Shown here: positions 1-60,538 of the stretch, in pieces
Layout of the letters: each line of letters begins with the position of its first letter
Position numbering within the stretch: the stretch's first letter is position 1
IMG/VR virus record: IMGVR_UViG_3300034374_004534
Coordinates: 1-60,538 of that record
Direction: 5' to 3' (one strand)
DNA: 60,538 bases
DNA from: a virus
Lineage: Duplodnaviria > Caudoviricetes
The notes under the pieces: generated by a model
Seen by the model: the letters and a program-made list of their open reading frames with translations, nothing else
Database searches by the model: none
Told to the model about the DNA's origin: nothing
Made by a program: the position numbers and the translations under genes

Positions 1-348
1 GCTGAGAAGGGCAAGGATGACGCGGCCACGTGGAAGGACATCATGATGAAGGGCGGATCAGTACAGCATCTGGACTTCCTGTCGAAGGAGGAGAAGGACG
101 TGTTCAAGACGTTTGCTGAGATCTCACAGATGGAGGTGATCCAGCAGGCAGCTGACCGTCAGAAGCTCATCGATCAGGGACAGTCGCTGAATGTAATGAT
201 CAGCGACGAAGTCCCTCTGAAGGACGTCAACCAGCTTGTCATCAAGGCTTGGGAGTTGGGCATCAAGACCCTTTACTATCAGCGCGGTGTCAACCAAGCA
301 CAGGCGGTTGGCCGAGATATCTTAAATTGCGCTGTGTGTGAGGCGTAG
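1..348 (+). CDS. nrdA: Ribonucleotide reductase class Ia alpha subunit, C-terminal fragment (5' truncated)
   Basis: Frame open from base 1; motifs GSVQHL, DQGQSLN, KTLYY and terminal CxxC (CAVCEA). Confidence 0.92.
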   Translation, partial: AEKGKDDAATWKDIMMKGGSVQHLDFLSKEEKDVFKTFAEISQMEVIQQAADRQKLIDQGQSLNVMISDEVPLKDVNQLVIKAWELGIKTLYYQRGVNQAQAVGRDILNCAVCEA

Positions 349-352
349 TGCT

Positions 353-360
353 TATATTTG
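353..360 (+). promoter_or_regulatory. Bacteroidota sigmaA-type -7 box (TATATTTG)
   Basis: Exact TAnnTTTG; 4 nt upstream of the conserved GTTACACGGG element. Confidence 0.7.
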
Positions 361-364
361 CAGA

Positions 365-434
365 GTTACACGGGAATTCGTTCGTGGAACTTTCGCTACG
401 GGGGTCGGCTGCCAATGAAGCAGTCGGCCCTTTT
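365..434 (+). ncRNA. Putative small RNA (5' hairpin plus intrinsic terminator), variant 1
   Basis: GTT-A-CACGGG/TTCGTG-G-AAC hairpin, then GGGTCGGCTGC/GCAGTCGGCCC hairpin and TTTT; counterpart at 60028-60094. Confidence 0.6.
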
Positions 435-436
435 GC

Positions 437-733
437 TTATCCCCTGAGCCTGTCGTTCTCTTTCTCCAAGAACTCCAAGCGGACCTTATACTCCGCCAGC
501 TCCTGAAGCACTTGAGAGAGTCTGTCAGCAACCGCGTTCTTCTCATCATAAGCCTGCTCTAGCTTCTCTTCGAGCACAGCTACCCGCTCACGAAGGTCAT
601 CCCTAAACAGAGTCTGTTCTCCCTTATCCTCTTTACGCTCTTGGTGCTTGAGCTTGAGTCTGCTCTGGTAGAACTGCCACGCCCCTGCTGATCCGAGGAC
701 GGTTACGATGGTGATGATTGTTTGCGGATCCAT
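437..733 (-). CDS. Membrane-anchored coiled-coil protein (possible lysis accessory)
   Basis: N-terminal hydrophobic helix then charged heptads; second copy at 60094-60390 differs mostly at synonymous sites, supporting coding. Confidence 0.75.
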   Translation of the reverse strand: MDPQTIITIVTVLGSAGAWQFYQSRLKLKHQERKEDKGEQTLFRDDLRERVAVLEEKLEQAYDEKNAVADRLSQVLQELAEYKVRLEFLEKENDRLRG

Positions 734-1116
734 TATCTCCTGTAAAGCTCTTCGTTAGAAACACGATACAAATTCCAGATGCTCATCGCACAGATCAGGA
801 TCCATCCCAAGTGTGAGCCTTGCATCATCCCTGCCGTCGTGTAGTTGGCGACAGTGGCGATTGAAATAATAGATGCGATTTGAACTGCGATCTTGCGCAT
901 AAAAAGCCTGCCGTCCCACAGGGCACAGTAGACTTGGAAACCACCAGCCAGATGCGCTGCGATCTGCAACAACACCCAAGGGTTACCTAGTTCGAACATA
1001 GCGAACGGGAGAATAGACATGTGCAGCACACCGATCATGAGTTCGTTGGACTCAGAGTCAGTGTATTTCATGATGGCTTTGGCTCTTGCAAGTCCTTTCT
1101 TGTCTCGTAGTGGCAT
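733..1116 (-). CDS. Small multi-pass membrane protein
   Basis: About four hydrophobic segments; TAATG overlaps with neighbours. Confidence 0.7.
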   Translation of the reverse strand: MPLRDKKGLARAKAIMKYTDSESNELMIGVLHMSILPFAMFELGNPWVLLQIAAHLAGGFQVYCALWDGRLFMRKIAVQIASIISIATVANYTTAGMMQGSHLGWILICAMSIWNLYRVSNEELYRR

Positions 1117-1304
1117 TAGATCTCAGTTTTTTTGTATCCAGCTCTGTTGAACAACCAGAGCGATGGGCAGAACCGAATCCACACCGCAACCTGCAGCATG
1201 ACGACCACAAACAGAACACCTCCCCAAGACTGGTATGCAGCTGAGAGCAACAGTACCACGGACATGAGGAGGTAGACCATGCGAATAGAACTCCACTCTT
1301 TCAT
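1116..1304 (-). CDS. YgaP/DUF2892-like small membrane protein
   Basis: Two hydrophobic helices followed by FCP..W.F motif. Confidence 0.5.
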   Translation of the reverse strand: MKEWSSIRMVYLLMSVVLLLSAAYQSWGGVLFVVVMLQVAVWIRFCPSLWLFNRAGYKKTEI

Positions 1305-1375
1305 CAGATCATCTTGTTAAATTCCATGAAAGCCCACACGAGCTTCTTCCAGAATAGTTTGAGTCGGTTCTTCAT
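1304..1375 (-). CDS. 23-aa peptide MKNRLKLFWKKLVWAFMEFNKMI (not in ORF track)
   Basis: ATGA overlap upstream and TGATG overlap downstream fill the gap exactly. Confidence 0.5.
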   Translation of the reverse strand: MKNRLKLFWKKLVWAFMEFNKMI

Positions 1376-2688
1376 CTCTTGCTTCTAAATCCTTTTAGTG
1401 CCTTCTTGACGGCCTTGAGGGAGCCACCGAACTTGTACTCACCCTTACCCACCTGCTTGATCATATCGAAGTGAGGCATGAGGATCTCGTTGAAATCACT
1501 GAGCTTGCTTTCAGGGAGTCCGATTGAAGTGAGCTTCGCGTCGATCTTAGACTTGACCTCGCTCAACATCTCTGGGGTTGGAGCAAAGCTTGCTGTTCCG
1601 TCAATCAGTCCAACCTCGTACTCCTCGATTCCAAACAGGTCTGCAAATGGCTTGGGTGTGCCACCGAAGTCATTCAGGGGGAGAAACTCCACCGATTCAG
1701 TAGACACCTTAGCCTTGCCGTTCTCAATGTATTTTATTGGGAACACGTAAGAGTCTGTGCTCAAGTCGTTTGCGCTACCGAACTTAACCTTAGCTCCCTT
1801 CGGCACTTCCTTGATGATCTGAACCATCGCTCTACCCCTAGATGCGGGAGAGGTGTTGTCCATCAATCCAACAATGGTATAGCCATCACCTTCCTTTGCG
1901 AGAGAGATGAAGTCGTTGGTGTCGTAGTCTCTGTAGCTGATATCAGAACCCTCCTTGTGTAGCTTGAAGTTACCAATTGAGTTAGGCGGTCCAGATACAG
2001 CTTTCTTAGATGGGTTCTTGATGAATTCTGCAGCGTCCTTGAGTCTTGAGTACTCAGATGGTTGCAGCTGTTTGGCGTTACCCTGAGCCAGATCCTCAAG
2101 GCTCTCTGATAGTCTTGCCCGTGCAGATGGAGACATCTTAACGATACCCTCTGCGTTGCTCAAGATTGCGTCACCAACATCGCCAGCCTCGTCGATTGCA
2201 CCAATGATTTTGGAGATCGGTTTGATGTCTGATACTCTGACGAAGTCGGGCAGCGCGTTCTTCAGCATGGAAGCGTTTCCGGGAAGGAACGCGAGGCCTG
2301 CAGCCATGGCAAACTCAAGAGCACTATCCGACTCACCCATAGCCTTGATGTCACCCACGGGAGATAAGAACTCTGCAATGGGGTAGGAGGTCTCAATGGC
2401 TCCGCTAGGAAGCTCTTGCGTCTCTCTCAAGTACTTGGCGTCTTCACTGCTAAGCGGTTCTCCAAAGATCTTAGAGAATCCAACGTAGTCTCCAGCCGCT
2501 TGATCAAGAAGGGCAGCCTCTGGTGACGTGTATACGGGTGGCTGAATGGCCACTCGTGTGGTTGAGGCAGGGGCAGCAGAAGTAGGATCGCCCAAAGCCC
2601 TAAGCTCCCGACGCTGCTTGAGCTGCTTCAGCAACTCTACAGTTTCGGGGGGCAACTGACCCCCATCCTGATACCTCTTTACTCTCAT
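1372..2688 (-). CDS. Putative virion cargo protein with YxxGG motifs at both ends
   Basis: 438 aa; N-term MRVKRYQDGG, C-term EYKFGGSLKAVKK. Confidence 0.6.
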   Translation of the reverse strand: MRVKRYQDGGQLPPETVELLKQLKQRRELRALGDPTSAAPASTTRVAIQPPVYTSPEAALLDQAAGDYVGFSKIFGEPLSSEDAKYLRETQELPSGAIETSYPIAEFLSPVGDIKAMGESDSALEFAMAAGLAFLPGNASMLKNALPDFVRVSDIKPISKIIGAIDEAGDVGDAILSNAEGIVKMSPSARARLSESLEDLAQGNAKQLQPSEYSRLKDAAEFIKNPSKKAVSGPPNSIGNFKLHKEGSDISYRDYDTNDFISLAKEGDGYTIVGLMDNTSPASRGRAMVQIIKEVPKGAKVKFGSANDLSTDSYVFPIKYIENGKAKVSTESVEFLPLNDFGGTPKPFADLFGIEEYEVGLIDGTASFAPTPEMLSEVKSKIDAKLTSIGLPESKLSDFNEILMPHFDMIKQVGKGEYKFGGSLKAVKKALKGFRSKR

Positions 2689-3122
2689 TTTCTTGCTTTC
2701 TCGATGGTTCTACCAGCGAAATATGCGCCAAATGCTGTTAGCATAAGGATCTCTAACAAAGATACGTAAGAATCCTTGACGTTAAATGGAAGCTGATCCA
2801 AGCTATCTAGCACCATGGTCACCATGAACATGGCCATCAAGCAGATAAGTGTCACAGGACGAATCATTTTCGCCAACTTGACATCGCTGCCCATGTCTGC
2901 CTTCCATCTCTCAGTCACGTTAGATTGGTAAGCCACCTCGGCATCAACGCGAGCTTGAATCTCTGCGGGATCAATGTCAGTAGTAGTATCCAAAAGACTC
3001 TTGACCACACCGAGGGCTCCTCGATCGGGCAACAAGTCTCCAGCTACATCAAGTACAGACGGTGCCTTATCCTTCAGCCACGCACCCAAGCCTGTGTCTT
3101 TAATTTTCTTTTCTTCTTTCAT
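2685..3122 (-). CDS. Holin (3TM/GTA-holin-like)
   Basis: W.ADM.SD..L.K.IRP motif, hydrophobic helices, terminal AYF.GRT.EK. Confidence 0.75.
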   Translation of the reverse strand: MKEEKKIKDTGLGAWLKDKAPSVLDVAGDLLPDRGALGVVKSLLDTTTDIDPAEIQARVDAEVAYQSNVTERWKADMGSDVKLAKMIRPVTLICLMAMFMVTMVLDSLDQLPFNVKDSYVSLLEILMLTAFGAYFAGRTIEKARK

Positions 3123-6100
3123 CGTGTAGGTCTTTCTGGTTTGGGAGGAGTAATCGGTTTGTATCGACCAATGAAGATCCCCTCTGCTTGCTTCTTGCTG
3201 ACGCGAGTGTACTTCTGGATGGTTTCGATGATGGCTTTCTTGCTCACACCCAGTCTGTTAGCTGACATTGCGAACTCGTGCATCTCCTCCTGAGCTGCTC
3301 TGTAAGCATCACGAGCTTGATCAAAGTTCTTGTACTTCAATGAGTTAGCGTCATACAACTTCTCCTTGAACTCCACCATCTTGAATCCAAGTTGCTGATT
3401 TACATCAACTTCGTATGGCTTGAAGCCTGTGAGCTGGCCTCCGACCTCTTCAGGGCTACCGCCTGAGTTGTAGATCTTCCGAACAGATGTGAATGTACCC
3501 GGCTCGATAACCTCATACATGTAGGCCATGACGTCCTGCATCTGCTGAGTCTGAGGAGACTCTGGGTTGTAGATGGGCTTTCCGTAGTCGTTCACGTTTC
3601 TGCTCAAATTGATGAACCGCCTAGTCAAGATCTCCTCACCGAGGAAGGGCTCAATAACTGTGAACAAACCCTTTCCAAATGACTCGATGCTGTCCTCTCC
3701 TCTCATGAATGAGTTGGCGATCTTATCGAAGTGGCCATATGGATCTGAGGCAGAGATGTCGATGTAAGAGAACTTGCCATCCTCCATTGCGTAAGGGATG
3801 ACACGTGAGTTCTGACTCCACGGGGCCATGAACTTCCTGAGATCCTCTTGTCTCTGGTCTTCACCCTCGTCATCCATAGCCCTTCCGACCACCCCCATGA
3901 CGCCTGCGCCGACCGCTTTACCAAACATGCCCGTGACCGCAGCTTTACTAGCAGCGTAGCTTGATGCACCAGCAAGTCTCTGAGCACCAATCTTTCTTAT
4001 CTCTGGGTTGTCTGACTTGATCTCTGAGATGCCCTGAGCCATGGTGTTCCATGCAACTCTGTATGACTCAGCTTGGAAGGACACGAAGTTCCCCATGAAT
4101 GGGAATCGACGAATCATCTGGATGGCCTCTGGCACCCTGCTGTATGTGGGGTAGGTGTTCTTCACCAGCTCTGCCACATAGTTGTCCAGCTCAGCTGATT
4201 GCTCGGGAGTCAGTTGATCTGCCTCTACTCCAAACTGAGCCTTGGCGTAGCGGTTTCTCTCATTCTCGAATGCCACGATCTTAAAGAAGTCATCCTCTGC
4301 CTGATACAGATTCTCAGCTTTCTTCATACCCACACGGGCCTTACGCAAGAGGTTCTGACTTCTGCTCAGGTTCTCGTTGTTCATTCTGTTGGCCAAGGCA
4401 TCATCCATGTTGGCATCCTTGAACATGTCTCTGATTTCACCGAGTGCAGCACTTTGCTTGACGATACCGAGCTCGATGTATCTGTTCATCCTGTCCTGCA
4501 GGGCTTGAGACCCACCCTTCATGTCCGCCTTGAGGGTTTGGTATGCGGTCTCCAGTTGCGTCAGGTCGTAGTGGCCGTTAGCCCACATGAATCCGAGGTT
4601 ACCGATTACGTTCTTGGAGTGAGTTCCAATAGACCCGATAGTCTTAGCCCACTTCACGGTGCCGATGGCAGCCATGTACTTCTTCATGAAGCTACCCATC
4701 TGCTCTGGAACCTTATTGAACTCGGCAGCGATCTCAGGGGTGGTATACATACCGTTGAGCGGAGCCATAGCCTCGCTACCCTCTGATGCAATCTGCACTG
4801 AGTTAGGTCCTGTGGGCTTGTCGAACAACCACACACCCTTGCCGCTCTCTTTAACGGTGTTTAAGAACCGCGCCCCCTCAGCTGTCTGAGCCATCTTCAA
4901 AATCGAAGAGGCATAGTTCTGTGCAGGGTCAGTATACTCACCCATCAAAGCGAGGATCTCTTTGGGGATATCCTTTCTCTGCTTGAGGATGTTTGTGTTC
5001 TTGGTATCGCTAGCCGCAGAGGCAAACGCAGCAGCCTCGTTGGGGTCGAGGTACTTATTCATCAGCCCCTCCACTCTCTTCTCCAAGAATGCCTCGGCAT
5101 CCAGACCCTCAGGGTTGAGCTCAGGGTTGAGGTAGTCGGTCATGGCCATAGCCCTGTTCTGCTCTCTCAAGAAGTTGCGAGCCTCGTTCTTGACCTCTTC
5201 ACTAACCTTGTTCTTCCAGTCCTTGTTGGTGAACACCTCAAAGGATCTGGTCAGGTACTGACCGAGGTTTCCGATAACCTTATCTACTTGAGAATCAGGC
5301 ACAACGCCTAAGTTGATTAAATCAATACTCAACCTGTCGATCTGGTTTCTCATCTCAAGAGCCAACCCAGCGAATTCGTCAGGCAACCGATTCAATCCCT
5401 CGCCACCACGCAGAGCGTCGTCGAAGTCAGCGAGCAACTGATTCTGATCTCCCTTATATCCCCTGAGGAGTCGGTTGAATTCACGGATGTTTTGCTGAGC
5501 AATGTTGGTTTGCTTAGAGATGTTGGCCTCTCTCTTCTCACGGGCAGCAAACATACTCTTGGGCATGAAGCTACGTGCTGAGAAGAAACGGCGACGAAGT
5601 CCGTCAAGCTTTGATCGGATGCCCTTACCCTTGACGTACACCCCTTCTTCCTCCAGCTTTCTTGCGTACTCCTCAGGGTTTACTTGGGGGCCCTGTGCTG
5701 GAGCTGGTTCACTTACAGGTTCTGCCGAAGGTGCTTCTTCAGATACTTCAGCTGCTGGCTCCTCGGCAACTGGCGCAGCTTCCGCAGGCTCCCCAGAGAG
5801 TTCGGCTTCTTTTCTTCTGACGTATTCGTCGTGTTCTCGTTGGAATTCTTCATCCTGTTCAAGTAAGTCGTTTATCTTTTGTTCTTGTTCTGGAGTCTGT
5901 GCTTCGTCAAGCAAGATCTGGTAGGCAGCATCCTGAGCGTCCTGACCTTCAAGCATGATGGTCTTGCCCTCGGCGTCTTTCAATGACACTCTTGTGACAT
6001 TTCCTTCCTCGTCGTACTCAATGCCACGTTCAGGCAGATCCCTTTGAATACCGAATTCGTTGCCCTCGTACAAAATGGTGCCGTCAGGGGTCACCTCAAT

Positions 6101-8008
6101 GTTGGACTTGTCTTCGCTGATATTTAGCTCTGAGATAGGCTTGTCCATCACCTCCTCTGCATTACCGAGATCAATGATTCGGTCCTCTGTCTCGACCACC
6201 ACTCTATCCCCGTACTCCGTGTCTCTTCTGAGCTCACCACGAGTACCGTCTTCCAACACAACAATCCTTCCGAGCTGGTCTGCAACAGCTGGAGCCTCCG
6301 TTTCAGCCACATCTACGTCACCGTCATATCGTGCGTTGATGTTCTCAATCTGCTCGTCGATCTTGGCCAGTCTTCTCTTTGCAGTCTGCGTTCCCTTACC
6401 CTCAAGTTCTTGACGCTCAAGCTCCAAGTCCACCAGCATAGCTCTGTCTTGCTCGCTATACTCGTCAGGTATATCCTTGGAAATCACAGACTTACGCTTC
6501 TTCTTTTCAATCTCTGCTTGAAGCTCTGGGTCGTTGTCAACTTCAATATTTACCTGACTGATTTCATCATCTGACAAGTCTTCTACAAGTTCAGACGCTT
6601 GCTTCTTGCTGACCGCCCCACCGTTAACCTTGTAGGAGCCACGATCCTGAATGGCCGCTGAGGCCAAGGTGACTGGCGTACCAACGACACCAACGGATCC
6701 CTCCATCAAGGCCTCACCAATATCCACTGTCTGACCTGATGCTGTCTGAGCCAACAGTTCACCAGTAACACCAGTGGTCGCCTCACCTGCTGCGGTCTGA
6801 GTCACAACACGAGTCTGTGCCTTACCTGCAGCCTTAGCTGCCTTGGCGCTCCTAGAGAGAACAGCTCCACCGAAGCTGTCGACAAAGCCAATGGTTCCTG
6901 CACGAAGAGCTGATCTCTTGCGGATCTGACGAAGCTTAGACTCATCCATAAGGATGGGGGCTACGTTCTCGTAGGTGAATTCCTTGTCCCCCAACTCCTC
7001 TTTAAGGAAGTCAACGAATGACATGCCCATCTCTACGGTGGCACCAGCCATACCAAGTGCAGGCGTCAAGCTCAAACCAAATCCAGCAACAGCCCCAGCC
7101 CCAGAGGTGACTGGCGCAAGCGGTCCACCAGCCAAGCCCGCCGTAGCACCAGCTGCTGTTCCTGCAGACACCATGGCGAGCGCATTCTCAGCAGACTCCC
7201 TGTTCATCATGCCAGATGTTGAGCTAACCAACGTCTCCAGAAGTCCTTGAGGGTGTTCTGCCGAAGCAACGAGGAATCCCCAGACCCCTCCGCCGTTCAA
7301 CTCTTGTGTAGCAGCAAAGGACTCGGCCTCGTCAGAGACACCGACTTCCCTCATACGGGCGTCATAGTCGTTTACTTGATTGACGAGAGACTGAATGGTC
7401 TCTTCTGTAGGGGTGATGTCCCCAATGGCCATAGAGAAAGAGAATGGGACGATATCCCCTGTAGCTTGCCCCTGACCCCACGCTCTAGCCGCGTCATCAA
7501 ATACGTCTCCCAGAATTGGGATAGAGTTAACCATGTCCCCAAACGCCCCGTCAAGATACTGAGTCTCAGCACCTTCGATGGTTACGTCAAAGGCTGGTGT
7601 GGGGGATGCCCCTGCGTAGGTTAAGTAACTAGGCTCTACTGTAGCTGAACCCGAATCTCCACTCGGTTCTTGTTGACCCTGACTCGTATCTGAGGTAGAC
7701 CCCGTAGAAGCCCCTTCCGAATCGGGTGCCAAGATAGGCTGTGCGGTTCTTGCCCCAAATTGAACGGGCGGAATGTCCGCTTTGTCTTTTTTTTTTACGT
7801 TGAAGAACTGAGAGTAGAACTCATCAGGTGACTTCGTGTACAACCCCTGACCAGAGACCGCATCAAACAATGCCTTCTGAGATTCAGGTGTGGAGAACTG
7901 CATAGAGAACTCCTCGTAAGACTTGGTGTACAGCCCCTGCTCATTCAGGCCCTCGTAAAGACCCTTATGAGCTTGGCTGAATCCTTCTTTTTTATTTGGA
8001 TCCGTCAT
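3119..8008 (-). CDS. Large internal virion/ejection protein (C-terminal region resembles large polyvalent protein domains)
   Basis: 1629 aa; N-terminal duplicated LY...GLYTKS..EF..QF, Gly/Ala-rich hydrophobic segment, acidic linker, C-terminal DDFFK/FPFMGNFVSF region; follows tail genes. Confidence 0.7.
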   Translation of the reverse strand: MTDPNKKEGFSQAHKGLYEGLNEQGLYTKSYEEFSMQFSTPESQKALFDAVSGQGLYTKSPDEFYSQFFNVKKKDKADIPPVQFGARTAQPILAPDSEGASTGSTSDTSQGQQEPSGDSGSATVEPSYLTYAGASPTPAFDVTIEGAETQYLDGAFGDMVNSIPILGDVFDDAARAWGQGQATGDIVPFSFSMAIGDITPTEETIQSLVNQVNDYDARMREVGVSDEAESFAATQELNGGGVWGFLVASAEHPQGLLETLVSSTSGMMNRESAENALAMVSAGTAAGATAGLAGGPLAPVTSGAGAVAGFGLSLTPALGMAGATVEMGMSFVDFLKEELGDKEFTYENVAPILMDESKLRQIRKRSALRAGTIGFVDSFGGAVLSRSAKAAKAAGKAQTRVVTQTAAGEATTGVTGELLAQTASGQTVDIGEALMEGSVGVVGTPVTLASAAIQDRGSYKVNGGAVSKKQASELVEDLSDDEISQVNIEVDNDPELQAEIEKKKRKSVISKDIPDEYSEQDRAMLVDLELERQELEGKGTQTAKRRLAKIDEQIENINARYDGDVDVAETEAPAVADQLGRIVVLEDGTRGELRRDTEYGDRVVVETEDRIIDLGNAEEVMDKPISELNISEDKSNIEVTPDGTILYEGNEFGIQRDLPERGIEYDEEGNVTRVSLKDAEGKTIMLEGQDAQDAAYQILLDEAQTPEQEQKINDLLEQDEEFQREHDEYVRRKEAELSGEPAEAAPVAEEPAAEVSEEAPSAEPVSEPAPAQGPQVNPEEYARKLEEEGVYVKGKGIRSKLDGLRRRFFSARSFMPKSMFAAREKREANISKQTNIAQQNIREFNRLLRGYKGDQNQLLADFDDALRGGEGLNRLPDEFAGLALEMRNQIDRLSIDLINLGVVPDSQVDKVIGNLGQYLTRSFEVFTNKDWKNKVSEEVKNEARNFLREQNRAMAMTDYLNPELNPEGLDAEAFLEKRVEGLMNKYLDPNEAAAFASAASDTKNTNILKQRKDIPKEILALMGEYTDPAQNYASSILKMAQTAEGARFLNTVKESGKGVWLFDKPTGPNSVQIASEGSEAMAPLNGMYTTPEIAAEFNKVPEQMGSFMKKYMAAIGTVKWAKTIGSIGTHSKNVIGNLGFMWANGHYDLTQLETAYQTLKADMKGGSQALQDRMNRYIELGIVKQSAALGEIRDMFKDANMDDALANRMNNENLSRSQNLLRKARVGMKKAENLYQAEDDFFKIVAFENERNRYAKAQFGVEADQLTPEQSAELDNYVAELVKNTYPTYSRVPEAIQMIRRFPFMGNFVSFQAESYRVAWNTMAQGISEIKSDNPEIRKIGAQRLAGASSYAASKAAVTGMFGKAVGAGVMGVVGRAMDDEGEDQRQEDLRKFMAPWSQNSRVIPYAMEDGKFSYIDISASDPYGHFDKIANSFMRGEDSIESFGKGLFTVIEPFLGEEILTRRFINLSRNVNDYGKPIYNPESPQTQQMQDVMAYMYEVIEPGTFTSVRKIYNSGGSPEEVGGQLTGFKPYEVDVNQQLGFKMVEFKEKLYDANSLKYKNFDQARDAYRAAQEEMHEFAMSANRLGVSKKAIIETIQKYTRVSKKQAEGIFIGRYKPITPPKPERPTR

Positions 8009-9651
8009 TATTGTCCGATGTTATCAAACAGCCCTCCCTTAGGAGCGGGCGCTGCAGCAGCCTCTTGGATGATGTTCTGAGCCTCACCCTTGTCTCCGTA
8101 GACCAAGCCCTTCTGGAGCTTCTCGAAGGTGATTGTTTCGTCGTTGTACACCCGTCTGATGGCCTGAATGATCTGGTCAACCTTAGCCTTGTCGTTAGTT
8201 TGATCAAGCATGATGCTCTTGACCTTTGATCCATCGTAGTTGAGGTTCATCAGGGCGAGCTTTCCGTTGGGGAGGAAGACCAAGTCGCTGAGATTCAAGT
8301 CGAATTGCTCTGGCTCAAGCTTGGCGTCTCCAAGTTCGTACTCGATGTTGTCGATCTCGTAACGCAAGTCCTTAGCAGCCATGCTGTTCTTGTTGTCGAC
8401 CTCTTCATAACGGGCCTTGAGTTCGTTGAGGAGTCGGTGCTCTTGTCCGAAGTTCGGGTTGTTGAGCTTGATGGCTTCAGTCTCTTTTGTGTTCTTGGCA
8501 AGGCTGCCCAACGTGTATCTAGTGCCAACAAGTGATCCCTCCCTCATGTCGGCCACATTCATGACTCGTCCCATCTCGTCAAACGCGAGAAGCTGACCCT
8601 CTTTAAACAGTTCGCTTACGTTGAACTTGAAATCAGACTTGCTGTCGAACTCGTTTCGGAACACACGTGGACCCTTACCGCTTCCTCCGTTAGGTTCTTC
8701 TTTCTCGACAACAAACTTCGAGGCCTCAACCATTTCGCTGATGAGGTCTTTGTTCTTGTTTTTGATGTAGTCCTTGTGAAGCTGGTATTCTGAGTTGTTT
8801 ACATCTCCAGTGATGTAGGCAGAGATGAGAGATTCATTGTCTCTGTATCCGTCCCCCCACAAGTTTTGGACAGCCCAAGCTCTGGCTGCAGCCCCATCCT
8901 CGTTACTTGCGCCTGAGTTAACAATACCAGCAGCAGACTTAGTGGCTTCAGATCTATTCCAAGCATCCTTGTTGTAGGCCTTTGCTGATTCACGGATGGT
9001 GGTTTCACCAATCTGAATAGCACTCTTTCCGTACCGACTAGTAGTTGGCGCGGTGAAAGTCGATGGGTTGGCCCAGCGGTCCCATGATTGAATCGGTTCC
9101 CAGTCTCCAGTCTCTTGACCCGTTTCTGAGTCGAGTTGCTTGTAGAATACAGTTCCGTCAGAGCCCATCTGAGTGACAATGTCGTTACCCTCAAAGGCTT
9201 GCTGAGCCATGATGCTTCCCTCGGGGGTTGCAGCTGACTGCATGTAGACTGGGAGCTGTTCGTTAAACTTAGCAGCAGAGGCTGGGTCGTTAGCTACGTC
9301 GTTGAGCAGCTCTCTTGACGCCTTAACCTCATCACTATTGTGAGCCGCGTGGGTATTAAACCAGTTGGCAATGTTCTGAACAGCCTGACGAGCAGCCACA
9401 GGATCATCGATAGAGAAGTCGTAGATCTTCTGCATCTCCTCATTCATGTACTTCTTGAAGTGGGGCCTCAGTGGTGGGATGAGCTTAGAGATGTCATATC
9501 CCTCTACGTCAGAGAGGTACTTGTCTGCAGCATCCTTTCTCGCCTTCATCTGCTTGATGATGGCTTTCTGTTCTGCTGCTTTCTGCCAGCCAGTGAAGTC
9601 AGGTAGCGGAGCTGCCTCCGTTGCTACCTTTTGTGTATACGCTACCGCCAT
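8008..9651 (-). CDS. Putative internal virion/ejection protein
   Basis: 547 aa, middle gene of a three-gene block after the tail stabiliser. Confidence 0.55.
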   Translation of the reverse strand: MAVAYTQKVATEAAPLPDFTGWQKAAEQKAIIKQMKARKDAADKYLSDVEGYDISKLIPPLRPHFKKYMNEEMQKIYDFSIDDPVAARQAVQNIANWFNTHAAHNSDEVKASRELLNDVANDPASAAKFNEQLPVYMQSAATPEGSIMAQQAFEGNDIVTQMGSDGTVFYKQLDSETGQETGDWEPIQSWDRWANPSTFTAPTTSRYGKSAIQIGETTIRESAKAYNKDAWNRSEATKSAAGIVNSGASNEDGAAARAWAVQNLWGDGYRDNESLISAYITGDVNNSEYQLHKDYIKNKNKDLISEMVEASKFVVEKEEPNGGSGKGPRVFRNEFDSKSDFKFNVSELFKEGQLLAFDEMGRVMNVADMREGSLVGTRYTLGSLAKNTKETEAIKLNNPNFGQEHRLLNELKARYEEVDNKNSMAAKDLRYEIDNIEYELGDAKLEPEQFDLNLSDLVFLPNGKLALMNLNYDGSKVKSIMLDQTNDKAKVDQIIQAIRRVYNDETITFEKLQKGLVYGDKGEAQNIIQEAAAAPAPKGGLFDNIGQ

Positions 9652-10598
9652 TACTGAATATCGATTTCCTGCTGACCCACCTGAAACTGTGGTTCGTTCA
9701 AGAATTCAAGAAGATTCGCAACCTTCTGAATCTCTTCGGGTGCTTCAGGATTGCTCTCCAAGAACTTGAACAGGAGTTCTGCGGCCTGCATGGTGTTGCC
9801 AGTCTGCTCGGGGTTGAGCACCACCTCGTCACCAGTCAGTTCTGCTTCCTTCTCTCCAGTCTCTTCGTCGATGAGAGCCTTTTTATTTGTGTCGTGATTA
9901 AACTCTCCTCCAGTCTTGTAGATCTGTGAATCTAGAGAGCCGCCTTCCTCTGCGCTCAAAACGCCATCCTTTCCTGCGTAGGGGGCTCCAGAGAGATATG
10001 CCTGAGTGTATGCTGCAGGGGCACTAGCCATTGTGCTCAGGCCTTCAACCTGACCTGCAAATCCAAGGCTCGCCGCTTGCTGACCCTCCGCTCTAAGCTG
10101 AGCCTCCAAACCTCTCTGTGCTTGGATGTTCATATCTGAGATCTGCTGAGCTCTTTGAACATTTGATTGTCCGTAACTCTCTGCGAGTCTTGCCAGTCCA
10201 GCATCGGCGGCAGTCATCTGCTGAGCGGCAGAAAGTTCCGCCTGACCAAGCTGCTGTGACAGCTGTGGAGCAATGGCAGAGATGGCTTGACCAGAACGTG
10301 TTGGGTCCTGAACGCCAGAGGCAATGGCCTGTTGAGCCAAGGCAAGATTCTGTTCTCTCAGTTGCTGTACAGCCTCCGCCGCCTGCTTCTTCTGAAGCTC
10401 TGCGAGATCTCTAGACTCCTGAGTAACAGCGTATTGAGGTCCAGCATCATACTCCAATCCTCTCAGCTTTCTAAGGGCATCTTCAGCAATCTGTTCTCCT
10501 CCTCTTCTTTGGATACCAGATGAAATACCCTTGATAGCCCCCTGAGCTAACTTGGTTCCACCGTAGAGCGCTGCAAGTGTTGCTAGTGTAATGGCCAT
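9651..10598 (-). CDS. Putative ejection protein (T7 gp14/P22 gp7-like position)
   Basis: Hydrophobic Gly/Ala N-terminus, Gln/Ala-rich helical middle, C-terminal GEFNH...ELTGDEVV. Confidence 0.6.
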   Translation of the reverse strand: MAITLATLAALYGGTKLAQGAIKGISSGIQRRGGEQIAEDALRKLRGLEYDAGPQYAVTQESRDLAELQKKQAAEAVQQLREQNLALAQQAIASGVQDPTRSGQAISAIAPQLSQQLGQAELSAAQQMTAADAGLARLAESYGQSNVQRAQQISDMNIQAQRGLEAQLRAEGQQAASLGFAGQVEGLSTMASAPAAYTQAYLSGAPYAGKDGVLSAEEGGSLDSQIYKTGGEFNHDTNKKALIDEETGEKEAELTGDEVVLNPEQTGNTMQAAELLFKFLESNPEAPEEIQKVANLLEFLNEPQFQVGQQEIDIQ

Positions 10599-10602
10599 GT
10601 TG

Positions 10603-10610
10603 CAAATATA
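10603..10610 (-). promoter_or_regulatory. -7 promoter box TATATTTG
   Basis: TATATTTG-CAAC-ATG. Confidence 0.7.
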
Positions 10611-10617
10611 GTTATTC

Positions 10618-11565
10618 TCACTTAGAGTGGTCTAAGTCAGTTTGTTCGTAGTTAAGGTTTAATGCATAGAGCTCAAAGTCCTGAGCGCCAAGAGTAAAGT
10701 GGGCTTCAGCGAACTGCCCTCTCATCATGTCACCCGCATGGCGAGGATCAATCAAAGCAAACACAGTCAATCCCGATTCTGCAGTCTGAGAGATAAGACC
10801 CGCCAAAGCTGGGATGGCACCGACAGCAGTAGCCTTGACCACAATGCCGTCGTTCTGATACGCAGACTTCAATCCGACCGACTCAAGATCTTCGGTGCTA
10901 GCAATGTTGATGCTGCATCTTACGTCGTTGTACATCATCCCCTGCTGGATGGCCTCTTGCTGGCCACCATAGATGGATACAATGTTGGCTGCACGAGGGC
11001 TCTTAAAGACAAGTTTTGTTCTGTTGACTGCCCCCTGACCAACGCCCACGGCAAGCCCAGAGATAGGGAGCTTGTACAAGTTGTTGCCCAAAGAGTTTTC
11101 CATCAAATCAAAGCCCTTTCTGAAGAACATGTGACCCATGTACTTGAGGTCTGCAGTGGGTCTAATCCTAGGGTCCTTACCGAGGTGAGCGTACTTGTTT
11201 CCTCCGTAGTTGCTAATCAGTCCTGCACTCACATACTCCCTGCGACCAGATGGGCTGATGAAGTCACTGGTAGTAAACAAGTTAACTCCATTCTTGTATT
11301 CGCCAGCTCCCTCGATAGACATCGACTTGTAGAGTTTATTCTGGGATGGGTTGGCAGAGAAAGCTACAGCTACTGTTGATGGGTATGTGTTTCCATAGAA
11401 GCTGTTGTTGGTCCCGACGTTGTGCCTCCAAGCGACACTCCCATCATTGATCAACTTATTTGATGAGAAGAACTTCTTGTCGATGTTGGAGTAGTTAGAA
11501 GCAATGTAATCGTACTTCGACGTCCACACATTGTTCTTGTTGCTAAAGCCTATGGTCTTCTTCAT
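10618..11565 (-). CDS. Tail protein, probably the separated C-terminal part of the tail stabilisation protein
   Basis: Begins TIGF....N.WTS.Y.Y, ends MRGQF...FELYALN; resembles the C-terminal block of crAss-like stabilisation proteins. Confidence 0.55.
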   Translation of the reverse strand: MKKTIGFSNKNNVWTSKYDYIASNYSNIDKKFFSSNKLINDGSVAWRHNVGTNNSFYGNTYPSTVAVAFSANPSQNKLYKSMSIEGAGEYKNGVNLFTTSDFISPSGRREYVSAGLISNYGGNKYAHLGKDPRIRPTADLKYMGHMFFRKGFDLMENSLGNNLYKLPISGLAVGVGQGAVNRTKLVFKSPRAANIVSIYGGQQEAIQQGMMYNDVRCSINIASTEDLESVGLKSAYQNDGIVVKATAVGAIPALAGLISQTAESGLTVFALIDPRHAGDMMRGQFAEAHFTLGAQDFELYALNLNYEQTDLDHSK

Positions 11566-14500
11566 GATGATGGAGTTACTGTGAATGTTCCGCCGAGGGA
11601 GCTGTTAAGCGTTCCCGTCAAGTCGTTGGCTGCAGCAAAGGCCGCTTCAACATCTTCCACAGCGATAGAGTAGATGTCTGCTCCCACGTAGTCCTCAAGG
11701 GTGTTGGTTAGCTGAAAGTTTTCGAAGTTCCAGATAGTTCCGCTTGGATTTTCCTCGGGGCCAAATCCAGATCCAGAAAAGCTATCTAGGGGCTGCTGCA
11801 CGATCGCTCTCATGTCAGAGATAGCATTGTGCAATCCAACAAGAAGGGACATACCAGTTTGTCTAAAGCCTTGAGGGAAGTTTGGCTCACCTTGGTAATA
11901 GGTCGTGTTGTATGATGAGAAGAAGTCAGCTGGTGTTAGAGCGTCTGGACCAAGTCCCTCGAATTCAATTTCCCCTAAGTAGGTTCCAGTTGAAGATGTC
12001 TCACCACCTTCATATCTACCCAAGAATCTCTGAAACTGAACAACTCTAGCTACCGCGTTTTCTGAACTATCCACGATACTCAGTAGACCAGCAATGTTTG
12101 CTCCAAATGGATATTCATTAGACGCTTCAAATACTAACCCTTTTGCGAAGTCATTTGCCTCGTTAAAACCCTCAAAGTCGTCTGCATAGAGTCCACTGAA
12201 GTCCAAGAACTTCTGCTTGGCGTCTGAGAGAACTGACTGAAGGTTTCTAATGCCTTCTGCCACGCTAACCCCAGTACCGCTTTCATTCAAAACGTTTGAG
12301 AAAGCATTGATCACATCAATAACGTCCTGATCTGTTCCTGACTCAAGCTTAGTCATCCACCCTTGAAGAATGTCTGTATTGCTGCCCTCCGATGTGTCGA
12401 ATCCTTGGAACTCACCCACTGTATTGGCAGTGGCGTTGAGGAATGTAGTAATCGGTCCTCTGAGTGCATCGGCAACTGGCTCGACTGCTCCAAATACAGA
12501 CTCAAGATCTGCGGTAAACTCAGCTACAATTTCTGATGCAAATACGATTTCGCTAAGGTCAATCTGACCATCTTCGTTTTCGTCAAAAGCATTAAGGATA
12601 GTGGCAGCAGAAGGAACTGAATCCACTCCAATCTCATTCAGGAGCCCTGCAATAGGAGCTGGGATTTGATTCACGACATCAGGCTTCCCCGCCAAGTTGT
12701 AAGTAGCGTTGAGTCCGTTGAAGGCCTGAGTAAGAAGAGCGTCTCTAGTTACCTCAAGCGAAGCGATGTTCGCGCTCTGAGATGTGATGAGTGACTCAAA
12801 CTGAGTGTCTTTGTAGTTCTGGATTCCATCCTCCAAGTTCGCTGAAACCAGAGACTCAAGGTCAGTTGTGTAACTGTTCAGAGTATCTTCAAGCTGAGTG
12901 AGCCCTTCGTTTGAAGCGTTGTAGAGTGATTCAATAACGCTTTCAGACACGCCGTTGTAGTTGATTCCAAACAACCTTGTAACAGAACCCCCACCCTGAT
13001 TAGCAGCTTGAGTGTTGTAGATGGCGCTAACAACCTGAGAGATCTGAGTCAAGATGTCGTTTTTATCAGCACTAACTGCACTAATCGTGCTGGAAAGCGA
13101 TGTTGTCACTTGGGCACCAGAAGTACTAAGGATAAGATCCATGGCGTTAAGGAACGCCGACATATCTGAAATGAAGCTCGGGTTTTCGTAAATGGCAGAC
13201 CCAATCGGAATATCAGAAGACGGATCATCGTCATTCAGAGAGTTGGTCGTAGGAATACCAAACCCAATCTTATAGTCGGTAAATGCACCACCGCTTCTCA
13301 GGGAGTAGGATCCCTGATCTTCGTTAAAAAGGCCAGCGTTAGCCTGAGCTTGTCCATGGTAAGCAAGCATGAGCTCAAGGAAATCCTCTTTGCTCACGTT
13401 CGCTCCAGCTGGGGCAATGTTGGGGAAATGATTCGCCTGAAGTGGGACAGCTATAGAGGCGTCTTCTGAAATATTTGTCGTAGCCTGACCAATTGCGACG
13501 GTCATCTGCAGGGCACTGGTGTTAAGGCTGTCTCTGATCTGCTCATGAGACGCACTGGCTGAGCTAAGCTGCCCAGTAATTGTAGCCTCGTTGTCGTTTA
13601 GAGATCCTTCAAGCAAACCAACAAACTCATTAAGAGCATTTACGGTTACTTCACCTCCAGTAAGAGATGAGATGGCATCCTCAAAACCTGTGATTTCAGA
13701 ATCAAGGTTATCGACAAAAGTGGTCAGCTCTACAGTAAGCTCATCGACACTTGGTGCACCCTCTTCGTTGATCACATTGACGATTGCATCGTAGAGAGAT
13801 CCGACCTGCCCAAGCAAAATTTCATTTTGCTCTTCGAGCGCATCCAATACATCCTGATCAATAACAGGACCAACCACGCCATCTCCACCTTCCTCTTCTT
13901 CGCCTTCACCATTTGTCGGGTTGACTGGATCGTCTTGAACAGTAGATCCTGACTCCTGAAGAACCTCGACATCTCCAGAGAAACTCAAGGTCACGGCATT
14001 GTACACACTGAGTACGTACTCGTCGAGGATGGGGTCGTATCCACCAACAACTCTGACCTGACCAGAGTTAAGTGACGAGTCAATGGCCGACTGGAAGAGC
14101 TCCCTGAAGTACGACTTCATGCCCTTCTCAGAGATGATCTGAACACCGTTGGCTGGGTTGAACTTGTATACCTCTTGCTTCTCCTTGTTTGCGAAGTACA
14201 AGCTCTCCCCCACCTTGGCCACCGATTCAGGGTTGGTGCTACAACCATTGTCTCCCGCATAGAAAGACTGAGTTCCGATAACTTTCTCTGATGCTACGAT
14301 CAACTCCTGACCAGTGAGGTCCGAGATGACACTGCGAGCGATTGGGAGGGCGCTGACCTTCTCCTCGTTCAGAACGAAAATAGAGTCTCCAAAATCAACG
14401 ATCTTGGAAATCTGACCATGCTTATTGGGAAGATCCTTAAAGTTGCTTGTAGTGGCGTCAAACGTCGTGTATCGCAAGACAGGTGAAGACAGGCTGTTGA

Positions 14501-17500
14501 AGTCCGAGAAGGTCACAGAGGAATCTCTGCGAATCTCCTTTTGGAATCGGTTCATTACCTTGGGGCGCCCGTAATCATATTGGTCCGCACCAGAGATAAC
14601 GTCTGTAAACGTCTTGCTTTCAACATAGTAGTCCAAAAACTTGGGGCTGCTAGTGCCTACATCCCTAATAAGGTTTAGGAATCTCTCCTGCTGTACGTTG
14701 TACGAAGGCATGGCTAGTGCAGTTCGTCTAAACCACACGTCACCGTTCTGAAGAACAATCTGGTTGTTCTCCCAGCTGGGCACCCCACCATCTCTAATCA
14801 CGTTGTACTTGCGAGAGATCTCGTAGTAGACCCTGTTCTCAATATCCTGATTGTTGATAGGGCTGTAGATCTCAAAGACGCATCTGTTGTTCCACAGGTG
14901 AGCGTTAGAGGCAGAAGGGGAGGTGCCGTTACCGCTTTGAGCTGACTTCACATAGTCAAACGAGAATCCAGTTGCGCTGGGGTTGTCTCTCAAAACCAAG
15001 AACTGACCAACCTTCGAGGGGATGGCTGGAGGGTTGTCTTGGTTGATAAGCGGGTTGTCCTCGTCATCAGCAAGGTTGACCAGACCGACTACATCAAACT
15101 CATATGCAGTGGGGTACACCCTGTTAGACTGGTTCGAGTAATAAGAGATGATCCGCAGCTTGTCACCCTCCTTGTAGTTGTACAGGTCCTTGGTTCCAAT
15201 TGTAGATACAGCCCCGAAAGACTCAGCGTAAGACACGTCTCTGTTCTCCTGAAGGTAGTTGAGGGAAACGTAGATGTTTCCGTTCGTTCCTTCGTTGGCG
15301 TGCTCAATGAACGCCCCACCAGCAGTGTACTGAATGAAGTCATCAACAGTGCTGTTGCCTCCGTAAACGATTTGATAGTGCCATGCCCACGACGGGGGAG
15401 AGCTGTTCAAGTTGACTTGAATGCTTACTGGCCCCTGAGCAACTCCGTTATCGTACCCGTCAACATACGTACTCCCCAGAGGCACCACGTCGGTGGATCT
15501 ACCTCTCTGGTCGTAGAACACGATGCCGAAGTCGTGAGTGGCCTTTGTCTTAAAGGACCTGCTAGCAGTGCTGCCCGTGTTGGGAGGAACAGTTATAGCA
15601 TCAAATGAGGTTACCTCAACGATTGCAGACTCTCTTTCGAGGATGGGGTCGTCAGCATCAGCAGCAGCTGAGTCCGACCACATGTCAATCGACGTAACAG
15701 CATTCTGATCATTTGGGACGAAGAGCAACGGCATGTTCCAGCTAGACTGACCCATAGCGTCCTTGAAAACTGAAGACTCAAAAGACCCGATGAATGGTGC
15801 GTATCCCATAACGATACACTTGTGGGTAACACTTCCAAAGTCAAGGCCTTTGTAGTTAACTCCTGCAAGTTCGCCAGAGTCCTTCCCGCTTGCTCCAGCC
15901 TCTCCGTCAAGTGTAGAGAATGCAAACTGGAAGAAAGCGTCTTCACGTTGGATGATCTCAATATCATCAAACTCTTGAGCATCAGCAGCGAACCTGCTGA
16001 ATGTATGAATCAGTGCTTGTTCTCCACTGTATGCAAATGAGAACACCCCATCAAGTCTCTCAACTTGAGTCCGTGTTGTTCCTGCGGGGATGAGACCACC
16101 AAACCACCTTTTGATTTGAGTGACGTCAATCTCATCCTCAAGAGTCCCATAGATGCCGTTAAGTTCAACTGAATCAATCAATGGGTCCAATCCACTAACG
16201 ATGAATGCGGCTTGAGAGCCGAGGTGAGTGAACATACCCCCAGCACCTGTTGCACCTAGCTCTGGGGCGCTAAGATCCCCAAGCTCAAACTGAATGAAAT
16301 CAGGAGTCAAGCATACCCATCCGTCAAAGATGTTTCCAAACTGGAGATCAAGTTCACCGCCTTGGGCATTAGTCAAAAAGACGTCAGCCCAGTTGGAAAT
16401 TCTATCGCCCACCCCTTCGCTCATATCCACATCGGGGATGCAAGTGAAGATCTCTGGGTTCTGGATGTCGACCAAGTCAAGAGCAAAGAATGAATTGTCC
16501 TGATTGCCATACTCGGACAAGGCGTACTGATCAGAGATATCTCTAAGTGTAAAGCTTGGTGTGGCCTTGTTCACAATAAAGAAACCGCATGGCTGCACGC
16601 CCCTTGAATCAGCAGCCTCGATTGCACTGTAGTCACCGACAGCATTGATCAGCTTAGTCCTGTAGTCGGGAGACCCGAAGACATTCAGCTTATCCTTGTT
16701 GGAGATGTTCAAGTCGATGTCGTACTGAGCAACGTTGTTTACAGAGATGGTGTCGATCAGAGGGATAGAAACGGGGTTTCCGTTAACTACTTGAGAATCA
16801 AACAAAGACGAGTCTCCTCTGAGATAGTTGCCAGTGAGGAGGTCTCTGATAATCAGAGATAGTCTCTCACGTGAGATGTCGAGCAATGTGCTGAATGAAG
16901 CGCCGAACTCAAGTGGTCTCCCCTGAATGATGAATGGGTTGTGTGCCGAAGTACCGTAAGTAACATCGATCTCACCTTCATTCGTGAACGCAGGAGCCCA
17001 ACGAGGCATAGCTTCGTCGATAGAGTTTGCCGTTCTGTATGGAATCTCTGCAATAGACCGTCTTTTAAGACCAGACGTTTGCTCTGCTACAGAAGGAAGG
17101 TCGATACCACCTCCCTGAAGACTAGGGAAGAACGAAGCTCCTCCAGCAGCCATGCCAACAGTCTCATTTCCCATGTCAATGAAGAGACCCTGATGCTCAA
17201 CCGATTGAGCGATGTGGCCCTCGGTACCATCACCGAGCTTGGTGAGCTGAGCACTTCCGTGGTAGCTGTTGCGTGACTCGTAGAAGTGGAAGTTATTGTC
17301 TGGGCTTACGTTCAGGTTGAAGATAACCTGAGTGCCAGCGGCAATGCTGTCAGGCAGTCCAGATGTATCCAGCTTGTATGCAGAAACCCTGTTGTGGGGA
17401 GAGGTGTCATCCGTAGAGTCGTTGACCTGTCTGATCTCTGGAATAACTTCCAGCTGAAGGGAGATAAAGTCGGTAGGTCTCTCAGCAAATCCGTGATTGA

Positions 17501-18566
17501 TAGTAGCGTCAACATCGGGTACGTCGAACCCCTCAACGTAGTTTGCGTAGAAGAGTCGGTTATTGGTGATGTCTTGGGTGCGTGCCTTCTTGGGGACCGC
17601 ATCAAAGTGGCGACGAGTCTCCCCAACAGGAAGAGCCGTGTAGATCTCATCGTTGTAGAACTTAGAAGAGACACTGCCTCCGCTGTAGTCTACCTCGTCT
17701 GCAATCAGCCACGCACCTGTGTTGCCGCTTCTTACCAAGATTCTAACGCGAGACACCTCTGAGGTGAATGCGTTATCTGGGATGTTGAGCTGGATGTAGT
17801 TCTCAGAGAAGAAGTTAGGGTTGGGCTGAGCACCCTGATTCAAGTAGGCAGATGGAACCGCCAGAGTAGAGTAAGTGCTGAGCGCACTCACGTCTCCAGA
17901 CTTATATACGTTCTGGTATGCAAACTGAAATCCCCTCTCCCCCTTGAAGTTGCTGACCTTGTAGGTCGGATCGTTCTGGAAGCTCCACTGAGGTGGGTCA
18001 ACAGGAGTTCTAGGGCAGACAGAAACAAAGTCCAAGAACTGCAAACCAGATCCAGCTTCGGAAGCTCTCTGGACATCAATCTTCTTCGGCTCCGTATGGT
18101 TGTCAGTGAAGAACAGGATGGGCTTCAAGTCGGTCCCCCCAACCACTGAGTTAGGGATATACACCACGTTGCCGTCAACGTAAGAGTTGCCCCTAAAGTT
18201 GAACAGCTCAGATGAGAGCAACTTCTGCAGGTTGTTGCCCGAAGTGTCGTAGAAGTAAACACCTGACTGTGAGCCATTTGGGCTGTACACAAAGTAGTAG
18301 ATGCGGCCAGCACGCTCGTCGTTGCAGCTTCCGATAACCTTAGACCCAGTGGCAAGGCCGTGATCGGTAAGGTTTGTCACAGCCGAGTTGCCCTTGACTG
18401 GCTTCAAGACGCCGAAGTTTCCAGTGGCTGTTTCTACGCCTGAGGAGAACTCTCCATTGTTGTCGTCAATAGTTACGTTGACCGCATCCAGCATCTCATC
18501 CTGCTGGTGTAAACGTGTATCCTTGCTCGAATTGAGTCTTCTGGGAAATACTTTATCTATTGCCAT
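11562..18566 (-). CDS. Tail stabilisation/muzzle protein (P22 gp10-like, crAss-like) with long C-terminal extension
   Basis: 2334 aa; LFFTDN..EPKKID, NRLFYANYVEG, FGIVFYDQRGRS, YAGDNG.STNPES, GGYDP..DEY motifs. Confidence 0.8.
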   Translation of the reverse strand: MAIDKVFPRRLNSSKDTRLHQQDEMLDAVNVTIDDNNGEFSSGVETATGNFGVLKPVKGNSAVTNLTDHGLATGSKVIGSCNDERAGRIYYFVYSPNGSQSGVYFYDTSGNNLQKLLSSELFNFRGNSYVDGNVVYIPNSVVGGTDLKPILFFTDNHTEPKKIDVQRASEAGSGLQFLDFVSVCPRTPVDPPQWSFQNDPTYKVSNFKGERGFQFAYQNVYKSGDVSALSTYSTLAVPSAYLNQGAQPNPNFFSENYIQLNIPDNAFTSEVSRVRILVRSGNTGAWLIADEVDYSGGSVSSKFYNDEIYTALPVGETRRHFDAVPKKARTQDITNNRLFYANYVEGFDVPDVDATINHGFAERPTDFISLQLEVIPEIRQVNDSTDDTSPHNRVSAYKLDTSGLPDSIAAGTQVIFNLNVSPDNNFHFYESRNSYHGSAQLTKLGDGTEGHIAQSVEHQGLFIDMGNETVGMAAGGASFFPSLQGGGIDLPSVAEQTSGLKRRSIAEIPYRTANSIDEAMPRWAPAFTNEGEIDVTYGTSAHNPFIIQGRPLEFGASFSTLLDISRERLSLIIRDLLTGNYLRGDSSLFDSQVVNGNPVSIPLIDTISVNNVAQYDIDLNISNKDKLNVFGSPDYRTKLINAVGDYSAIEAADSRGVQPCGFFIVNKATPSFTLRDISDQYALSEYGNQDNSFFALDLVDIQNPEIFTCIPDVDMSEGVGDRISNWADVFLTNAQGGELDLQFGNIFDGWVCLTPDFIQFELGDLSAPELGATGAGGMFTHLGSQAAFIVSGLDPLIDSVELNGIYGTLEDEIDVTQIKRWFGGLIPAGTTRTQVERLDGVFSFAYSGEQALIHTFSRFAADAQEFDDIEIIQREDAFFQFAFSTLDGEAGASGKDSGELAGVNYKGLDFGSVTHKCIVMGYAPFIGSFESSVFKDAMGQSSWNMPLLFVPNDQNAVTSIDMWSDSAAADADDPILERESAIVEVTSFDAITVPPNTGSTASRSFKTKATHDFGIVFYDQRGRSTDVVPLGSTYVDGYDNGVAQGPVSIQVNLNSSPPSWAWHYQIVYGGNSTVDDFIQYTAGGAFIEHANEGTNGNIYVSLNYLQENRDVSYAESFGAVSTIGTKDLYNYKEGDKLRIISYYSNQSNRVYPTAYEFDVVGLVNLADDEDNPLINQDNPPAIPSKVGQFLVLRDNPSATGFSFDYVKSAQSGNGTSPSASNAHLWNNRCVFEIYSPINNQDIENRVYYEISRKYNVIRDGGVPSWENNQIVLQNGDVWFRRTALAMPSYNVQQERFLNLIRDVGTSSPKFLDYYVESKTFTDVISGADQYDYGRPKVMNRFQKEIRRDSSVTFSDFNSLSSPVLRYTTFDATTSNFKDLPNKHGQISKIVDFGDSIFVLNEEKVSALPIARSVISDLTGQELIVASEKVIGTQSFYAGDNGCSTNPESVAKVGESLYFANKEKQEVYKFNPANGVQIISEKGMKSYFRELFQSAIDSSLNSGQVRVVGGYDPILDEYVLSVYNAVTLSFSGDVEVLQESGSTVQDDPVNPTNGEGEEEEGGDGVVGPVIDQDVLDALEEQNEILLGQVGSLYDAIVNVINEEGAPSVDELTVELTTFVDNLDSEITGFEDAISSLTGGEVTVNALNEFVGLLEGSLNDNEATITGQLSSASASHEQIRDSLNTSALQMTVAIGQATTNISEDASIAVPLQANHFPNIAPAGANVSKEDFLELMLAYHGQAQANAGLFNEDQGSYSLRSGGAFTDYKIGFGIPTTNSLNDDDPSSDIPIGSAIYENPSFISDMSAFLNAMDLILSTSGAQVTTSLSSTISAVSADKNDILTQISQVVSAIYNTQAANQGGGSVTRLFGINYNGVSESVIESLYNASNEGLTQLEDTLNSYTTDLESLVSANLEDGIQNYKDTQFESLITSQSANIASLEVTRDALLTQAFNGLNATYNLAGKPDVVNQIPAPIAGLLNEIGVDSVPSAATILNAFDENEDGQIDLSEIVFASEIVAEFTADLESVFGAVEPVADALRGPITTFLNATANTVGEFQGFDTSEGSNTDILQGWMTKLESGTDQDVIDVINAFSNVLNESGTGVSVAEGIRNLQSVLSDAKQKFLDFSGLYADDFEGFNEANDFAKGLVFEASNEYPFGANIAGLLSIVDSSENAVARVVQFQRFLGRYEGGETSSTGTYLGEIEFEGLGPDALTPADFFSSYNTTYYQGEPNFPQGFRQTGMSLLVGLHNAISDMRAIVQQPLDSFSGSGFGPEENPSGTIWNFENFQLTNTLEDYVGADIYSIAVEDVEAAFAAANDLTGTLNSSLGGTFTVTPSS

Positions 18567-19417
18567 TAGTACTTAGGTGCCTGCTTGAAGTTCTTTCTAA
18601 TCGTTCTCAATGCCTCTTCTCTGGTGAAGTTGCTTAGACGTGCCTTAGCCTTGCGGCGCTCGTTGTAGTACTCTGAGCGGGCACGCATCTTCTCGTTTGC
18701 AGGTACCGTTGACTTTCTTTCGCACAACTTGTAGTAGATGTAAGCACGAAGAGCCTCCTCTGCGTACACGTGGATCAATGGGTTGGAGCTGCGAGCTTCG
18801 TCTGCAACGTACTCAATGACCACCTTGGTGATGTCGCTGCTTGTATCGATCTCCAGTCTGTTCTGGTCAAGGTTGATCCTGTACTCACCCATACCGTGAC
18901 CACCACCGATTCCATACAACCCACCGAGATTGTTCTCGTAGATGTAGTTTCTGAACACGTAAGACTCAAACGGATCTCCGTTGTCTACGTCGCCGTTGGT
19001 TGACGTCTTGTCGTCGAGTCGGTTCTCTACTTCATTCTGCTCAAGGTACATGGGGCCTTCCTTGTCATCAACAGGGGTGGTGGTTCCGCTAACCTTGCGA
19101 GAGTAGTTGATGTTCTTGTTTTGGTTCAGGACATACACAACACCATCAGCACCAACGATACCAACCTTCACGAGGTCAACGTAGTCTGACGGGAGCTGTA
19201 CCGTATTGTTCGAGTCAATGTCTCTCTTCAGGGACTTGATGCGAGCAGTCACATCAAACCCAAACTCTCGGATACCTCGGAGAGCTACGTTGCGAAGCAT
19301 TGCGTCATTGATGTTTGAGATGTGATCATCCACATCCATGGTCAAGACAAAGTCATCCATCACCTGTCGTAAGGTGACGTAGTTCATTCCCTCGGTAGAT
19401 ATATCCTTAAATGCCAT
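18566..19417 (-). CDS. Tail tubular/ring protein (P22 gp4-like, crAss-like)
   Basis: RGIREFGFD, LPSDYVD, P.IH..AEEAL.AYI.Y; immediately upstream of the stabiliser. Confidence 0.75.
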   Translation of the reverse strand: MAFKDISTEGMNYVTLRQVMDDFVLTMDVDDHISNINDAMLRNVALRGIREFGFDVTARIKSLKRDIDSNNTVQLPSDYVDLVKVGIVGADGVVYVLNQNKNINYSRKVSGTTTPVDDKEGPMYLEQNEVENRLDDKTSTNGDVDNGDPFESYVFRNYIYENNLGGLYGIGGGHGMGEYRINLDQNRLEIDTSSDITKVVIEYVADEARSSNPLIHVYAEEALRAYIYYKLCERKSTVPANEKMRARSEYYNERRKAKARLSNFTREEALRTIRKNFKQAPKY

Positions 19418-19420
19418 GTG

Positions 19421-20164
19421 TTATTGTTGTGAAGCGCCGTAGCTCATCAGAACGTTGTCCCTGAGGGATACTCCGATCATCATACAGATCTCTTTAACAA
19501 CCTCGTCTCTGAACTCAGCAGGCAGGTCAAAGGCCCTGCAGTCAAATGGGTTGGGGATCACAAGAGACCCTGAGGTCTGAGCTGAGTAAGAAGGCTGTCT
19601 CCTGTAGTCAATTTCGCCTGCCGCAAAGCGTGCACCTGCAGTCTCGTAGCGAGAGGTGGGGTTGCGGTAGTAGTTGATGTATACGTCTGAGCCGGGGCGT
19701 GGGAAGATCTCAATCTCAGACGAAACCAATCCAACGGGGAAGTCATCCGTAGGAGCAGACAGGTTGCTATTGAGGATACGGGAAATCTTTTCACTGTTAT
19801 AAATCAAGTCCACGTTCACGCTGTCGTCGTTGAACACAGAGATGATTCGGTTCAGGTTCTCGGGCTTTTTGTAGACGCCTGAGTCATCGTAGATGGACGG
19901 GATGTTTACCTGCTGAAGAATCCCAGAAGAGATGTACTCAGAGATAAAGTTCTTGGCCTTTAGGTACAGAGAGTCCTCCCCGCCTAGGTCCGCACCGCTT
20001 CTTCTCAAGGCCTTGCCCTGAAGTGCGGCATCGTAGATCTTGCCAAAAATCTTAGACTGGACAGCAGGCAGGAGAGAGTTAAACATCTCTGGGCTCACAA
20101 ATCCCTTCTGGTCCTTGTTGGCTAAATCGCGTACTGCATTGTATACTTCAATGACGCTAATCAT
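19421..20164 (-). CDS. Tail ring/adaptor protein (crAss-like conserved structural gene)
   Basis: NKDQ.GFV.PE.FN N-terminus; start reassigned to ATG at 20164 (MISVIEV), 4 nt after the promoter box. Confidence 0.7.
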   Translation of the reverse strand: MISVIEVYNAVRDLANKDQKGFVSPEMFNSLLPAVQSKIFGKIYDAALQGKALRRSGADLGGEDSLYLKAKNFISEYISSGILQQVNIPSIYDDSGVYKKPENLNRIISVFNDDSVNVDLIYNSEKISRILNSNLSAPTDDFPVGLVSSEIEIFPRPGSDVYINYYRNPTSRYETAGARFAAGEIDYRRQPSYSAQTSGSLVIPNPFDCRAFDLPAEFRDEVVKEICMMIGVSLRDNVLMSYGASQQ

Positions 20165-20168
20165 GCAA

Positions 20169-20207
20169 CAAATATACAAACAAAAAAAGAGGCCCCGAAG
20201 GGCCTCT
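20169..20207 (-). terminator. Terminator-promoter cassette, copy 1
   Basis: Minus strand AGAGGCCC-TTCG-GGGCCTC hairpin and T-run, then GTTTG-TATATTTG. Confidence 0.75.
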
Positions 20208-20210
20208 CTG

Positions 20211-21047
20211 TTAACCGAGCTTCTCTAGCCTATCCTCTAGAGTAGCTAAAACAGCTGCCCCCTTTTCTGTAAGACAGAATCGAGTCATGACATCCGTCGC
20301 GTCCATACCCGCTGGAACAGACACGATCAGCTGGTTGCTGTCAAACCAGTATACTCCACTAGACTTCAGATTAATGATCTGATAGTCAGCAGCTTGAGAC
20401 ACAGTTGCGCGAACTGTTACTTCAGGTGAATCGAAGGCTTGAATGAAACCAGATGGATTCTTCTTCGCAGTCTGCAAAAGATCGTAACGAATCTCTGAAG
20501 TGGCTCTGTTGATGTTGATGCCGTAGTAGAGGGCCACAGGAAGCAGTTCCTGAATGTCCTTCTCGCGAACCATCATGATGGCTTCTGACTGAGAGAACTC
20601 ACGAGCAAGCTCCTTTTCGGCGTCTTGTTTGTCGTCCACGAGGCGGAAGAGGCTACCTCCGTTCTCCACGTTGTCGGGGTGAGCATCGAGGAAACGTGCA
20701 AGGTTTGGCTTCTCCTTGGGGACGAGGAGGCGTCCGTTGCGGAAGATCACGGGCTCACGCACTGCGTTGTCACTCTGGTCCTCAACGAAGATTGAGTTCT
20801 CGCGGGGGCAGTAACGAATGTTGCGGATTCGGTTCTCTGATTCGTCAAAGATCTGCACGGACTTCTGCTTGAGCATCAGCACGATACCGCCTCCCTTTTG
20901 AATCTCGTAGATTCGGTTGGTGGGTTTTACCTCCTTCTGACGAATGGTGGGTTTCTTGGCGGGTGCCGCCTTAACCTTTGGTTCTGCCACAGCAGTGGGC
21001 GCTGATTTTTTAGGACGTCCAGCACGTCGCGTAGCTTGTTCAGCCAT
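20211..21047 (-). CDS. Conserved virion protein (crAss-like gene downstream of MCP)
   Basis: IRY...E.SIFV.EQ...I.F..G.L.V...L..FL..HP.N pattern. Confidence 0.65.
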   Translation of the reverse strand: MAEQATRRAGRPKKSAPTAVAEPKVKAAPAKKPTIRQKEVKPTNRIYEIQKGGGIVLMLKQKSVQIFDESENRIRNIRYCPRENSIFVEDQSDNAVREPVIFRNGRLLVPKEKPNLARFLDAHPDNVENGGSLFRLVDDKQDAEKELAREFSQSEAIMMVREKDIQELLPVALYYGININRATSEIRYDLLQTAKKNPSGFIQAFDSPEVTVRATVSQAADYQIINLKSSGVYWFDSNQLIVSVPAGMDATDVMTRFCLTEKGAAVLATLEDRLEKLG

Positions 21048-21062
21048 AACAAATGTATTTAA

Positions 21063-22277
21063 TTAGAGTGAATAAAGGTCGTAAAGTTCTTTCGCAATTC
21101 GCTGAGCCTCAACAGATCCGATATCTCTACTGATAACTCCGAAGCGTCCAAGCCTTCCACTGAAGGAGTGAGTGGTGTTCTCGTTGGCAGACCCAATGTG
21201 AGTCAAGTCCAAGGTACCCGTAGTTGACCCGTTCTTGACGTTTTGAGTGCCCTCAGCGGGCTCATCGGTTACTGCAGGTATGATCGCCAACAGATTTCCG
21301 TCAGCGTTGTATACAGACACGTTAAAATCCTCATCTCTTCTGATGACGAGTACACATGGTGTGATCTCATCTAAGCTCACAAGAGTTTCGGTGATAGCCG
21401 CCTCCCCATATCTATCCTGATATGAGATGCCGATCTTGTTCTCGATATTAGACTTGATGTTGTCTACCCTACTGGCAATACCGACTCCTCCACTAGAGTC
21501 ACCAGCATCAACACCGTAGATAATCGGTGCTTCCTTGGTCGTTGCCGAATTGCCATTCGAGTACACCATGTACATTGTGTAATCACCATAAATGGTTAGG
21601 CTGTTAGCCAGAGAGATGTACGAGTCTACAGAAAAGAAGGCTGTATTGATTCCTGTAGAAAAACCTGATTTTACGGTTCCAGTGAGCTGAGTCACACTTC
21701 CCGTGACGCTGCTGAAGTTATAGTCAGACCCCCCAGTTCCTGCATTTACCCAAGCAGAGATGTTACCACCGCCTCCTCCAAATACCGCATCCCTTGAATC
21801 CAAATCAAGAATCGGTTTGTTTTCGGCAGCCCCAAAGTTGATGTCATTGATCGTATTCGAGGATGCCGCAGTAAAGCCATTGTCTGTAATCACACTGGTC
21901 TTACCAGTGACTCTGTTTACAGGGTGGGCATGCAACACCGCGTTTATAAGTCCTTGATCCTCAGCATCAAAGACTAATGCTTTGCTTCCTTCTCGCAGTC
22001 CAGCGAAGTTGGAGATGCTTTCGATGGTGGTGAACTCTTCACCTACTTCACAGCTAATGGTGACGTACGACTTCTGAATAGACTCACCTGTACTTAGGTT
22101 GCTTTCGTCGTATCTAGAAACATCGTTGTAGAAGATGCTAACCCTACCTGACGAGGCGGTCATATGAGAAATAGACTTCACTGGGAGTGAAATAATCTCA
22201 ATGCCAGTACCATCATCTGAGACGCTAGCTCCCGCAGCAGTAACGTCTTTCAATTTAAATATGATGAACTTATCCAT
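21063..22277 (-). CDS. Structural protein with LamG/ConA-like C-terminal domain
   Basis: 404 aa beta-rich; W.N.G.G...FSG.LG.F pattern. Confidence 0.55.
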   Translation of the reverse strand: MDKFIIFKLKDVTAAGASVSDDGTGIEIISLPVKSISHMTASSGRVSIFYNDVSRYDESNLSTGESIQKSYVTISCEVGEEFTTIESISNFAGLREGSKALVFDAEDQGLINAVLHAHPVNRVTGKTSVITDNGFTAASSNTINDINFGAAENKPILDLDSRDAVFGGGGGNISAWVNAGTGGSDYNFSSVTGSVTQLTGTVKSGFSTGINTAFFSVDSYISLANSLTIYGDYTMYMVYSNGNSATTKEAPIIYGVDAGDSSGGVGIASRVDNIKSNIENKIGISYQDRYGEAAITETLVSLDEITPCVLVIRRDEDFNVSVYNADGNLLAIIPAVTDEPAEGTQNVKNGSTTGTLDLTHIGSANENTTHSFSGRLGRFGVISRDIGSVEAQRIAKELYDLYSL

Positions 22278-22282
22278 TGACG

Positions 22283-22320
22283 CAAATATACAAACAAAAA
22301 AGAGGCCACAAAGGGCCTCT
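22283..22320 (-). terminator. Terminator-promoter cassette, copy 2
   Basis: Near-identical to 20169-20207. Confidence 0.7.
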
Positions 22321-22342
22321 TTCTTTCGTAATAGATCAAGTA

Positions 22343-22657
22343 TTAGGCAACAGTAACGTTCAAGCTACCAACCAATCTCCATCCAGAATCACCAACCCAC
22401 ATGAACTCAGCGTAGTTTCCAATAGCTGCAGCAATGGCAGCAGTGGATCCGTCCGCGAAAGTTGAAGGAGTGATGGTTGCGATACCAGCAGCATCATCCA
22501 AGATGACCTTTTTGAGCTGACCGACTTTAGAGCCATCAGCGAGAGTGATCGCAACAGCACCGCCAGCAGTCAACTCAGTGACGTAAGCGTCCACAGAAAC
22601 GGCACCAGCGCCAGACTTGGTCTCTCTGATTTTATCGGGAATCAAAGGAAAAATCAT
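22343..22657 (-). CDS. Small capsid decoration/auxiliary protein
   Basis: 104 aa, TLADG..GQLK pattern, directly after MCP. Confidence 0.55.
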   Translation of the reverse strand: MIFPLIPDKIRETKSGAGAVSVDAYVTELTAGGAVAITLADGSKVGQLKKVILDDAAGIATITPSTFADGSTAAIAAAIGNYAEFMWVGDSGWRLVGSLNVTVA

Positions 22658-22678
22658 GTTTCAAAAGTTTAGGACTAA

Positions 22679-22702
22679 GAGAAGGGGCCGAAGCCCCCTC
22701 TC
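22679..22702 (-). terminator. Hairpin/terminator after major capsid gene
   Basis: GAGAGGGGGC-TTCG-GCCCCTTCTC on minus strand; weak U-tract. Confidence 0.65.
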
Positions 22703-22718
22703 CTTCGTCTAGTTAGAA

Positions 22719-24125
22719 TCAGTACTTGAGCAACACGTGTTGGTTAGCAGCGCGAGTCACCAACGCGATCTCAGAGCGGTAGTGGAACGTAGCCACGTCC
22801 TTACCGTCTCCGCCGTTGTTGTTGTGACCCAGCACACCGCCACCAGTCACCCAGTGCTCCATCTCACGAGAGTAACCGTTAGCCTCCTTGTAGCAGAGCT
22901 CCAAAGCAGGTGCCTTCACACCAGTACGAGCATCAGCAATGTTGGCCAATGGCACCATAGCACCAGTGTAACCGCCAGTAGTAACGCCACCCAACAAGGT
23001 AGGATCGTTCAACAGCTTCCAGTCGTGCTTGTGGAAAGTGTAACCACCGCGAGTGAAGCTCTTGAATCCGAGCTGGACAGCCATGTCAGCATCGTTGTTG
23101 AACGCACCGAACTGACCGGGCAAACCAGCAGTGAGTTGCGTTCCGATACCTGCAGCCAACATGTCATCGATAGCCAAAGACTGAGTTCTGTTCAAGTACA
23201 TAGCGTACTCGGCAGGAGCACCCTGCTTGTCGAGCTCAACCAAGATGGTGTCGAATTCAGTGAAGCTGTTCAAAGGATCAGCGCCAGTACCAGTCACCTG
23301 CATACCGCGAGCCTCCAAAGCAGAGAAGTAACCCTCAGAGCCAGCAACGTCAGACAAAGCACCGCCTCCGTCGTTGATCTCACCGAAGAGCAACATCATT
23401 TCACGACGATCCATGAAGCGCTTACGAGCTTCCTGCTCACCGTGCATGAACCAACGGTAGTCACCGTTTCCAATGTTCACGTAGCCGATGTTGGTAGCTT
23501 GTGATCCGTTCACTTCGTAACGGTCCTTCACGATCATGTATGGGTTCTTGCGACGCTCGGGCTCAGTCTCCAAGAAGGTCTCAGGCTGGTTGCTGCCCTG
23601 TGGGTGCATGTTGCCCAAGATGATGAACTCATCGTTAGCAGAGATAGTCACAGTGATGCTTTCACCGTCGAGGGTAGAGATGTTGAAGGTGCTTCTGTCA
23701 GAAGCAACGGTGTCAACGATGAACTTGTTGCCAGACTCTGCGTGCATCAACACGTCGTACTTGTTAGGGGTCTGCTCAACGGTGCTCACAGGATCCACAG
23801 ACAAGCTGTCAGCAGAAGAAGCAGAAGAGAAAGATGCACCAGTCTCGACCACCAACTTCACGTGGCGACGACCTTCTTCGAACCACTCGACTTGGTCGGC
23901 AGAACCACCGCTGTTCACAGCGCCAGTCAACTGAAGGAAGCCAGTGATACCCTGATCGCCGTAGGTCTTGACCAAGAGGTCACGGACGTCAGGCTTGTTG
24001 AAGTCACCGTTTTGAGTGAGGAAATCGCCCAGAGCTTGATATTTTCTGGGGTCTGTTGCGAAGGCGCTAGGAGAGCCGTCGATTACGGGAGCATCAGTCC
24101 CGCGAGTTGAACCAAGAGTAGCCAT
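22719..24125 (-). CDS. Major capsid protein (crAss-like)
   Basis: 468 aa; W.E.GR.H, V.GSQ.TNIG, LGF.SF.RGGY.F.K.DWK.LND; follows scaffold-like gene. Confidence 0.85.
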   Translation of the reverse strand: MATLGSTRGTDAPVIDGSPSAFATDPRKYQALGDFLTQNGDFNKPDVRDLLVKTYGDQGITGFLQLTGAVNSGGSADQVEWFEEGRRHVKLVVETGASFSSASSADSLSVDPVSTVEQTPNKYDVLMHAESGNKFIVDTVASDRSTFNISTLDGESITVTISANDEFIILGNMHPQGSNQPETFLETEPERRKNPYMIVKDRYEVNGSQATNIGYVNIGNGDYRWFMHGEQEARKRFMDRREMMLLFGEINDGGGALSDVAGSEGYFSALEARGMQVTGTGADPLNSFTEFDTILVELDKQGAPAEYAMYLNRTQSLAIDDMLAAGIGTQLTAGLPGQFGAFNNDADMAVQLGFKSFTRGGYTFHKHDWKLLNDPTLLGGVTTGGYTGAMVPLANIADARTGVKAPALELCYKEANGYSREMEHWVTGGGVLGHNNNGGDGKDVATFHYRSEIALVTRAANQHVLLKY

Positions 24126-24133
24126 GGTATAGC

Positions 24134-25258
24134 TTAGATTTTAAATCTCATCCCTGAGCCGCCGAGCATGATTTGTTTTAGTTGATCGACGACGGGATCA
24201 GAAGTGTTGTTAATGTTTTGCTGTTGTGGGGCGCTAGCCTGAACGTTGGCAGCTTTTTCTACCAAACCCCGCTGACCATCACTCAGGCCCTGTCTGTAGA
24301 TAGACTGAGCAATCTGATCAATGTTGTCAACCAAGGCTCTGTGAGAAGAGAGCGTGTCAATGTCCCAACTACCGTCATCCCGAATGTAAGGGTCGAAGTA
24401 CTCGTCGAGACGAGCGTTCTTATCCTTGAGTTGAGACTTGTAGTCGTCTTGCAAGCCAAACGTGAAAGTCTTGTCCTGACCCAGATCGAATTCCAATCCA
24501 GTCAGTGAGTCGACCTCACGAGACATGTTCGCGATCCACTCGTCATCAACGATGGACTGAGGCTGTTGATCTTGTTGCTGGGGCTCTGGGGCGCGGTAGG
24601 TCTCTCTCAGATCCGTAATGCGCTTACGAGACTCAGCAGCGTCAATCTTCAGCTGCAGTTGTGAAAGCTTGATCTCATCCTCCGTGTGAACGTCGGGATC
24701 GAGCTTGTATTTGCTGTTCAAGAGAATGTCGATCTCCTGTCCGCTAAGGTCCTTGTACTCCGTAGCCATGCTCACGCGAACCGCCATAACGTCATCCATC
24801 TCAGATGGGTTAAGGGATTGGTATGTGAACCAGTCTTGAGGAGAACGTCCAGTCTCTTGAACGAACTTAGAGATAGCTTCGACTCTCTCGTCGAGCGGGG
24901 TGGAGGGCTCAGTGACAGGCGTCAAGTCGTCGAAAGAAGTGATTTCGCGTCCAAGCCTCTCGCTCAGAAAGCTCATCACAGCACCCTCGATGTCTTGGTC
25001 GCTGTAGTCTTGAGTCTCCGTTGGTCGCTCCTGCGATTCAGGAGCGTTATCAACTATAGTTTCTTGAATCGGTTCGGCGGATGGCGCCTCAGTATCAACG
25101 ACCGACTCCTGAACTGGAGCCTCTGGTGTTTCTACTGGTGCTTCCTGTGCGGGAGCTTCTGCGACCTGAGGTTCAGACTGAGCCATGCTAGCCTGAAATT
25201 CCGACGCATCATTGAAGATCTCGAACGTACCGCCTTCTGTTGGATTGTTATCCTCCAT
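24134..25258 (-). CDS. Acidic scaffold-like capsid assembly protein
   Basis: Acidic low-complexity N-terminus, ETGR...D motif, directly upstream of MCP. Confidence 0.65.
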   Translation of the reverse strand: MEDNNPTEGGTFEIFNDASEFQASMAQSEPQVAEAPAQEAPVETPEAPVQESVVDTEAPSAEPIQETIVDNAPESQERPTETQDYSDQDIEGAVMSFLSERLGREITSFDDLTPVTEPSTPLDERVEAISKFVQETGRSPQDWFTYQSLNPSEMDDVMAVRVSMATEYKDLSGQEIDILLNSKYKLDPDVHTEDEIKLSQLQLKIDAAESRKRITDLRETYRAPEPQQQDQQPQSIVDDEWIANMSREVDSLTGLEFDLGQDKTFTFGLQDDYKSQLKDKNARLDEYFDPYIRDDGSWDIDTLSSHRALVDNIDQIAQSIYRQGLSDGQRGLVEKAANVQASAPQQQNINNTSDPVVDQLKQIMLGGSGMRFKI

Positions 25259-25284
25259 TGTATTTAATTAAGGGTGTTTGTTCG

Positions 25285-25620
25285 TTACGCTGGGCCGTAG
25301 TAGGCGATGATAGAGCCTGAGGCAATATCAACGGTATCCCACTTGCCGTAGATGGTGATGCCTTTTGGGAAGACGTCAGCAGAAGTGACGAGGTCGCCAG
25401 TAGCGTCGAAGTCATTGTCTACTCCATCAGACCCAAAGATCTGCTTGTTGTTCACCGCCTGAAGGTCACGGAATGTAGTGTCCTCCAAGCAAGTGATAGC
25501 AACGAAAGCATATCCGCTAGGACACGTCAGGTCCTGCGCGGTGGTGGTGTTACAAAAGCAAGAACCAAGCTGCCCGAAAGCAGCCTGATTCGCTTCACCT
25601 GTGTTAGAAAGGTTTGCCAT
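25285..25620 (-). CDS. Small structural protein
   Basis: Start reassigned to MANLSN; FPKG.TIYG.W motif. Confidence 0.6.
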   Translation of the reverse strand: MANLSNTGEANQAAFGQLGSCFCNTTTAQDLTCPSGYAFVAITCLEDTTFRDLQAVNNKQIFGSDGVDNDFDATGDLVTSADVFPKGITIYGKWDTVDIASGSIIAYYGPA

Positions 25621-25621
25621 T

Positions 25622-26029
25622 TTATGTGAGTTTAACTGCTGAGCTATCCAAACCGAAGACCGCACACTCAACCATCTGGTCGACGTCAGTGGAGTAAGCC
25701 TTCATGGTCTGATCGTTCTGAGCAGGGATAAACGCGAATTCTCCGCCACCAATCTTCATGACTACTGGATCGTCAGTGGCTGTTTCGGCATACAAGTACA
25801 CATACTTCTCCTTGTCCTTGGACAGGTTCTTGATGTACAGGTAGGCGTTTTCGAGCTTATCGCTTGCCTTGTAGACAGTGATAGCATCTGAGCCAGCAGC
25901 AGTGCCAAGAATCTTGACGCGCTGGACATTGCCAGAGTCAGCATTGATGATCATGTTCACCCCGATGTTAATCGGTGATGTCATGACCGTGGTGGTAGAG
26001 AGACTAAGTGTAGCTCTTACCGTACCCAT
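25622..26029 (-). CDS. Small beta-rich structural protein (paralog of next gene)
   Basis: ATL.LS, YIKN.S, G.F.F.P shared with 26029-26439. Confidence 0.65.
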   Translation of the reverse strand: MGTVRATLSLSTTTVMTSPINIGVNMIINADSGNVQRVKILGTAAGSDAITVYKASDKLENAYLYIKNLSKDKEKYVYLYAETATDDPVVMKIGGGEFAFIPAQNDQTMKAYSTDVDQMVECAVFGLDSSAVKLT

Positions 26030-26439
26030 TATGCTTCGTAGATAACGAGGTATTCAACAGTCATGTTGACTGCAGATGTGTCGATGTCGATGTCTGCGTT
26101 GTCGCCAGTGGTGTCTGCACTCCAAGGCATGAACAAGAAGTCACCTGCATACAAGCGTCCGACCTCAGTAGCACCGACCTTGACGGTGATGTACTCAGAA
26201 GCGGTTGATGAGATGTTCTTGATGTAGACCTTGTGAGCCTTGTCATCGGAGTAGTCCGCTGCGAGGATCAGAGCTGTGTCAGTCTGAGCAGACGCATAGA
26301 ACTTTCGTGCAACGCCCGTAGTCTGATCGAGACCAGTAGCGTTACCAGCCTTGGTGAGCTGAGTGGTGGTGCTCAGAGAGAGAGCATCGCCAGTCAAGTC
26401 TCCACTCGAAAGCGTGAGGGTTGCTGTTGTAGTAGCCAT
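26029..26439 (-). CDS. Small beta-rich structural protein
   Basis: ATLTLS, YIKNIS, AGDFLFMPW. Confidence 0.65.
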   Translation of the reverse strand: MATTTATLTLSSGDLTGDALSLSTTTQLTKAGNATGLDQTTGVARKFYASAQTDTALILAADYSDDKAHKVYIKNISSTASEYITVKVGATEVGRLYAGDFLFMPWSADTTGDNADIDIDTSAVNMTVEYLVIYEA

Positions 26440-26466
26440 GTTAGTAGTAAGTGGTTTTTAGTATTG

Positions 26467-26474
26467 CAAATATA
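26467..26474 (-). promoter_or_regulatory. -7 promoter box TATATTTG
   Basis: Exact consensus, 27 nt before ATG at 26439. Confidence 0.65.
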
Positions 26475-26681
26475 TCACTTTTTCTTTTTGTCTGCTCTGA
26501 TCTTCGCGGCCTCCTTTTTACCGAACGGGGAATTCACTCTAGCGGCAGCCCACTCGTGTTGAGTGACGTTAGGCCTGTTACCAGAACTCATGTATGCGGC
26601 AAGACCTCTCTTGTATACTTCCTTCTCGGCGGCATCAAGACCAGCCATGCCTCCCTTATTCAGTTTCTTAACTGCTCTCAT
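26475..26681 (-). CDS. Small basic protein (DUF5824-like)
   Basis: VY.RG.AAY..G.RP......WA.ARVNS; N-term KKLNKGG. Confidence 0.6.
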   Translation of the reverse strand: MRAVKKLNKGGMAGLDAAEKEVYKRGLAAYMSSGNRPNVTQHEWAAARVNSPFGKKEAAKIRADKKKK

Positions 26682-26824
26682 AATTTATCTCTTTCTTTCA
26701 TTAGAGCCTGCAAGTTCTTTGGGTATGGCTTACCCTTCTTGTAGATCTCTGCGATCTTGCGAATGAGCTCTGCTCTACGAGTAGGGTTCTTGCTGCCCCT
26801 AAGGTATTTCTTGTTGATATTCAT
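26678..26824 (-). CDS. 48-aa basic protein MNINKKYLRGSKNP... (not in ORF track)
   Basis: ATGA overlaps at both ends. Confidence 0.55.
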   Translation of the reverse strand: MNINKKYLRGSKNPTRRAELIRKIAEIYKKGKPYPKNLQALMKERDKL

Positions 26825-27006
26825 GAGTGGTTGACGAGCTTGAACTTAGCCTTGGCAATTGCCTTATCGTGAGGCTTGTAGTCTCCCTTCATCAAGAAGT
26901 ATCTACCACCCTCCTGCATCCAATGGTACCCAGATGGAGGCGGTACCTCGACCGACTTCTGAGAGATCTTGAGCTTGCCCCCCTTGTTGTACTTAACGGT
27001 GTTCAT
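26821..27006 (-). CDS. Small basic protein MNTVKYNKGG...
   Basis: TGATG coupling to upstream gene; PP.GYHWM motif. Confidence 0.6.
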   Translation of the reverse strand: MNTVKYNKGGKLKISQKSVEVPPPSGYHWMQEGGRYFLMKGDYKPHDKAIAKAKFKLVNHS

Positions 27007-27314
27007 CACCACTTAACCTTATTGGCCCAGTAGGCTGCGCTCATCTTACCCTTGGCAATGTTCTTTGCGTGACGGGCCTTGAATGAAGCGCGTTTCTTTT
27101 TCATCTTGGAGCCCTCACCAGCCTTAGGCTTGCCCGCTGTCTTAGCACCCTGCTCCCCAAAGCGAATCAGCTTGACCTTGTCACCAACCTTAGCCAACAC
27201 GATGTGTGACTTCTTCGGGTGCTTGGGTGTACGCTTTGCTTTGTTGACACCAGCCAATCCATACTTCTTGAGCATGTTCTTGACTCTCTTCCCTACTGCG
27301 CTTGGAGATCCCAT
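27006..27314 (-). CDS. Highly basic protein (DUF6321-like)
   Basis: KLIRFG.QG...RASFKARH...SAAYWA.K.KW. Confidence 0.6.
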   Translation of the reverse strand: MGSPSAVGKRVKNMLKKYGLAGVNKAKRTPKHPKKSHIVLAKVGDKVKLIRFGEQGAKTAGKPKAGEGSKMKKKRASFKARHAKNIAKGKMSAAYWANKVKW

Positions 27315-27318
27315 GATG

Positions 27319-27326
27319 CAAATATA
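27319..27326 (-). promoter_or_regulatory. -7 promoter box TATATTTG
   Basis: TATATTTG-CATC-ATG. Confidence 0.7.
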
Positions 27327-27551
27327 TCAAATATCAGAAGAGTACTCCATTAGGTTCCCGTGGCGTAAGTCATCAAGCTTATCAGCGTCTGAGATAGAGT
27401 CATCTGTGTAGAACGATACCGACGGAATGTTGCCTGCTTTGGCCCACGTCACCGCTCCTGACTCGGTCTCGAAGTATTCTTCAATACCAGACATCCTGAT
27501 CACATACCCAGCCGTGATCTTGTTGCCAGTATCTGTTGCAGTCTTTGCCAT
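27327..27551 (-). CDS. Hypothetical protein
   Basis: 74-aa ORF with TAATG coupling. Confidence 0.6.
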   Translation of the reverse strand: MAKTATDTGNKITAGYVIRMSGIEEYFETESGAVTWAKAGNIPSVSFYTDDSISDADKLDDLRHGNLMEYSSDI

Positions 27552-28498
27552 TAGAATACAGAGTAGTGATTGTTTATATCTGTCATTACGTTCGCTCTAG
27601 TTGGCATCGTGTCAGACCAAATAATTAACTCGGATACGTAGCCTTGAAGTTGTGCGTTTCCGTTATCTGACCTCCTGCCAATAGCAGCCTTTAAGCTACC
27701 GTTATTGATAGTACCAGAGCTAGGGTAGCCTGTGTCTGTATCTGCTTTGTCACCGTTGAAATCAATATCACCTTCATAAGGTGAGGCAGAGACATAGGCG
27801 TTTATGATGTATTCATCATTGACAGATATTGTCGTGTTGCTGTCGCTCCTTCCAAGCTCTCCACCACTATATCTTGCAGAGATTCTAAGCTTGGATGACG
27901 CACCCAATACGCTAAGCTGAGTGACCTGAGTCGATGTTGAAGAAGACCACTGGCTAAATACTTGTTGTGCAGTGGTCACAGACTTAAACTCAGTAACTGC
28001 TGAGATAAGCAACTCATCACCGTTGTTAGAGACAAACGTATTCTCCAACCATCTTGCAGTAGAGCCAAAGTAAAAATCAAGCGCTGGGATTGAGTTGTCT
28101 GTGGTGGTAATTAGGTTTCCAGAACCGTCAACAATGTAGGGCCTTGACCCTGCCGTAGACTGAGTCATGTTGTTCCCGTTTCCAGATTGATCCAGCCAAG
28201 TCGAAATCCTGCCGTAGTTGCTGCCGCAGTGGGATGCAAGGGCTGCTGTGTCTAGGTTCCCACTCGAATCAAACCCAATAGTAGCGAAACCTCCTGATGA
28301 GTTTTCTACAACGATAGCCCCAGTAGCCGAAGAAGACAGCTTTCGAAGGCTGTAAGCAGCTACAGCCCCACTGTAAGTGTCCAAGAAGTAATCAACTGGA
28401 ACACTAGAACCAGACACCTTCGATATGCTGTCTTTAAGCACACCATCTACTTTGCTAAGACTAGTCCAAGAAACTCCAGAAAGCTTGTCTATGCTCAT
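27551..28498 (-). CDS. ConA/LamG-like lectin-fold virion protein
   Basis: AAYSLRKL, GFD..G.LD, W.DQSGNGN, G.VSELIIW. Confidence 0.65.
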   Translation of the reverse strand: MSIDKLSGVSWTSLSKVDGVLKDSISKVSGSSVPVDYFLDTYSGAVAAYSLRKLSSSATGAIVVENSSGGFATIGFDSSGNLDTAALASHCGSNYGRISTWLDQSGNGNNMTQSTAGSRPYIVDGSGNLITTTDNSIPALDFYFGSTARWLENTFVSNNGDELLISAVTEFKSVTTAQQVFSQWSSSTSTQVTQLSVLGASSKLRISARYSGGELGRSDSNTTISVNDEYIINAYVSASPYEGDIDFNGDKADTDTGYPSSGTINNGSLKAAIGRRSDNGNAQLQGYVSELIIWSDTMPTRANVMTDINNHYSVF

Positions 28499-29886
28499 GA
28501 CAACTCAACCCAGTCTTTAGACGGATCAAAGTAAATCTCTCTGGTGCCTGCGTTTGTGCAGTACCCTACAATCCTGACGACATCACCACTGCCTGAAGGT
28601 GCTGTGTTGGTAATCTCACCAGAAGTGCCTGAGACATACAGCACGTCTCCAGTTGTGAATCCAGCCCAGTCTCCATGACGAGCAAGACCCTTGATGAGGT
28701 ACTTGGGTGAGTCGTCTACAATCGCAATACCTAGCATACCTGTAGATGACGAAACAGCATCTGCATCAGTCTCCTCCCATTGCTGGGATGAGTCAAGATA
28801 GTAGAGCTTTCCCTGCTCTATGTCTCCGTCAACCCCAGCAGGTCCGCTACCGAAAGACACAATGTCTCCGTAGTACTGATCACTACTTGTGGGGGATGGT
28901 ATTTCTCTCTGACCTTTGATAGTCAAGGTACTGCCATCAAACACAAGGGAGTTTTCAGCAGTCAAGGCAGAGGTGCCGTTGCCAGTAATGACGCTGTTTG
29001 ATGTGAAGGAGGTTGCACCCGTACCCCCTCTAGTGACGGGAAGCGTTCCTGCAGAGAGATCTGAAGCGCTGCCGCTAGTAGCTACATCTGCTAGAGTAGT
29101 AGGCGTGGCTACGCCAGATGCATTGCCGATCCAAGCTTGACCGTCGGGAATGTTGGGTACATCGTTAGCCCTTCCAGCACCCATAATGATGCCAGAGATC
29201 TTGTTGCCACTCGTGTTTACCTTGATGATAATCCCAAGGTTTTGAATAGCATTTGTGCCAGTCGGCTTGGTTGTGGTCCAGCCACCAGAAGCACCTAAGT
29301 AAACAGTCTGACCCTCTGAGTAGATAGAGGCGTCAGGAACGTCTACGTTGTTGATAAAACCAATAGCAATACCCAACCCCTCACCATCGTCAGCGAGGTC
29401 TTGATCTAAGACAAAATGAGCTGGATAGTTCGTGGCTGCATCTGCAGCAATAACCTCGGCTTGATTCCCGACAGAGCCCGTAACGTGGACAGGAGTTCCC
29501 TTTGCAAGCGGGCCTCCGCTTACGTTCTTTACGTTTTCAGAAATAGTCTTCGGGTAACCAAAAGAAACTGTACCTGCACCGTCTGTGGTGAGGACCTGTC
29601 CATCATCACCGTCATCAGAAGGCAAAGTGTACGCACTCCACTTTAAGTTGTAGTCAGTGGCCCCGTCTTTTTGAAGGAACTCATTGTTGGATCCGCCAGA
29701 GATAACGCCTACGCCAGCAACACCCTGAGAGCCCTGAGGTCCAGCAGCACCAGTATCACCCTTCGCACCCTTGGAGGTTACAGCAACAGGGCTAGAAGCA
29801 ACACTGTTTACAGTAACCGCCGTCGAAGCAGATACATTGACGTCTACAGAAGTAGAGTCTTGAACCGTTACTGTAATGTCACTCAT
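28495..29886 (-). CDS. Fibre/decoration protein with short collagen-like repeat
   Basis: GAKGDTGAAGPQGSQG; DGQVL.TDG.G; two G..(V/L)Y(L/V)...G.T.T.P.G modules. Confidence 0.7.
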   Translation of the reverse strand: MSDITVTVQDSTSVDVNVSASTAVTVNSVASSPVAVTSKGAKGDTGAAGPQGSQGVAGVGVISGGSNNEFLQKDGATDYNLKWSAYTLPSDDGDDGQVLTTDGAGTVSFGYPKTISENVKNVSGGPLAKGTPVHVTGSVGNQAEVIAADAATNYPAHFVLDQDLADDGEGLGIAIGFINNVDVPDASIYSEGQTVYLGASGGWTTTKPTGTNAIQNLGIIIKVNTSGNKISGIIMGAGRANDVPNIPDGQAWIGNASGVATPTTLADVATSGSASDLSAGTLPVTRGGTGATSFTSNSVITGNGTSALTAENSLVFDGSTLTIKGQREIPSPTSSDQYYGDIVSFGSGPAGVDGDIEQGKLYYLDSSQQWEETDADAVSSSTGMLGIAIVDDSPKYLIKGLARHGDWAGFTTGDVLYVSGTSGEITNTAPSGSGDVVRIVGYCTNAGTREIYFDPSKDWVELS

Positions 29887-30323
29887 TACGCATCGATGGC
29901 TTCAGAGATGTCCTCGTTCACCACAAACGAACCAAACAGGATTGTCTTGTGGATATCCAATCCGCCAGTAGTGCTTGGCTTGATGTACTGGATGTCGTAA
30001 GAGTACTTACCCGAAGCAATGGACCGCATCGTCAAAGCCGAAGCCTGAATGGTTGCGTTACCGCTGTCATCCACAGAAACTGGTTCAAAGTTGTTGGCAG
30101 CCTTGACACCCACGTCCGATGTGCCGAGGATGAGTCCACCCTTACCAGTTTCGTTAGGCAAGAGGTTCTCTCTCACCTGAACAATGAATCGGTAGTTGTC
30201 GGTAGCCAAAGGGAGTGCCGTACCCGCAGAGTCCTTGAGAGTGACTGTGAGCGTGAAGGTGTCACCACGCTTGCACGTGATGTCCAGTCTAGTAGATTCG
30301 TCGAGGTTTACTTTACTCGCCAT
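29886..30323 (-). CDS. Ig-like/BppU-type adaptor structural protein
   Basis: RGDTF...YSYDIQ...L.G.F.V..D. Confidence 0.55.
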   Translation of the reverse strand: MASKVNLDESTRLDITCKRGDTFTLTVTLKDSAGTALPLATDNYRFIVQVRENLLPNETGKGGLILGTSDVGVKAANNFEPVSVDDSGNATIQASALTMRSIASGKYSYDIQYIKPSTTGGLDIHKTILFGSFVVNEDISEAIDA

Positions 30324-32758
30324 TATTCAAACATATTTGTAAATGGTTGGGGCTCTCCTTGGATTTCTCCACGGTTGCCCTTGCGCTGTGAGATAAGCTG
30401 AGACTGCTTAACTGCTTGCTTATCAACACGTTCGTCCTTGCGATCCTCCTTGAGGACCTCCAGCTTTTCTTTAAACTCCTGCTCCTCTGTGCGGAATCCG
30501 AGAGTAGCCTGTGCTCTGATCATTTCGATCTGCTTGCGCATCTCGTGCTCCATCTGCATGCGCTGCAACTCCAACTGACTCTTCATCTGCTCCATCTGCA
30601 TATCGATCTCTGCTTTCATCTGCATCTCCTGCTGCTTGGCCTGAGATGCTGCTTGAGCTGACTGCTGAGCCACCTGAGCCTGCATAGCTGAGTTCTGCTG
30701 AGAGATCTCTTGCATGCGCTTCATGCGCTTGTTGCGACGAACCACGAGGAGTCTTTCCGCTTGATTGATGTCACGCATGTTTCGGATAGCAATGGCATCC
30801 TCGATATCCAACTCCTTCTGACCCAAGGCCATCTGGATGTTCTGCTCAAGGTACATGCGGTCCTTATCCTCCATGTCCTTAACTACCTGAACACCAAAGT
30901 TGTACATAGGTAGATCACCGAAGCTGCTGAGGACCTTCATGTTGGTCTCACCGATAGCGTTGGTGTAGGCTTTGTAGATAGGAGTTTCTTGAGGAAGGAT
31001 CTGCAGACACTTGACGATGTCTTCGCAAACCTTCTTGTAGATGACCATGGCTGCATTGGTGATGTCGTAGATGGCGTTGTTGCCAGCCGCGATGGCGTTC
31101 TGCTGAACACCCACCAACGTATCTCCCTTAGGAGTAGATGCATCCATCATCTCATTGATTCCCGTCACGTCGCGGATCATGCGGAGGTAGTGGTTGTACA
31201 AACTCACCAACTCGTTGATGTTGCGAATGTGGTTGTCAATGGTTCTGACAGGTGGGTTCTGAAATCCTCCCTCTGGGTTCTTGCTTCTGTAGTAGAAGAC
31301 ACCAGTCTGCTCGTAGATGTCGTGCAGCTCCAATGGCTGAAGCTCACCACCCTTACCGAGCTGGACATTCTCCAGTCCCTCGATGTCAATAATCAGTCCA
31401 TCAGGCTTCGCCTTGGCAAGTGCCTGCTGAAGCTTGAGGTGGGTGATCTGCAACATGTCCGCAAAGCCAACGCATCCGTCAATCAATGACTTAGGAATCA
31501 TACGTCTGATGTTCGTGGCGATGCACGAGTAAGACATACGAGCCTTAGAGATGTCGTGGATGTTCTTTGGGACGTTGCTCTTCATTCCGTAGTCGAAGAG
31601 CTTGTCGCAACCCATGATGTAGGAACCACCGTAGATGGTTTGAATCTCAAGCTTGTGAGGCTTGCGTGAGAACACGGAGTTCTTCTTCTCCTTGTAGTTA
31701 AATCCTTCGTAGAAGAAACCGCTGTTACCGTACTGATTCTCTTTCTCTTCGAAGTAGATGCAGTCAGTGGACACAAACTCAAAGTCCAAGATGTCAACCA
31801 TGAACTCATCGTAACCATACATGGTTCTGTTCAGGCTACGGTCGTACTGGGTGTCGTTGAGCTTTGACTTGTCGTACCCGTTCTGGTTTGCCACGGTGGT
31901 GGCGATTTTCTTGAAGTCCTCTTCTGTGAGCTGACCCCCAGCCAATCGCTTCAACTCGCTGATGCTCACGCGCTTAACGTGGCCAGCGTAGTTCAAGTCA
32001 TTCATACCGGGATCTTCGGTGTAGCTGTGGACGAAGTTGATTGGATCCACATACTCCTCCTTGATCCCGTAGCTTGGGTCGTTGCTTCTCTTGACGACGC
32101 CCATCCCCAGAGCGACGAGGTCATTAACGACCCTCCTGAAGATGCCGTCGTTGAAGTTGCTCCAAGACAAAGTCAGGTTCGTTCCAATCTGTGCAGCAAT
32201 CTCTGCATCAGTCTTCACGTTGGTTTCCAAGAAGATTTCAGCCTCCTCAAGAGTCTCTGGCAAAGTCTCTGGGTCATCACCCAGCACGAGCCCTCCAGTC
32301 ATCTCCTTAAGCTTCAAAAGCTCTTCACGGAGCATGACCTGATTCTTTACCCTGTTCTTCTCCTTTTGCTTCTCTGATGAAGAGATAGGATCAATCGCCT
32401 CAAGGTTAGGATACGGATCTCTTGACAGAATCTTGTTTGAGACAATCTTGGCGAACTTAGGGAGGATTGGGACAGGGGTGTAATCGAGGTTGACCAAACT
32501 GCCATCAGCATTGTTTGGATCGAGGTTGGTCAGGATCTGCTTGTAGATAGTTGTATCCTGAGTACCGTTGGCGTACTCCCTGTTACGCTCAAATGTTTTG
32601 TTTCGCTGTCTGATCAGAGAGTTCTGATTGGTCAGGCTTCCCCACTGGCTCTCGATAGCCTTGGCGTAGTTCGCGCCGTAAGCCTCTGAAGATTTTTCTT
32701 GTTGAGAAGCTAGCGGATCGGGGAAGTTGCTAGACTTCTTGTTACCATATGACTGCAT
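30323..32758 (-). CDS. Portal protein (crAss-like)
   Basis: 811 aa; NLD.TPVPILPKF, RDVTGINE..D.STP, Gln-rich C-terminal coil; next to TerL. Confidence 0.88.
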   Translation of the reverse strand: MQSYGNKKSSNFPDPLASQQEKSSEAYGANYAKAIESQWGSLTNQNSLIRQRNKTFERNREYANGTQDTTIYKQILTNLDPNNADGSLVNLDYTPVPILPKFAKIVSNKILSRDPYPNLEAIDPISSSEKQKEKNRVKNQVMLREELLKLKEMTGGLVLGDDPETLPETLEEAEIFLETNVKTDAEIAAQIGTNLTLSWSNFNDGIFRRVVNDLVALGMGVVKRSNDPSYGIKEEYVDPINFVHSYTEDPGMNDLNYAGHVKRVSISELKRLAGGQLTEEDFKKIATTVANQNGYDKSKLNDTQYDRSLNRTMYGYDEFMVDILDFEFVSTDCIYFEEKENQYGNSGFFYEGFNYKEKKNSVFSRKPHKLEIQTIYGGSYIMGCDKLFDYGMKSNVPKNIHDISKARMSYSCIATNIRRMIPKSLIDGCVGFADMLQITHLKLQQALAKAKPDGLIIDIEGLENVQLGKGGELQPLELHDIYEQTGVFYYRSKNPEGGFQNPPVRTIDNHIRNINELVSLYNHYLRMIRDVTGINEMMDASTPKGDTLVGVQQNAIAAGNNAIYDITNAAMVIYKKVCEDIVKCLQILPQETPIYKAYTNAIGETNMKVLSSFGDLPMYNFGVQVVKDMEDKDRMYLEQNIQMALGQKELDIEDAIAIRNMRDINQAERLLVVRRNKRMKRMQEISQQNSAMQAQVAQQSAQAASQAKQQEMQMKAEIDMQMEQMKSQLELQRMQMEHEMRKQIEMIRAQATLGFRTEEQEFKEKLEVLKEDRKDERVDKQAVKQSQLISQRKGNRGEIQGEPQPFTNMFE

Positions 32759-32778
32759 TACTGTGGGCGCATTTTGTG

Positions 32779-32786
32779 CAAATATA
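32779..32786 (-). promoter_or_regulatory. -7 promoter box upstream of portal
   Basis: TATATTTG-CACAAA-ATG(CGC CCA CAG TAA)TG. Confidence 0.65.
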
Positions 32787-32791
32787 AGAAA

Positions 32792-34915
32792 TTACCCGAT
32801 GGGCTTATATCGCCTAAAGAACTTGGCCTCAGTCAGGTTAGACTCCTTCTTTTTTTGTTTAATTTTCTGGGCAGCAAGGAGGCATAGACCAGAACTAATA
32901 GAAAGGTCAAACTTGGTTCTGTTGTCGATCTTAAAACCAATCCAGTCCTCCAGCGTTGCATTGAAGTACATCTTCCCGTAATCTCCAGTATCCCTGTTGA
33001 TGCCTACGTAGTCGTGGATGTAGGCTTCGATTGCATGAGCATGAGCCTGAATAACCTCCTGAGAGTTAGAAGGTATACCCTTGGTCTTCACGTTCACTTT
33101 AGCGTTGGGGGCGGAAAGATGTCTTGGGCGATTCATTAAGTAACCGTCGTAACCTCTTGACTCAAAGTATCTTGCGATACCGTACTTGTTGTTCTCGATC
33201 AAGAGAGGGTACCCATAGAAGACCGCTGCCATGAGGCAGTCCTCGTAGAAGATCTTAGCTAAAGGTGGACGGGACGCATACTCCACTACAAACATGTTCG
33301 ATGGATGCTCCATGTGAAACTTGTTGTAGAGATGTAGCGCACCCTTAGACCCCCGTCCGTCGACGGTGGCATCGAGGTCATAAGAGTCAACCCCGCCTAC
33401 CCCCAGCTCTGCATTGGGTGGAATACGTTTGTTTCTTTCGAACTTCTTCTGGTTCCTCAGCTCTTCGGGTGGCATCCATGCAACTCGAAACCTGCCTTGG
33501 GGGTCAGGCTTGAAGACCACTTGGGTGTCCTGAACGCCGTTCTTCCATACGAAGTTACCCCTGACTACAGGGTTGGGGAACAGGTCGTCGTTGTACTGAA
33601 CCTGCTCATAGATCTTGCCGATGTTGAAGAGACTACCTTCGATACTGTCACGGAAAGCCTCGTCAGTGGTGAAGGGGAACTGCCTCGTTATCTCATTGAG
33701 TTCCGAAGGATCATCCTTAAGACTCTCTCTTTCATTCTTGAGAAAGGTCTTCGCACCCATAAAAACAGAATCGCCGTCAAGCCCATCCACCACAACAGGA
33801 GGGTCGTCAACAATGGGTCTACCGTAAACATCGAAAAATCCTTCTAATGATTCGTACGAAGGTATAAAAAGTCGGTACAGTCCAGATCGGGTTCTACCAT
33901 TTGCGTTTCTCTGGGTAGGGTCGGAGTCAGCCCACAAGTCCTTGTACTCCTTGCCACCCTTATCCATAGGATTCACGGTGCTACCAACCAGAGCCTTGCC
34001 TACAATCTTGCGTCCAACGATGAGACACGTACGCTGGATCCTCCAAGCGTCACGGATGTCTGTTGGCTTCTCCCACTTGCCCGCCTCATCGAGATACAAG
34101 ATGTGAAGCTTCTCACCGTCGTATGCGTTGTTAGTGGTATTCTTCCAGTTGATGACCGTGTTCAGGGCTTCTCCCGAGAGAGAAGTTTTATTGTTCTTCG
34201 TAATACGTTTTGAAGGCTCTCTAAAAGCGAGCTCCATCCTTGGGTTGGTTGTACCATCTTGAATTGGTTTAAAGAAGAACGGGTAGTGACGGAACATTTG
34301 AACCACCTTCTTCATGAAGATGTTCTCCTGAGCATCCTTACCCGTCTTGGATTGAATACCTAACAGCTTGTCCTTGACCTGTGTGGCCTCATCTAGAAGC
34401 ACAGACGAGCAGATATTCGTATACCCGCTACGCCTGCACTTCGTGTAGAGCTGCCCGATACATCGGGAGTCCGCCTCACACGCTGCCATATGTATGAAAA
34501 TATCTCTCTGAAAGGACAGGAAGCTAGGATAACCAATATCCAGCTTCGTCCATTGAAGCATCATGTAGTGACGCCCCGTAATGTATGTAGGCTCACCGTC
34601 ATTAAAAAACCAAAAGCCCTCACGCCGACGGCGAAACTCCTCCTCGATATACGGAGAAAACCTTTGTCTGAACTCCCTAGGCATCTCGCTCCACTCATCC
34701 ATAGAACGAACCCTAGACAACTCCTCGGGCATAGACCGCCTCTTCCACATTTGCATGTCGACTGACTCTCCATATCCCGCAATCTCCTCTTCGGGAGGCT
34801 GAGCGGGAAGAACAATGACCAGCCCACCGAGCTCGATAACGTCACCCTGTGTGCCCTTGGGACAAATTGAGATAGCAAGGTCCTCATACTCTTCTATGTT
34901 GACGAGAGACCCCAT
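32792..34915 (-). CDS. terL: Terminase large subunit
   Basis: K.RRSG Walker A variant, LYLDEAGKW Walker B, GST coupling motif, GVDSYD nuclease, IENNK, FD.SISSG. Confidence 0.92.
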   Translation of the reverse strand: MGSLVNIEEYEDLAISICPKGTQGDVIELGGLVIVLPAQPPEEEIAGYGESVDMQMWKRRSMPEELSRVRSMDEWSEMPREFRQRFSPYIEEEFRRRREGFWFFNDGEPTYITGRHYMMLQWTKLDIGYPSFLSFQRDIFIHMAACEADSRCIGQLYTKCRRSGYTNICSSVLLDEATQVKDKLLGIQSKTGKDAQENIFMKKVVQMFRHYPFFFKPIQDGTTNPRMELAFREPSKRITKNNKTSLSGEALNTVINWKNTTNNAYDGEKLHILYLDEAGKWEKPTDIRDAWRIQRTCLIVGRKIVGKALVGSTVNPMDKGGKEYKDLWADSDPTQRNANGRTRSGLYRLFIPSYESLEGFFDVYGRPIVDDPPVVVDGLDGDSVFMGAKTFLKNERESLKDDPSELNEITRQFPFTTDEAFRDSIEGSLFNIGKIYEQVQYNDDLFPNPVVRGNFVWKNGVQDTQVVFKPDPQGRFRVAWMPPEELRNQKKFERNKRIPPNAELGVGGVDSYDLDATVDGRGSKGALHLYNKFHMEHPSNMFVVEYASRPPLAKIFYEDCLMAAVFYGYPLLIENNKYGIARYFESRGYDGYLMNRPRHLSAPNAKVNVKTKGIPSNSQEVIQAHAHAIEAYIHDYVGINRDTGDYGKMYFNATLEDWIGFKIDNRTKFDLSISSGLCLLAAQKIKQKKKESNLTEAKFFRRYKPIG

Positions 34916-35097
34916 CAGAATACCTGACCGTACCGATTGCTTCGGAAACTTGGTGCACCAGACTTAGGGTCTTTGAGGTCCATGTATTTGCCGCATAGGC
35001 ATTGGATGTCATGCTTAGCAGATCCGTCGATGATCTTGATGGATACGCCGCTCCTACTCTCTTCGTGGTCGCAGCATTTGCAGATGTAATCAGCCAT
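34915..35097 (-). CDS. Small zinc-ribbon protein
   Basis: CKCC...C.CG cysteine pairs; TGATG coupling to terL. Confidence 0.6.
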   Translation of the reverse strand: MADYICKCCDHEESRSGVSIKIIDGSAKHDIQCLCGKYMDLKDPKSGAPSFRSNRYGQVF

Positions 35098-35115
35098 GAT
35101 TGTTTATTTAATTTG

Positions 35116-35189
35116 TACGCGAGGAGGGAATCGAACCCCCAGCCTACACTTTAGAAGAGTGTTGCTCTATCCAGTTGAGCTACTCGCGC
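35116..35189 (-). tRNA. tRNA-Arg(TCT)
   Basis: GCGCGAG/CTCGCGT acceptor, AGCTCAACTGGATAGAGC D arm, ACACT-CTTCTAA-AGTGT anticodon arm, GTTCGATTC T loop; CCA not encoded. Confidence 0.93.
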
Positions 35190-35195
35190 GTTCTG

Positions 35196-35552
35196 TTATT
35201 TGTTTCTTCTCTCGTGTGTCTTTAATCTGTGGCAGTTGGCGCACCTAACTTCGCATTTTCTGATCTCTTCTTTTATTGTAGTCAGTCCATAAGACTGATT
35301 CACCATGTCAGCTATGTTGTTGATCTTGTCTCCCCTTACGTGATCAAACTCAAGGATAATTGGATTGTTTACTCCGCAGTCAACACAACCGTACATTCTC
35401 TTTACTCTGCTGACAAACTCCCTAGACCATTTGCGCTGGTTCCTATTGAATGCCTTAGCCTTATCCTTGTAAGCTTTCTTATGCTTTTGATAATGCTTCT
35501 TTTGGTACTCTCTGTTGTAGCGCCTACGAGCTTCGGGGTCTTTCAGTGGCAT
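35196..35552 (-). CDS. HNH endonuclease-like protein
   Basis: C.DCG...LEFDH...C.VRCANCH. Confidence 0.75.
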   Translation of the reverse strand: MPLKDPEARRRYNREYQKKHYQKHKKAYKDKAKAFNRNQRKWSREFVSRVKRMYGCVDCGVNNPIILEFDHVRGDKINNIADMVNQSYGLTTIKEEIRKCEVRCANCHRLKTHERRNK

Positions 35553-35633
35553 CAGTCCTCGAATTCATCGTTCCAAGACTCTTCCCAGAATTTGAAATCG
35601 GTCTTGTTTTTTTGAAAGACGATTGCCCTCCAA

Positions 35634-35924
35634 TCATTTAGAGAATCTCTCAGCGAAACCTCCGCTGTAGTCTTTTGCTTCTCCGATCTCTCCATTGCTC
35701 TGTAGGTCTTTAATCATTTGCTCCAACCGCTGACGCTCAACGATTAGCTCCTTACAATCAGTAGCGGTCTGCTTGATAGACTGAAGCTCAGCCTTGCGTG
35801 CGCTTCCGTTGACCTCTGGGTCTACTGGCTTCTTGATCTCATCAATCATGTTGTTAATGGCGACCTCCATGCTCTCCATAAGCCTGCCAGCAGCCTCAAT
35901 CGTTGTGAACTTCTTGCGTGGCAA
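35634..35924 (-). CDS. Putative terminase small subunit
   Basis: Small helical protein ending GFAERFSK upstream of terL; positional inference. Confidence 0.45.
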   Translation of the reverse strand: MPRKKFTTIEAAGRLMESMEVAINNMIDEIKKPVDPEVNGSARKAELQSIKQTATDCKELIVERQRLEQMIKDLQSNGEIGEAKDYSGGFAERFSK

Positions 35925-36165
35925 AGCGTACGTATTGTGGTGTTTTCTCTCCCATGTATGCTCCTACGACGTTGTAGTTTAAGTACTCCACCGCATCCTC
36001 ATACTCCAGCCCCTCGCAAATAAGAATCTCAATCATCTTGTCGATGTCGTAGATGGCCACGACGTTAGCACCGTAGGTGCAACCAACAAGCGCATCGTCA
36101 AAGCCGTCAGCTGTGAGGCATTCTTCCTCAGCAAGGATCTCCATAAGTTCCTCCCTGTCCATCAC
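35896..36165 (-). CDS. Conserved phage hypothetical protein
   Basis: ADGFD.A..G...YD...EY..YN..GAY.GE.TP. Confidence 0.7.
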   Translation of the reverse strand: MMDREELMEILAEEECLTADGFDDALVGCTYGANVVAIYDIDKMIEILICEGLEYEDAVEYLNYNVVGAYMGEKTPQYVRFATQEVHND

Positions 36166-36752
36166 TTCTCTACGTATAAGAGGTCCTCAGTACGGGTACG
36201 GTAGTGCTCCTTTCCGTCGATCTTGATTCGGTAGTCTGCGTTCTTCACAAACCCAACGATATCCCCCTTTTTGACTCCGAGCTCTTCAAGCCATGGAGCA
36301 TCGAAAGAGACGCGGCCCTTACGAGGGAGCTTATCGTTCAGCTCAATAACCTCGATGACGTCAGACACAAACTCATCTTCCTGATCCACCGACTCTAGAA
36401 GAGCCCAGCCTCCGATAGGCTTTACCTCCCCAGTGTCCTTGCACTTGAACGCAATGGCTTGATTACCAATGGTGTGCTTCGGATCAAACCGTACAATGTA
36501 GTTGTTGTCGTTGCCAGTAAGTGGCTGACCGTCGTTGATTACAACGTGGTGGTGGAAGTAGAGGGTATCTCCTTCCTTGACGCCTGTGTTGTGCTTGACG
36601 GGGGCGCATACCACGGGCCCCTCTGTGATTCGGTTATTGAACTCACCCATTTCAAATCGGGTATCGATGTAGAGTTCCAACCCACTGTCCGTAGTGATGG
36701 TGTCATTGACCCTTTTTTCTAGCTCAACGACGAATAGATCGAGTGTTTTCAT
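36162..36752 (-). CDS. groES: Co-chaperonin GroES-like protein with two tandem domains
   Basis: T.SGL, G.VV..P, VKEGD.L.F, then P.GGW.L.E, G.V, GVKKGD.V.F, I.G..Y. Confidence 0.7.
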   Translation of the reverse strand: MKTLDLFVVELEKRVNDTITTDSGLELYIDTRFEMGEFNNRITEGPVVCAPVKHNTGVKEGDTLYFHHHVVINDGQPLTGNDNNYIVRFDPKHTIGNQAIAFKCKDTGEVKPIGGWALLESVDQEDEFVSDVIEVIELNDKLPRKGRVSFDAPWLEELGVKKGDIVGFVKNADYRIKIDGKEHYRTRTEDLLYVEK

Positions 36753-36989
36753 TTAGAAGTTGCAATCGAATTCAATTAAACATGGCATGTCGTCTACGGC
36801 TTTCCATAGAACCTGCCCTTCATCGTTCTCCAAATATACAAGATATCTAGTCTTTCCGTGAAGGTGCAGATGCCTGTCATCTAATACGATTGCACAAACT
36901 TCTCCGCTGCCAGCTCTCATGCCTACATAATAGGCCATGGCGTTCTTCGGATCTCTCCCGATAATAATCTTCCTAATAAGTCCTTCCAT
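36753..36989 (-). CDS. Conserved phage hypothetical protein
   Basis: IRKI.IG.D.K.AM.Y.VG...WK....MP..IE.D. Confidence 0.65.
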   Translation of the reverse strand: MEGLIRKIIIGRDPKNAMAYYVGMRAGSGEVCAIVLDDRHLHLHGKTRYLVYLENDEGQVLWKAVDDMPCLIEFDCNF

Positions 36990-37304
36990 TCAATTAAGGG
37001 AAATCCCAAGACCGCTGATCAGATCGTCTAGATCTGGTCCTTCGTCCTCAGGAGGTGAGTATGAGTCGGTCATGAAGTCCTTGACAATCTCAAGCTCTCC
37101 CTCAGTTTGAATGTTGTAGTGGAAGAAAGCCTTCATATTGCTGGTCTCTTCATCAAAAGGCTCCAGCAAACCTACGACAAAAGCTGAAATAACTTTATCT
37201 TCTAATCCGTATTTATGGACTAACTCGGAGAGGGCACCAGACAACTCCTGCATTTCGAACCAAAAACCCTCTTCCTCCATGTCGTTGTACCGATCCATAT
37301 CCAT
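36990..37304 (-). CDS. Acidic hypothetical protein
   Basis: 104-aa ORF; start uncertain. Confidence 0.6.
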   Translation of the reverse strand: MDMDRYNDMEEEGFWFEMQELSGALSELVHKYGLEDKVISAFVVGLLEPFDEETSNMKAFFHYNIQTEGELEIVKDFMTDSYSPPEDEGPDLDDLISGLGISLN

Positions 37305-37727
37305 ATGCCAAAAAGTTTAGTTTCGAAAAAGAAGCTCTTCAGGGACTTCTCCTACCTTAATCAAAGGTACGTAAAAAAAAATCACCTTAAGTATCTGAGA
37401 ACTAGGACACTAGGGTTCTGCAAGAGATACGACATCTTCGAGAAAGAGCTGAACTTCATGCTGTGGGCGTATGACCTAGAGTTCTGGACACTCGACTTTG
37501 CAGCAGAAGACTACGAGTACAACAAGACTAAGCTTGCGGATCGAATTGTATATCAGTTAGTTAACGAGGGTTACGTGTACAAACACTTTGATAAACTCAC
37601 CCCCTCAGACTCCAGAGAAGATCACCTGTTCCGTGAGGAGACGAAGATGAACTACCGAGTTAGATATGCCCTAACGCAGAAAGCCCGCTTGTTAGTGCAG
37701 GCTTTCTACAGAGAACTAGAAGGCTGA
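37305..37727 (+). CDS. Putative winged-helix (MarR-like) DNA-binding protein
   Basis: LV.EGYV...RYALTQKAR wing motif; lone plus-strand gene in the late arm. Confidence 0.55.
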   Translation: MPKSLVSKKKLFRDFSYLNQRYVKKNHLKYLRTRTLGFCKRYDIFEKELNFMLWAYDLEFWTLDFAAEDYEYNKTKLADRIVYQLVNEGYVYKHFDKLTPSDSREDHLFREETKMNYRVRYALTQKARLLVQAFYRELEG

Positions 37728-37880
37728 TTAGATCAGCTCTTTGAGCGCAGAGAGCAAGCAGGCGTCGTTCTCCAACGTACCGCCGTCTTCGGTCACCCTC
37801 TTGTCGAAAGCAGATCTGAGTAGCTCCTCCAGAGGAGATACGGGAGCCCCATGGATCAGAGATGTTCCAAGTCCTAACAT
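37728..37880 (-). CDS. 50-aa protein MLGLGTSL... (not in ORF track)
   Basis: TGATG coupling; fills the gap to the stop of the opposing gene. Confidence 0.55.
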   Translation of the reverse strand: MLGLGTSLIHGAPVSPLEELLRSAFDKRVTEDGGTLENDACLLSALKELI

Positions 37881-38248
37881 CAGTCTTCGTCTTCAGGTTC
37901 GGGGAACAAATCAGGACGCTGCACTTTGCACTCTTCGATCCACTCAGCGATGGCACTAGAGGACCCGAACATGTGAACACCCATAGGAGCGCACCACACC
38001 ATCTGGTTGTCCCAGTCGGTATCAGGGTCTCCGTTCCACAACACGTCTACGTGGTAGTTGTCTGACAGTACAGCTGCTGTAAGCTCGTTACCGTCGTCAT
38101 CGTAAGTGGCTGGGGTAGTCACGATGTTGCCTAGGCGCACGATGGAGTGTGAGTGCGTAGGGTTGCCTTCGGAGTCAAGGCCGAGGGCGTTGATCTTCGT
38201 AGTTGCAGCTGACTTGCTGCCAAACTCGTATTTTCTAAATGTTCTCAT
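37880..38248 (-). CDS. Fibre-associated small protein
   Basis: LG.IV.TP.TYD.DGNE......YHVDVLW; follows fibre genes. Confidence 0.6.
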   Translation of the reverse strand: MRTFRKYEFGSKSAATTKINALGLDSEGNPTHSHSIVRLGNIVTTPATYDDDGNELTAAVLSDNYHVDVLWNGDPDTDWDNQMVWCAPMGVHMFGSSSAIAEWIEECKVQRPDLFPEPEDED

Positions 38249-38261
38249 GGTTTCTTACAGA

Positions 38262-40061
38262 TTATTCTACTAGAGCGTTGCACTCAGAGTCGCTTAGTGC
38301 TGAATCAAAGATTTTGATGTTATTGATTCTAGGACCGTTGCTTTTAATCTTAAACGTCTTTAGGTCTACAGCTGAACTCAGGGCAGTGCCGCTTCTTTTG
38401 GTTGGTGTTCCTGAGTCGTTGTGGAACAAGTCAAAGGATGTTGTACCATCAATCCTAGCCACCCACTTTTTTGTTGAGCTGCTGTAGATAGTGCTTATAG
38501 GATAAGCATTATTTAGCTGATCGTAAATTCTAAATCCATCGACATCTCCATACCATCTACCTTCAATCCCATCTACGTCTGAAGAGTTCTCAGTTTGAAA
38601 GGTGACGGTGTTGACTACTGGGTTGTGAGTTTGATCGAAGTCAAACAAGATGGTGTATGAATTCCCTATATCGAGATCATCAATCGTTTCGCAAACTTCA
38701 GCAGCCCGCGTGTCTGATGCCCCGTAAGTAGGGATGTACGAGGTGGGGTAAGCGTCAACGTTGTTTTCCCCCTTTTCAATCTGCATCCCCCAGATGTAAA
38801 TGCTGTCAGCTGTGTCAGAGTCGTTGGTGAAGTGAAACCCAACTTTTTCAGTGTCCGACAATGTTGTAAAGGTCTGGTCGAGTCGCTCCCACTCTCCGCT
38901 GAAGGTGTGACGAACCTTAGACGCACCTACGTAGTCACCTGTAATTCTCTTGAACTGGTAACTCATTGTCTCTCCAGACGTTCCCTTGACATACGCAGAG
39001 GCACAAAAAGATTGACCCCTGTTACCTGAAGCAATGTCAGCAAAAAACTGCTGCCTGTCGTTAGGAGCTCCCAGCAGGTTTGTAATCTCCACCACCCCTC
39101 CTTTGTATCCTGTTGGACTAACCACGTCTTGATCTAGAGTAGCCGTTGCAGCACCCTGCAATGAGTCAACGCCTTCTGAGTTCAAGCAGATGTTTGTTCT
39201 GCTGGGCTCTACCAAAAGCTGAGCACTACCGCTGGTGTAATCAATGCGTGGGAGGTTATCAAGGACACCTGTTTTTGCTGTGGTCGCTCCAGAATCCAAG
39301 TATTCATTCGCTACAAATCCCCTATCCCACTGAGCATCCTGAACATAGATACCGCCTCTGTTTGTACCGCCCTCATCTCTACTCGCGGCAAAGTTATAGC
39401 TGTTGTCACCATTAGAAATTCCGAATGCGACAGAGGTAACTGTAGCGCTGTTGTTTACAGCAACGGAGCATCTGTACCAGCCGTTGCCTGCAGGAACCAT
39501 CTTTGCCTCAATGACAGCTGTACCCACCGTGCCTACTTCTCCATTTTCAAGGTCGAAGTATGCATCCATAGTCCCAGTGTTGGTTCTAATTACAAGCCAC
39601 TTATATCCAAGAGCCTTGGCGTAAATGCTAAAGGTTTGAACTGCTGCAATGTTTGGTGCGGACGTGTTGAATTGATGGACAGAAGTAGTTGGTGGCGTGT
39701 TTGTGGTGCTCAAGATGAAGCTTGCACCTCCGCTCCCGTCATAGCCCTGCTCTCCGTCAGGCACATTTTGAGGATTGTTGTTTGGGCCGTAATACGCCGC
39801 CAAGCCCTGATGACCCCAGTCAAAAATGTTGTTCCTAAAGTCATTGCTGTGAGTGAACTGATTCTCTCTGAACTTCTCGACCAAACCGTCTTTGTTCACT
39901 CTCGTAGCAGCGATGTCTGCTGTGCGAGTAAACTTTAAATCACGTGGTATGTACTTACCAGAAGTATCTCCCACGGCAAAGCCAAGCAAGTTCCTGTTGT
40001 CAGTGCCGTCGTTCTTTGCCGCCCAGTTACCTCCACCGAGCTCTAGTCGTGCTTTACTCAT
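38262..40061 (-). CDS. Spike/fibre protein, paralog 2
   Basis: FTR..ATRV.KDG..EK.REN, WYRCS, PRIDY, LLVEP.RTN, TSYIPT.G...TR. Confidence 0.75.
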   Translation of the reverse strand: MSKARLELGGGNWAAKNDGTDNRNLLGFAVGDTSGKYIPRDLKFTRTADIAATRVNKDGLVEKFRENQFTHSNDFRNNIFDWGHQGLAAYYGPNNNPQNVPDGEQGYDGSGGASFILSTTNTPPTTSVHQFNTSAPNIAAVQTFSIYAKALGYKWLVIRTNTGTMDAYFDLENGEVGTVGTAVIEAKMVPAGNGWYRCSVAVNNSATVTSVAFGISNGDNSYNFAASRDEGGTNRGGIYVQDAQWDRGFVANEYLDSGATTAKTGVLDNLPRIDYTSGSAQLLVEPSRTNICLNSEGVDSLQGAATATLDQDVVSPTGYKGGVVEITNLLGAPNDRQQFFADIASGNRGQSFCASAYVKGTSGETMSYQFKRITGDYVGASKVRHTFSGEWERLDQTFTTLSDTEKVGFHFTNDSDTADSIYIWGMQIEKGENNVDAYPTSYIPTYGASDTRAAEVCETIDDLDIGNSYTILFDFDQTHNPVVNTVTFQTENSSDVDGIEGRWYGDVDGFRIYDQLNNAYPISTIYSSSTKKWVARIDGTTSFDLFHNDSGTPTKRSGTALSSAVDLKTFKIKSNGPRINNIKIFDSALSDSECNALVE

Positions 40062-42225
40062 ATTCCGTGTAGCTTAATTCTGATGCCATCTGTCCAAAGG
40101 TACTGTAGCTTGTTCCAGTGATAATCTCTGAGTCGTTGGTAGACAGGGCAGAGTCGAACAAGATGGCTTGCTTTACTGCGTGCCCGCTTTGGTCGGTCGC
40201 TGGAGTTCTGTACAGAGATATCTTATCGTAGATATCTGTGGCGGTGATGGGCTTGGTGTCTGTAAGGCTTCCATTAACAAACACATCCATGGTCGTGCCA
40301 TCTATCCTAGCCAAAACCTTAAAGGACTCGTTGATGTTGATTGTACCGCCCGTAGCGTTCACTGATGTTCCACCTTCTTTATGCTGAACAACCAAGGGGA
40401 ATGTAGTGGCGCCAGCTGCACTTCCGTGAATGAGAAGCCTGTTGTTCGTGTCAGTACCGATTCTCAGCCTAAACATGCTGATTTGCCCAGCATCTGGTGC
40501 TACGTGCTTTCCTTCAAAGAACACAGAGCAAGAGGTACCCATCGTAATTCCGTGAGTAAGCTCGTTAGGGTCGTCGTAAGTCCTTGTGGCACTGGCACCA
40601 TAAGTTGGGATGTAAGAAGTAGCGTAGCTGCCTTCTTCAACCTGAGCGCCCCAGAGCAAAATCTCGCCGCCTAAGTTCCCACTTGCAAAGTAAACAGAGT
40701 AGTTGGTGTCGGTGGAGTCAGTTGTGAAGCTTACTTCGATTCGCTTCCACTCCGTTGTACTTAGCTGAGAAACATAAGATGTAGAGGCAACGACATCAAC
40801 ACTAGAGTCAGTGTTGTACACCCTGTAATGAGCATTTGTTGCATCTACATTCTTGGCGTAAAAGCTAAACACATATTCTGTAGAGGTGTCAAGGGTTAAG
40901 GGTGCTGATCTCAAGATGTTATACTCAGACCCCACGCTTTCAAAACTGGTTGCGTTCAGAACACCTTCAGGGCTCGTGGCTGAATTGTTAGTTCTTGTGC
41001 CAGAAGAGTTTAGTTGCCAGTAGGTCTGGTTTGTGAAATACTCGCTATGGGGCAATTTGTTAACTCTCGTAGGCTCTATCAACAAGGCTGGGCATTCACC
41101 GCCTGTGTAGTCGAATCGAGGCTCGTCTTCGAGCAAACCAGCTTTGCCTGTGGTGGAGCCTGAGTCGATGTAGTCAGTAGCGACCAGCCCCACTTCTGCC
41201 TGAGCATCTTGGATAAGCAAAGTACCATCAGTAGAGTTCGATGCCCCACCAGTGGTGACATAGAAGTAAAACTTCGTCAGGGTCTTGTCAAACGTCATTG
41301 AACATCTGTACCATCCATCGTTACCAACCTTAGTGATGGTTTGTGTAATAGAATTGTCTGGTGTTCCAAGGACAGAGCCTTCTCCTGTAAGTGCAAAGAA
41401 TACACTAACGTGATTACTTCCTCCGCTTTCATTGCCGTAAAGCCTAATGCCGCTACCAGAAACACTTTTCGCGTATACACTGACAGTCTTAACCCCCGTC
41501 GTCGTAAGGGATTGATTAACGTTCCCGCTCTCTCCAGAGACAGTCAGTTGCCAAGCGTCAGATGTTCCGTCATATCCAGCTAATCCGCTTGTAAGCGTCG
41601 TACCGCTACCTTGAGTCCCCCAGACAGCATTGTTGAAGGTGTTTGAGTGAAGAGCTAAGTTTTCTCTCCCCTTCTCAATGTACCCGTCCTTACCAACGCG
41701 AGTGGCAGTGAGGTTGGTGCCTCTCTCAAAGGTGAAATCGGCAGCCACTCCCTCTACTTCCTTTACAGAGACGTTGTCAACCGAAGCGTCTACAGCACTA
41801 TCAGTGGAGTAGCGAGCGATGGTAAGTGTGGTTCCTTCAGCCGTGTAAAAGAACTCATAAGAACCAGATGTTGTGACCAGCCCTATGTTTGAATCAGTAC
41901 CCCCGTCTTGAATCTTAATCGCGAAGGCTGCAGCATTGCTATTTACAGTAACGTCGAGCGCCACCCTATAGTGCTTACCCACGGTAAACACATTGGTTTG
42001 ATTGAGGTTAGACCAAACGCCAGCCGTGCTGATGATATTACCCTTGCCACCAGATATAGTGGACTCACCCACTTTGGTCCAGTCGCTGTCAGTGTCGAAG
42101 GTGCCGTTGGTTATTAGTTCTTCACCGATGATCTTTTGTCTCGGCTTGATATTGTAAGCCTTCCCATCCTTGCCAGCAGCACCGCCAGCAAGAAACATGA
42201 ATTTTGCGTCGTCGTAAAAGCTCAT
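40054..42225 (-). CDS. Spike/fibre protein, paralog 1
   Basis: Same motif series plus an extra ELITNGTFDTDSDW module. Confidence 0.75.
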   Translation of the reverse strand: MSFYDDAKFMFLAGGAAGKDGKAYNIKPRQKIIGEELITNGTFDTDSDWTKVGESTISGGKGNIISTAGVWSNLNQTNVFTVGKHYRVALDVTVNSNAAAFAIKIQDGGTDSNIGLVTTSGSYEFFYTAEGTTLTIARYSTDSAVDASVDNVSVKEVEGVAADFTFERGTNLTATRVGKDGYIEKGRENLALHSNTFNNAVWGTQGSGTTLTSGLAGYDGTSDAWQLTVSGESGNVNQSLTTTGVKTVSVYAKSVSGSGIRLYGNESGGSNHVSVFFALTGEGSVLGTPDNSITQTITKVGNDGWYRCSMTFDKTLTKFYFYVTTGGASNSTDGTLLIQDAQAEVGLVATDYIDSGSTTGKAGLLEDEPRFDYTGGECPALLIEPTRVNKLPHSEYFTNQTYWQLNSSGTRTNNSATSPEGVLNATSFESVGSEYNILRSAPLTLDTSTEYVFSFYAKNVDATNAHYRVYNTDSSVDVVASTSYVSQLSTTEWKRIEVSFTTDSTDTNYSVYFASGNLGGEILLWGAQVEEGSYATSYIPTYGASATRTYDDPNELTHGITMGTSCSVFFEGKHVAPDAGQISMFRLRIGTDTNNRLLIHGSAAGATTFPLVVQHKEGGTSVNATGGTININESFKVLARIDGTTMDVFVNGSLTDTKPITATDIYDKISLYRTPATDQSGHAVKQAILFDSALSTNDSEIITGTSYSTFGQMASELSYTEYE

Positions 42226-42356
42226 CCGCTGCAGCTTTCGCAGTCCTCAGGGTTGTCGAGGTTGCAGGTGATCTCTCCAGATTCAATCTTCTGTTCTTGC
42301 TTCTTCAGCTTGTCTTGATCCAAGAAGCTGATGTCGTCAAAGTCTTCTTCTTTCAT
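42222..42356 (-). CDS. 44-aa acidic peptide ending TCNLDNPEDCESCSG (not in ORF track)
   Basis: TAATG and ATGA overlaps with flanking genes. Confidence 0.65.
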   Translation of the reverse strand: MKEEDFDDISFLDQDKLKKQEQKIESGEITCNLDNPEDCESCSG

Positions 42357-42835
42357 TAGAGTCCTTTTCCAAAGATGGGTTCATAATAGACCTTACCCTT
42401 TTCGTCTCGGCAAGCCTTGAGGCACCTTCCACGATTAATACCATCGCGGACATAGCTAACGTGCACCCAATCAGGATTATCTGAATCACCAAACTCCCAA
42501 ATGAGTTGATCAAACGTAAGGTTGTTGAGTATATAGCGGAAGATCTCACCGTTTGTACAGCGTCCAAATACGTCTGCGTCGAGATCGAGAGCTCTTCCCT
42601 GAATGTGCTGACTGCGAACTGAGCCACCGATCGCACGATTGAGCTCCTCTGAGCGATAGCCGCTCGACACGTATATAGGGCACCCGAAAGCGCTCCTAAC
42701 AGGCTGAAATACTTCTCCTGCAACAGCTCGTAGGTTTTCGATCGTCCAGTCATCAGGTGTGTTATCAATGCCGAGGCGTTTCGCCGTGTTGCTTTTGGTC
42801 ACTTCTGCGAGTGACAGATTTTTTGACAGATTCAT
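42356..42835 (-). CDS. Endolysin, peptidase M15A family
   Basis: SSGYRS..LN..IGG...SQH..G.A.D...WVHVSY. Confidence 0.88.
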   Translation of the reverse strand: MNLSKNLSLAEVTKSNTAKRLGIDNTPDDWTIENLRAVAGEVFQPVRSAFGCPIYVSSGYRSEELNRAIGGSVRSQHIQGRALDLDADVFGRCTNGEIFRYILNNLTFDQLIWEFGDSDNPDWVHVSYVRDGINRGRCLKACRDEKGKVYYEPIFGKGL

Positions 42836-42911
42836 TGTTCAGTCGTCTTCTTTCGTTCTCCACATTGGAGTCCTTGCGTTTCTTCTTAGCGTTGAAGTAG
42901 AACTTCTTCAC

Positions 42912-43337
42912 TTAGGAAGCTACGAAGATCTCGGCGACGATAGTACCAGTTGATGCTACCGCTTTGATTTCGGAGATGTCAGCCAGACCGATGGCCTGTG
43001 AACCAGTGGCGTTGGCATCCATCTGAGCGTTGTTCAAGACGAAGCTGTCGCCACCACTGAGCTGAACGAAGTATTCCTCACCGCTTCCGAGGACACGGAG
43101 GTTGAGGTTGCCAGATGTTCCTGTATGTGTAATACGCAAGTACTTGACGGTAGACGCGACGAACGTTCCGCTTGCCACGGCGCTACCGAATTTCACCACA
43201 TCTGATTCTGTTGTAGTAACGCTTACGATGCGGTTGTCTACTTGCGTTACGGAAGTAATGTCGTGAACACGAGAACTGCCTCTTTCGACGCCTTCGATCG
43301 TGAGCTCTTCACTGATTGTAACTTTGAGTGTAGCCAT
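42912..43337 (-). CDS. Small beta-rich structural protein
   Basis: ATL.V.I.E.L, YLRIT. Confidence 0.6.
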   Translation of the reverse strand: MATLKVTISEELTIEGVERGSSRVHDITSVTQVDNRIVSVTTTESDVVKFGSAVASGTFVASTVKYLRITHTGTSGNLNLRVLGSGEEYFVQLSGGDSFVLNNAQMDANATGSQAIGLADISEIKAVASTGTIVAEIFVAS

Positions 43338-43341
43338 GGGT

Positions 43342-43349
43342 CAAAGATA
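43342..43349 (-). promoter_or_regulatory. -7 promoter box TATCTTTG
   Basis: TATCTTTG-ACCC-ATG. Confidence 0.65.
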
Positions 43350-43350
43350 A

Positions 43351-43938
43351 TCAATTAAAGAGTATGCGGTTGAGGTACCCCCGAGTCTCTTTAGGGATGT
43401 ACTCAAACCACTCCCTAGGATCACCGTAGATGTCTACACCGTCCTCCTTAGCTTTCTCAAGGGCTGCTTTCACCCTACCCTCACCAGCATTGTACGATGC
43501 GTAGATACGTGCGAGGCGGTTCACCTCGGGTATTTCTTGTGGTGGGTTCTTGATCCAGCTGAGCTTAGACAGGGCGTCGATCTTAGCATCGCGCATCTGC
43601 TTGCTGTGCTCAGGGTTGAAAGGATCCAGTCCTTTTGGAATCAGTCCTCTTTGCTCTAGGTCGGCCTGTGTGGCGGGCATGATCTGAAGCAGTCCTCTTG
43701 CACCTGCAGGGGATACAGCCTCTGGGTTACCCGAACTCTCAGCCATGATTTGCTTCTGAAGCCTCTCAGCTTGAGATGATGTATAGTTGGTGGTGTCCGA
43801 CTGCTCTTGTTCAGCCATACGTGCCAACCGAGCATCTAGCCTTGCGTATCCAGTGCTCTCTTTCTTTGGGTCACCCTTCTTGGGATCACCCAACTCACCA
43901 CCGAACTGATAGTACCGCTTCTTCTTTAACGACCTCAT
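43351..43938 (-). CDS. Lytic transglycosylase (SLT family)
   Basis: ESSGNP.AVS.AGA.GL.QIMP.T, YNAG.G, ETR.Y. Confidence 0.88.
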   Translation of the reverse strand: MRSLKKKRYYQFGGELGDPKKGDPKKESTGYARLDARLARMAEQEQSDTTNYTSSQAERLQKQIMAESSGNPEAVSPAGARGLLQIMPATQADLEQRGLIPKGLDPFNPEHSKQMRDAKIDALSKLSWIKNPPQEIPEVNRLARIYASYNAGEGRVKAALEKAKEDGVDIYGDPREWFEYIPKETRGYLNRILFN

Positions 43939-44396
43939 AGACGACCTCTAAGCCCCTGATCTCTTTGTGACTTCTTGGCGATCAGCTCACCGATGGCAGC
44001 CAGACCAGCCATAGAGGCAACACCTCTTTTGATCTGACCCCTCTCCTTCAATCCCTCATATTCCTCCAACCGCTTCTTGAGTTCCTCGACATCATCGGAT
44101 CTACCAGCCACCATGGCGTTGTCCTTCTCGGCTTTTCTTTGGAATCGGTAGTTTCTCCGTGCTCTCTGGTTTTCGCTGAGTGTACCACCGTCTTCTTTCA
44201 AGAAGCTAGGCATGGCCTCCATGTGAGCTTTGTACTCGCGAATCAAGGCCCCAACCTCAGGTGTGCCCTTGGCAGTTTCAATGGCTTTCTCCAACTCGTC
44301 TTTCTTGGTGTTGAAGTCCGCTCTCACTCGATTTCTCTGGGCAAGGCTTGAGTCTGGTACTGACCCTCCACCTGAGTATTTTCTAACTGGTTTCAT
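43935..44396 (-). CDS. Hypothetical protein with N-terminal KYSGGG
   Basis: 153 aa, helical, ATGA overlap. Confidence 0.6.
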   Translation of the reverse strand: MKPVRKYSGGGSVPDSSLAQRNRVRADFNTKKDELEKAIETAKGTPEVGALIREYKAHMEAMPSFLKEDGGTLSENQRARRNYRFQRKAEKDNAMVAGRSDDVEELKKRLEEYEGLKERGQIKRGVASMAGLAAIGELIAKKSQRDQGLRGRL

Positions 44397-44403
44397 ATGG
44401 TTG

Positions 44404-45012
44404 TTATTTGACGTTGACCTTTACAGGCATTGGGTTTCTTGATTCATTGATGATGGGGGCATAAGCATCCCTGAGCATCTTGTATGCAGATTGATCTACA
44501 GGAACTCCTCGCCTCTTCAGATCGAAGTTGAGCTTCACAGGATTGTACTTGTACTTCTCGATGTACTCCTCTCTGTCGAGACCTAAGATCTTTGCGTTGC
44601 GATCAATGCTCTGATCACTTCTGTTGAAGTCGTAGTTGTCACTCACGGTGTACCCAGACTCATCATCACCCTCAAAGCTGAATCTACCCAAGGCGGTCAT
44701 TATTCTCCCCTCGGGGGACATCTTGTCTATCTCACTCGGATCCGATCCAGAAGGGTAGTCGTGATAGGTGACGTAGTTCCTCCCATCCTCAGAAGCCCTC
44801 TCAATCAAAGACTTCATCATCTCCTTATCCTCCTCTGTGAAGTCCCGATCACTCAAAGACTCCTGACCCAAAGCAAACTTCAAGAAAGCATTCGCATTGG
44901 AAGGTAAGATCGGACCCATAGCATCAAGATCCTCCTGACTAGAAAAAGGCCCGCTAAGCAGAGCAGCAAGAATCTTCTTGTAGTTGATTGGGGGCTCCTT
45001 GCTTACTCTCAT
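44404..45012 (-). CDS. Hypothetical protein, first gene of the late arm
   Basis: 202 aa; LG.F.......GY.V.D.YDFN. Confidence 0.65.
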   Translation of the reverse strand: MRVSKEPPINYKKILAALLSGPFSSQEDLDAMGPILPSNANAFLKFALGQESLSDRDFTEEDKEMMKSLIERASEDGRNYVTYHDYPSGSDPSEIDKMSPEGRIMTALGRFSFEGDDESGYTVSDNYDFNRSDQSIDRNAKILGLDREEYIEKYKYNPVKLNFDLKRRGVPVDQSAYKMLRDAYAPIINESRNPMPVKVNVK

Positions 45013-45016
45013 GAAA

Positions 45017-45024
45017 CAAAGATA
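45017..45024 (-). promoter_or_regulatory. -7 promoter box TATCTTTG
   Basis: TATCTTTG-TTTC-ATG. Confidence 0.65.
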
Positions 45025-45197
45025 ATAAGAGACCGATTACCCCAAACCGTACACATACATGGTGAGAGGCTTCCCTTAGTCAGGCACCTACCTAAAGGAT
45101 ATAGGTACCCTCGCGCCATAAACATTAACCGATTCTATCGTGCATACACAAAAAACAGTCTGGAAGCTTAAGCACTTTCTCAATCAGCTTGATAGTG

Positions 45198-45228
45198 TAA
45201 AGGTATAAACAAAAATCTGAAAAGTCAA
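45198..45228 (-). promoter_or_regulatory. Bipartite promoter TTGAC-N18-TACCTTTA
   Basis: Same 18-nt spacing as 54311-54341 and 58806-58836. Confidence 0.5.
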
Positions 45229-45639
45229 CCATAAACAATCAGTTTAAGTAAAGCCTCTAAGTTGCTGTATACGAACCGCTTAAATGCTTTTAGGTGAATA
45301 TGCTCGATCATGTCAAGGTCCCAGATCACCGAAAAAAAGGATCAGAAATGCTTAGAGTGGGGATTATATGTATCTATACACGCTACGCATTTGAATCAGA
45401 AACGCACTGAGTGATGGCCCCCCTATAGTCCCCCCACAGAATCCGCCATACATTTCAGCTTTCTTAGTATCTAGATACTAACAGCATTAACTCCAACAGC
45501 ATCCTTCATCTCTCCCCCGTTGAGACCAATGCATTATGCAACGAGTCTTAGCAGGAGGGAGAACAATCAACCCCCTAGATTCCAAGCCATTACGAATTCA
45601 CCCTAAGAGGGTGGACACATCCAACCCCAAACAGAACCA

Positions 45640-45674
45640 CTAATACAAATAGAATCTTATTCTATTAGTATTAG
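45640..45674. repeat. AT-rich inverted repeat
   Basis: CTAATAC-A-AATAGAAT-ctt-ATTCTATT-A-GTATTAG. Confidence 0.8.
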
Positions 45675-45817
45675 AATACTCAACAGAAACTTGCAAATCG
45701 GTCTTGGCGGAGCGGCGTACCTAGGCCGTACTGATGCGAGTCAACTGGTTGACTTTCACGTTGGTACCGAGGCCAGTTCAACCTCTACTACAAGGTAGTA
45801 GGCTGGGGGCCGAAAAC

Positions 45818-45878
45818 TTATATAGCGTTATAAGAAAGAACGAAGTCAGAATGACTTCTTTCTTATAACTCTATATAA
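45818..45878 (+). repeat. Long bulged hairpin before first early gene
   Basis: TTATATAGcGTTATAAGAAA(gaac)GAAGTCA-gaa-TGACTTCTTTCTTATAACtCTATATAA. Confidence 0.85.
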
Positions 45879-45888
45879 TATCCAAATC

Positions 45889-46356
45889 ATGGACAACTTC
45901 AATTTCAACCCCTGTCTCAAGGCCGTCAACAAGGTTCAGTTCCGTCCCACGGAGTACAGAAAAGCCCAAGCCCTTGAATTGCTTTGGGAAGCAATCGAGT
46001 ATGTGGAGAGCCTCGAATCTCCAACCCCGAAGTCCAAGGAAGACACGCCTAAGCCTCAAAGAAAGGCTTCACCTAAGCGTTCCAAGGTGAAGGTGAAGAA
46101 AGCCACCCCATCCCAGAGGGTTGCTGACCGACAGGAACGTCAATTCCACGGCAAGGCTGACTCACCTGTGAAGCCTCAAAAGAAGGCTCGCAAGGCTTCG
46201 GTGGCTAAGGCTCGGAAGTCGGCTCTTCAGGTAAGCGAAGCAACGGGGGCTGCGGCCCGAGCAAAGGCGAAGCAATTGGCCTCTGCAAAGGCTGAAGCCA
46301 AGGAATTGCAGAAGCAGTTGGAGGCAACCATGGAGAAGCTTGCTTCTCTCCTCTGA
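45889..46356 (+). CDS. Lys/Ala-rich early protein
   Basis: 155 aa, basic low-complexity middle, C-terminal coil. Confidence 0.7.
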   Translation: MDNFNFNPCLKAVNKVQFRPTEYRKAQALELLWEAIEYVESLESPTPKSKEDTPKPQRKASPKRSKVKVKKATPSQRVADRQERQFHGKADSPVKPQKKARKASVAKARKSALQVSEATGAAARAKAKQLASAKAEAKELQKQLEATMEKLASLL

Positions 46357-46373
46357 ACTCAAACGACCTTATT

Positions 46374-46429
46374 ACTCACTCTTAGTACACACTCTCTTCA
46401 GTTATGAAGAGTGTGTACTTAGAGAGAGT
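46374..46429 (+). repeat. Repeated intergenic hairpin, copy 1
   Basis: CTCTTAGTACACACTCTCTTCA-gtta-TGAAGAGTGTGTACTTAGAGA. Confidence 0.9.
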
Positions 46430-46450
46430 TAAACCTTAAATCCCAAATCA

Positions 46451-46606
46451 ATGAATTTCAAGCATTCCCTCATCATGCGGTTAATCGATGAAATCGAAGG
46501 CATACTCGAAGCCAATGGATTCAACTCAGGCCTACCTGAAAATGAAGACCTATACGAGATTCAAATGGACTTGATTGCTCAGTCCGTCCTAATGGAAATC
46601 CGCTAA
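46451..46606 (+). CDS. 51-aa early protein MNFKHSL...
   Basis: CAAATCA leader; fills gap. Confidence 0.55.
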   Translation: MNFKHSLIMRLIDEIEGILEANGFNSGLPENEDLYEIQMDLIAQSVLMEIR

Positions 46607-46615
46607 CCCCAAATC

Positions 46616-46786
46616 ATGAATCGGTACAAGTACTCCGACGTGCTCGGAATCCAAACTCACCTATACGCTCCAGAATTGAACGTGTTGGTGTTCAAGAACT
46701 TCGATGAGTTCCCATGTCCTCAAATCGTGGAGCCAAGAAAGGCATACGATTACTACGTAAAGAAATCTCAAACCCGTCACAAATGA
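46616..46786 (+). CDS. 56-aa early protein MNRYKYS...
   Basis: CAAATC leader; ATGA overlap with next gene. Confidence 0.55.
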   Translation: MNRYKYSDVLGIQTHLYAPELNVLVFKNFDEFPCPQIVEPRKAYDYYVKKSQTRHK

Positions 46787-47388
46787 AGAATCTTTCAGAC
46801 ATCAAAGTTCGCAAGGCTATGCGTTCCAACCTCCGTACGTGGTGGAATGAGGCAACCGAATTGGAACGTGAAGCGGGAGTCATTTGGTACTCCGAGGCTC
46901 AGGCCTTCGCCAAAGAGTTGTCAGTGCGTTTCAACGTGTCCCGTGAAGTGGCGGCAGGAGTCATCTCAGCCCTTTCTCCGAACAACAAGTGGGAACGCAA
47001 CAAAATCGATGCCGTTGCAGTGTTCGAGGCAGTTCAGGCAGGCGTTCCAATGGATCGTGTGAAGGTGTGTACCTACAATTCCAACAAGGAAAAAGCCTTC
47101 GAGATTGCCAAGGGCAACCAATCCATCCTGAAGCAGTCCCCCAAGACGTATGCCTTTGCAAGGAATGTGGGAGAGATGGACGAGGCCTTCGTCACCATCG
47201 ACAAGTGGCACCTTCGGGCTTGCCAAACCATCTCCAAGAAGCCCAAGGCATGCAAGGAATCGTGCACCGCGAAGCAGTACCGCCTACTGCAGGACGACTG
47301 CCTGAAGGTAGCCGCAGAGTACGGGGTCAGTGGCCACGTCTTCCAAGCCACCATTTGGACCACCATCCGAAACCGCTGGATGGCCTGA
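46783..47388 (+). CDS. Early protein with alpha-helical DNA-glycosylase-like motifs (DUF7178-like)
   Basis: WY..A, SALSP...W..N, KT.AF, VTID.W..R, QA..W. Confidence 0.55.
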   Translation: MKNLSDIKVRKAMRSNLRTWWNEATELEREAGVIWYSEAQAFAKELSVRFNVSREVAAGVISALSPNNKWERNKIDAVAVFEAVQAGVPMDRVKVCTYNSNKEKAFEIAKGNQSILKQSPKTYAFARNVGEMDEAFVTIDKWHLRACQTISKKPKACKESCTAKQYRLLQDDCLKVAAEYGVSGHVFQATIWTTIRNRWMA

Positions 47389-47393
47389 CCATT

Positions 47394-47449
47394 AGTATCT
47401 CTTAGTACACACTCTCTTCATTTGTGAAGAGTGTGTACTTAGAGAAACT
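47394..47449 (+). repeat. Repeated intergenic hairpin, copy 2
   Basis: Same core as copy 1 with loop tttg. Confidence 0.9.
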
Positions 47450-47485
47450 TAAAGACGAAATTCACCACCACAAAATTCAATCATC

Positions 47486-47773
47486 ATGCAGAACAGCACA
47501 CCACAATTCCGAGTGTTCAAGGTCAAGTTCCTTGGGCCTACCAATCACAAAGGTGCACGAATCGGTATCTCAGAACCGCGTGCCAAGAACCTCGAGGGAA
47601 TCAAGTCCCGCAAGGTCGTCTCCTACGACTACGCCATTGGAAACATCGTGTCTCAGGGAGTGAAGGAACTTGAGGATATGGGCTTCAACGTCACGGGGTA
47701 CGGAGCAATCGACGAAGATTCATACATCATCATGTGTGACAATTGGGGCGAAGATTTTGTTGAAATCAAATGA
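47486..47773 (+). CDS. Early hypothetical protein
   Basis: VKFLGPTN.KGARI motif. Confidence 0.7.
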   Translation: MQNSTPQFRVFKVKFLGPTNHKGARIGISEPRAKNLEGIKSRKVVSYDYAIGNIVSQGVKELEDMGFNVTGYGAIDEDSYIIMCDNWGEDFVEIK

Positions 47774-47919
47774 AACGCACCCTTAAATTCGTGACATGGG
47801 AAGGGAAGCTATGGTACGTAACCCGTGAGTTCTCCGACCAACGACACCTAGACAATTACGCCGCATACATGAAGCGGAACAAGCGAATGACACTTGACGA
47901 AGTGTACGAAACTCACTGA
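47770..47919 (+). CDS. 49-aa early protein
   Basis: ATGA overlap; MKRTLKFVTW... Confidence 0.55.
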   Translation: MKRTLKFVTWEGKLWYVTREFSDQRHLDNYAAYMKRNKRMTLDEVYETH

Positions 47920-47944
47920 AAATCAACGAATTAAATCAAATCAA

Positions 47945-48280
47945 ATGGCAACACGAGCAACCATCATTGTGGAGGGACAGCCCTCCGTGAAAGCATACAA
48001 GCACTGGGACGGGTACGAAGAAGCGACCCTGCCTTGGCTTGAGGAGTTCAACAAGACCTTCACAGATGCACGGGGCGACGACCCTGACTACAAACTTGCC
48101 CAACTCCTGCGGTCAAGCGCATTCGAAGCAGAGAAGTACAATCTCGACGCATCGAGAGCCACAGGTTGGGGTGTCGTCCCCATCGACGCAGATATGTGGG
48201 AGGAGTACGAGTATCACCTCCATGCAGACGGAAGCGTGTCCGTCAAGACAGGCAAAGACATCGAACGCAAAGCAAACTGA
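47945..48280 (+). CDS. Conserved phage early protein
   Basis: M.TRA.I......Y.HWDGY...EYEY. Confidence 0.7.
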   Translation: MATRATIIVEGQPSVKAYKHWDGYEEATLPWLEEFNKTFTDARGDDPDYKLAQLLRSSAFEAEKYNLDASRATGWGVVPIDADMWEEYEYHLHADGSVSVKTGKDIERKAN

Positions 48281-48281
48281 C

Positions 48282-48614
48282 ATGAAGTACGCAAGACAAT
48301 GCTCCGTCACAGGAGAAGGCATGAACAATGGATGGGTCTTTGGAGATGGTGTGTTCTACGCCAAGTACGAGAAAGACGCCTTGGCTGAATGCCGCAAAGA
48401 CAGGGACGCTATCCTACGAGACATTGACACACTGACGTCAGAGGACATACAAGACCCCACATCGTGGTGGGAGTTTGCGTATGCGAGAGGCAGGGCCATG
48501 CAGGGCGCGGAAGATGACCATGACCTGATGACCATCGCGTTCCAGACGGACTACGCATACTACACGTCGTGGGAGGACCAAGACGACTACCAATTTGAAA
48601 CTCAAGAATTATGA
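48282..48614 (+). CDS. Early hypothetical protein
   Basis: RQC..TG.GMN.GW...YYT.W. Confidence 0.65.
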   Translation: MKYARQCSVTGEGMNNGWVFGDGVFYAKYEKDALAECRKDRDAILRDIDTLTSEDIQDPTSWWEFAYARGRAMQGAEDDHDLMTIAFQTDYAYYTSWEDQDDYQFETQEL

Positions 48615-48835
48615 CTATCGAATCACATACAGACCTCGAAATCCGCGCTGACATCAGCGATTGCTTCAACAAGGGTAGCCTCGACGACTACCGACCAAGT
48701 GCGTACCAACTGCTCGTAAAGTATCTACGTCGGACTCACGGGTTCACAGACGATCATATTGACGAGGTAGTGGACCGACTCGAAGAGCAGGTAGCAGAAC
48801 ACATCATTGAAATCATCGAATCCAAGCAAGCATGA
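48611..48835 (+). CDS. Early hypothetical protein
   Basis: ATGA-coupled chain. Confidence 0.6.
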   Translation: MTIESHTDLEIRADISDCFNKGSLDDYRPSAYQLLVKYLRRTHGFTDDHIDEVVDRLEEQVAEHIIEIIESKQA

Positions 48836-49059
48836 CTAAATCAAACTTCCCCACCCTCGGCTCAGCCGTCCTGCACCTTAGCGGATATCACCACGGCGAG
48901 TTCCTCGACCGCTTGAACGTAGTCGCACGTCACGACCCAGAGTGGGTGCGCAACATCGCTGACATCATGATGGCGTTCGATTGGCAGAGCGAAGAGGAGA
49001 AAAAAATGATGCTCAAGTGGTCACTCAGGGAAAAATTCACACAAGCAGTAAACGCATGA
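48832..49059 (+). CDS. Early hypothetical protein
   Basis: ATGA-coupled chain. Confidence 0.6.
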   Translation: MTKSNFPTLGSAVLHLSGYHHGEFLDRLNVVARHDPEWVRNIADIMMAFDWQSEEEKKMMLKWSLREKFTQAVNA

Positions 49060-49238
49060 ACAAGTCCACACTACAAGATTGCCTCGCCATGTTCGAGCGG
49101 CTCGACATCCACGCTGAAATCGAAGACGGGGCCATCCTCGTCCAGACCATCAACCCAGACGTGTACGTGCAAATCTCCAAGCAGGAAGTCATTTGGCGAG
49201 CAGACCAGTACCTCGAACATCAAAAACAAGAATCATGA
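49056..49238 (+). CDS. Early hypothetical protein
   Basis: ATGA-coupled; MNKSTL... Confidence 0.6.
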   Translation: MNKSTLQDCLAMFERLDIHAEIEDGAILVQTINPDVYVQISKQEVIWRADQYLEHQKQES

Positions 49239-49447
49239 CACAAGAACAATGCGAACGCGCCGTCAAGGCACTACATGACGAAGGCTTCACTGCATCTTAC
49301 ATCCAAGGAGCACCTGACGACCACGGAGTGTGGATTGACATGGTGTGGAACGACGACATGAAGGATGCCTTCAACTTCCGAATCCACCCTGAAGAAATCA
49401 TCTTTTGGGAGTCCCATATCACCATCACACAACAGCAAAATGATTGA
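49235..49447 (+). CDS. Early hypothetical protein
   Basis: ATGA-coupled; MTQEQC... Confidence 0.6.
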   Translation: MTQEQCERAVKALHDEGFTASYIQGAPDDHGVWIDMVWNDDMKDAFNFRIHPEEIIFWESHITITQQQND

Positions 49448-49598
49448 ACAACACACATTGGACCGCCTCCGTGAACGTCAGAAGTTTTCGGGTGGCTTCG
49501 AGACAAGCCTCATCGAAACCTACCTCAAGGCAGACGGAAACAACAAGCGTATACTCGAAGAGGCCTTCAGGGGCACAATGTTTGACCTGACGGACTAA
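49440..49598 (+). CDS. Early hypothetical protein
   Basis: GGF...L...Y..AD..N...L..AF motif. Confidence 0.6.
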   Translation: MIEQHTLDRLRERQKFSGGFETSLIETYLKADGNNKRILEEAFRGTMFDLTD

Positions 49599-49607
49599 CG
49601 TATGAAA

Positions 49608-49671
49608 AAGGGAGCGCAGTCGGTGCGTACATCTACGGATGGCAGTTGTGTTCGAATCCCAACCTCCCTTC
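49608..49671 (+). ncRNA. Miniature tRNA-like RNA without canonical anticodon arm
   Basis: AAGGGAG/CTCCCTT stem, CGCA-GTCGG-TGCG, CATC-TACG-GATG, GTTCGAATC T loop. Confidence 0.55.
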
Positions 49672-49675
49672 CTTA

Positions 49676-49761
49676 CCGCCCCGAATGATTTGAGTCTCTA
49701 CCCTGTCTGGTGAGGTGGGGCAACCTGTCATGTAAGTGATTAAACTGGGTTTCGGCGGCGG
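49676..49761 (+). ncRNA. Putative structured RNA
   Basis: Closing stem CCGCC-CCGAA/TTCGG-c-GGCGG, inner CTCTACC/GGTGGGG. Confidence 0.35.
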
Positions 49762-49826
49762 CATGTTTGCATGAAAGTCCCCATTAAGGTTGTCAACGAC
49801 TGACGGCTCGGAAAGACGAGCACTAT

Positions 49827-49909
49827 GAGCGGGGAATCACTCTGGGAGTGCGGCGATGAAGGTTCGTCGTTAGAAATCCCCAACTGAGGTTCGAATCCTC
49901 CCCCGCTCA
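49827..49909 (+). ncRNA. Non-canonical tRNA-like RNA (8/4-type acceptor/T stack)
   Basis: GAGCGGGG/CCCCGCTC-A, CACTC-TGG-GAGTG, GGCGATG-AAGGTT-CGTCGTT, GAGG-TTCGAAT-CCTC. Confidence 0.55.
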
Positions 49910-49923
49910 CTTAATTCAATCAC

Positions 49924-50925
49924 ATGACATACGAAGAAATACTTGAAACCCCACCGCAACCCGTGGTGTACTCAATTGAATTCCCCAACGGAATGTTCTA
50001 CGTGGGGAGGAGTGTGGACGTGTCAAGGCGTGCGAAGAAGCACTTCCAAACATCCATGCTTTACAAGCACGACAACCTCGCAATGAACAGATGCTTCGTG
50101 AAGTACAAGGATGGGGTCGTGTGGGACATTGTACGATCGTTTGATAGCGCAGAAGATGCCATTGACTTTGAGTCAGCTTACATTGAGGAATTCTGGGATG
50201 ACCCCATGTTCCTGAACCAGAAACGTGGAGACAAGATTGACGCCTTGTACAATGAGCGTAGACACACCAAGCCTGTGTGGTACATGAACCCGTACACTGG
50301 TGGTATGTGGCGCGACGAAACAGCGTCGACCATGAGAAAGGTCATGGGTCATGCGGGTTACGGCAAGCCAAAGGGCTGGGGTCACATTGCAAAGGGCAAT
50401 ACTCCAGAAGAGTGCAGAACAGATGCAGAGCGCATCCTTAAACGTGACTTCAAAAAGCTGTGCATTCAGGTACACAGGAACTCCACTCCTACATGCAAGG
50501 CCATGTCTGAATCATACCTGAAGAAGCACAGGGAGAAGCTACGCATCAAGGCCATCAAACGCAAGATGATTGTGAAAGACCTAAAGACAGGCAGGGTGTG
50601 GCTATCCAAGAAGTCAGATCTAACTGGAGCTCAATCACGTGTGAGGACAGAAGGTGTCCGCCCATGGAGTGAGTACAGCGTGAGAGGATATGGTCAAGCA
50701 TGGCCTGAATTCAAGCCCGCCAAGCGGGGGTGGTGTGCCGCCCGTGCCGTTGTAGCCATAGTTCCTGACGGAACAGCGATCACATACGAAAGTGTGGGCA
50801 AGGCGGTGCGTGACCTATTCGAGGTGGAGGACAAAGCAAAGAAAAAGCATTTGTCCAAAGCCATTCGCCTTGCGATTAAACGCAACGGCAGTGCATACGG
50901 ATACAAATGGAAATACGAAAAATGA
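49924..50925 (+). CDS. GIY-YIG endonuclease with NUMOD1-like C-terminus (possible homing endonuclease)
   Basis: VVYSI...FYVG.S....R...H...E..YI...LN; terminal YES...A.R...AYGYKWKY. Confidence 0.7.
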   Translation: MTYEEILETPPQPVVYSIEFPNGMFYVGRSVDVSRRAKKHFQTSMLYKHDNLAMNRCFVKYKDGVVWDIVRSFDSAEDAIDFESAYIEEFWDDPMFLNQKRGDKIDALYNERRHTKPVWYMNPYTGGMWRDETASTMRKVMGHAGYGKPKGWGHIAKGNTPEECRTDAERILKRDFKKLCIQVHRNSTPTCKAMSESYLKKHREKLRIKAIKRKMIVKDLKTGRVWLSKKSDLTGAQSRVRTEGVRPWSEYSVRGYGQAWPEFKPAKRGWCAARAVVAIVPDGTAITYESVGKAVRDLFEVEDKAKKKHLSKAIRLAIKRNGSAYGYKWKYEK

Positions 50926-51110
50926 GATACGATTCAATCATGAGTGCCAACCCACTCGATCACGAGTACCGTGTCAAGGTTGAGCACATCTTCAGGGAAG
51001 CTCCAGAAGCCTCGAAGCAGTTGGAGAAGCACCTGAAGCACTCACCGCAACTCAAAAGCGTAGTAGTCGACTGCGTGAACTCAATCTTTAATGCATCCAT
51101 CAATGGATAA
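50922..51110 (+). CDS. Hypothetical protein
   Basis: ATGA overlap. Confidence 0.5.
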   Translation: MRYDSIMSANPLDHEYRVKVEHIFREAPEASKQLEKHLKHSPQLKSVVVDCVNSIFNASING

Positions 51111-51252
51111 AAACTACACACCCCAAACACAGGCGGAGCTATGCCTCGAATGGCTCTGCAATCAAATCAAGGGCTACGAATTCAAGGTAGAAGAACTTGG
51201 AGAGGACGTGGTCACAGTCATCAATCAAATCGTAAATCGTTACTCATCATGA
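51103..51252 (+). CDS. Small hypothetical protein (about 49 aa)
   Basis: Fills gap; ATGA overlap with next gene. Confidence 0.4.
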   Translation: MDKNYTPQTQAELCLEWLCNQIKGYEFKVEELGEDVVTVINQIVNRYSS

Positions 51253-52097
51253 ACCCACTACAAAGCGCAAAGCAAGAGCTTGAAGCAAGCATCCGTTACT
51301 GCGAGAATGCTATGTCATCAGCGAAACAAACCATCGAATCAATGAAGAAGTATCAGCAACAGACAGGTCGTGAGGAGGCTCTCGAACGTGAGCTTGCAGA
51401 CATGACGGGGGAACGCAACGCTAGAGCCAAGCGAATTGTCGAGCTGAAGCAAGAGGTCAAGGACCTCAAGGTCGAGAACACGAAGCTCAATGACCGACTC
51501 ATGATTTCAATGAAAGAAGTTGGGCAACTTCAAAGTGAAGTCGATGAGCTTGAACACGCATACAACAACATGAAGCAATACGCTGACAGGCTTCTCGACG
51601 AGAACGTAGGGGTTGGCGAGGGCAACGAGGAACTCAAGACCAACATGGCCCTGATGACAGACGAGCTTGAAGAGTTGCGAGGCATTATTGACAGGATGGG
51701 CGACGACTCCACAGGAGATTCAGTCACCATCAAGCAGCTTCGTAGAGAACTCGACGAGTTGTCCAAGGCATACAAGGACTCCACCCACGAGGAGGTCACC
51801 ATGAAGAAAGCATGGCGTGAGCAACGTGAGATTGTAGCCCTGCGTGACGACCAGATTGCCATGCTTGAGCGACGACTCGCCAAGCAGACAGGAGAGAAGG
51901 CCTACCCGTTCAAGGAGGGCGACATCTACTACGTCTTCAACGGCCTCGACGGCACATGGATTGAGTCGGTGTGGGATGACGAGTCAGAACGCATCCACGA
52001 CAGCCCGAACATCCCAAGCCGCCCACACAGGGTGTACTTTACGGTCGATCAGAAGCACGTACTCGACCAATTCAAACCCGAAGATGTCAATGAATGA
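51249..52097 (+). CDS. Long coiled-coil protein
   Basis: Heptad-rich; C-terminal YPF.EGD.YY......ES.WD.ES domain; start MNPLQ. Confidence 0.7.
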   Translation: MNPLQSAKQELEASIRYCENAMSSAKQTIESMKKYQQQTGREEALERELADMTGERNARAKRIVELKQEVKDLKVENTKLNDRLMISMKEVGQLQSEVDELEHAYNNMKQYADRLLDENVGVGEGNEELKTNMALMTDELEELRGIIDRMGDDSTGDSVTIKQLRRELDELSKAYKDSTHEEVTMKKAWREQREIVALRDDQIAMLERRLAKQTGEKAYPFKEGDIYYVFNGLDGTWIESVWDDESERIHDSPNIPSRPHRVYFTVDQKHVLDQFKPEDVNE

Positions 52098-52169
52098 CCT
52101 GACATTTCAAACAAACTCGTAAGGCAATAACCTTACACAACACAACGTAAACTACTTAAAATCAATACA

Positions 52170-52619
52170 ATGGAACTTAATTCAGCACAAAGAGAGCTCG
52201 CACGCCTCAAGGACAGCCTCATCAAAAGCCACGAACGCGGAATGCGCATTCTCGAAAAGACGATGGGCCGCGTAGGACACCACAACATGGTTCACACAAA
52301 GCACCTTGATAGAGCCATCATCAATCTTGAGAAAGAGAACGAACAACTTCGCGAAACCATTGACAAGCTCACTGATGAAATGCAACTCATCAAGAATCTC
52401 AACACGCCCAAAATCAAAAGTCGGTACAGGTACACTAGGGAAGAAATCGTAGAGGCACTTATTCAGGCAGAGGGTGTACGAGAGAGAGCTGCAGAAAACC
52501 TTGGGATCAACAAGTTCTCCCTGTATCGCTACATCCGAGTGATGGATATCAACGTCCCCACAAAGCGCCGCAAGAAAATCATCAACGGAGTGACCACATA
52601 CGTCAAGGTAAAATCATGA
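52170..52619 (+). CDS. Coiled coil plus Fis-type HTH protein
   Basis: I..AL....G....AA..LGI....LYR. Confidence 0.7.
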   Translation: MELNSAQRELARLKDSLIKSHERGMRILEKTMGRVGHHNMVHTKHLDRAIINLEKENEQLRETIDKLTDEMQLIKNLNTPKIKSRYRYTREEIVEALIQAEGVRERAAENLGINKFSLYRYIRVMDINVPTKRRKKIINGVTTYVKVKS

Positions 52620-53044
52620 GACGCAGAACAAAAAGAATCAAGAAGCGGTTCCGAGTGCGCTTTCACTTGGGCAAGGGTGCAAACTACATGCACTGGCAGG
52701 TAACCGACCGAGGCATCATGTCAGACTCTGGCGATGCTCGTGAGTACTACAGCCCCGACAAGGTTGAGATTGTGATGCATGGTGCCAAGCTCGGTAACCA
52801 AGTGTCCACCGCTCTCAAAATCTTCGAGGGCGAGAACAAGACTGTGTGTGCTTGGGTTGAGTGCGACGCTGTTGACATCAACTACAAGGCCTCCAAGGTG
52901 TTCGAAGAGGCTGACGTCACGAACCTTGAGCGCATCATGTACAACCCACGTAAGAACCCGCATTGGTTCACCGAAGATGACCACAACATCGACGACAAAG
53001 AATTCAGAAAACTCACAACGAAACAAAACAAAATCTATGGCTAA
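52616..53044 (+). CDS. Conserved phage hypothetical protein
   Basis: RFHLG.G.NY.HWQ, K.VCAW, YNP.K.P.W. Confidence 0.65.
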   Translation: MRRRTKRIKKRFRVRFHLGKGANYMHWQVTDRGIMSDSGDAREYYSPDKVEIVMHGAKLGNQVSTALKIFEGENKTVCAWVECDAVDINYKASKVFEEADVTNLERIMYNPRKNPHWFTEDDHNIDDKEFRKLTTKQNKIYG

Positions 53045-53402
53045 TTCACTCTTCTCCCTCCACGCTTACCTCAAGGAAGGCATCTGGATGTTCGACGACG
53101 AATCACGCAACATCAAGGAAGAGCCATTCGTGGCAGGTGCAGACATCATGTTCGACATCATGAGCGGACGTGAGGCCGATCCCACGATCGAGTCCTGCAG
53201 CATTGTGTTCGGTGCCACACCAATCCCAGATCATGACATTCACGTGACACTCTTCGACGAGGATGGTCACGATGGACACTTCTACTTGGTCGAGAAATTT
53301 AAGCAGTTCCCCGACATGAAGGGGTTCACCTTCTGGCTGTGCCCCGCACTGCTTCAGTTCTTTGAGATTGCACCTACAGACATCTTCGTATCCCTCAAGT
53401 AA
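53037..53402 (+). CDS. DUF6717-like protein
   Basis: W.FDD.....EPFV.GAD, WLCPAL..FF..AP..I. Confidence 0.6.
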   Translation: MANSLFSLHAYLKEGIWMFDDESRNIKEEPFVAGADIMFDIMSGREADPTIESCSIVFGATPIPDHDIHVTLFDEDGHDGHFYLVEKFKQFPDMKGFTFWLCPALLQFFEIAPTDIFVSLK

Positions 53403-53554
53403 TGCCCAAGCCTCCCAAGAAGCTCGGACTACCTCAGGGTAGGGCCGACCTCAACCACCCCAAGAACCAGCACTCTCCACGAGCCCGTCGCCGCAAGATG
53501 CAACGGTTCCTTGACAAGAACTTCCCAATCAAAGATTCAGAAAACAATGAGTGA
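53402..53554 (+). CDS. 50-aa basic protein
   Basis: TAATG coupling; MPKPPKKLG... Confidence 0.45.
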   Translation: MPKPPKKLGLPQGRADLNHPKNQHSPRARRRKMQRFLDKNFPIKDSENNE

Positions 53555-53927
53555 TTACACAGGCCTCCTCCTGTCTGCCATGGAGTTCCCGCTAGACGAG
53601 GACCACCACGCAGACGTAGCCAAGAAGATGGTCATCAGCGACATAGAAAATATGGGCGACGAGGACTTTCTAACTCAGAAGTCTTCGGATATTTGCGCCT
53701 CTTTTATGAAGGTGTGCGTGGACTCATCCTACGAACAGCTCAACGAGATCAAGTCCATCATGGAGGCTGAGACAGAGCTAGACGATATGGGAGTCGGTGA
53801 TGATCAGACACGTGTGGATCTCTGGGCTGTTACCCGAGCCGTGCACAACAACTACTCTATGGGCATGTCCGTCCTTTCCCACTACATGCAAATCTTCGAA
53901 CATCTAAAATCCAAGTACTATGAATGA
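53547..53927 (+). CDS. Acidic hypothetical protein
   Basis: Start MSDYTG. Confidence 0.6.
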   Translation: MSDYTGLLLSAMEFPLDEDHHADVAKKMVISDIENMGDEDFLTQKSSDICASFMKVCVDSSYEQLNEIKSIMEAETELDDMGVGDDQTRVDLWAVTRAVHNNYSMGMSVLSHYMQIFEHLKSKYYE

Positions 53928-54393
53928 ATTTCTTGAAGAGGTACGAGCCGAGTACGAAAAGCGGCAGGAGTACAAGATCAACCCATCCCGCCTTCGGGAG
54001 AACGTAGAGCACAAGGCTGCCATCTCCAATGCGGTGCGACCCTTCTCCACGTTCAAGGAGATTGGCAAGCTGTTCGACATGAACCACTCATCGATCGTGC
54101 ACTACAGCCGTGAGCACCTTGGCCTCATGCAGTGGTCACCAGCATACCGATTCAACTACGGTATTGCAATGGCCTGTGTGAAGAAAGTGTCAACGGACAT
54201 GGACGTCATCCCCCTCGACAACAGGTACATGGATGGCCACAAGCAGCTGAAACAGCTGGACAGTATTCTGGAATGGGTGACAGACATGCGGGAACAAGTG
54301 ATCGAAAAACTTGACGGAAAGTACAATGATCACTACATTTGCAATGTCGAAGACGAATCACCTCAAAACGTTGAGGGCAAACAAGACAACTAA
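53920..54393 (+). CDS. HTH protein (DnaA C-terminal-like)
   Basis: T..EIG..F..NHSSIVH. Confidence 0.6.
   Translation: MNEFLEEVRAEYEKRQEYKINPSRLRENVEHKAAISNAVRPFSTFKEIGKLFDMNHSSIVHYSREHLGLMQWSPAYRFNYGIAMACVKKVSTDMDVIPLDNRYMDGHKQLKQLDSILEWVTDMREQVIEKLDGKYNDHYICNVEDESPQNVEGKQDN
54311..54341 (+). promoter_or_regulatory. Promoter TTGAC-N18-TACATTTG for the recombination/replication module
   Basis: Exact -7 box with TTG element upstream. Confidence 0.65.
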
Positions 54394-54404
54394 TTCAATT
54401 CAAT

Positions 54405-54959
54405 ATGAACAACTACAAGTTCAAGACCACGAACATCCGTGGCAAGCAGTACGTTGAAGTCAACGAACGCATCAAGTTCTTCCGTCAGGAGGAGCAGTAC
54501 AAGAACTGGGGCATCCTCACAGACTTCCCCCTCATCGACTCTGATCAGTGCATGTGTGTGTGCTCTATCGTAACCCCCGAGGGTAACGTCGTATCCCAAG
54601 GCACAGCACACGAGGTGCGTAGTGCATCCAACATCAACAAGACCAGCTATGTCGAAAACTGTGAGACCTCCGCAATCGGACGAGCTCTTGCCATGCTCGG
54701 AATCGGTATCGACACTTCAATTGCGTCAGCTAATGAGGTTGAAGATGCAATCGCGCAGCAGCAGGCCATGGTCGACAACCCTCACGTCCAGAAGCTTAGC
54801 AAAGCTCTCGATGCGCCAGTCGAGAACATCATGGACAAAGCGGTGAACTACATCAAGGGTCAGGCTGACAAGCAGAAGGCCTTCGATTCTATCATGAAGA
54901 AGTACAGCTCTCAGCTTACTGAGAAGCAGGTTACGGGACTCAAGAAGTTCGTGCGATGA
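54405..54959 (+). CDS. Putative ssDNA-annealing recombinase (Rad52/Sak-like)
   Basis: GK.YV.V.ERI, G.A.E, EN.ETSAIGRALA.LG; near exonuclease and SSB. Confidence 0.6.
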   Translation: MNNYKFKTTNIRGKQYVEVNERIKFFRQEEQYKNWGILTDFPLIDSDQCMCVCSIVTPEGNVVSQGTAHEVRSASNINKTSYVENCETSAIGRALAMLGIGIDTSIASANEVEDAIAQQQAMVDNPHVQKLSKALDAPVENIMDKAVNYIKGQADKQKAFDSIMKKYSSQLTEKQVTGLKKFVR

Positions 54960-55243
54960 GCAGCTGTTCTGTGAACAAGAACGGCATCTTCATAAGTATG
55001 GAAAATCGTGGTAAGGACAAGAAGCTTGTCCCTTGGGCTCTCATAAAGCGCGACGTGATCTATCCATCTGTGAGGCACTGCGTGTGCGAGGAGCACGGAA
55101 TTGACACCTACCTCGTAGATAAGTCGATAGCAGGCAACCGAATCCGTCGGTTGTTTGCTAGCGAACGTGAAGCACTCAAGGCTCTGGACATGTTCCTCAT
55201 CTCAAATGGGAAGGAACCCCGACACGTACTTAAGAGAGCATAA
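54956..55243 (+). CDS. Hypothetical, possibly AP2-like DNA-binding protein
   Basis: F.SEREA..A.D..LI..GKEP. Confidence 0.5.
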   Translation: MSSCSVNKNGIFISMENRGKDKKLVPWALIKRDVIYPSVRHCVCEEHGIDTYLVDKSIAGNRIRRLFASEREALKALDMFLISNGKEPRHVLKRA

Positions 55244-55249
55244 TTAGAC

Positions 55250-55375
55250 ATGACTGAGTTAGTTCAGTGCAGCAGATGTTTAGCCATGCAGCAGGCAGAC
55301 ATCAGCGAAACGATAGCGATCACTTGTCATTTCTGCGGAGAAACTGACGCTGCATTTACAGAAGATTTTATTTAA
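55250..55375 (+). CDS. 41-aa zinc-finger peptide (not in ORF track)
   Basis: CSRC...CHFC. Confidence 0.5.
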   Translation: MTELVQCSRCLAMQQADISETIAITCHFCGETDAAFTEDFI

Positions 55376-55376
55376 C

Positions 55377-56138
55377 ATGAGAGAACAACTAAAAGCAGCC
55401 GTAGGCAAGCCACACCTGTCTTACTCGTCCCTGAAGTACGCACTCGGAGACATGAAGCTTTGGGAGATGTACATGCGGGGTCAGCTCAAGAAAGAGTCTG
55501 AAGCCCTGTTCTTCGGCAGCGTCTACGACATGTTGTTATTCGAACCAGAAAAAGCATATGAACAGTTCTACACCCTCGATGATACTAGCATTTGTGACAC
55601 TATTGGCGGCCGTAGTCCTCGGAGTACGAAGCGGTACAAAGAGTGGAAGGCAGAGGAAGCTGAGAAGGCAGGAGGTAAAGACTTGGTATCTCAAGAGGAA
55701 TGGAAAAAGGCGCATGAGATGATCCAACGCCTGAAGGATTGCGGTCTGTACGACAAGCGTTTTGCAGGTGGCAAGTATCAGGTAGAGTTCAACGTGGATC
55801 TCGATGGTGTTCCACTCAAGGGGTTCCTCGACTGCCTTCAAGAAGGTGACTTCATCGTGGACTCCAAGTCATCTCGTTCAGTAAGCAAGTTCCGCTACGA
55901 CGTGCGTGGCTTCAGCTACGACATTCAAGCGTACATCTACACCAAGGTCTTTGGCATCAAGGATTTCTGGTGGGTCGTGCAAGAGAAGAACTATCCGTTC
56001 TATCCTGCCGACGTCAAGTGTTCAGAAGAAACCCTCTTCAATGGAGAGATGAAGTTTCATCAAGCGGTCGAGAACATCAACAACTGGCTCAATGGAAACA
56101 AAGAAACAGTGGCCCACTACGCCGAGTTCGTTGTCTGA
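55377..56138 (+). CDS. PD-(D/E)xK exonuclease (RecE/DUF3799-like)
   Basis: LSYSSLK, KG.LD, IVD.K, Y..QA.IY. Confidence 0.78.
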   Translation: MREQLKAAVGKPHLSYSSLKYALGDMKLWEMYMRGQLKKESEALFFGSVYDMLLFEPEKAYEQFYTLDDTSICDTIGGRSPRSTKRYKEWKAEEAEKAGGKDLVSQEEWKKAHEMIQRLKDCGLYDKRFAGGKYQVEFNVDLDGVPLKGFLDCLQEGDFIVDSKSSRSVSKFRYDVRGFSYDIQAYIYTKVFGIKDFWWVVQEKNYPFYPADVKCSEETLFNGEMKFHQAVENINNWLNGNKETVAHYAEFVV

Positions 56139-56208
56139 CCGAGACAAGATCATAGCCACGGTCTTGTATCTACTATGGCTCTTTTTTTAACCCTATAATT
56201 TTTTAAGT

Positions 56209-56517
56209 ATGAGCGACAAGCAATACGACAGCGTACTCGTTGGGTACGCAGAGGAACCACGCTTCAACGAAGACGGTTCATTGAGAGACTGGTCAGTCCG
56301 TTTCAAGGACGCAGAACTCAAGGAGATGGTGGAGAAGTACGCCACCACACGCAACGAACAAGGCCAAGGGGGTAACCTCTACGTGACCATGTTCATGTCT
56401 AAGGGCGGTAAGGCATGCTGCCGAGTGTTCGACCCTAACAGCGCTGCTGCCAAGGAACGTCGTGCACAGAAGGAGGCCAAGGCCCCTGCCCAAGAATCAG
56501 ATGCCCTGCCATTCTGA
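56209..56517 (+). CDS. Putative single-stranded DNA-binding protein
   Basis: Small beta-rich protein with acidic DALPF tail. Confidence 0.55.
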   Translation: MSDKQYDSVLVGYAEEPRFNEDGSLRDWSVRFKDAELKEMVEKYATTRNEQGQGGNLYVTMFMSKGGKACCRVFDPNSAAAKERRAQKEAKAPAQESDALPF

Positions 56518-56794
56518 TAAGGCACCCATCTATCACATGACCGCTCGTGTCGCCTTCAAGAAACGGAAGGTTGTACACGAGCGTGTTGTGTGGGTGGTAT
56601 CCGTCTTTGAATCACCTCATGACATCCGCAAGTACGACTACAAGACGATGTCCCGACTGGAACAGGAGCTCTACGGGAAGAACGCCAAGTCGGAGAAGCA
56701 CATCATGATCAGGGAGATTCTCACGAAGAAGTTTATCTCAAACTCAACACTTACTCTAGATGAACACAAGCAGCAAAATCAAGCAAAAGTGTAA
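56501..56794 (+). CDS. Hypothetical protein
   Basis: ORF in operon; start uncertain. Confidence 0.5.
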   Translation: MPCHSDKAPIYHMTARVAFKKRKVVHERVVWVVSVFESPHDIRKYDYKTMSRLEQELYGKNAKSEKHIMIREILTKKFISNSTLTLDEHKQQNQAKV

Positions 56795-57125
56795 GGAACT
56801 TGAGGACCTACTCCTCATGAAGAACTCAAAGTATGGAAACTCAGCGCTCGAACCGCTGAACGTTTTCTCAGAGGCGGGGGCGGTCGCAGGCATCAAGATG
56901 CGCATCGACGACAAGCTCAAGCGAATCAAGAATGCAGGTCTCGTTGACGCGACGGAGGATACGTTGCAAGACCTCGCTGGTTATCTCATCCTCCTCATGA
57001 TTGCGAAGGACAATGAAAGTAACGATTTTCAAAAACGTATTCGACAAAACCAACCCCCACGTGATCCATCTAAGCAAGGCGCTGGAGAGGATCAAGAGTG
57101 GGCGGTCGAGTACACTAGTATCTGA
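56760..57125 (+). CDS. DUF1599 (nucleotide-modification-associated, MazG-like) protein
   Basis: KN..YG.S, RI.DKL.R, EDTL.DL.GY. Confidence 0.7.
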   Translation: MNTSSKIKQKCKELEDLLLMKNSKYGNSALEPLNVFSEAGAVAGIKMRIDDKLKRIKNAGLVDATEDTLQDLAGYLILLMIAKDNESNDFQKRIRQNQPPRDPSKQGAGEDQEWAVEYTSI

Positions 57126-58809
57126 GGTACGCGGCGGTAATAAAGACAAGAAGAAGGAGCTCCCTGTTGTATGTTTCAGCGGGGAGTTTTCGTCTCGTTC
57201 CGACGACGCTCTATTCGAGCACTCGGGTTTCATCGTATTGGACTTTGACCACGTAGATGTAGAAGCAACAAAGCAGTCTCTTGCTCACGACGACTTCATC
57301 CAATCGTGCTGGACCTCACCAAGCGGCGGGGGGGTCAAGGCTCTGGTGCGCATCACCAACCCAGAAAGACACAGGGATCACTTCCGATCTCTGGTCAAAT
57401 ACTTCGAACGCACCCACGGTCTAGAGCTGGATGAGTCTGGCATCAACGAGTCACGTGCCTGCTTCGAATCGTACGACCCCGACATCATCATCAAGGATGA
57501 TTACAAAAGATTCGGTCACTTCACCACTGAGTTTGCTGAAGCACAGACACCGACTAACGAGGCGTACGACTTTACTGACTACATGAAGCTAAACTTGGCT
57601 TGCCGTATGATTCGGCAGGCTGAGGATGGAGAGAAACACCGCATGCTTGTGCGAGCCTCCCGTCTGTGTGGTGGATTCATCGCTGCAGGAAGGATGGAGG
57701 AGGAGGAAGTAGTCAGGGTTCTTCACCGAGAAATATGCAAGAGGGATGTAGAGTCTGAGTCTCACGCCCTCAACACGATCCTTGACGGGATCAACTTGGG
57801 TAAGAACATGCCCATCAGGGAACTCGTTGACGAAGAGAAGTCAGCCAAGCGCGAGCTTCTCATCAACGACGGGGACATGTCCTTCATCTCCTCAGACGAC
57901 TCCGACTTCCGATGGATTGACGACTACTCACAGGGTAAGATTCAGTTGGGGCTCGGCACAGGTGATCCTAAGTTCGATGAGTTCTTCCGCTACAAGAAGG
58001 AGTTCCTCATTATCAACGGACACTCCAACGTAGGTAAGACCACTACAGCCCTGTACCTTATCGCAAACTCTGCCGTCCAGCATGGTTGGAAGTGGGTGAT
58101 TTACTCCTCGGAGAACAGGACCGCATCCGTAAAGATGTCTCTGATGCAGTTCGCCATGGACAAGAAGGTGGCAGACATGACCTACTCCGAGAGGAAGGAG
58201 GCATACAGCTGGGTGCAGGAACACTTCACCGTGATCAACAACGAGCAGGTGTACAGCTACGCAGACATCATCCTGTTCATGGAGAAGGTGATGCGGCAGC
58301 AGGATATCGACGCAATCTTCATTGATCCGTACAACAGCCTCAAGCTGGACATGAAGGGAACCAACATCGGCGTCCACGACTACCACTACGAGGCAGCCTC
58401 AGAATTCCTGACGTTCAGCAAGGCCAACGACATTGCCGTGTGGCTCAACTGCCACTCAGGTACAGAGGCTCAGCGCCGCAAGGGACCCGACGGTTTGCCC
58501 GTTGCTCCATATGCGGAGGACACAGAGGGCGGTGGAAAGTTCGTAAACAGAGCAGATTGCTTCGTTACTATTCACCGAAAGGTTCAATCAGCCGACCCTA
58601 ACATACGGAAAATGAGTGAGATACACGTCAGAAAGGTTCGTGAGGTAGAAACAGGCGGTGCGCCCACTCCATTGGAGGATCCGTACTGCTTAATCATGAA
58701 TCTTTCCCACACTGGTTTCACAACGAGAATCGGTCAAAGGGCTCTCTTCCAACCGATTAACTTTTTGGAGCAGGCCCAAATGCCCATGAACATCAACTTC
58801 CTAGGTTGA
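57013..58809 (+). CDS. Primase-helicase fusion (BT4734/VirE-N-like primase plus DnaB-like helicase)
   Basis: K..LP...FSG.F, SG...LDFD, SPSG.G.K, R.CF.SYDP; GHSNVGKT Walker A; IFIDPYN Walker B. Confidence 0.8.
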   Translation: MKVTIFKNVFDKTNPHVIHLSKALERIKSGRSSTLVSEVRGGNKDKKKELPVVCFSGEFSSRSDDALFEHSGFIVLDFDHVDVEATKQSLAHDDFIQSCWTSPSGGGVKALVRITNPERHRDHFRSLVKYFERTHGLELDESGINESRACFESYDPDIIIKDDYKRFGHFTTEFAEAQTPTNEAYDFTDYMKLNLACRMIRQAEDGEKHRMLVRASRLCGGFIAAGRMEEEEVVRVLHREICKRDVESESHALNTILDGINLGKNMPIRELVDEEKSAKRELLINDGDMSFISSDDSDFRWIDDYSQGKIQLGLGTGDPKFDEFFRYKKEFLIINGHSNVGKTTTALYLIANSAVQHGWKWVIYSSENRTASVKMSLMQFAMDKKVADMTYSERKEAYSWVQEHFTVINNEQVYSYADIILFMEKVMRQQDIDAIFIDPYNSLKLDMKGTNIGVHDYHYEAASEFLTFSKANDIAVWLNCHSGTEAQRRKGPDGLPVAPYAEDTEGGGKFVNRADCFVTIHRKVQSADPNIRKMSEIHVRKVREVETGGAPTPLEDPYCLIMNLSHTGFTTRIGQRALFQPINFLEQAQMPMNINFLG

Positions 58810-58836
58810 TTTTCAAAATTTCTCTTGGTAACTTCG
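58806..58836 (+). promoter_or_regulatory. Promoter TTGAT-N18-TAACTTCG
   Basis: One mismatch to -7 consensus; 5 nt before ATG at 58842. Confidence 0.45.
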
Positions 58837-58841
58837 TTCAT

Positions 58842-59300
58842 ATGAAGAAGAGGACGAAGACTCCTAAGAGGCGTACATCCAAAAAAAAACATTTAGGAAG
58901 GTACGCTAGCTCCTTAGAGAAGTATTGTGCTGATCAGCTGAAAGAATACGGGTTAGCTTTCGATTACGAGGAGCATACCTTCGAGCTGATGGAGAAGTTC
59001 CGCTTCCCCAACAAGTACTTTAAGATGACTGCAAAAGGTAAGGAGATGGCAGACCGATCTGGGTCTGTCGTTCTCCCTATCACATACAAGCCCGACTTTG
59101 TTGGAAGGGATCATGACTGGATCATCGAGACCAAGGGGTATCTACCGTCTCACCATGACTTCCCCATGAGGTGGAAGCTTTTTATGAGACACCTAGTGGG
59201 CAATAACGCGAAAACCATTATATTCCTCGCCAAGAATAGTTCTCAGGTGGATCGAGCCATTCAAGAGATACTAGAATCGATCAAGAATGGAGACATCTAG
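58842..59300 (+). CDS. Endonuclease I-like Holliday junction resolvase (T7 gp3-like)
   Basis: S.LE....L.....YE, Y.PDF, IIETKG. Confidence 0.75.
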   Translation: MKKRTKTPKRRTSKKKHLGRYASSLEKYCADQLKEYGLAFDYEEHTFELMEKFRFPNKYFKMTAKGKEMADRSGSVVLPITYKPDFVGRDHDWIIETKGYLPSHHDFPMRWKLFMRHLVGNNAKTIIFLAKNSSQVDRAIQEILESIKNGDI

Positions 59301-59535
59301 ACTCAGCGCCTACTACCTGATTGCTTGCGACAGAGTCCACCAAGTGGTGGATGAATTGTACGAGACCCTTCATAACGAGAAAGGAGAACCGATTCAGATT
59401 TCTGAGGCGGTCATCGATATCGTGGCCAAAAGTCGGAAGGAGATTTATGAAGAATTGGATATGATCAAATCAATCGTCGCAGAATATGAAGCTTTACAAA
59501 GTAGAGGTAACAACGGAGATGATCCGAAAGGCTGA
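59287..59535 (+). CDS. Hypothetical protein
   Basis: ORF overlapping neighbours in operon. Confidence 0.55.
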   Translation: METSRLSAYYLIACDRVHQVVDELYETLHNEKGEPIQISEAVIDIVAKSRKEIYEELDMIKSIVAEYEALQSRGNNGDDPKG

Positions 59536-60004
59536 GGAGAAGTCCAAGCTGCACGGAGACATCAAGAACAGCATACGCCGAGGCGATGGAAACATGGCCG
59601 CTTACATAGGCGAAGAGATGGCACTGAAGTTTCTCAGTGACGTCAAGGAGAAGAACACCTACGATTACGACATGATTCGGTTCCCCAATACACCATGGGA
59701 GCACACGATCGATGTCAAGACCAAAGAGAGAGGGGTGAGTAAAGCAGGCAAGGCCTACGTCCCTAGGGGTCACTACTCCGTCCACGTAACAGAGGCATCA
59801 CTGCACCAGAGGGTAGACACATACGTGTTCGCACAAGTGAACCGAGTCAAAGAAGGATATGAGGGGTGGATCCTAGGCTGGATGGATCGAGACGAATACC
59901 TCAAGAAAGCAGAGGTTGTGAAGGAGGGTCAGCCAGATGAGTATGGTAAGCCAGAAACAGCCGATGCTAGAAAAATGAAGATCTCAGAGATCATTCACTA
60001 TTGA
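59486..60004 (+). CDS. PD-(D/E)xK-fold hypothetical protein
   Basis: GE, YD, IDVKT, Y.F, .GW. Confidence 0.55.
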   Translation: MKLYKVEVTTEMIRKAEEKSKLHGDIKNSIRRGDGNMAAYIGEEMALKFLSDVKEKNTYDYDMIRFPNTPWEHTIDVKTKERGVSKAGKAYVPRGHYSVHVTEASLHQRVDTYVFAQVNRVKEGYEGWILGWMDRDEYLKKAEVVKEGQPDEYGKPETADARKMKISEIIHY

Positions 60005-60015
60005 TCTAGTTTTAT

Positions 60016-60023
60016 TATCTTTA
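60016..60023 (+). promoter_or_regulatory. -7 box variant TATCTTTA
   Basis: 4 nt before GTTACACGGG, the same geometry as 353-360. Confidence 0.55.
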
Positions 60024-60027
60024 TATC

Positions 60028-60094
60028 GTTACACGGGTTAGTTGTCTGTGGAACTTCGCAATCGTCGAGAGGGGACTTCGGTCCCCTTTCTTTT
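60028..60094 (+). ncRNA. Putative small RNA, variant 2
   Basis: GTT-A-CACGGG/TCTGTG-G-AAC hairpin, TTCGC, then GAGAGGGGAC-TTCG-GTCCCCTTTC and T-run. Confidence 0.6.
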
Positions 60095-60390
60095 TATCCT
60101 CGAAGGCGATCGTTCTCCTTCTCAAGGAACTCCAGACGCACCTTGTATTCAGCGAGCTCTGTCATCACAGCTGCGAGCCTATCAGACACTTCGTTCTTCT
60201 CTTTATATGCTTGCTCAAGCTTTTCCTCAAGCACGGCAACACGCTCTCTCAAATCGTCTCTAAATAGCGTTTGCTCGCCCTTATCCTCTTTGCGCTCTTG
60301 GTGTTTGAGCTTGAGTCTGCTCTGGTAAAACTGCCAAGCCCCAGCAGAGCCGAGGACAGTTACGATTGTGATGATTGTTTGAGGATCCAT
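60094..60390 (-). CDS. Diverged copy of 437-733
   Basis: Same 98-aa protein with a handful of substitutions and many synonymous changes. Confidence 0.8.
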   Translation of the reverse strand: MDPQTIITIVTVLGSAGAWQFYQSRLKLKHQERKEDKGEQTLFRDDLRERVAVLEEKLEQAYKEKNEVSDRLAAVMTELAEYKVRLEFLEKENDRLRG

Positions 60391-60538
60391 TATCTCCTGT
60401 AAAACTCTTCGTTAGAAACACGATACAAATTCCAGATGCTCATCCCACAGATCAGGATCCATCCCAAGTGTGAGCCTTGCATCATCCCTGCCGTCGTGTA
60501 GTTGGCGACAGTGGCGATTGAAATAATAGATGCGATTT
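60390..60538 (-). CDS. 3' part of a copy of 733-1116 (truncated by window end)
   Basis: Two substitutions relative to 733-881. Confidence 0.75.
   Translation of the reverse strand, partial: IASIISIATVANYTTAGMMQGSHLGWILICGMSIWNLYRVSNEEFYRR

What the first reader, a model, noticed from the sequence alone, without database searches (positions are those of the whole stretch)
353..434. Conserved promoter-driven small RNA revealed by two diverged variants
At 353-434 and 60016-60094 the flanking intergenic DNA differs, yet both copies have a -7 box, exactly 4 nt, then GTTACACGGG-loop-(TTC/TCT)GTGGAAC-T(T)TCGC and an intrinsic terminator. Substitutions in the 5' hairpin keep the pairing (G-C versus G-U). 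The loops differ and the two terminators are unrelated in sequence. No ORF is present. This is the pattern expected of an independent RNA gene of about 70 nt under structural selection, placed where the two transcription arms converge. Function unknown.
Basis: partly seen in the sequence, partly recalled or inferred. Interest (0 to 1): 0.8.

Follow-up and report, generated by a model that had tools for sequence, protein, structure and literature searches.

The report
Accessory small-RNA cassette of Bacteroidota podophages
A short, strongly conserved promoter-hairpin-terminator cassette with no open reading frame, most likely a roughly 70-nt small RNA gene of unknown target, sits at the end of the replication arm in about half of a clade of uncultured ~60-kb phages of Bacteroidota.

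Summary
Both sites have a Bacteroidota-type -7 box, 4 nt, GTTACACGGG-loop-YYGTGGAAC-TT(T)CGC, then a + strand intrinsic terminator.

The two "copies" are one locus. The record's right end re-reads its left end from a second strain, and 10 of 10 near-complete relatives that carry the element hold exactly one.

The same anatomy recurs in 36 IMG/VR contigs, in 79 of 80 fetched metagenome loci and in one MAG contig.

Six phage genes have the same box exactly 4 nt before a leaderless ATG. This places +1 on G365/G60028.

The element is accessory. Ten near-complete relatives lack it.

Covariation is weak. One stem pair shows G-C/G-U/A-U and one shows G-C/G-U; the other pairs never vary. Selection therefore acts mainly on primary sequence.

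I found no Rfam family, CRISPR-repeat origin, in-phage target, partner gene or transcript evidence.

Best reading: an independently transcribed phage small RNA of 62-77 nt acting in trans, function unresolved. It is a new RNA family of a known kind.

The parts
353..360 (+). -7 box TATATTTG (sigma-ABfr type TAnnTTTG), variant A
   Evidence: One search shows the same box 4 nt before the ATG of six - strand genes. The consensus is quoted from a passage in the Introduction of PMC7366714.
365..390 (+). Predicted +1 (G365) and 5' stem-loop GUUACACGGG-AAUUCG-UUCGUGGAAC, variant A
   Evidence: Pair states are given.
391..399 (+). Conserved single-stranded linker UUUCGCUAC, variant A
   Evidence: unpaired in the minimum-free-energy fold.
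400..434 (+). Intrinsic terminator: 13-bp GC-rich hairpin plus U-run, variant A
   Evidence: It is detected on the + strand only.
60016..60023 (+). -7 box TATCTTTA, variant B
60028..60054 (+). Predicted +1 (G60028) and 5' stem-loop GUUACACGGG-UUAGUUG-UCUGUGGAAC, variant B
60055..60066 (+). Conserved single-stranded linker UUCGCAAUCGUC, variant B
60067..60095 (+). Intrinsic terminator: 10-bp hairpin plus U-run, variant B
1..348 (+). 3' end of the ribonucleotide reductase large-subunit gene, the upstream neighbour in variant A. Its stop codon lies 4 nt before the box.
   Evidence: PF02867, E 1.6e-21.
59486..60004 (+). 172-aa gene with no family hit, the upstream neighbour in variant B
437..733 (-). 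98-aa converging last gene of the - strand (structural/late) arm. Its diverged second copy lies at 60094-60390.

Best explanation
The element is a self-contained, accessory small-RNA gene of an uncultured clade of ~60-kb podophages of Bacteroidota.

Proposed mechanism:
1. The host primary sigma factor reads the TAnnTTTG-type -7 box and starts transcription 5 nt downstream, at the G of GUUACAC.
2. The transcript ends at the intrinsic terminator, giving an RNA of about 62-77 nt.
3. The RNA has three parts. First, a 5'-terminal stem-loop made of a GU(U)/AAC clamp, an invariant A.G mismatch and a 5-bp CACRG/CYGUG stem, with a free-to-vary loop of 6-11 nt. Second, a roughly 10-nt single-stranded invariant linker CUU(U)CGC(A/U)(A/G). 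Third, a terminator hairpin of any sequence.
4. Both stem arms, the mismatch and the linker are fixed in sequence while the loop and terminator drift. I therefore infer that the RNA acts in trans through sequence-specific recognition. It would bind a protein as a hairpin-plus-tail handle (slightly favoured), or base-pair through the linker with a host RNA.
5. The upstream replication-arm mRNA has no terminator of its own, so it also ends at this terminator and carries the hairpin in its 3' UTR.

Shown here: the anatomy, conservation, strand bias, single copy per genome, accessory distribution and cassette-like mobility between contexts.

Inferred: that it is transcribed from its own promoter, that the RNA is the functional product, and its mode of action.
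For: - Motif: 2 matches in the window against 0 in each of 100 shuffles.
- Folds: the full 88- and 85-nt stretches fold into two hairpins on the + strand (z -4.45 and -2.82). The - strand folds are weaker (z -2.26 and -0.92).
- Completeness of the anatomy: of 176 pattern matches in all held loci, 156 have box plus hairpin plus T-run, 13 have box plus hairpin with a decayed U-tract, 6 lie too near a locus end to judge, and 1 lacks a box.
- Spacing: among the 79 distinct variants kept by a filter that required a box 4 or 5 nt upstream, 78 have 4 nt and 1 has 5 nt.
- Promoter calibration: six - strand genes have the same box exactly 4 nt before the ATG (boxes at 45024, 43349, 30335, 27326, 20176 and 10610). 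Two more have it at 5 and 2 nt.
- Pair states: pair 8 shows A-U 38, G-U 37 and G-C 4. Pair 9 shows G-C 76 and G-U 3. The G-U pairs would be C.A mismatches on the - strand.
- Terminator polarity: terminator-like sites are found on the + strand only.
- Consistent fold: 24 of 25 distinct variants fold as 5' hairpin, unpaired linker and terminator.
- Copy number: one copy per genome in 10 of 10 near-complete carriers.
- Context: at least 4 kinds of upstream gene. The downstream gene is on the + strand in 13 of 25 variants and absent or converging in 12 of 25.
- Recombination: L033 and L021 share the upstream gene end and the box but carry different hairpin types, terminators and downstream DNA.
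- Coding: no ORF is conserved between the two copies.
Against: - No transcript evidence. The only RNA run offered had no contig over the element, which is uninformative.
- Covariation is not significant. Five of 9 modelled pairs never vary, 0 pairs change on both sides relative to the commonest pair, and 86 of 500 shuffles reach the observed score. The tenth modelled pair is unpaired in 20 of 25 variants, and one variant breaks the outer clamp.
- My DNA patterns fixed most stem bases, which biases the sample. The helicase-anchored sample searched with the covariance model was not so biased and found no other stem sequences. Half-relaxed patterns did not either.
- Seven of the 25 distinct variants depart from TAnnTTTG at the seventh or eighth box base.
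- Thirteen matches have a decayed U-tract.
- No complementary site in the phage genome scores above shuffled controls.
- The 12-mer complementary to the linker occurs at chance level in 81 Bacteroidota genomes.
- No gene co-occurs with the element in 11 carrier versus 10 non-carrier genomes.
Confidence: 0.6

Rival explanations
1. The element is a cis-acting 3'-end module of the replication-arm operon. The conserved hairpin plus the terminator would form the stable or processed 3' end of the upstream mRNA and insulate the converging late genes. The box would add little or nothing.
For: - The upstream + strand ORF ends 13-47 nt before the box in 23 of 25 variants. No other terminator was seen there in the sequences read.
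- The terminator works in the + direction only.
- In the window the element sits exactly where the arms converge.
Against: - The box keeps TAT[AC]TT and a 4-nt spacing in 78 of the 79 distinct variants that passed the box filter, although the DNA upstream of it is unrelated in at least 4 contexts.
- The geometry equals that of six real leaderless promoters of the same phage.
- Ten near-complete relatives end the arm without the element.
- A structural 3' end would tolerate compensatory changes, yet the stem sequence is fixed.
Confidence: 0.15
2. The element is a promoter-proximal leader or attenuator for downstream accessory genes. This would resemble the short terminated transcripts upstream of lambdoid late genes, or put/nut-type antitermination RNAs. 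A factor would bind the hairpin and let RNA polymerase read through the terminator.
For: - In 13 of 25 distinct variants a + strand gene starts within about 70 nt after the modelled core. It is often an M43-type peptidase.
- Some variants have a decayed U-tract.
Against: - In 12 of 25 variants, including both in this window, nothing on the + strand follows. Read-through would be antisense to late genes.
- In the variants whose downstream DNA I read, the + strand gene has its own TAnnTTTG box after the terminator.
- A relative (L085) expresses the same peptidase gene from such a box without the element.
Confidence: 0.08
3. The element is a DNA-level site. It could be a conserved linker for homologous recombination between modules (PeSL-like), a binding site for a phage or host DNA-binding protein, or an origin or packaging signal.
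For: - It lies at the border of a hypervariable region, and many contigs break there.
- A recombinant pair, L033 and L021, switches partners inside it.
- The arms GTTACAC and GTGGAAC form an imperfect inverted repeat.
Against: - There is one copy per genome, not many.
- Ten near-complete relatives lack it, so it is not an essential origin or packaging site.
- The arm spacing varies: the hairpin is 26 to 28 nt in most variants and 29 in one. That is awkward for a dimeric DNA binder.
- Pairing is kept through G-U, which counts only in RNA of the + strand.
- This reading does not explain the box and the U-run.
- In two records that IMG/VR classes as having direct terminal repeats, the element is interior.
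Confidence: 0.1
4. The element is an RNA anti-CRISPR: a solitary repeat unit that mimics the host's CRISPR repeat and misassembles Cas proteins.
For: - It is a solitary hairpin-forming unit in a phage with its own promoter. The conserved block is about 32-36 nt and begins GTT. This is the layout described for Racrs in the abstract of PMC10651486, seen in the search listing.
Against: - An exact scan of one genome for each of 185,579 species gave 17 loci. Sixteen are unrelated single matches and one is a phage-like contig. None is an array.
- In 401 genomes of the phylum of a Saprospiraceae MAG, matches with up to 2 mismatches number 0-7 per genome. The reversed-pattern control gives about the same.
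- The host is unknown, so this remains inconclusive.
Confidence: 0.05

Closest known systems
Phage- or prophage-encoded trans-acting small RNAs, and sRNAs with their own promoter that share the terminator of the upstream gene (3'-UTR 'type I' sRNAs such as DapZ and MicL; these names are recalled, not read here)
   Same: Own promoter directly after or inside the upstream gene's end, a shared intrinsic terminator, a length of 60-80 nt, a 5' hairpin, a short conserved single-stranded stretch and no ORF.
   Different: No transcript or target is shown. The host phylum lacks the usual chaperones (recalled). Both stem arms are invariant rather than covarying. It matches no Rfam family.
PeSL (promoter-early stem-loop) cassettes of T4-type phages (PMC2839356, passages read; PMC4122927, abstract read)
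   Same: A small composite of host-type promoter and stem-loop terminator at the edge of a hyperplastic region. Recombinants switch partners within it.
   Different: PeSLs occur in many copies per genome and flank ORFans, and they hold no conserved transcribed hairpin of their own. Here there is one copy per genome, and a conserved 38-nt transcribed segment lies between the promoter and the terminator.
RNA anti-CRISPRs, i.e. solitary repeat units (PMC10651486, abstract seen in the search listing)
   Same: A solitary, promoter-driven, hairpin-forming non-coding unit in a phage genome.
   Different: No CRISPR repeat resembling it was found.
Short terminated promoter-proximal transcripts of lambdoid late operons and put/nut antitermination RNAs (recalled)
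   Same: A promoter, a short structured RNA and an intrinsic terminator upstream of genes, in about half of the variants.
   Different: The downstream genes read have their own promoter box. Half of the variants have no downstream gene.

Membership tests
Any Rfam 15 family | Match to a curated covariance model | tested here: not met
   At the gathering threshold the whole window gave only tRNA-Arg. With E up to 10 on 300-480 there were four chance-level hits on the terminator or flank, all at 12.2 bits or less and far below their cut-offs.
Independently transcribed bacterial/phage sRNA gene | Own promoter at a fixed distance from the 5' end | tested here: met
   At sequence level only. The box TAT[AC]TTNR has a 4-nt spacer in 78 of the 79 distinct variants that passed the box filter. 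The same geometry is seen before six leaderless genes.
Independently transcribed bacterial/phage sRNA gene | Intrinsic terminator on the same strand | tested here: met
   for the window. Of 176 matches, 156 have a hairpin plus a run of at least 3 T, and 13 have a decayed U-tract.
Independently transcribed bacterial/phage sRNA gene | Discrete transcript with defined ends | tested here: inconclusive
   One metatranscriptome run was offered. Only contigs are kept for it, and none covers the element.
Structured RNA under structural selection | Compensatory base-pair changes above controls | tested here: inconclusive
   90.7% of cells are paired, against 26-58% when the partners are slid. However, 86 of 500 shuffles reach the observed score and 5 of 9 pairs are invariant. 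Pair 8 has three standard types.
Base-pairing sRNA | Conserved complementary target | tested here: not met
   In the phage genome the best non-self duplex is -25.1 kcal/mol, against -22.9 to -30.9 for shuffled queries. The 12-mer complement gave 34 matches in 25 of 81 Bacteroidota genomes, no more than the reversed control. The real host is unknown.
PeSL cassettes | Many copies per genome flanking variable ORFs | tested here: not met
   Exactly one strong hit in each of 10 carrier genomes.
PeSL cassettes | Composite promoter plus stem-loop terminator that serves as a recombination junction | tested here: inconclusive
   The composite is present. One clear recombinant pair was seen, L033 versus L021. 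No mini-circles or frequencies can be tested.
RNA anti-CRISPR (solitary repeat unit) | Sequence similarity to a CRISPR repeat of the host | tested here: not met
   No array-like multiplicity was found. The host is not identified, so the test is incomplete.
Antitermination/attenuator leader | Downstream genes on the same strand that depend on read-through | tested here: not met
   Twelve of 25 variants have no + strand gene downstream. Downstream genes read carry their own box, and L085 has the peptidase gene without the element.

The most novel reading that the evidence does not exclude
The RNA is a decoy 'handle'. Its invariant hairpin with the A.G mismatch, plus the CUUCGC tail, would copy the protein-binding module of a host RNA, for example the guide or scaffold RNA of a Bacteroidota defence or RNA-processing system. 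It would titrate that protein during infection. This would be an RNA-based counter-defence gene that is gained and lost like other accessory anti-defence genes.

Three findings fit this reading. Sequence rather than structure is fixed. The element is present in about half of close relatives. It moves as a cassette at the edge of the hypervariable region.
Probability: 0.12. Interest if true: 0.8.

Novelty: new member of a known kind. Interest (0 to 1): 0.45.

Why it matters
Non-coding RNAs of phages that infect Bacteroidota are almost unexplored. My two literature searches on the topic listed no paper on a phage-encoded small RNA of this phylum (listings only).

This candidate is short and sharply defined.

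It comes with an internal calibration of the phage's promoters, because the same box sits before leaderless genes. Its 5' end is therefore predicted to the nucleotide and is easy to test.

Its patchy distribution at the edge of a hypervariable region is the pattern shown by host-interaction and anti-defence genes.

If it is only a 3'-end or insulator module, it is ordinary.

Tried and rejected
- **Rfam.** Searches at the gathering threshold and at permissive E-values gave nothing.
- **Expression.** One RNA run (X1, holding 0.06 of the sampled words) was laid on 40539-60538. Three of its listed contigs match + arm genes with no differences. None covers 59215-60538. This says nothing about expression.
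- **Isolated phages.** No record in the 50,697-record collection holds the element; only terminator-like fragments match. The nearest isolates by terminase and primase are Flavobacterium, Cellulophaga and Maribacter podophages at 30-48% identity.
- **CRISPR-repeat origin.** Rejected on present data.
- **In-phage target.** None above shuffled controls.
- **Phylum-wide conserved complement of the linker.** At chance level.
- **Partner protein by presence/absence.** Compared 11 carrier with 10 non-carrier genomes. No gene was present in at least 9 of 11 carriers and at most 1 of 10 non-carriers. The strongest associations are physically adjacent modules, so they reflect linkage.
- **Half-relaxed DNA patterns** meant to find changed stem arms. 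All 15 and all 24 new loci were unrelated coding DNA.
- **T9SS C-terminal domain** on the downstream peptidase of relatives, suspected by eye. NCBIfam did not detect it at E up to 0.01, so I do not use it.
- **Small peptide.** Rejected. The predicted +1 is GUU and no ORF is shared by the two copies.
- **Supplements.** Supplementary files of the papers were not consulted.

Full report
**What the window is**

The window is a complete IMG/VR virus record of 60,538 bp, classed as linear. Genes on the - strand run from about 45,012 down to 437. They include two giant ORFs and a large terminase at 32792-34915. That terminase is 40-48% identical to those of Flavobacterium 'elemo' phages, Cellulophaga podophages and an uncultured 60.8-kb phage.

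Genes on the + strand run from 45,889 to 60,004. They include a primase-helicase with a BT4734-like N-terminal domain and a DnaB-like C-terminal domain. A tRNA-Arg(UCU) gene lies at 35115-35189.

The right end, 60094-60538, is a diverged copy of 437-882. Identity is about 70% near the element and reaches 100% over the last ~140 bases.

Ten of 10 near-complete relatives that carry the element have exactly one copy. A separate 4-kb contig is identical to the right-end version. I therefore read the two 'copies' as one locus seen in two co-assembled strains. In variant A the locus follows a ribonucleotide reductase gene (PF02867). In variant B it follows a 172-aa gene with no family hit.

**The observation**

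- The motif occurs twice in the window and in none of 100 shuffles.
- Both stretches fold on the + strand into a 5' hairpin and a terminator hairpin (z -4.45 and -2.82). The - strand folds are weaker.
- The consensus scan finds terminator-like sites there on the + strand only. This is not a bidirectional terminator.
- Two mechanical ORFs overlap the sites, but neither exists at the other copy.

**The promoter**

The box matches the Bacteroidota primary-sigma -7 consensus TAnnTTTG. That consensus is quoted from a passage in the Introduction of PMC7366714.

The total number of such boxes in the window is not above chance: 24 against 22.3 expected. Their placement is what matters. Of the 19 boxes on the - strand:
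- six lie exactly 4 nt before an ATG that opens a real gene (boxes at 45024, 43349, 30335, 27326, 20176 and 10610);
- one more lies 5 nt before such an ATG, and one lies 2 nt before.

These are leaderless transcription units, so in this phage +1 is the fifth base after the box. In the element that base is G365/G60028, the first base of the conserved block.

**Relatives**

- An exact scan of IMG/VR gave 32 loci. Twenty-two have the full anatomy and 10 are unrelated coding matches.
- To avoid motif bias I fetched 62 loci through the neighbouring helicase and searched them with a covariance model built from 15 variants. Twenty-six loci had a hit.
- Among those hits was a new subtype with CACAGG in place of CACGGG.
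- A relaxed pattern added six more contigs, giving 36 IMG/VR contigs and 25 distinct 54-nt cores.
- The scan of one genome for each of 185,579 species found one true case. It lies in a 12-kb contig of a MAG labelled Parvibaculum, and that contig is probably a phage contig.
Of the 80 loci fetched, 79 look genuine.
- Over all held loci there were 176 matches. Of these, 156 have box, hairpin and T-run; 13 have box and hairpin but a decayed U-tract; 6 lie too near a locus end to judge; 1 lacks a box.
- No isolated phage has the element.

**What is conserved**

These figures come from the 79 distinct variants that passed a filter requiring a box 4 or 5 nt upstream and a T-run downstream.
- The box is TAT[AC]TT[TGCA][GA].
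- The spacer is 4 nt in 78 variants.
- GU(U)ACAC-R-GG, YYGUGGAACUU(U)CGC and an A.G mismatch inside the stem are fixed.
- The loop (6-11 nt), the linker's 3' part and the whole terminator vary.
- Pair 8 is A-U in 38, G-U in 37 and G-C in 4. Pair 9 is G-C in 76 and G-U in 3. The tenth position is mostly G.G.

The formal count on 25 distinct rows gave the following.
- 90.7% of cells are paired, against 26-58% when the partners are slid.
- Five of 9 pairs never vary.
- No pair changes on both sides relative to the commonest pair.
- The covariation score is reached by 86 of 500 shuffles.

Patterns that fixed only one arm plus the tail brought in no genuine member with a changed other arm.

The hairpin is therefore compatible with an RNA stem, and its G-U pairs fit only the + strand. 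Selection, however, is mainly on sequence.

In 24 of 25 variants the minimum-free-energy fold of the predicted RNA (63-80 nt as cut in that script) is 5' hairpin, unpaired linker and terminator.

**An accessory, cassette-like element**

Ten near-complete relatives (94-100% complete) have no hit at E up to 1, apart from one weak match at E 0.128. One of them has a helicase 86% identical to the window's.

The upstream gene is of at least four kinds: two kinds of ribonucleotide reductase, a 69-aa gene and the 172-aa gene. It ends 13-47 nt before the box.

Downstream, 13 of 25 variants have a + strand gene. In the sequences I read it has its own box after the terminator, and it is often an M43-type peptidase. 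The other 12 variants converge with the - strand arm or show no long ORF.

A relative, L085, has the 69-aa gene, one box and the peptidase gene but no element. The element therefore behaves as a roughly 90-bp insertion of hairpin, terminator and second box.

L033 and L021 share the reductase end and the box but differ in hairpin subtype, terminator and downstream DNA. This indicates recombination within the element.

**Search for function**

- No Rfam family matches.
- There is no sign that the hairpin is a CRISPR repeat.
- No complementary site in the phage scores above shuffled controls.
- The linker has no phylum-wide conserved complement.
- A presence/absence comparison of all ORFs in 11 carrier and 10 non-carrier genomes found no gene that tracks the element. 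The strongest associations, positive and negative, are the modules physically next to it.
- The one RNA run offered did not cover the site.

**Reading**

The best-supported explanation is an independently transcribed, accessory small RNA of about 62-77 nt that also serves as the 3' end of the replication-arm mRNA.

Both stem arms, the mismatch and the single-stranded CUUCGC stretch are invariant while the loop is free. I therefore slightly favour recognition by a protein of a hairpin-plus-tail handle over plain seed pairing. Neither is shown.

The rivals are a pure 3'-end or insulator module, an attenuator leader, a DNA-level site and an RNA anti-CRISPR. Each fails to explain at least one tested feature: the fixed box geometry, the variants without a downstream gene, the single copy and loop-length variation, or the absence of a matching repeat.

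**Comparison with what is known**

In layout it works like promoter-bearing small RNAs that share the terminator of the upstream gene, and like a non-coding 'moron'.

It resembles PeSL cassettes of T4-type phages in being a promoter-terminator composite at a plastic region (PMC2839356, passages read; PMC4122927, abstract read). It fails their defining feature of many copies per genome.

It is not a member of any curated RNA family. I rate it a new family of a known kind. Interest is moderate until a transcript and a partner are shown.

Noticed in passing
window 437-882 and 60094-60538: The record's two ends overlap as diverged copies, about 70% identical rising to 100%. The assembly appears to wrap around a ~59.7-kb genome and to join two strains. 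IMG/VR lists the record as linear and 100% complete.
   Followed up: yes
window - strand boxes at 45017-45024, 43342-43349, 30328-30335, 27319-27326, 20169-20176 and 10603-10610: TAnnTTTG boxes lie exactly 4 nt before the ATG of structural-arm genes. Much of the late arm therefore seems to be expressed as leaderless mRNAs from host-type promoters.
   Followed up: partly
window about 20177-20211 and 22291-22325 (- strand): A GC hairpin plus T-run is followed within 5 nt by a TATATTTG box and a leaderless gene. These are PeSL-like terminator-promoter composites inside the late arm.
   Followed up: no
window 45889-60004 (+ strand): Apart from the element's own box at 353, only one strict TAnnTTTG box (54334) lies in the replication arm, against 19 boxes on the - strand. 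The early arm may use few or different promoters.
   Followed up: no
L054:11058-12956 and L048:3920-5926: Relatives carry a secreted M43-type zinc peptidase gene (PF05572) right after the element, followed by further accessory genes. The window lacks these genes.
   Followed up: partly
L100 (12.3-kb contig of a MAG labelled Parvibaculum): This contig carries a complete copy of the element, identical to that of the IMG/VR contig behind L119. It is probably a phage contig binned with an alphaproteobacterial MAG.
   Followed up: no
window 11562-18566 and 3119-8008 (- strand): Two giant ORFs of 2334 and 1629 aa have no Pfam hit. They are poorly shared among relatives, being found in only 3 of 21 genomes (counting the window) at 50% coverage.
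   Followed up: no
window 52972-53122 and 56198-56523: Contigs of a freshwater metatranscriptome run (X1) match these + arm stretches with no differences. This phage or a near-identical one is therefore present in that RNA library.
   Followed up: no
L117, L124, L262, L285 and L324 (13 matches in all): A sub-lineage keeps the box, hairpin and GC terminator stem, but its U-tract has decayed to UUAUU or UCUCUUCAU. Termination may be leaky there.
   Followed up: no
G001-G010 compared with G011-G020: Non-carrier genomes nearly always have an alternative end module of the - strand arm (genes of about 121, 108, 348 and 700-800 aa). It is present in 9 of 10 non-carriers and 1 of 11 carriers. The site borders a swapped module.
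   Followed up: partly
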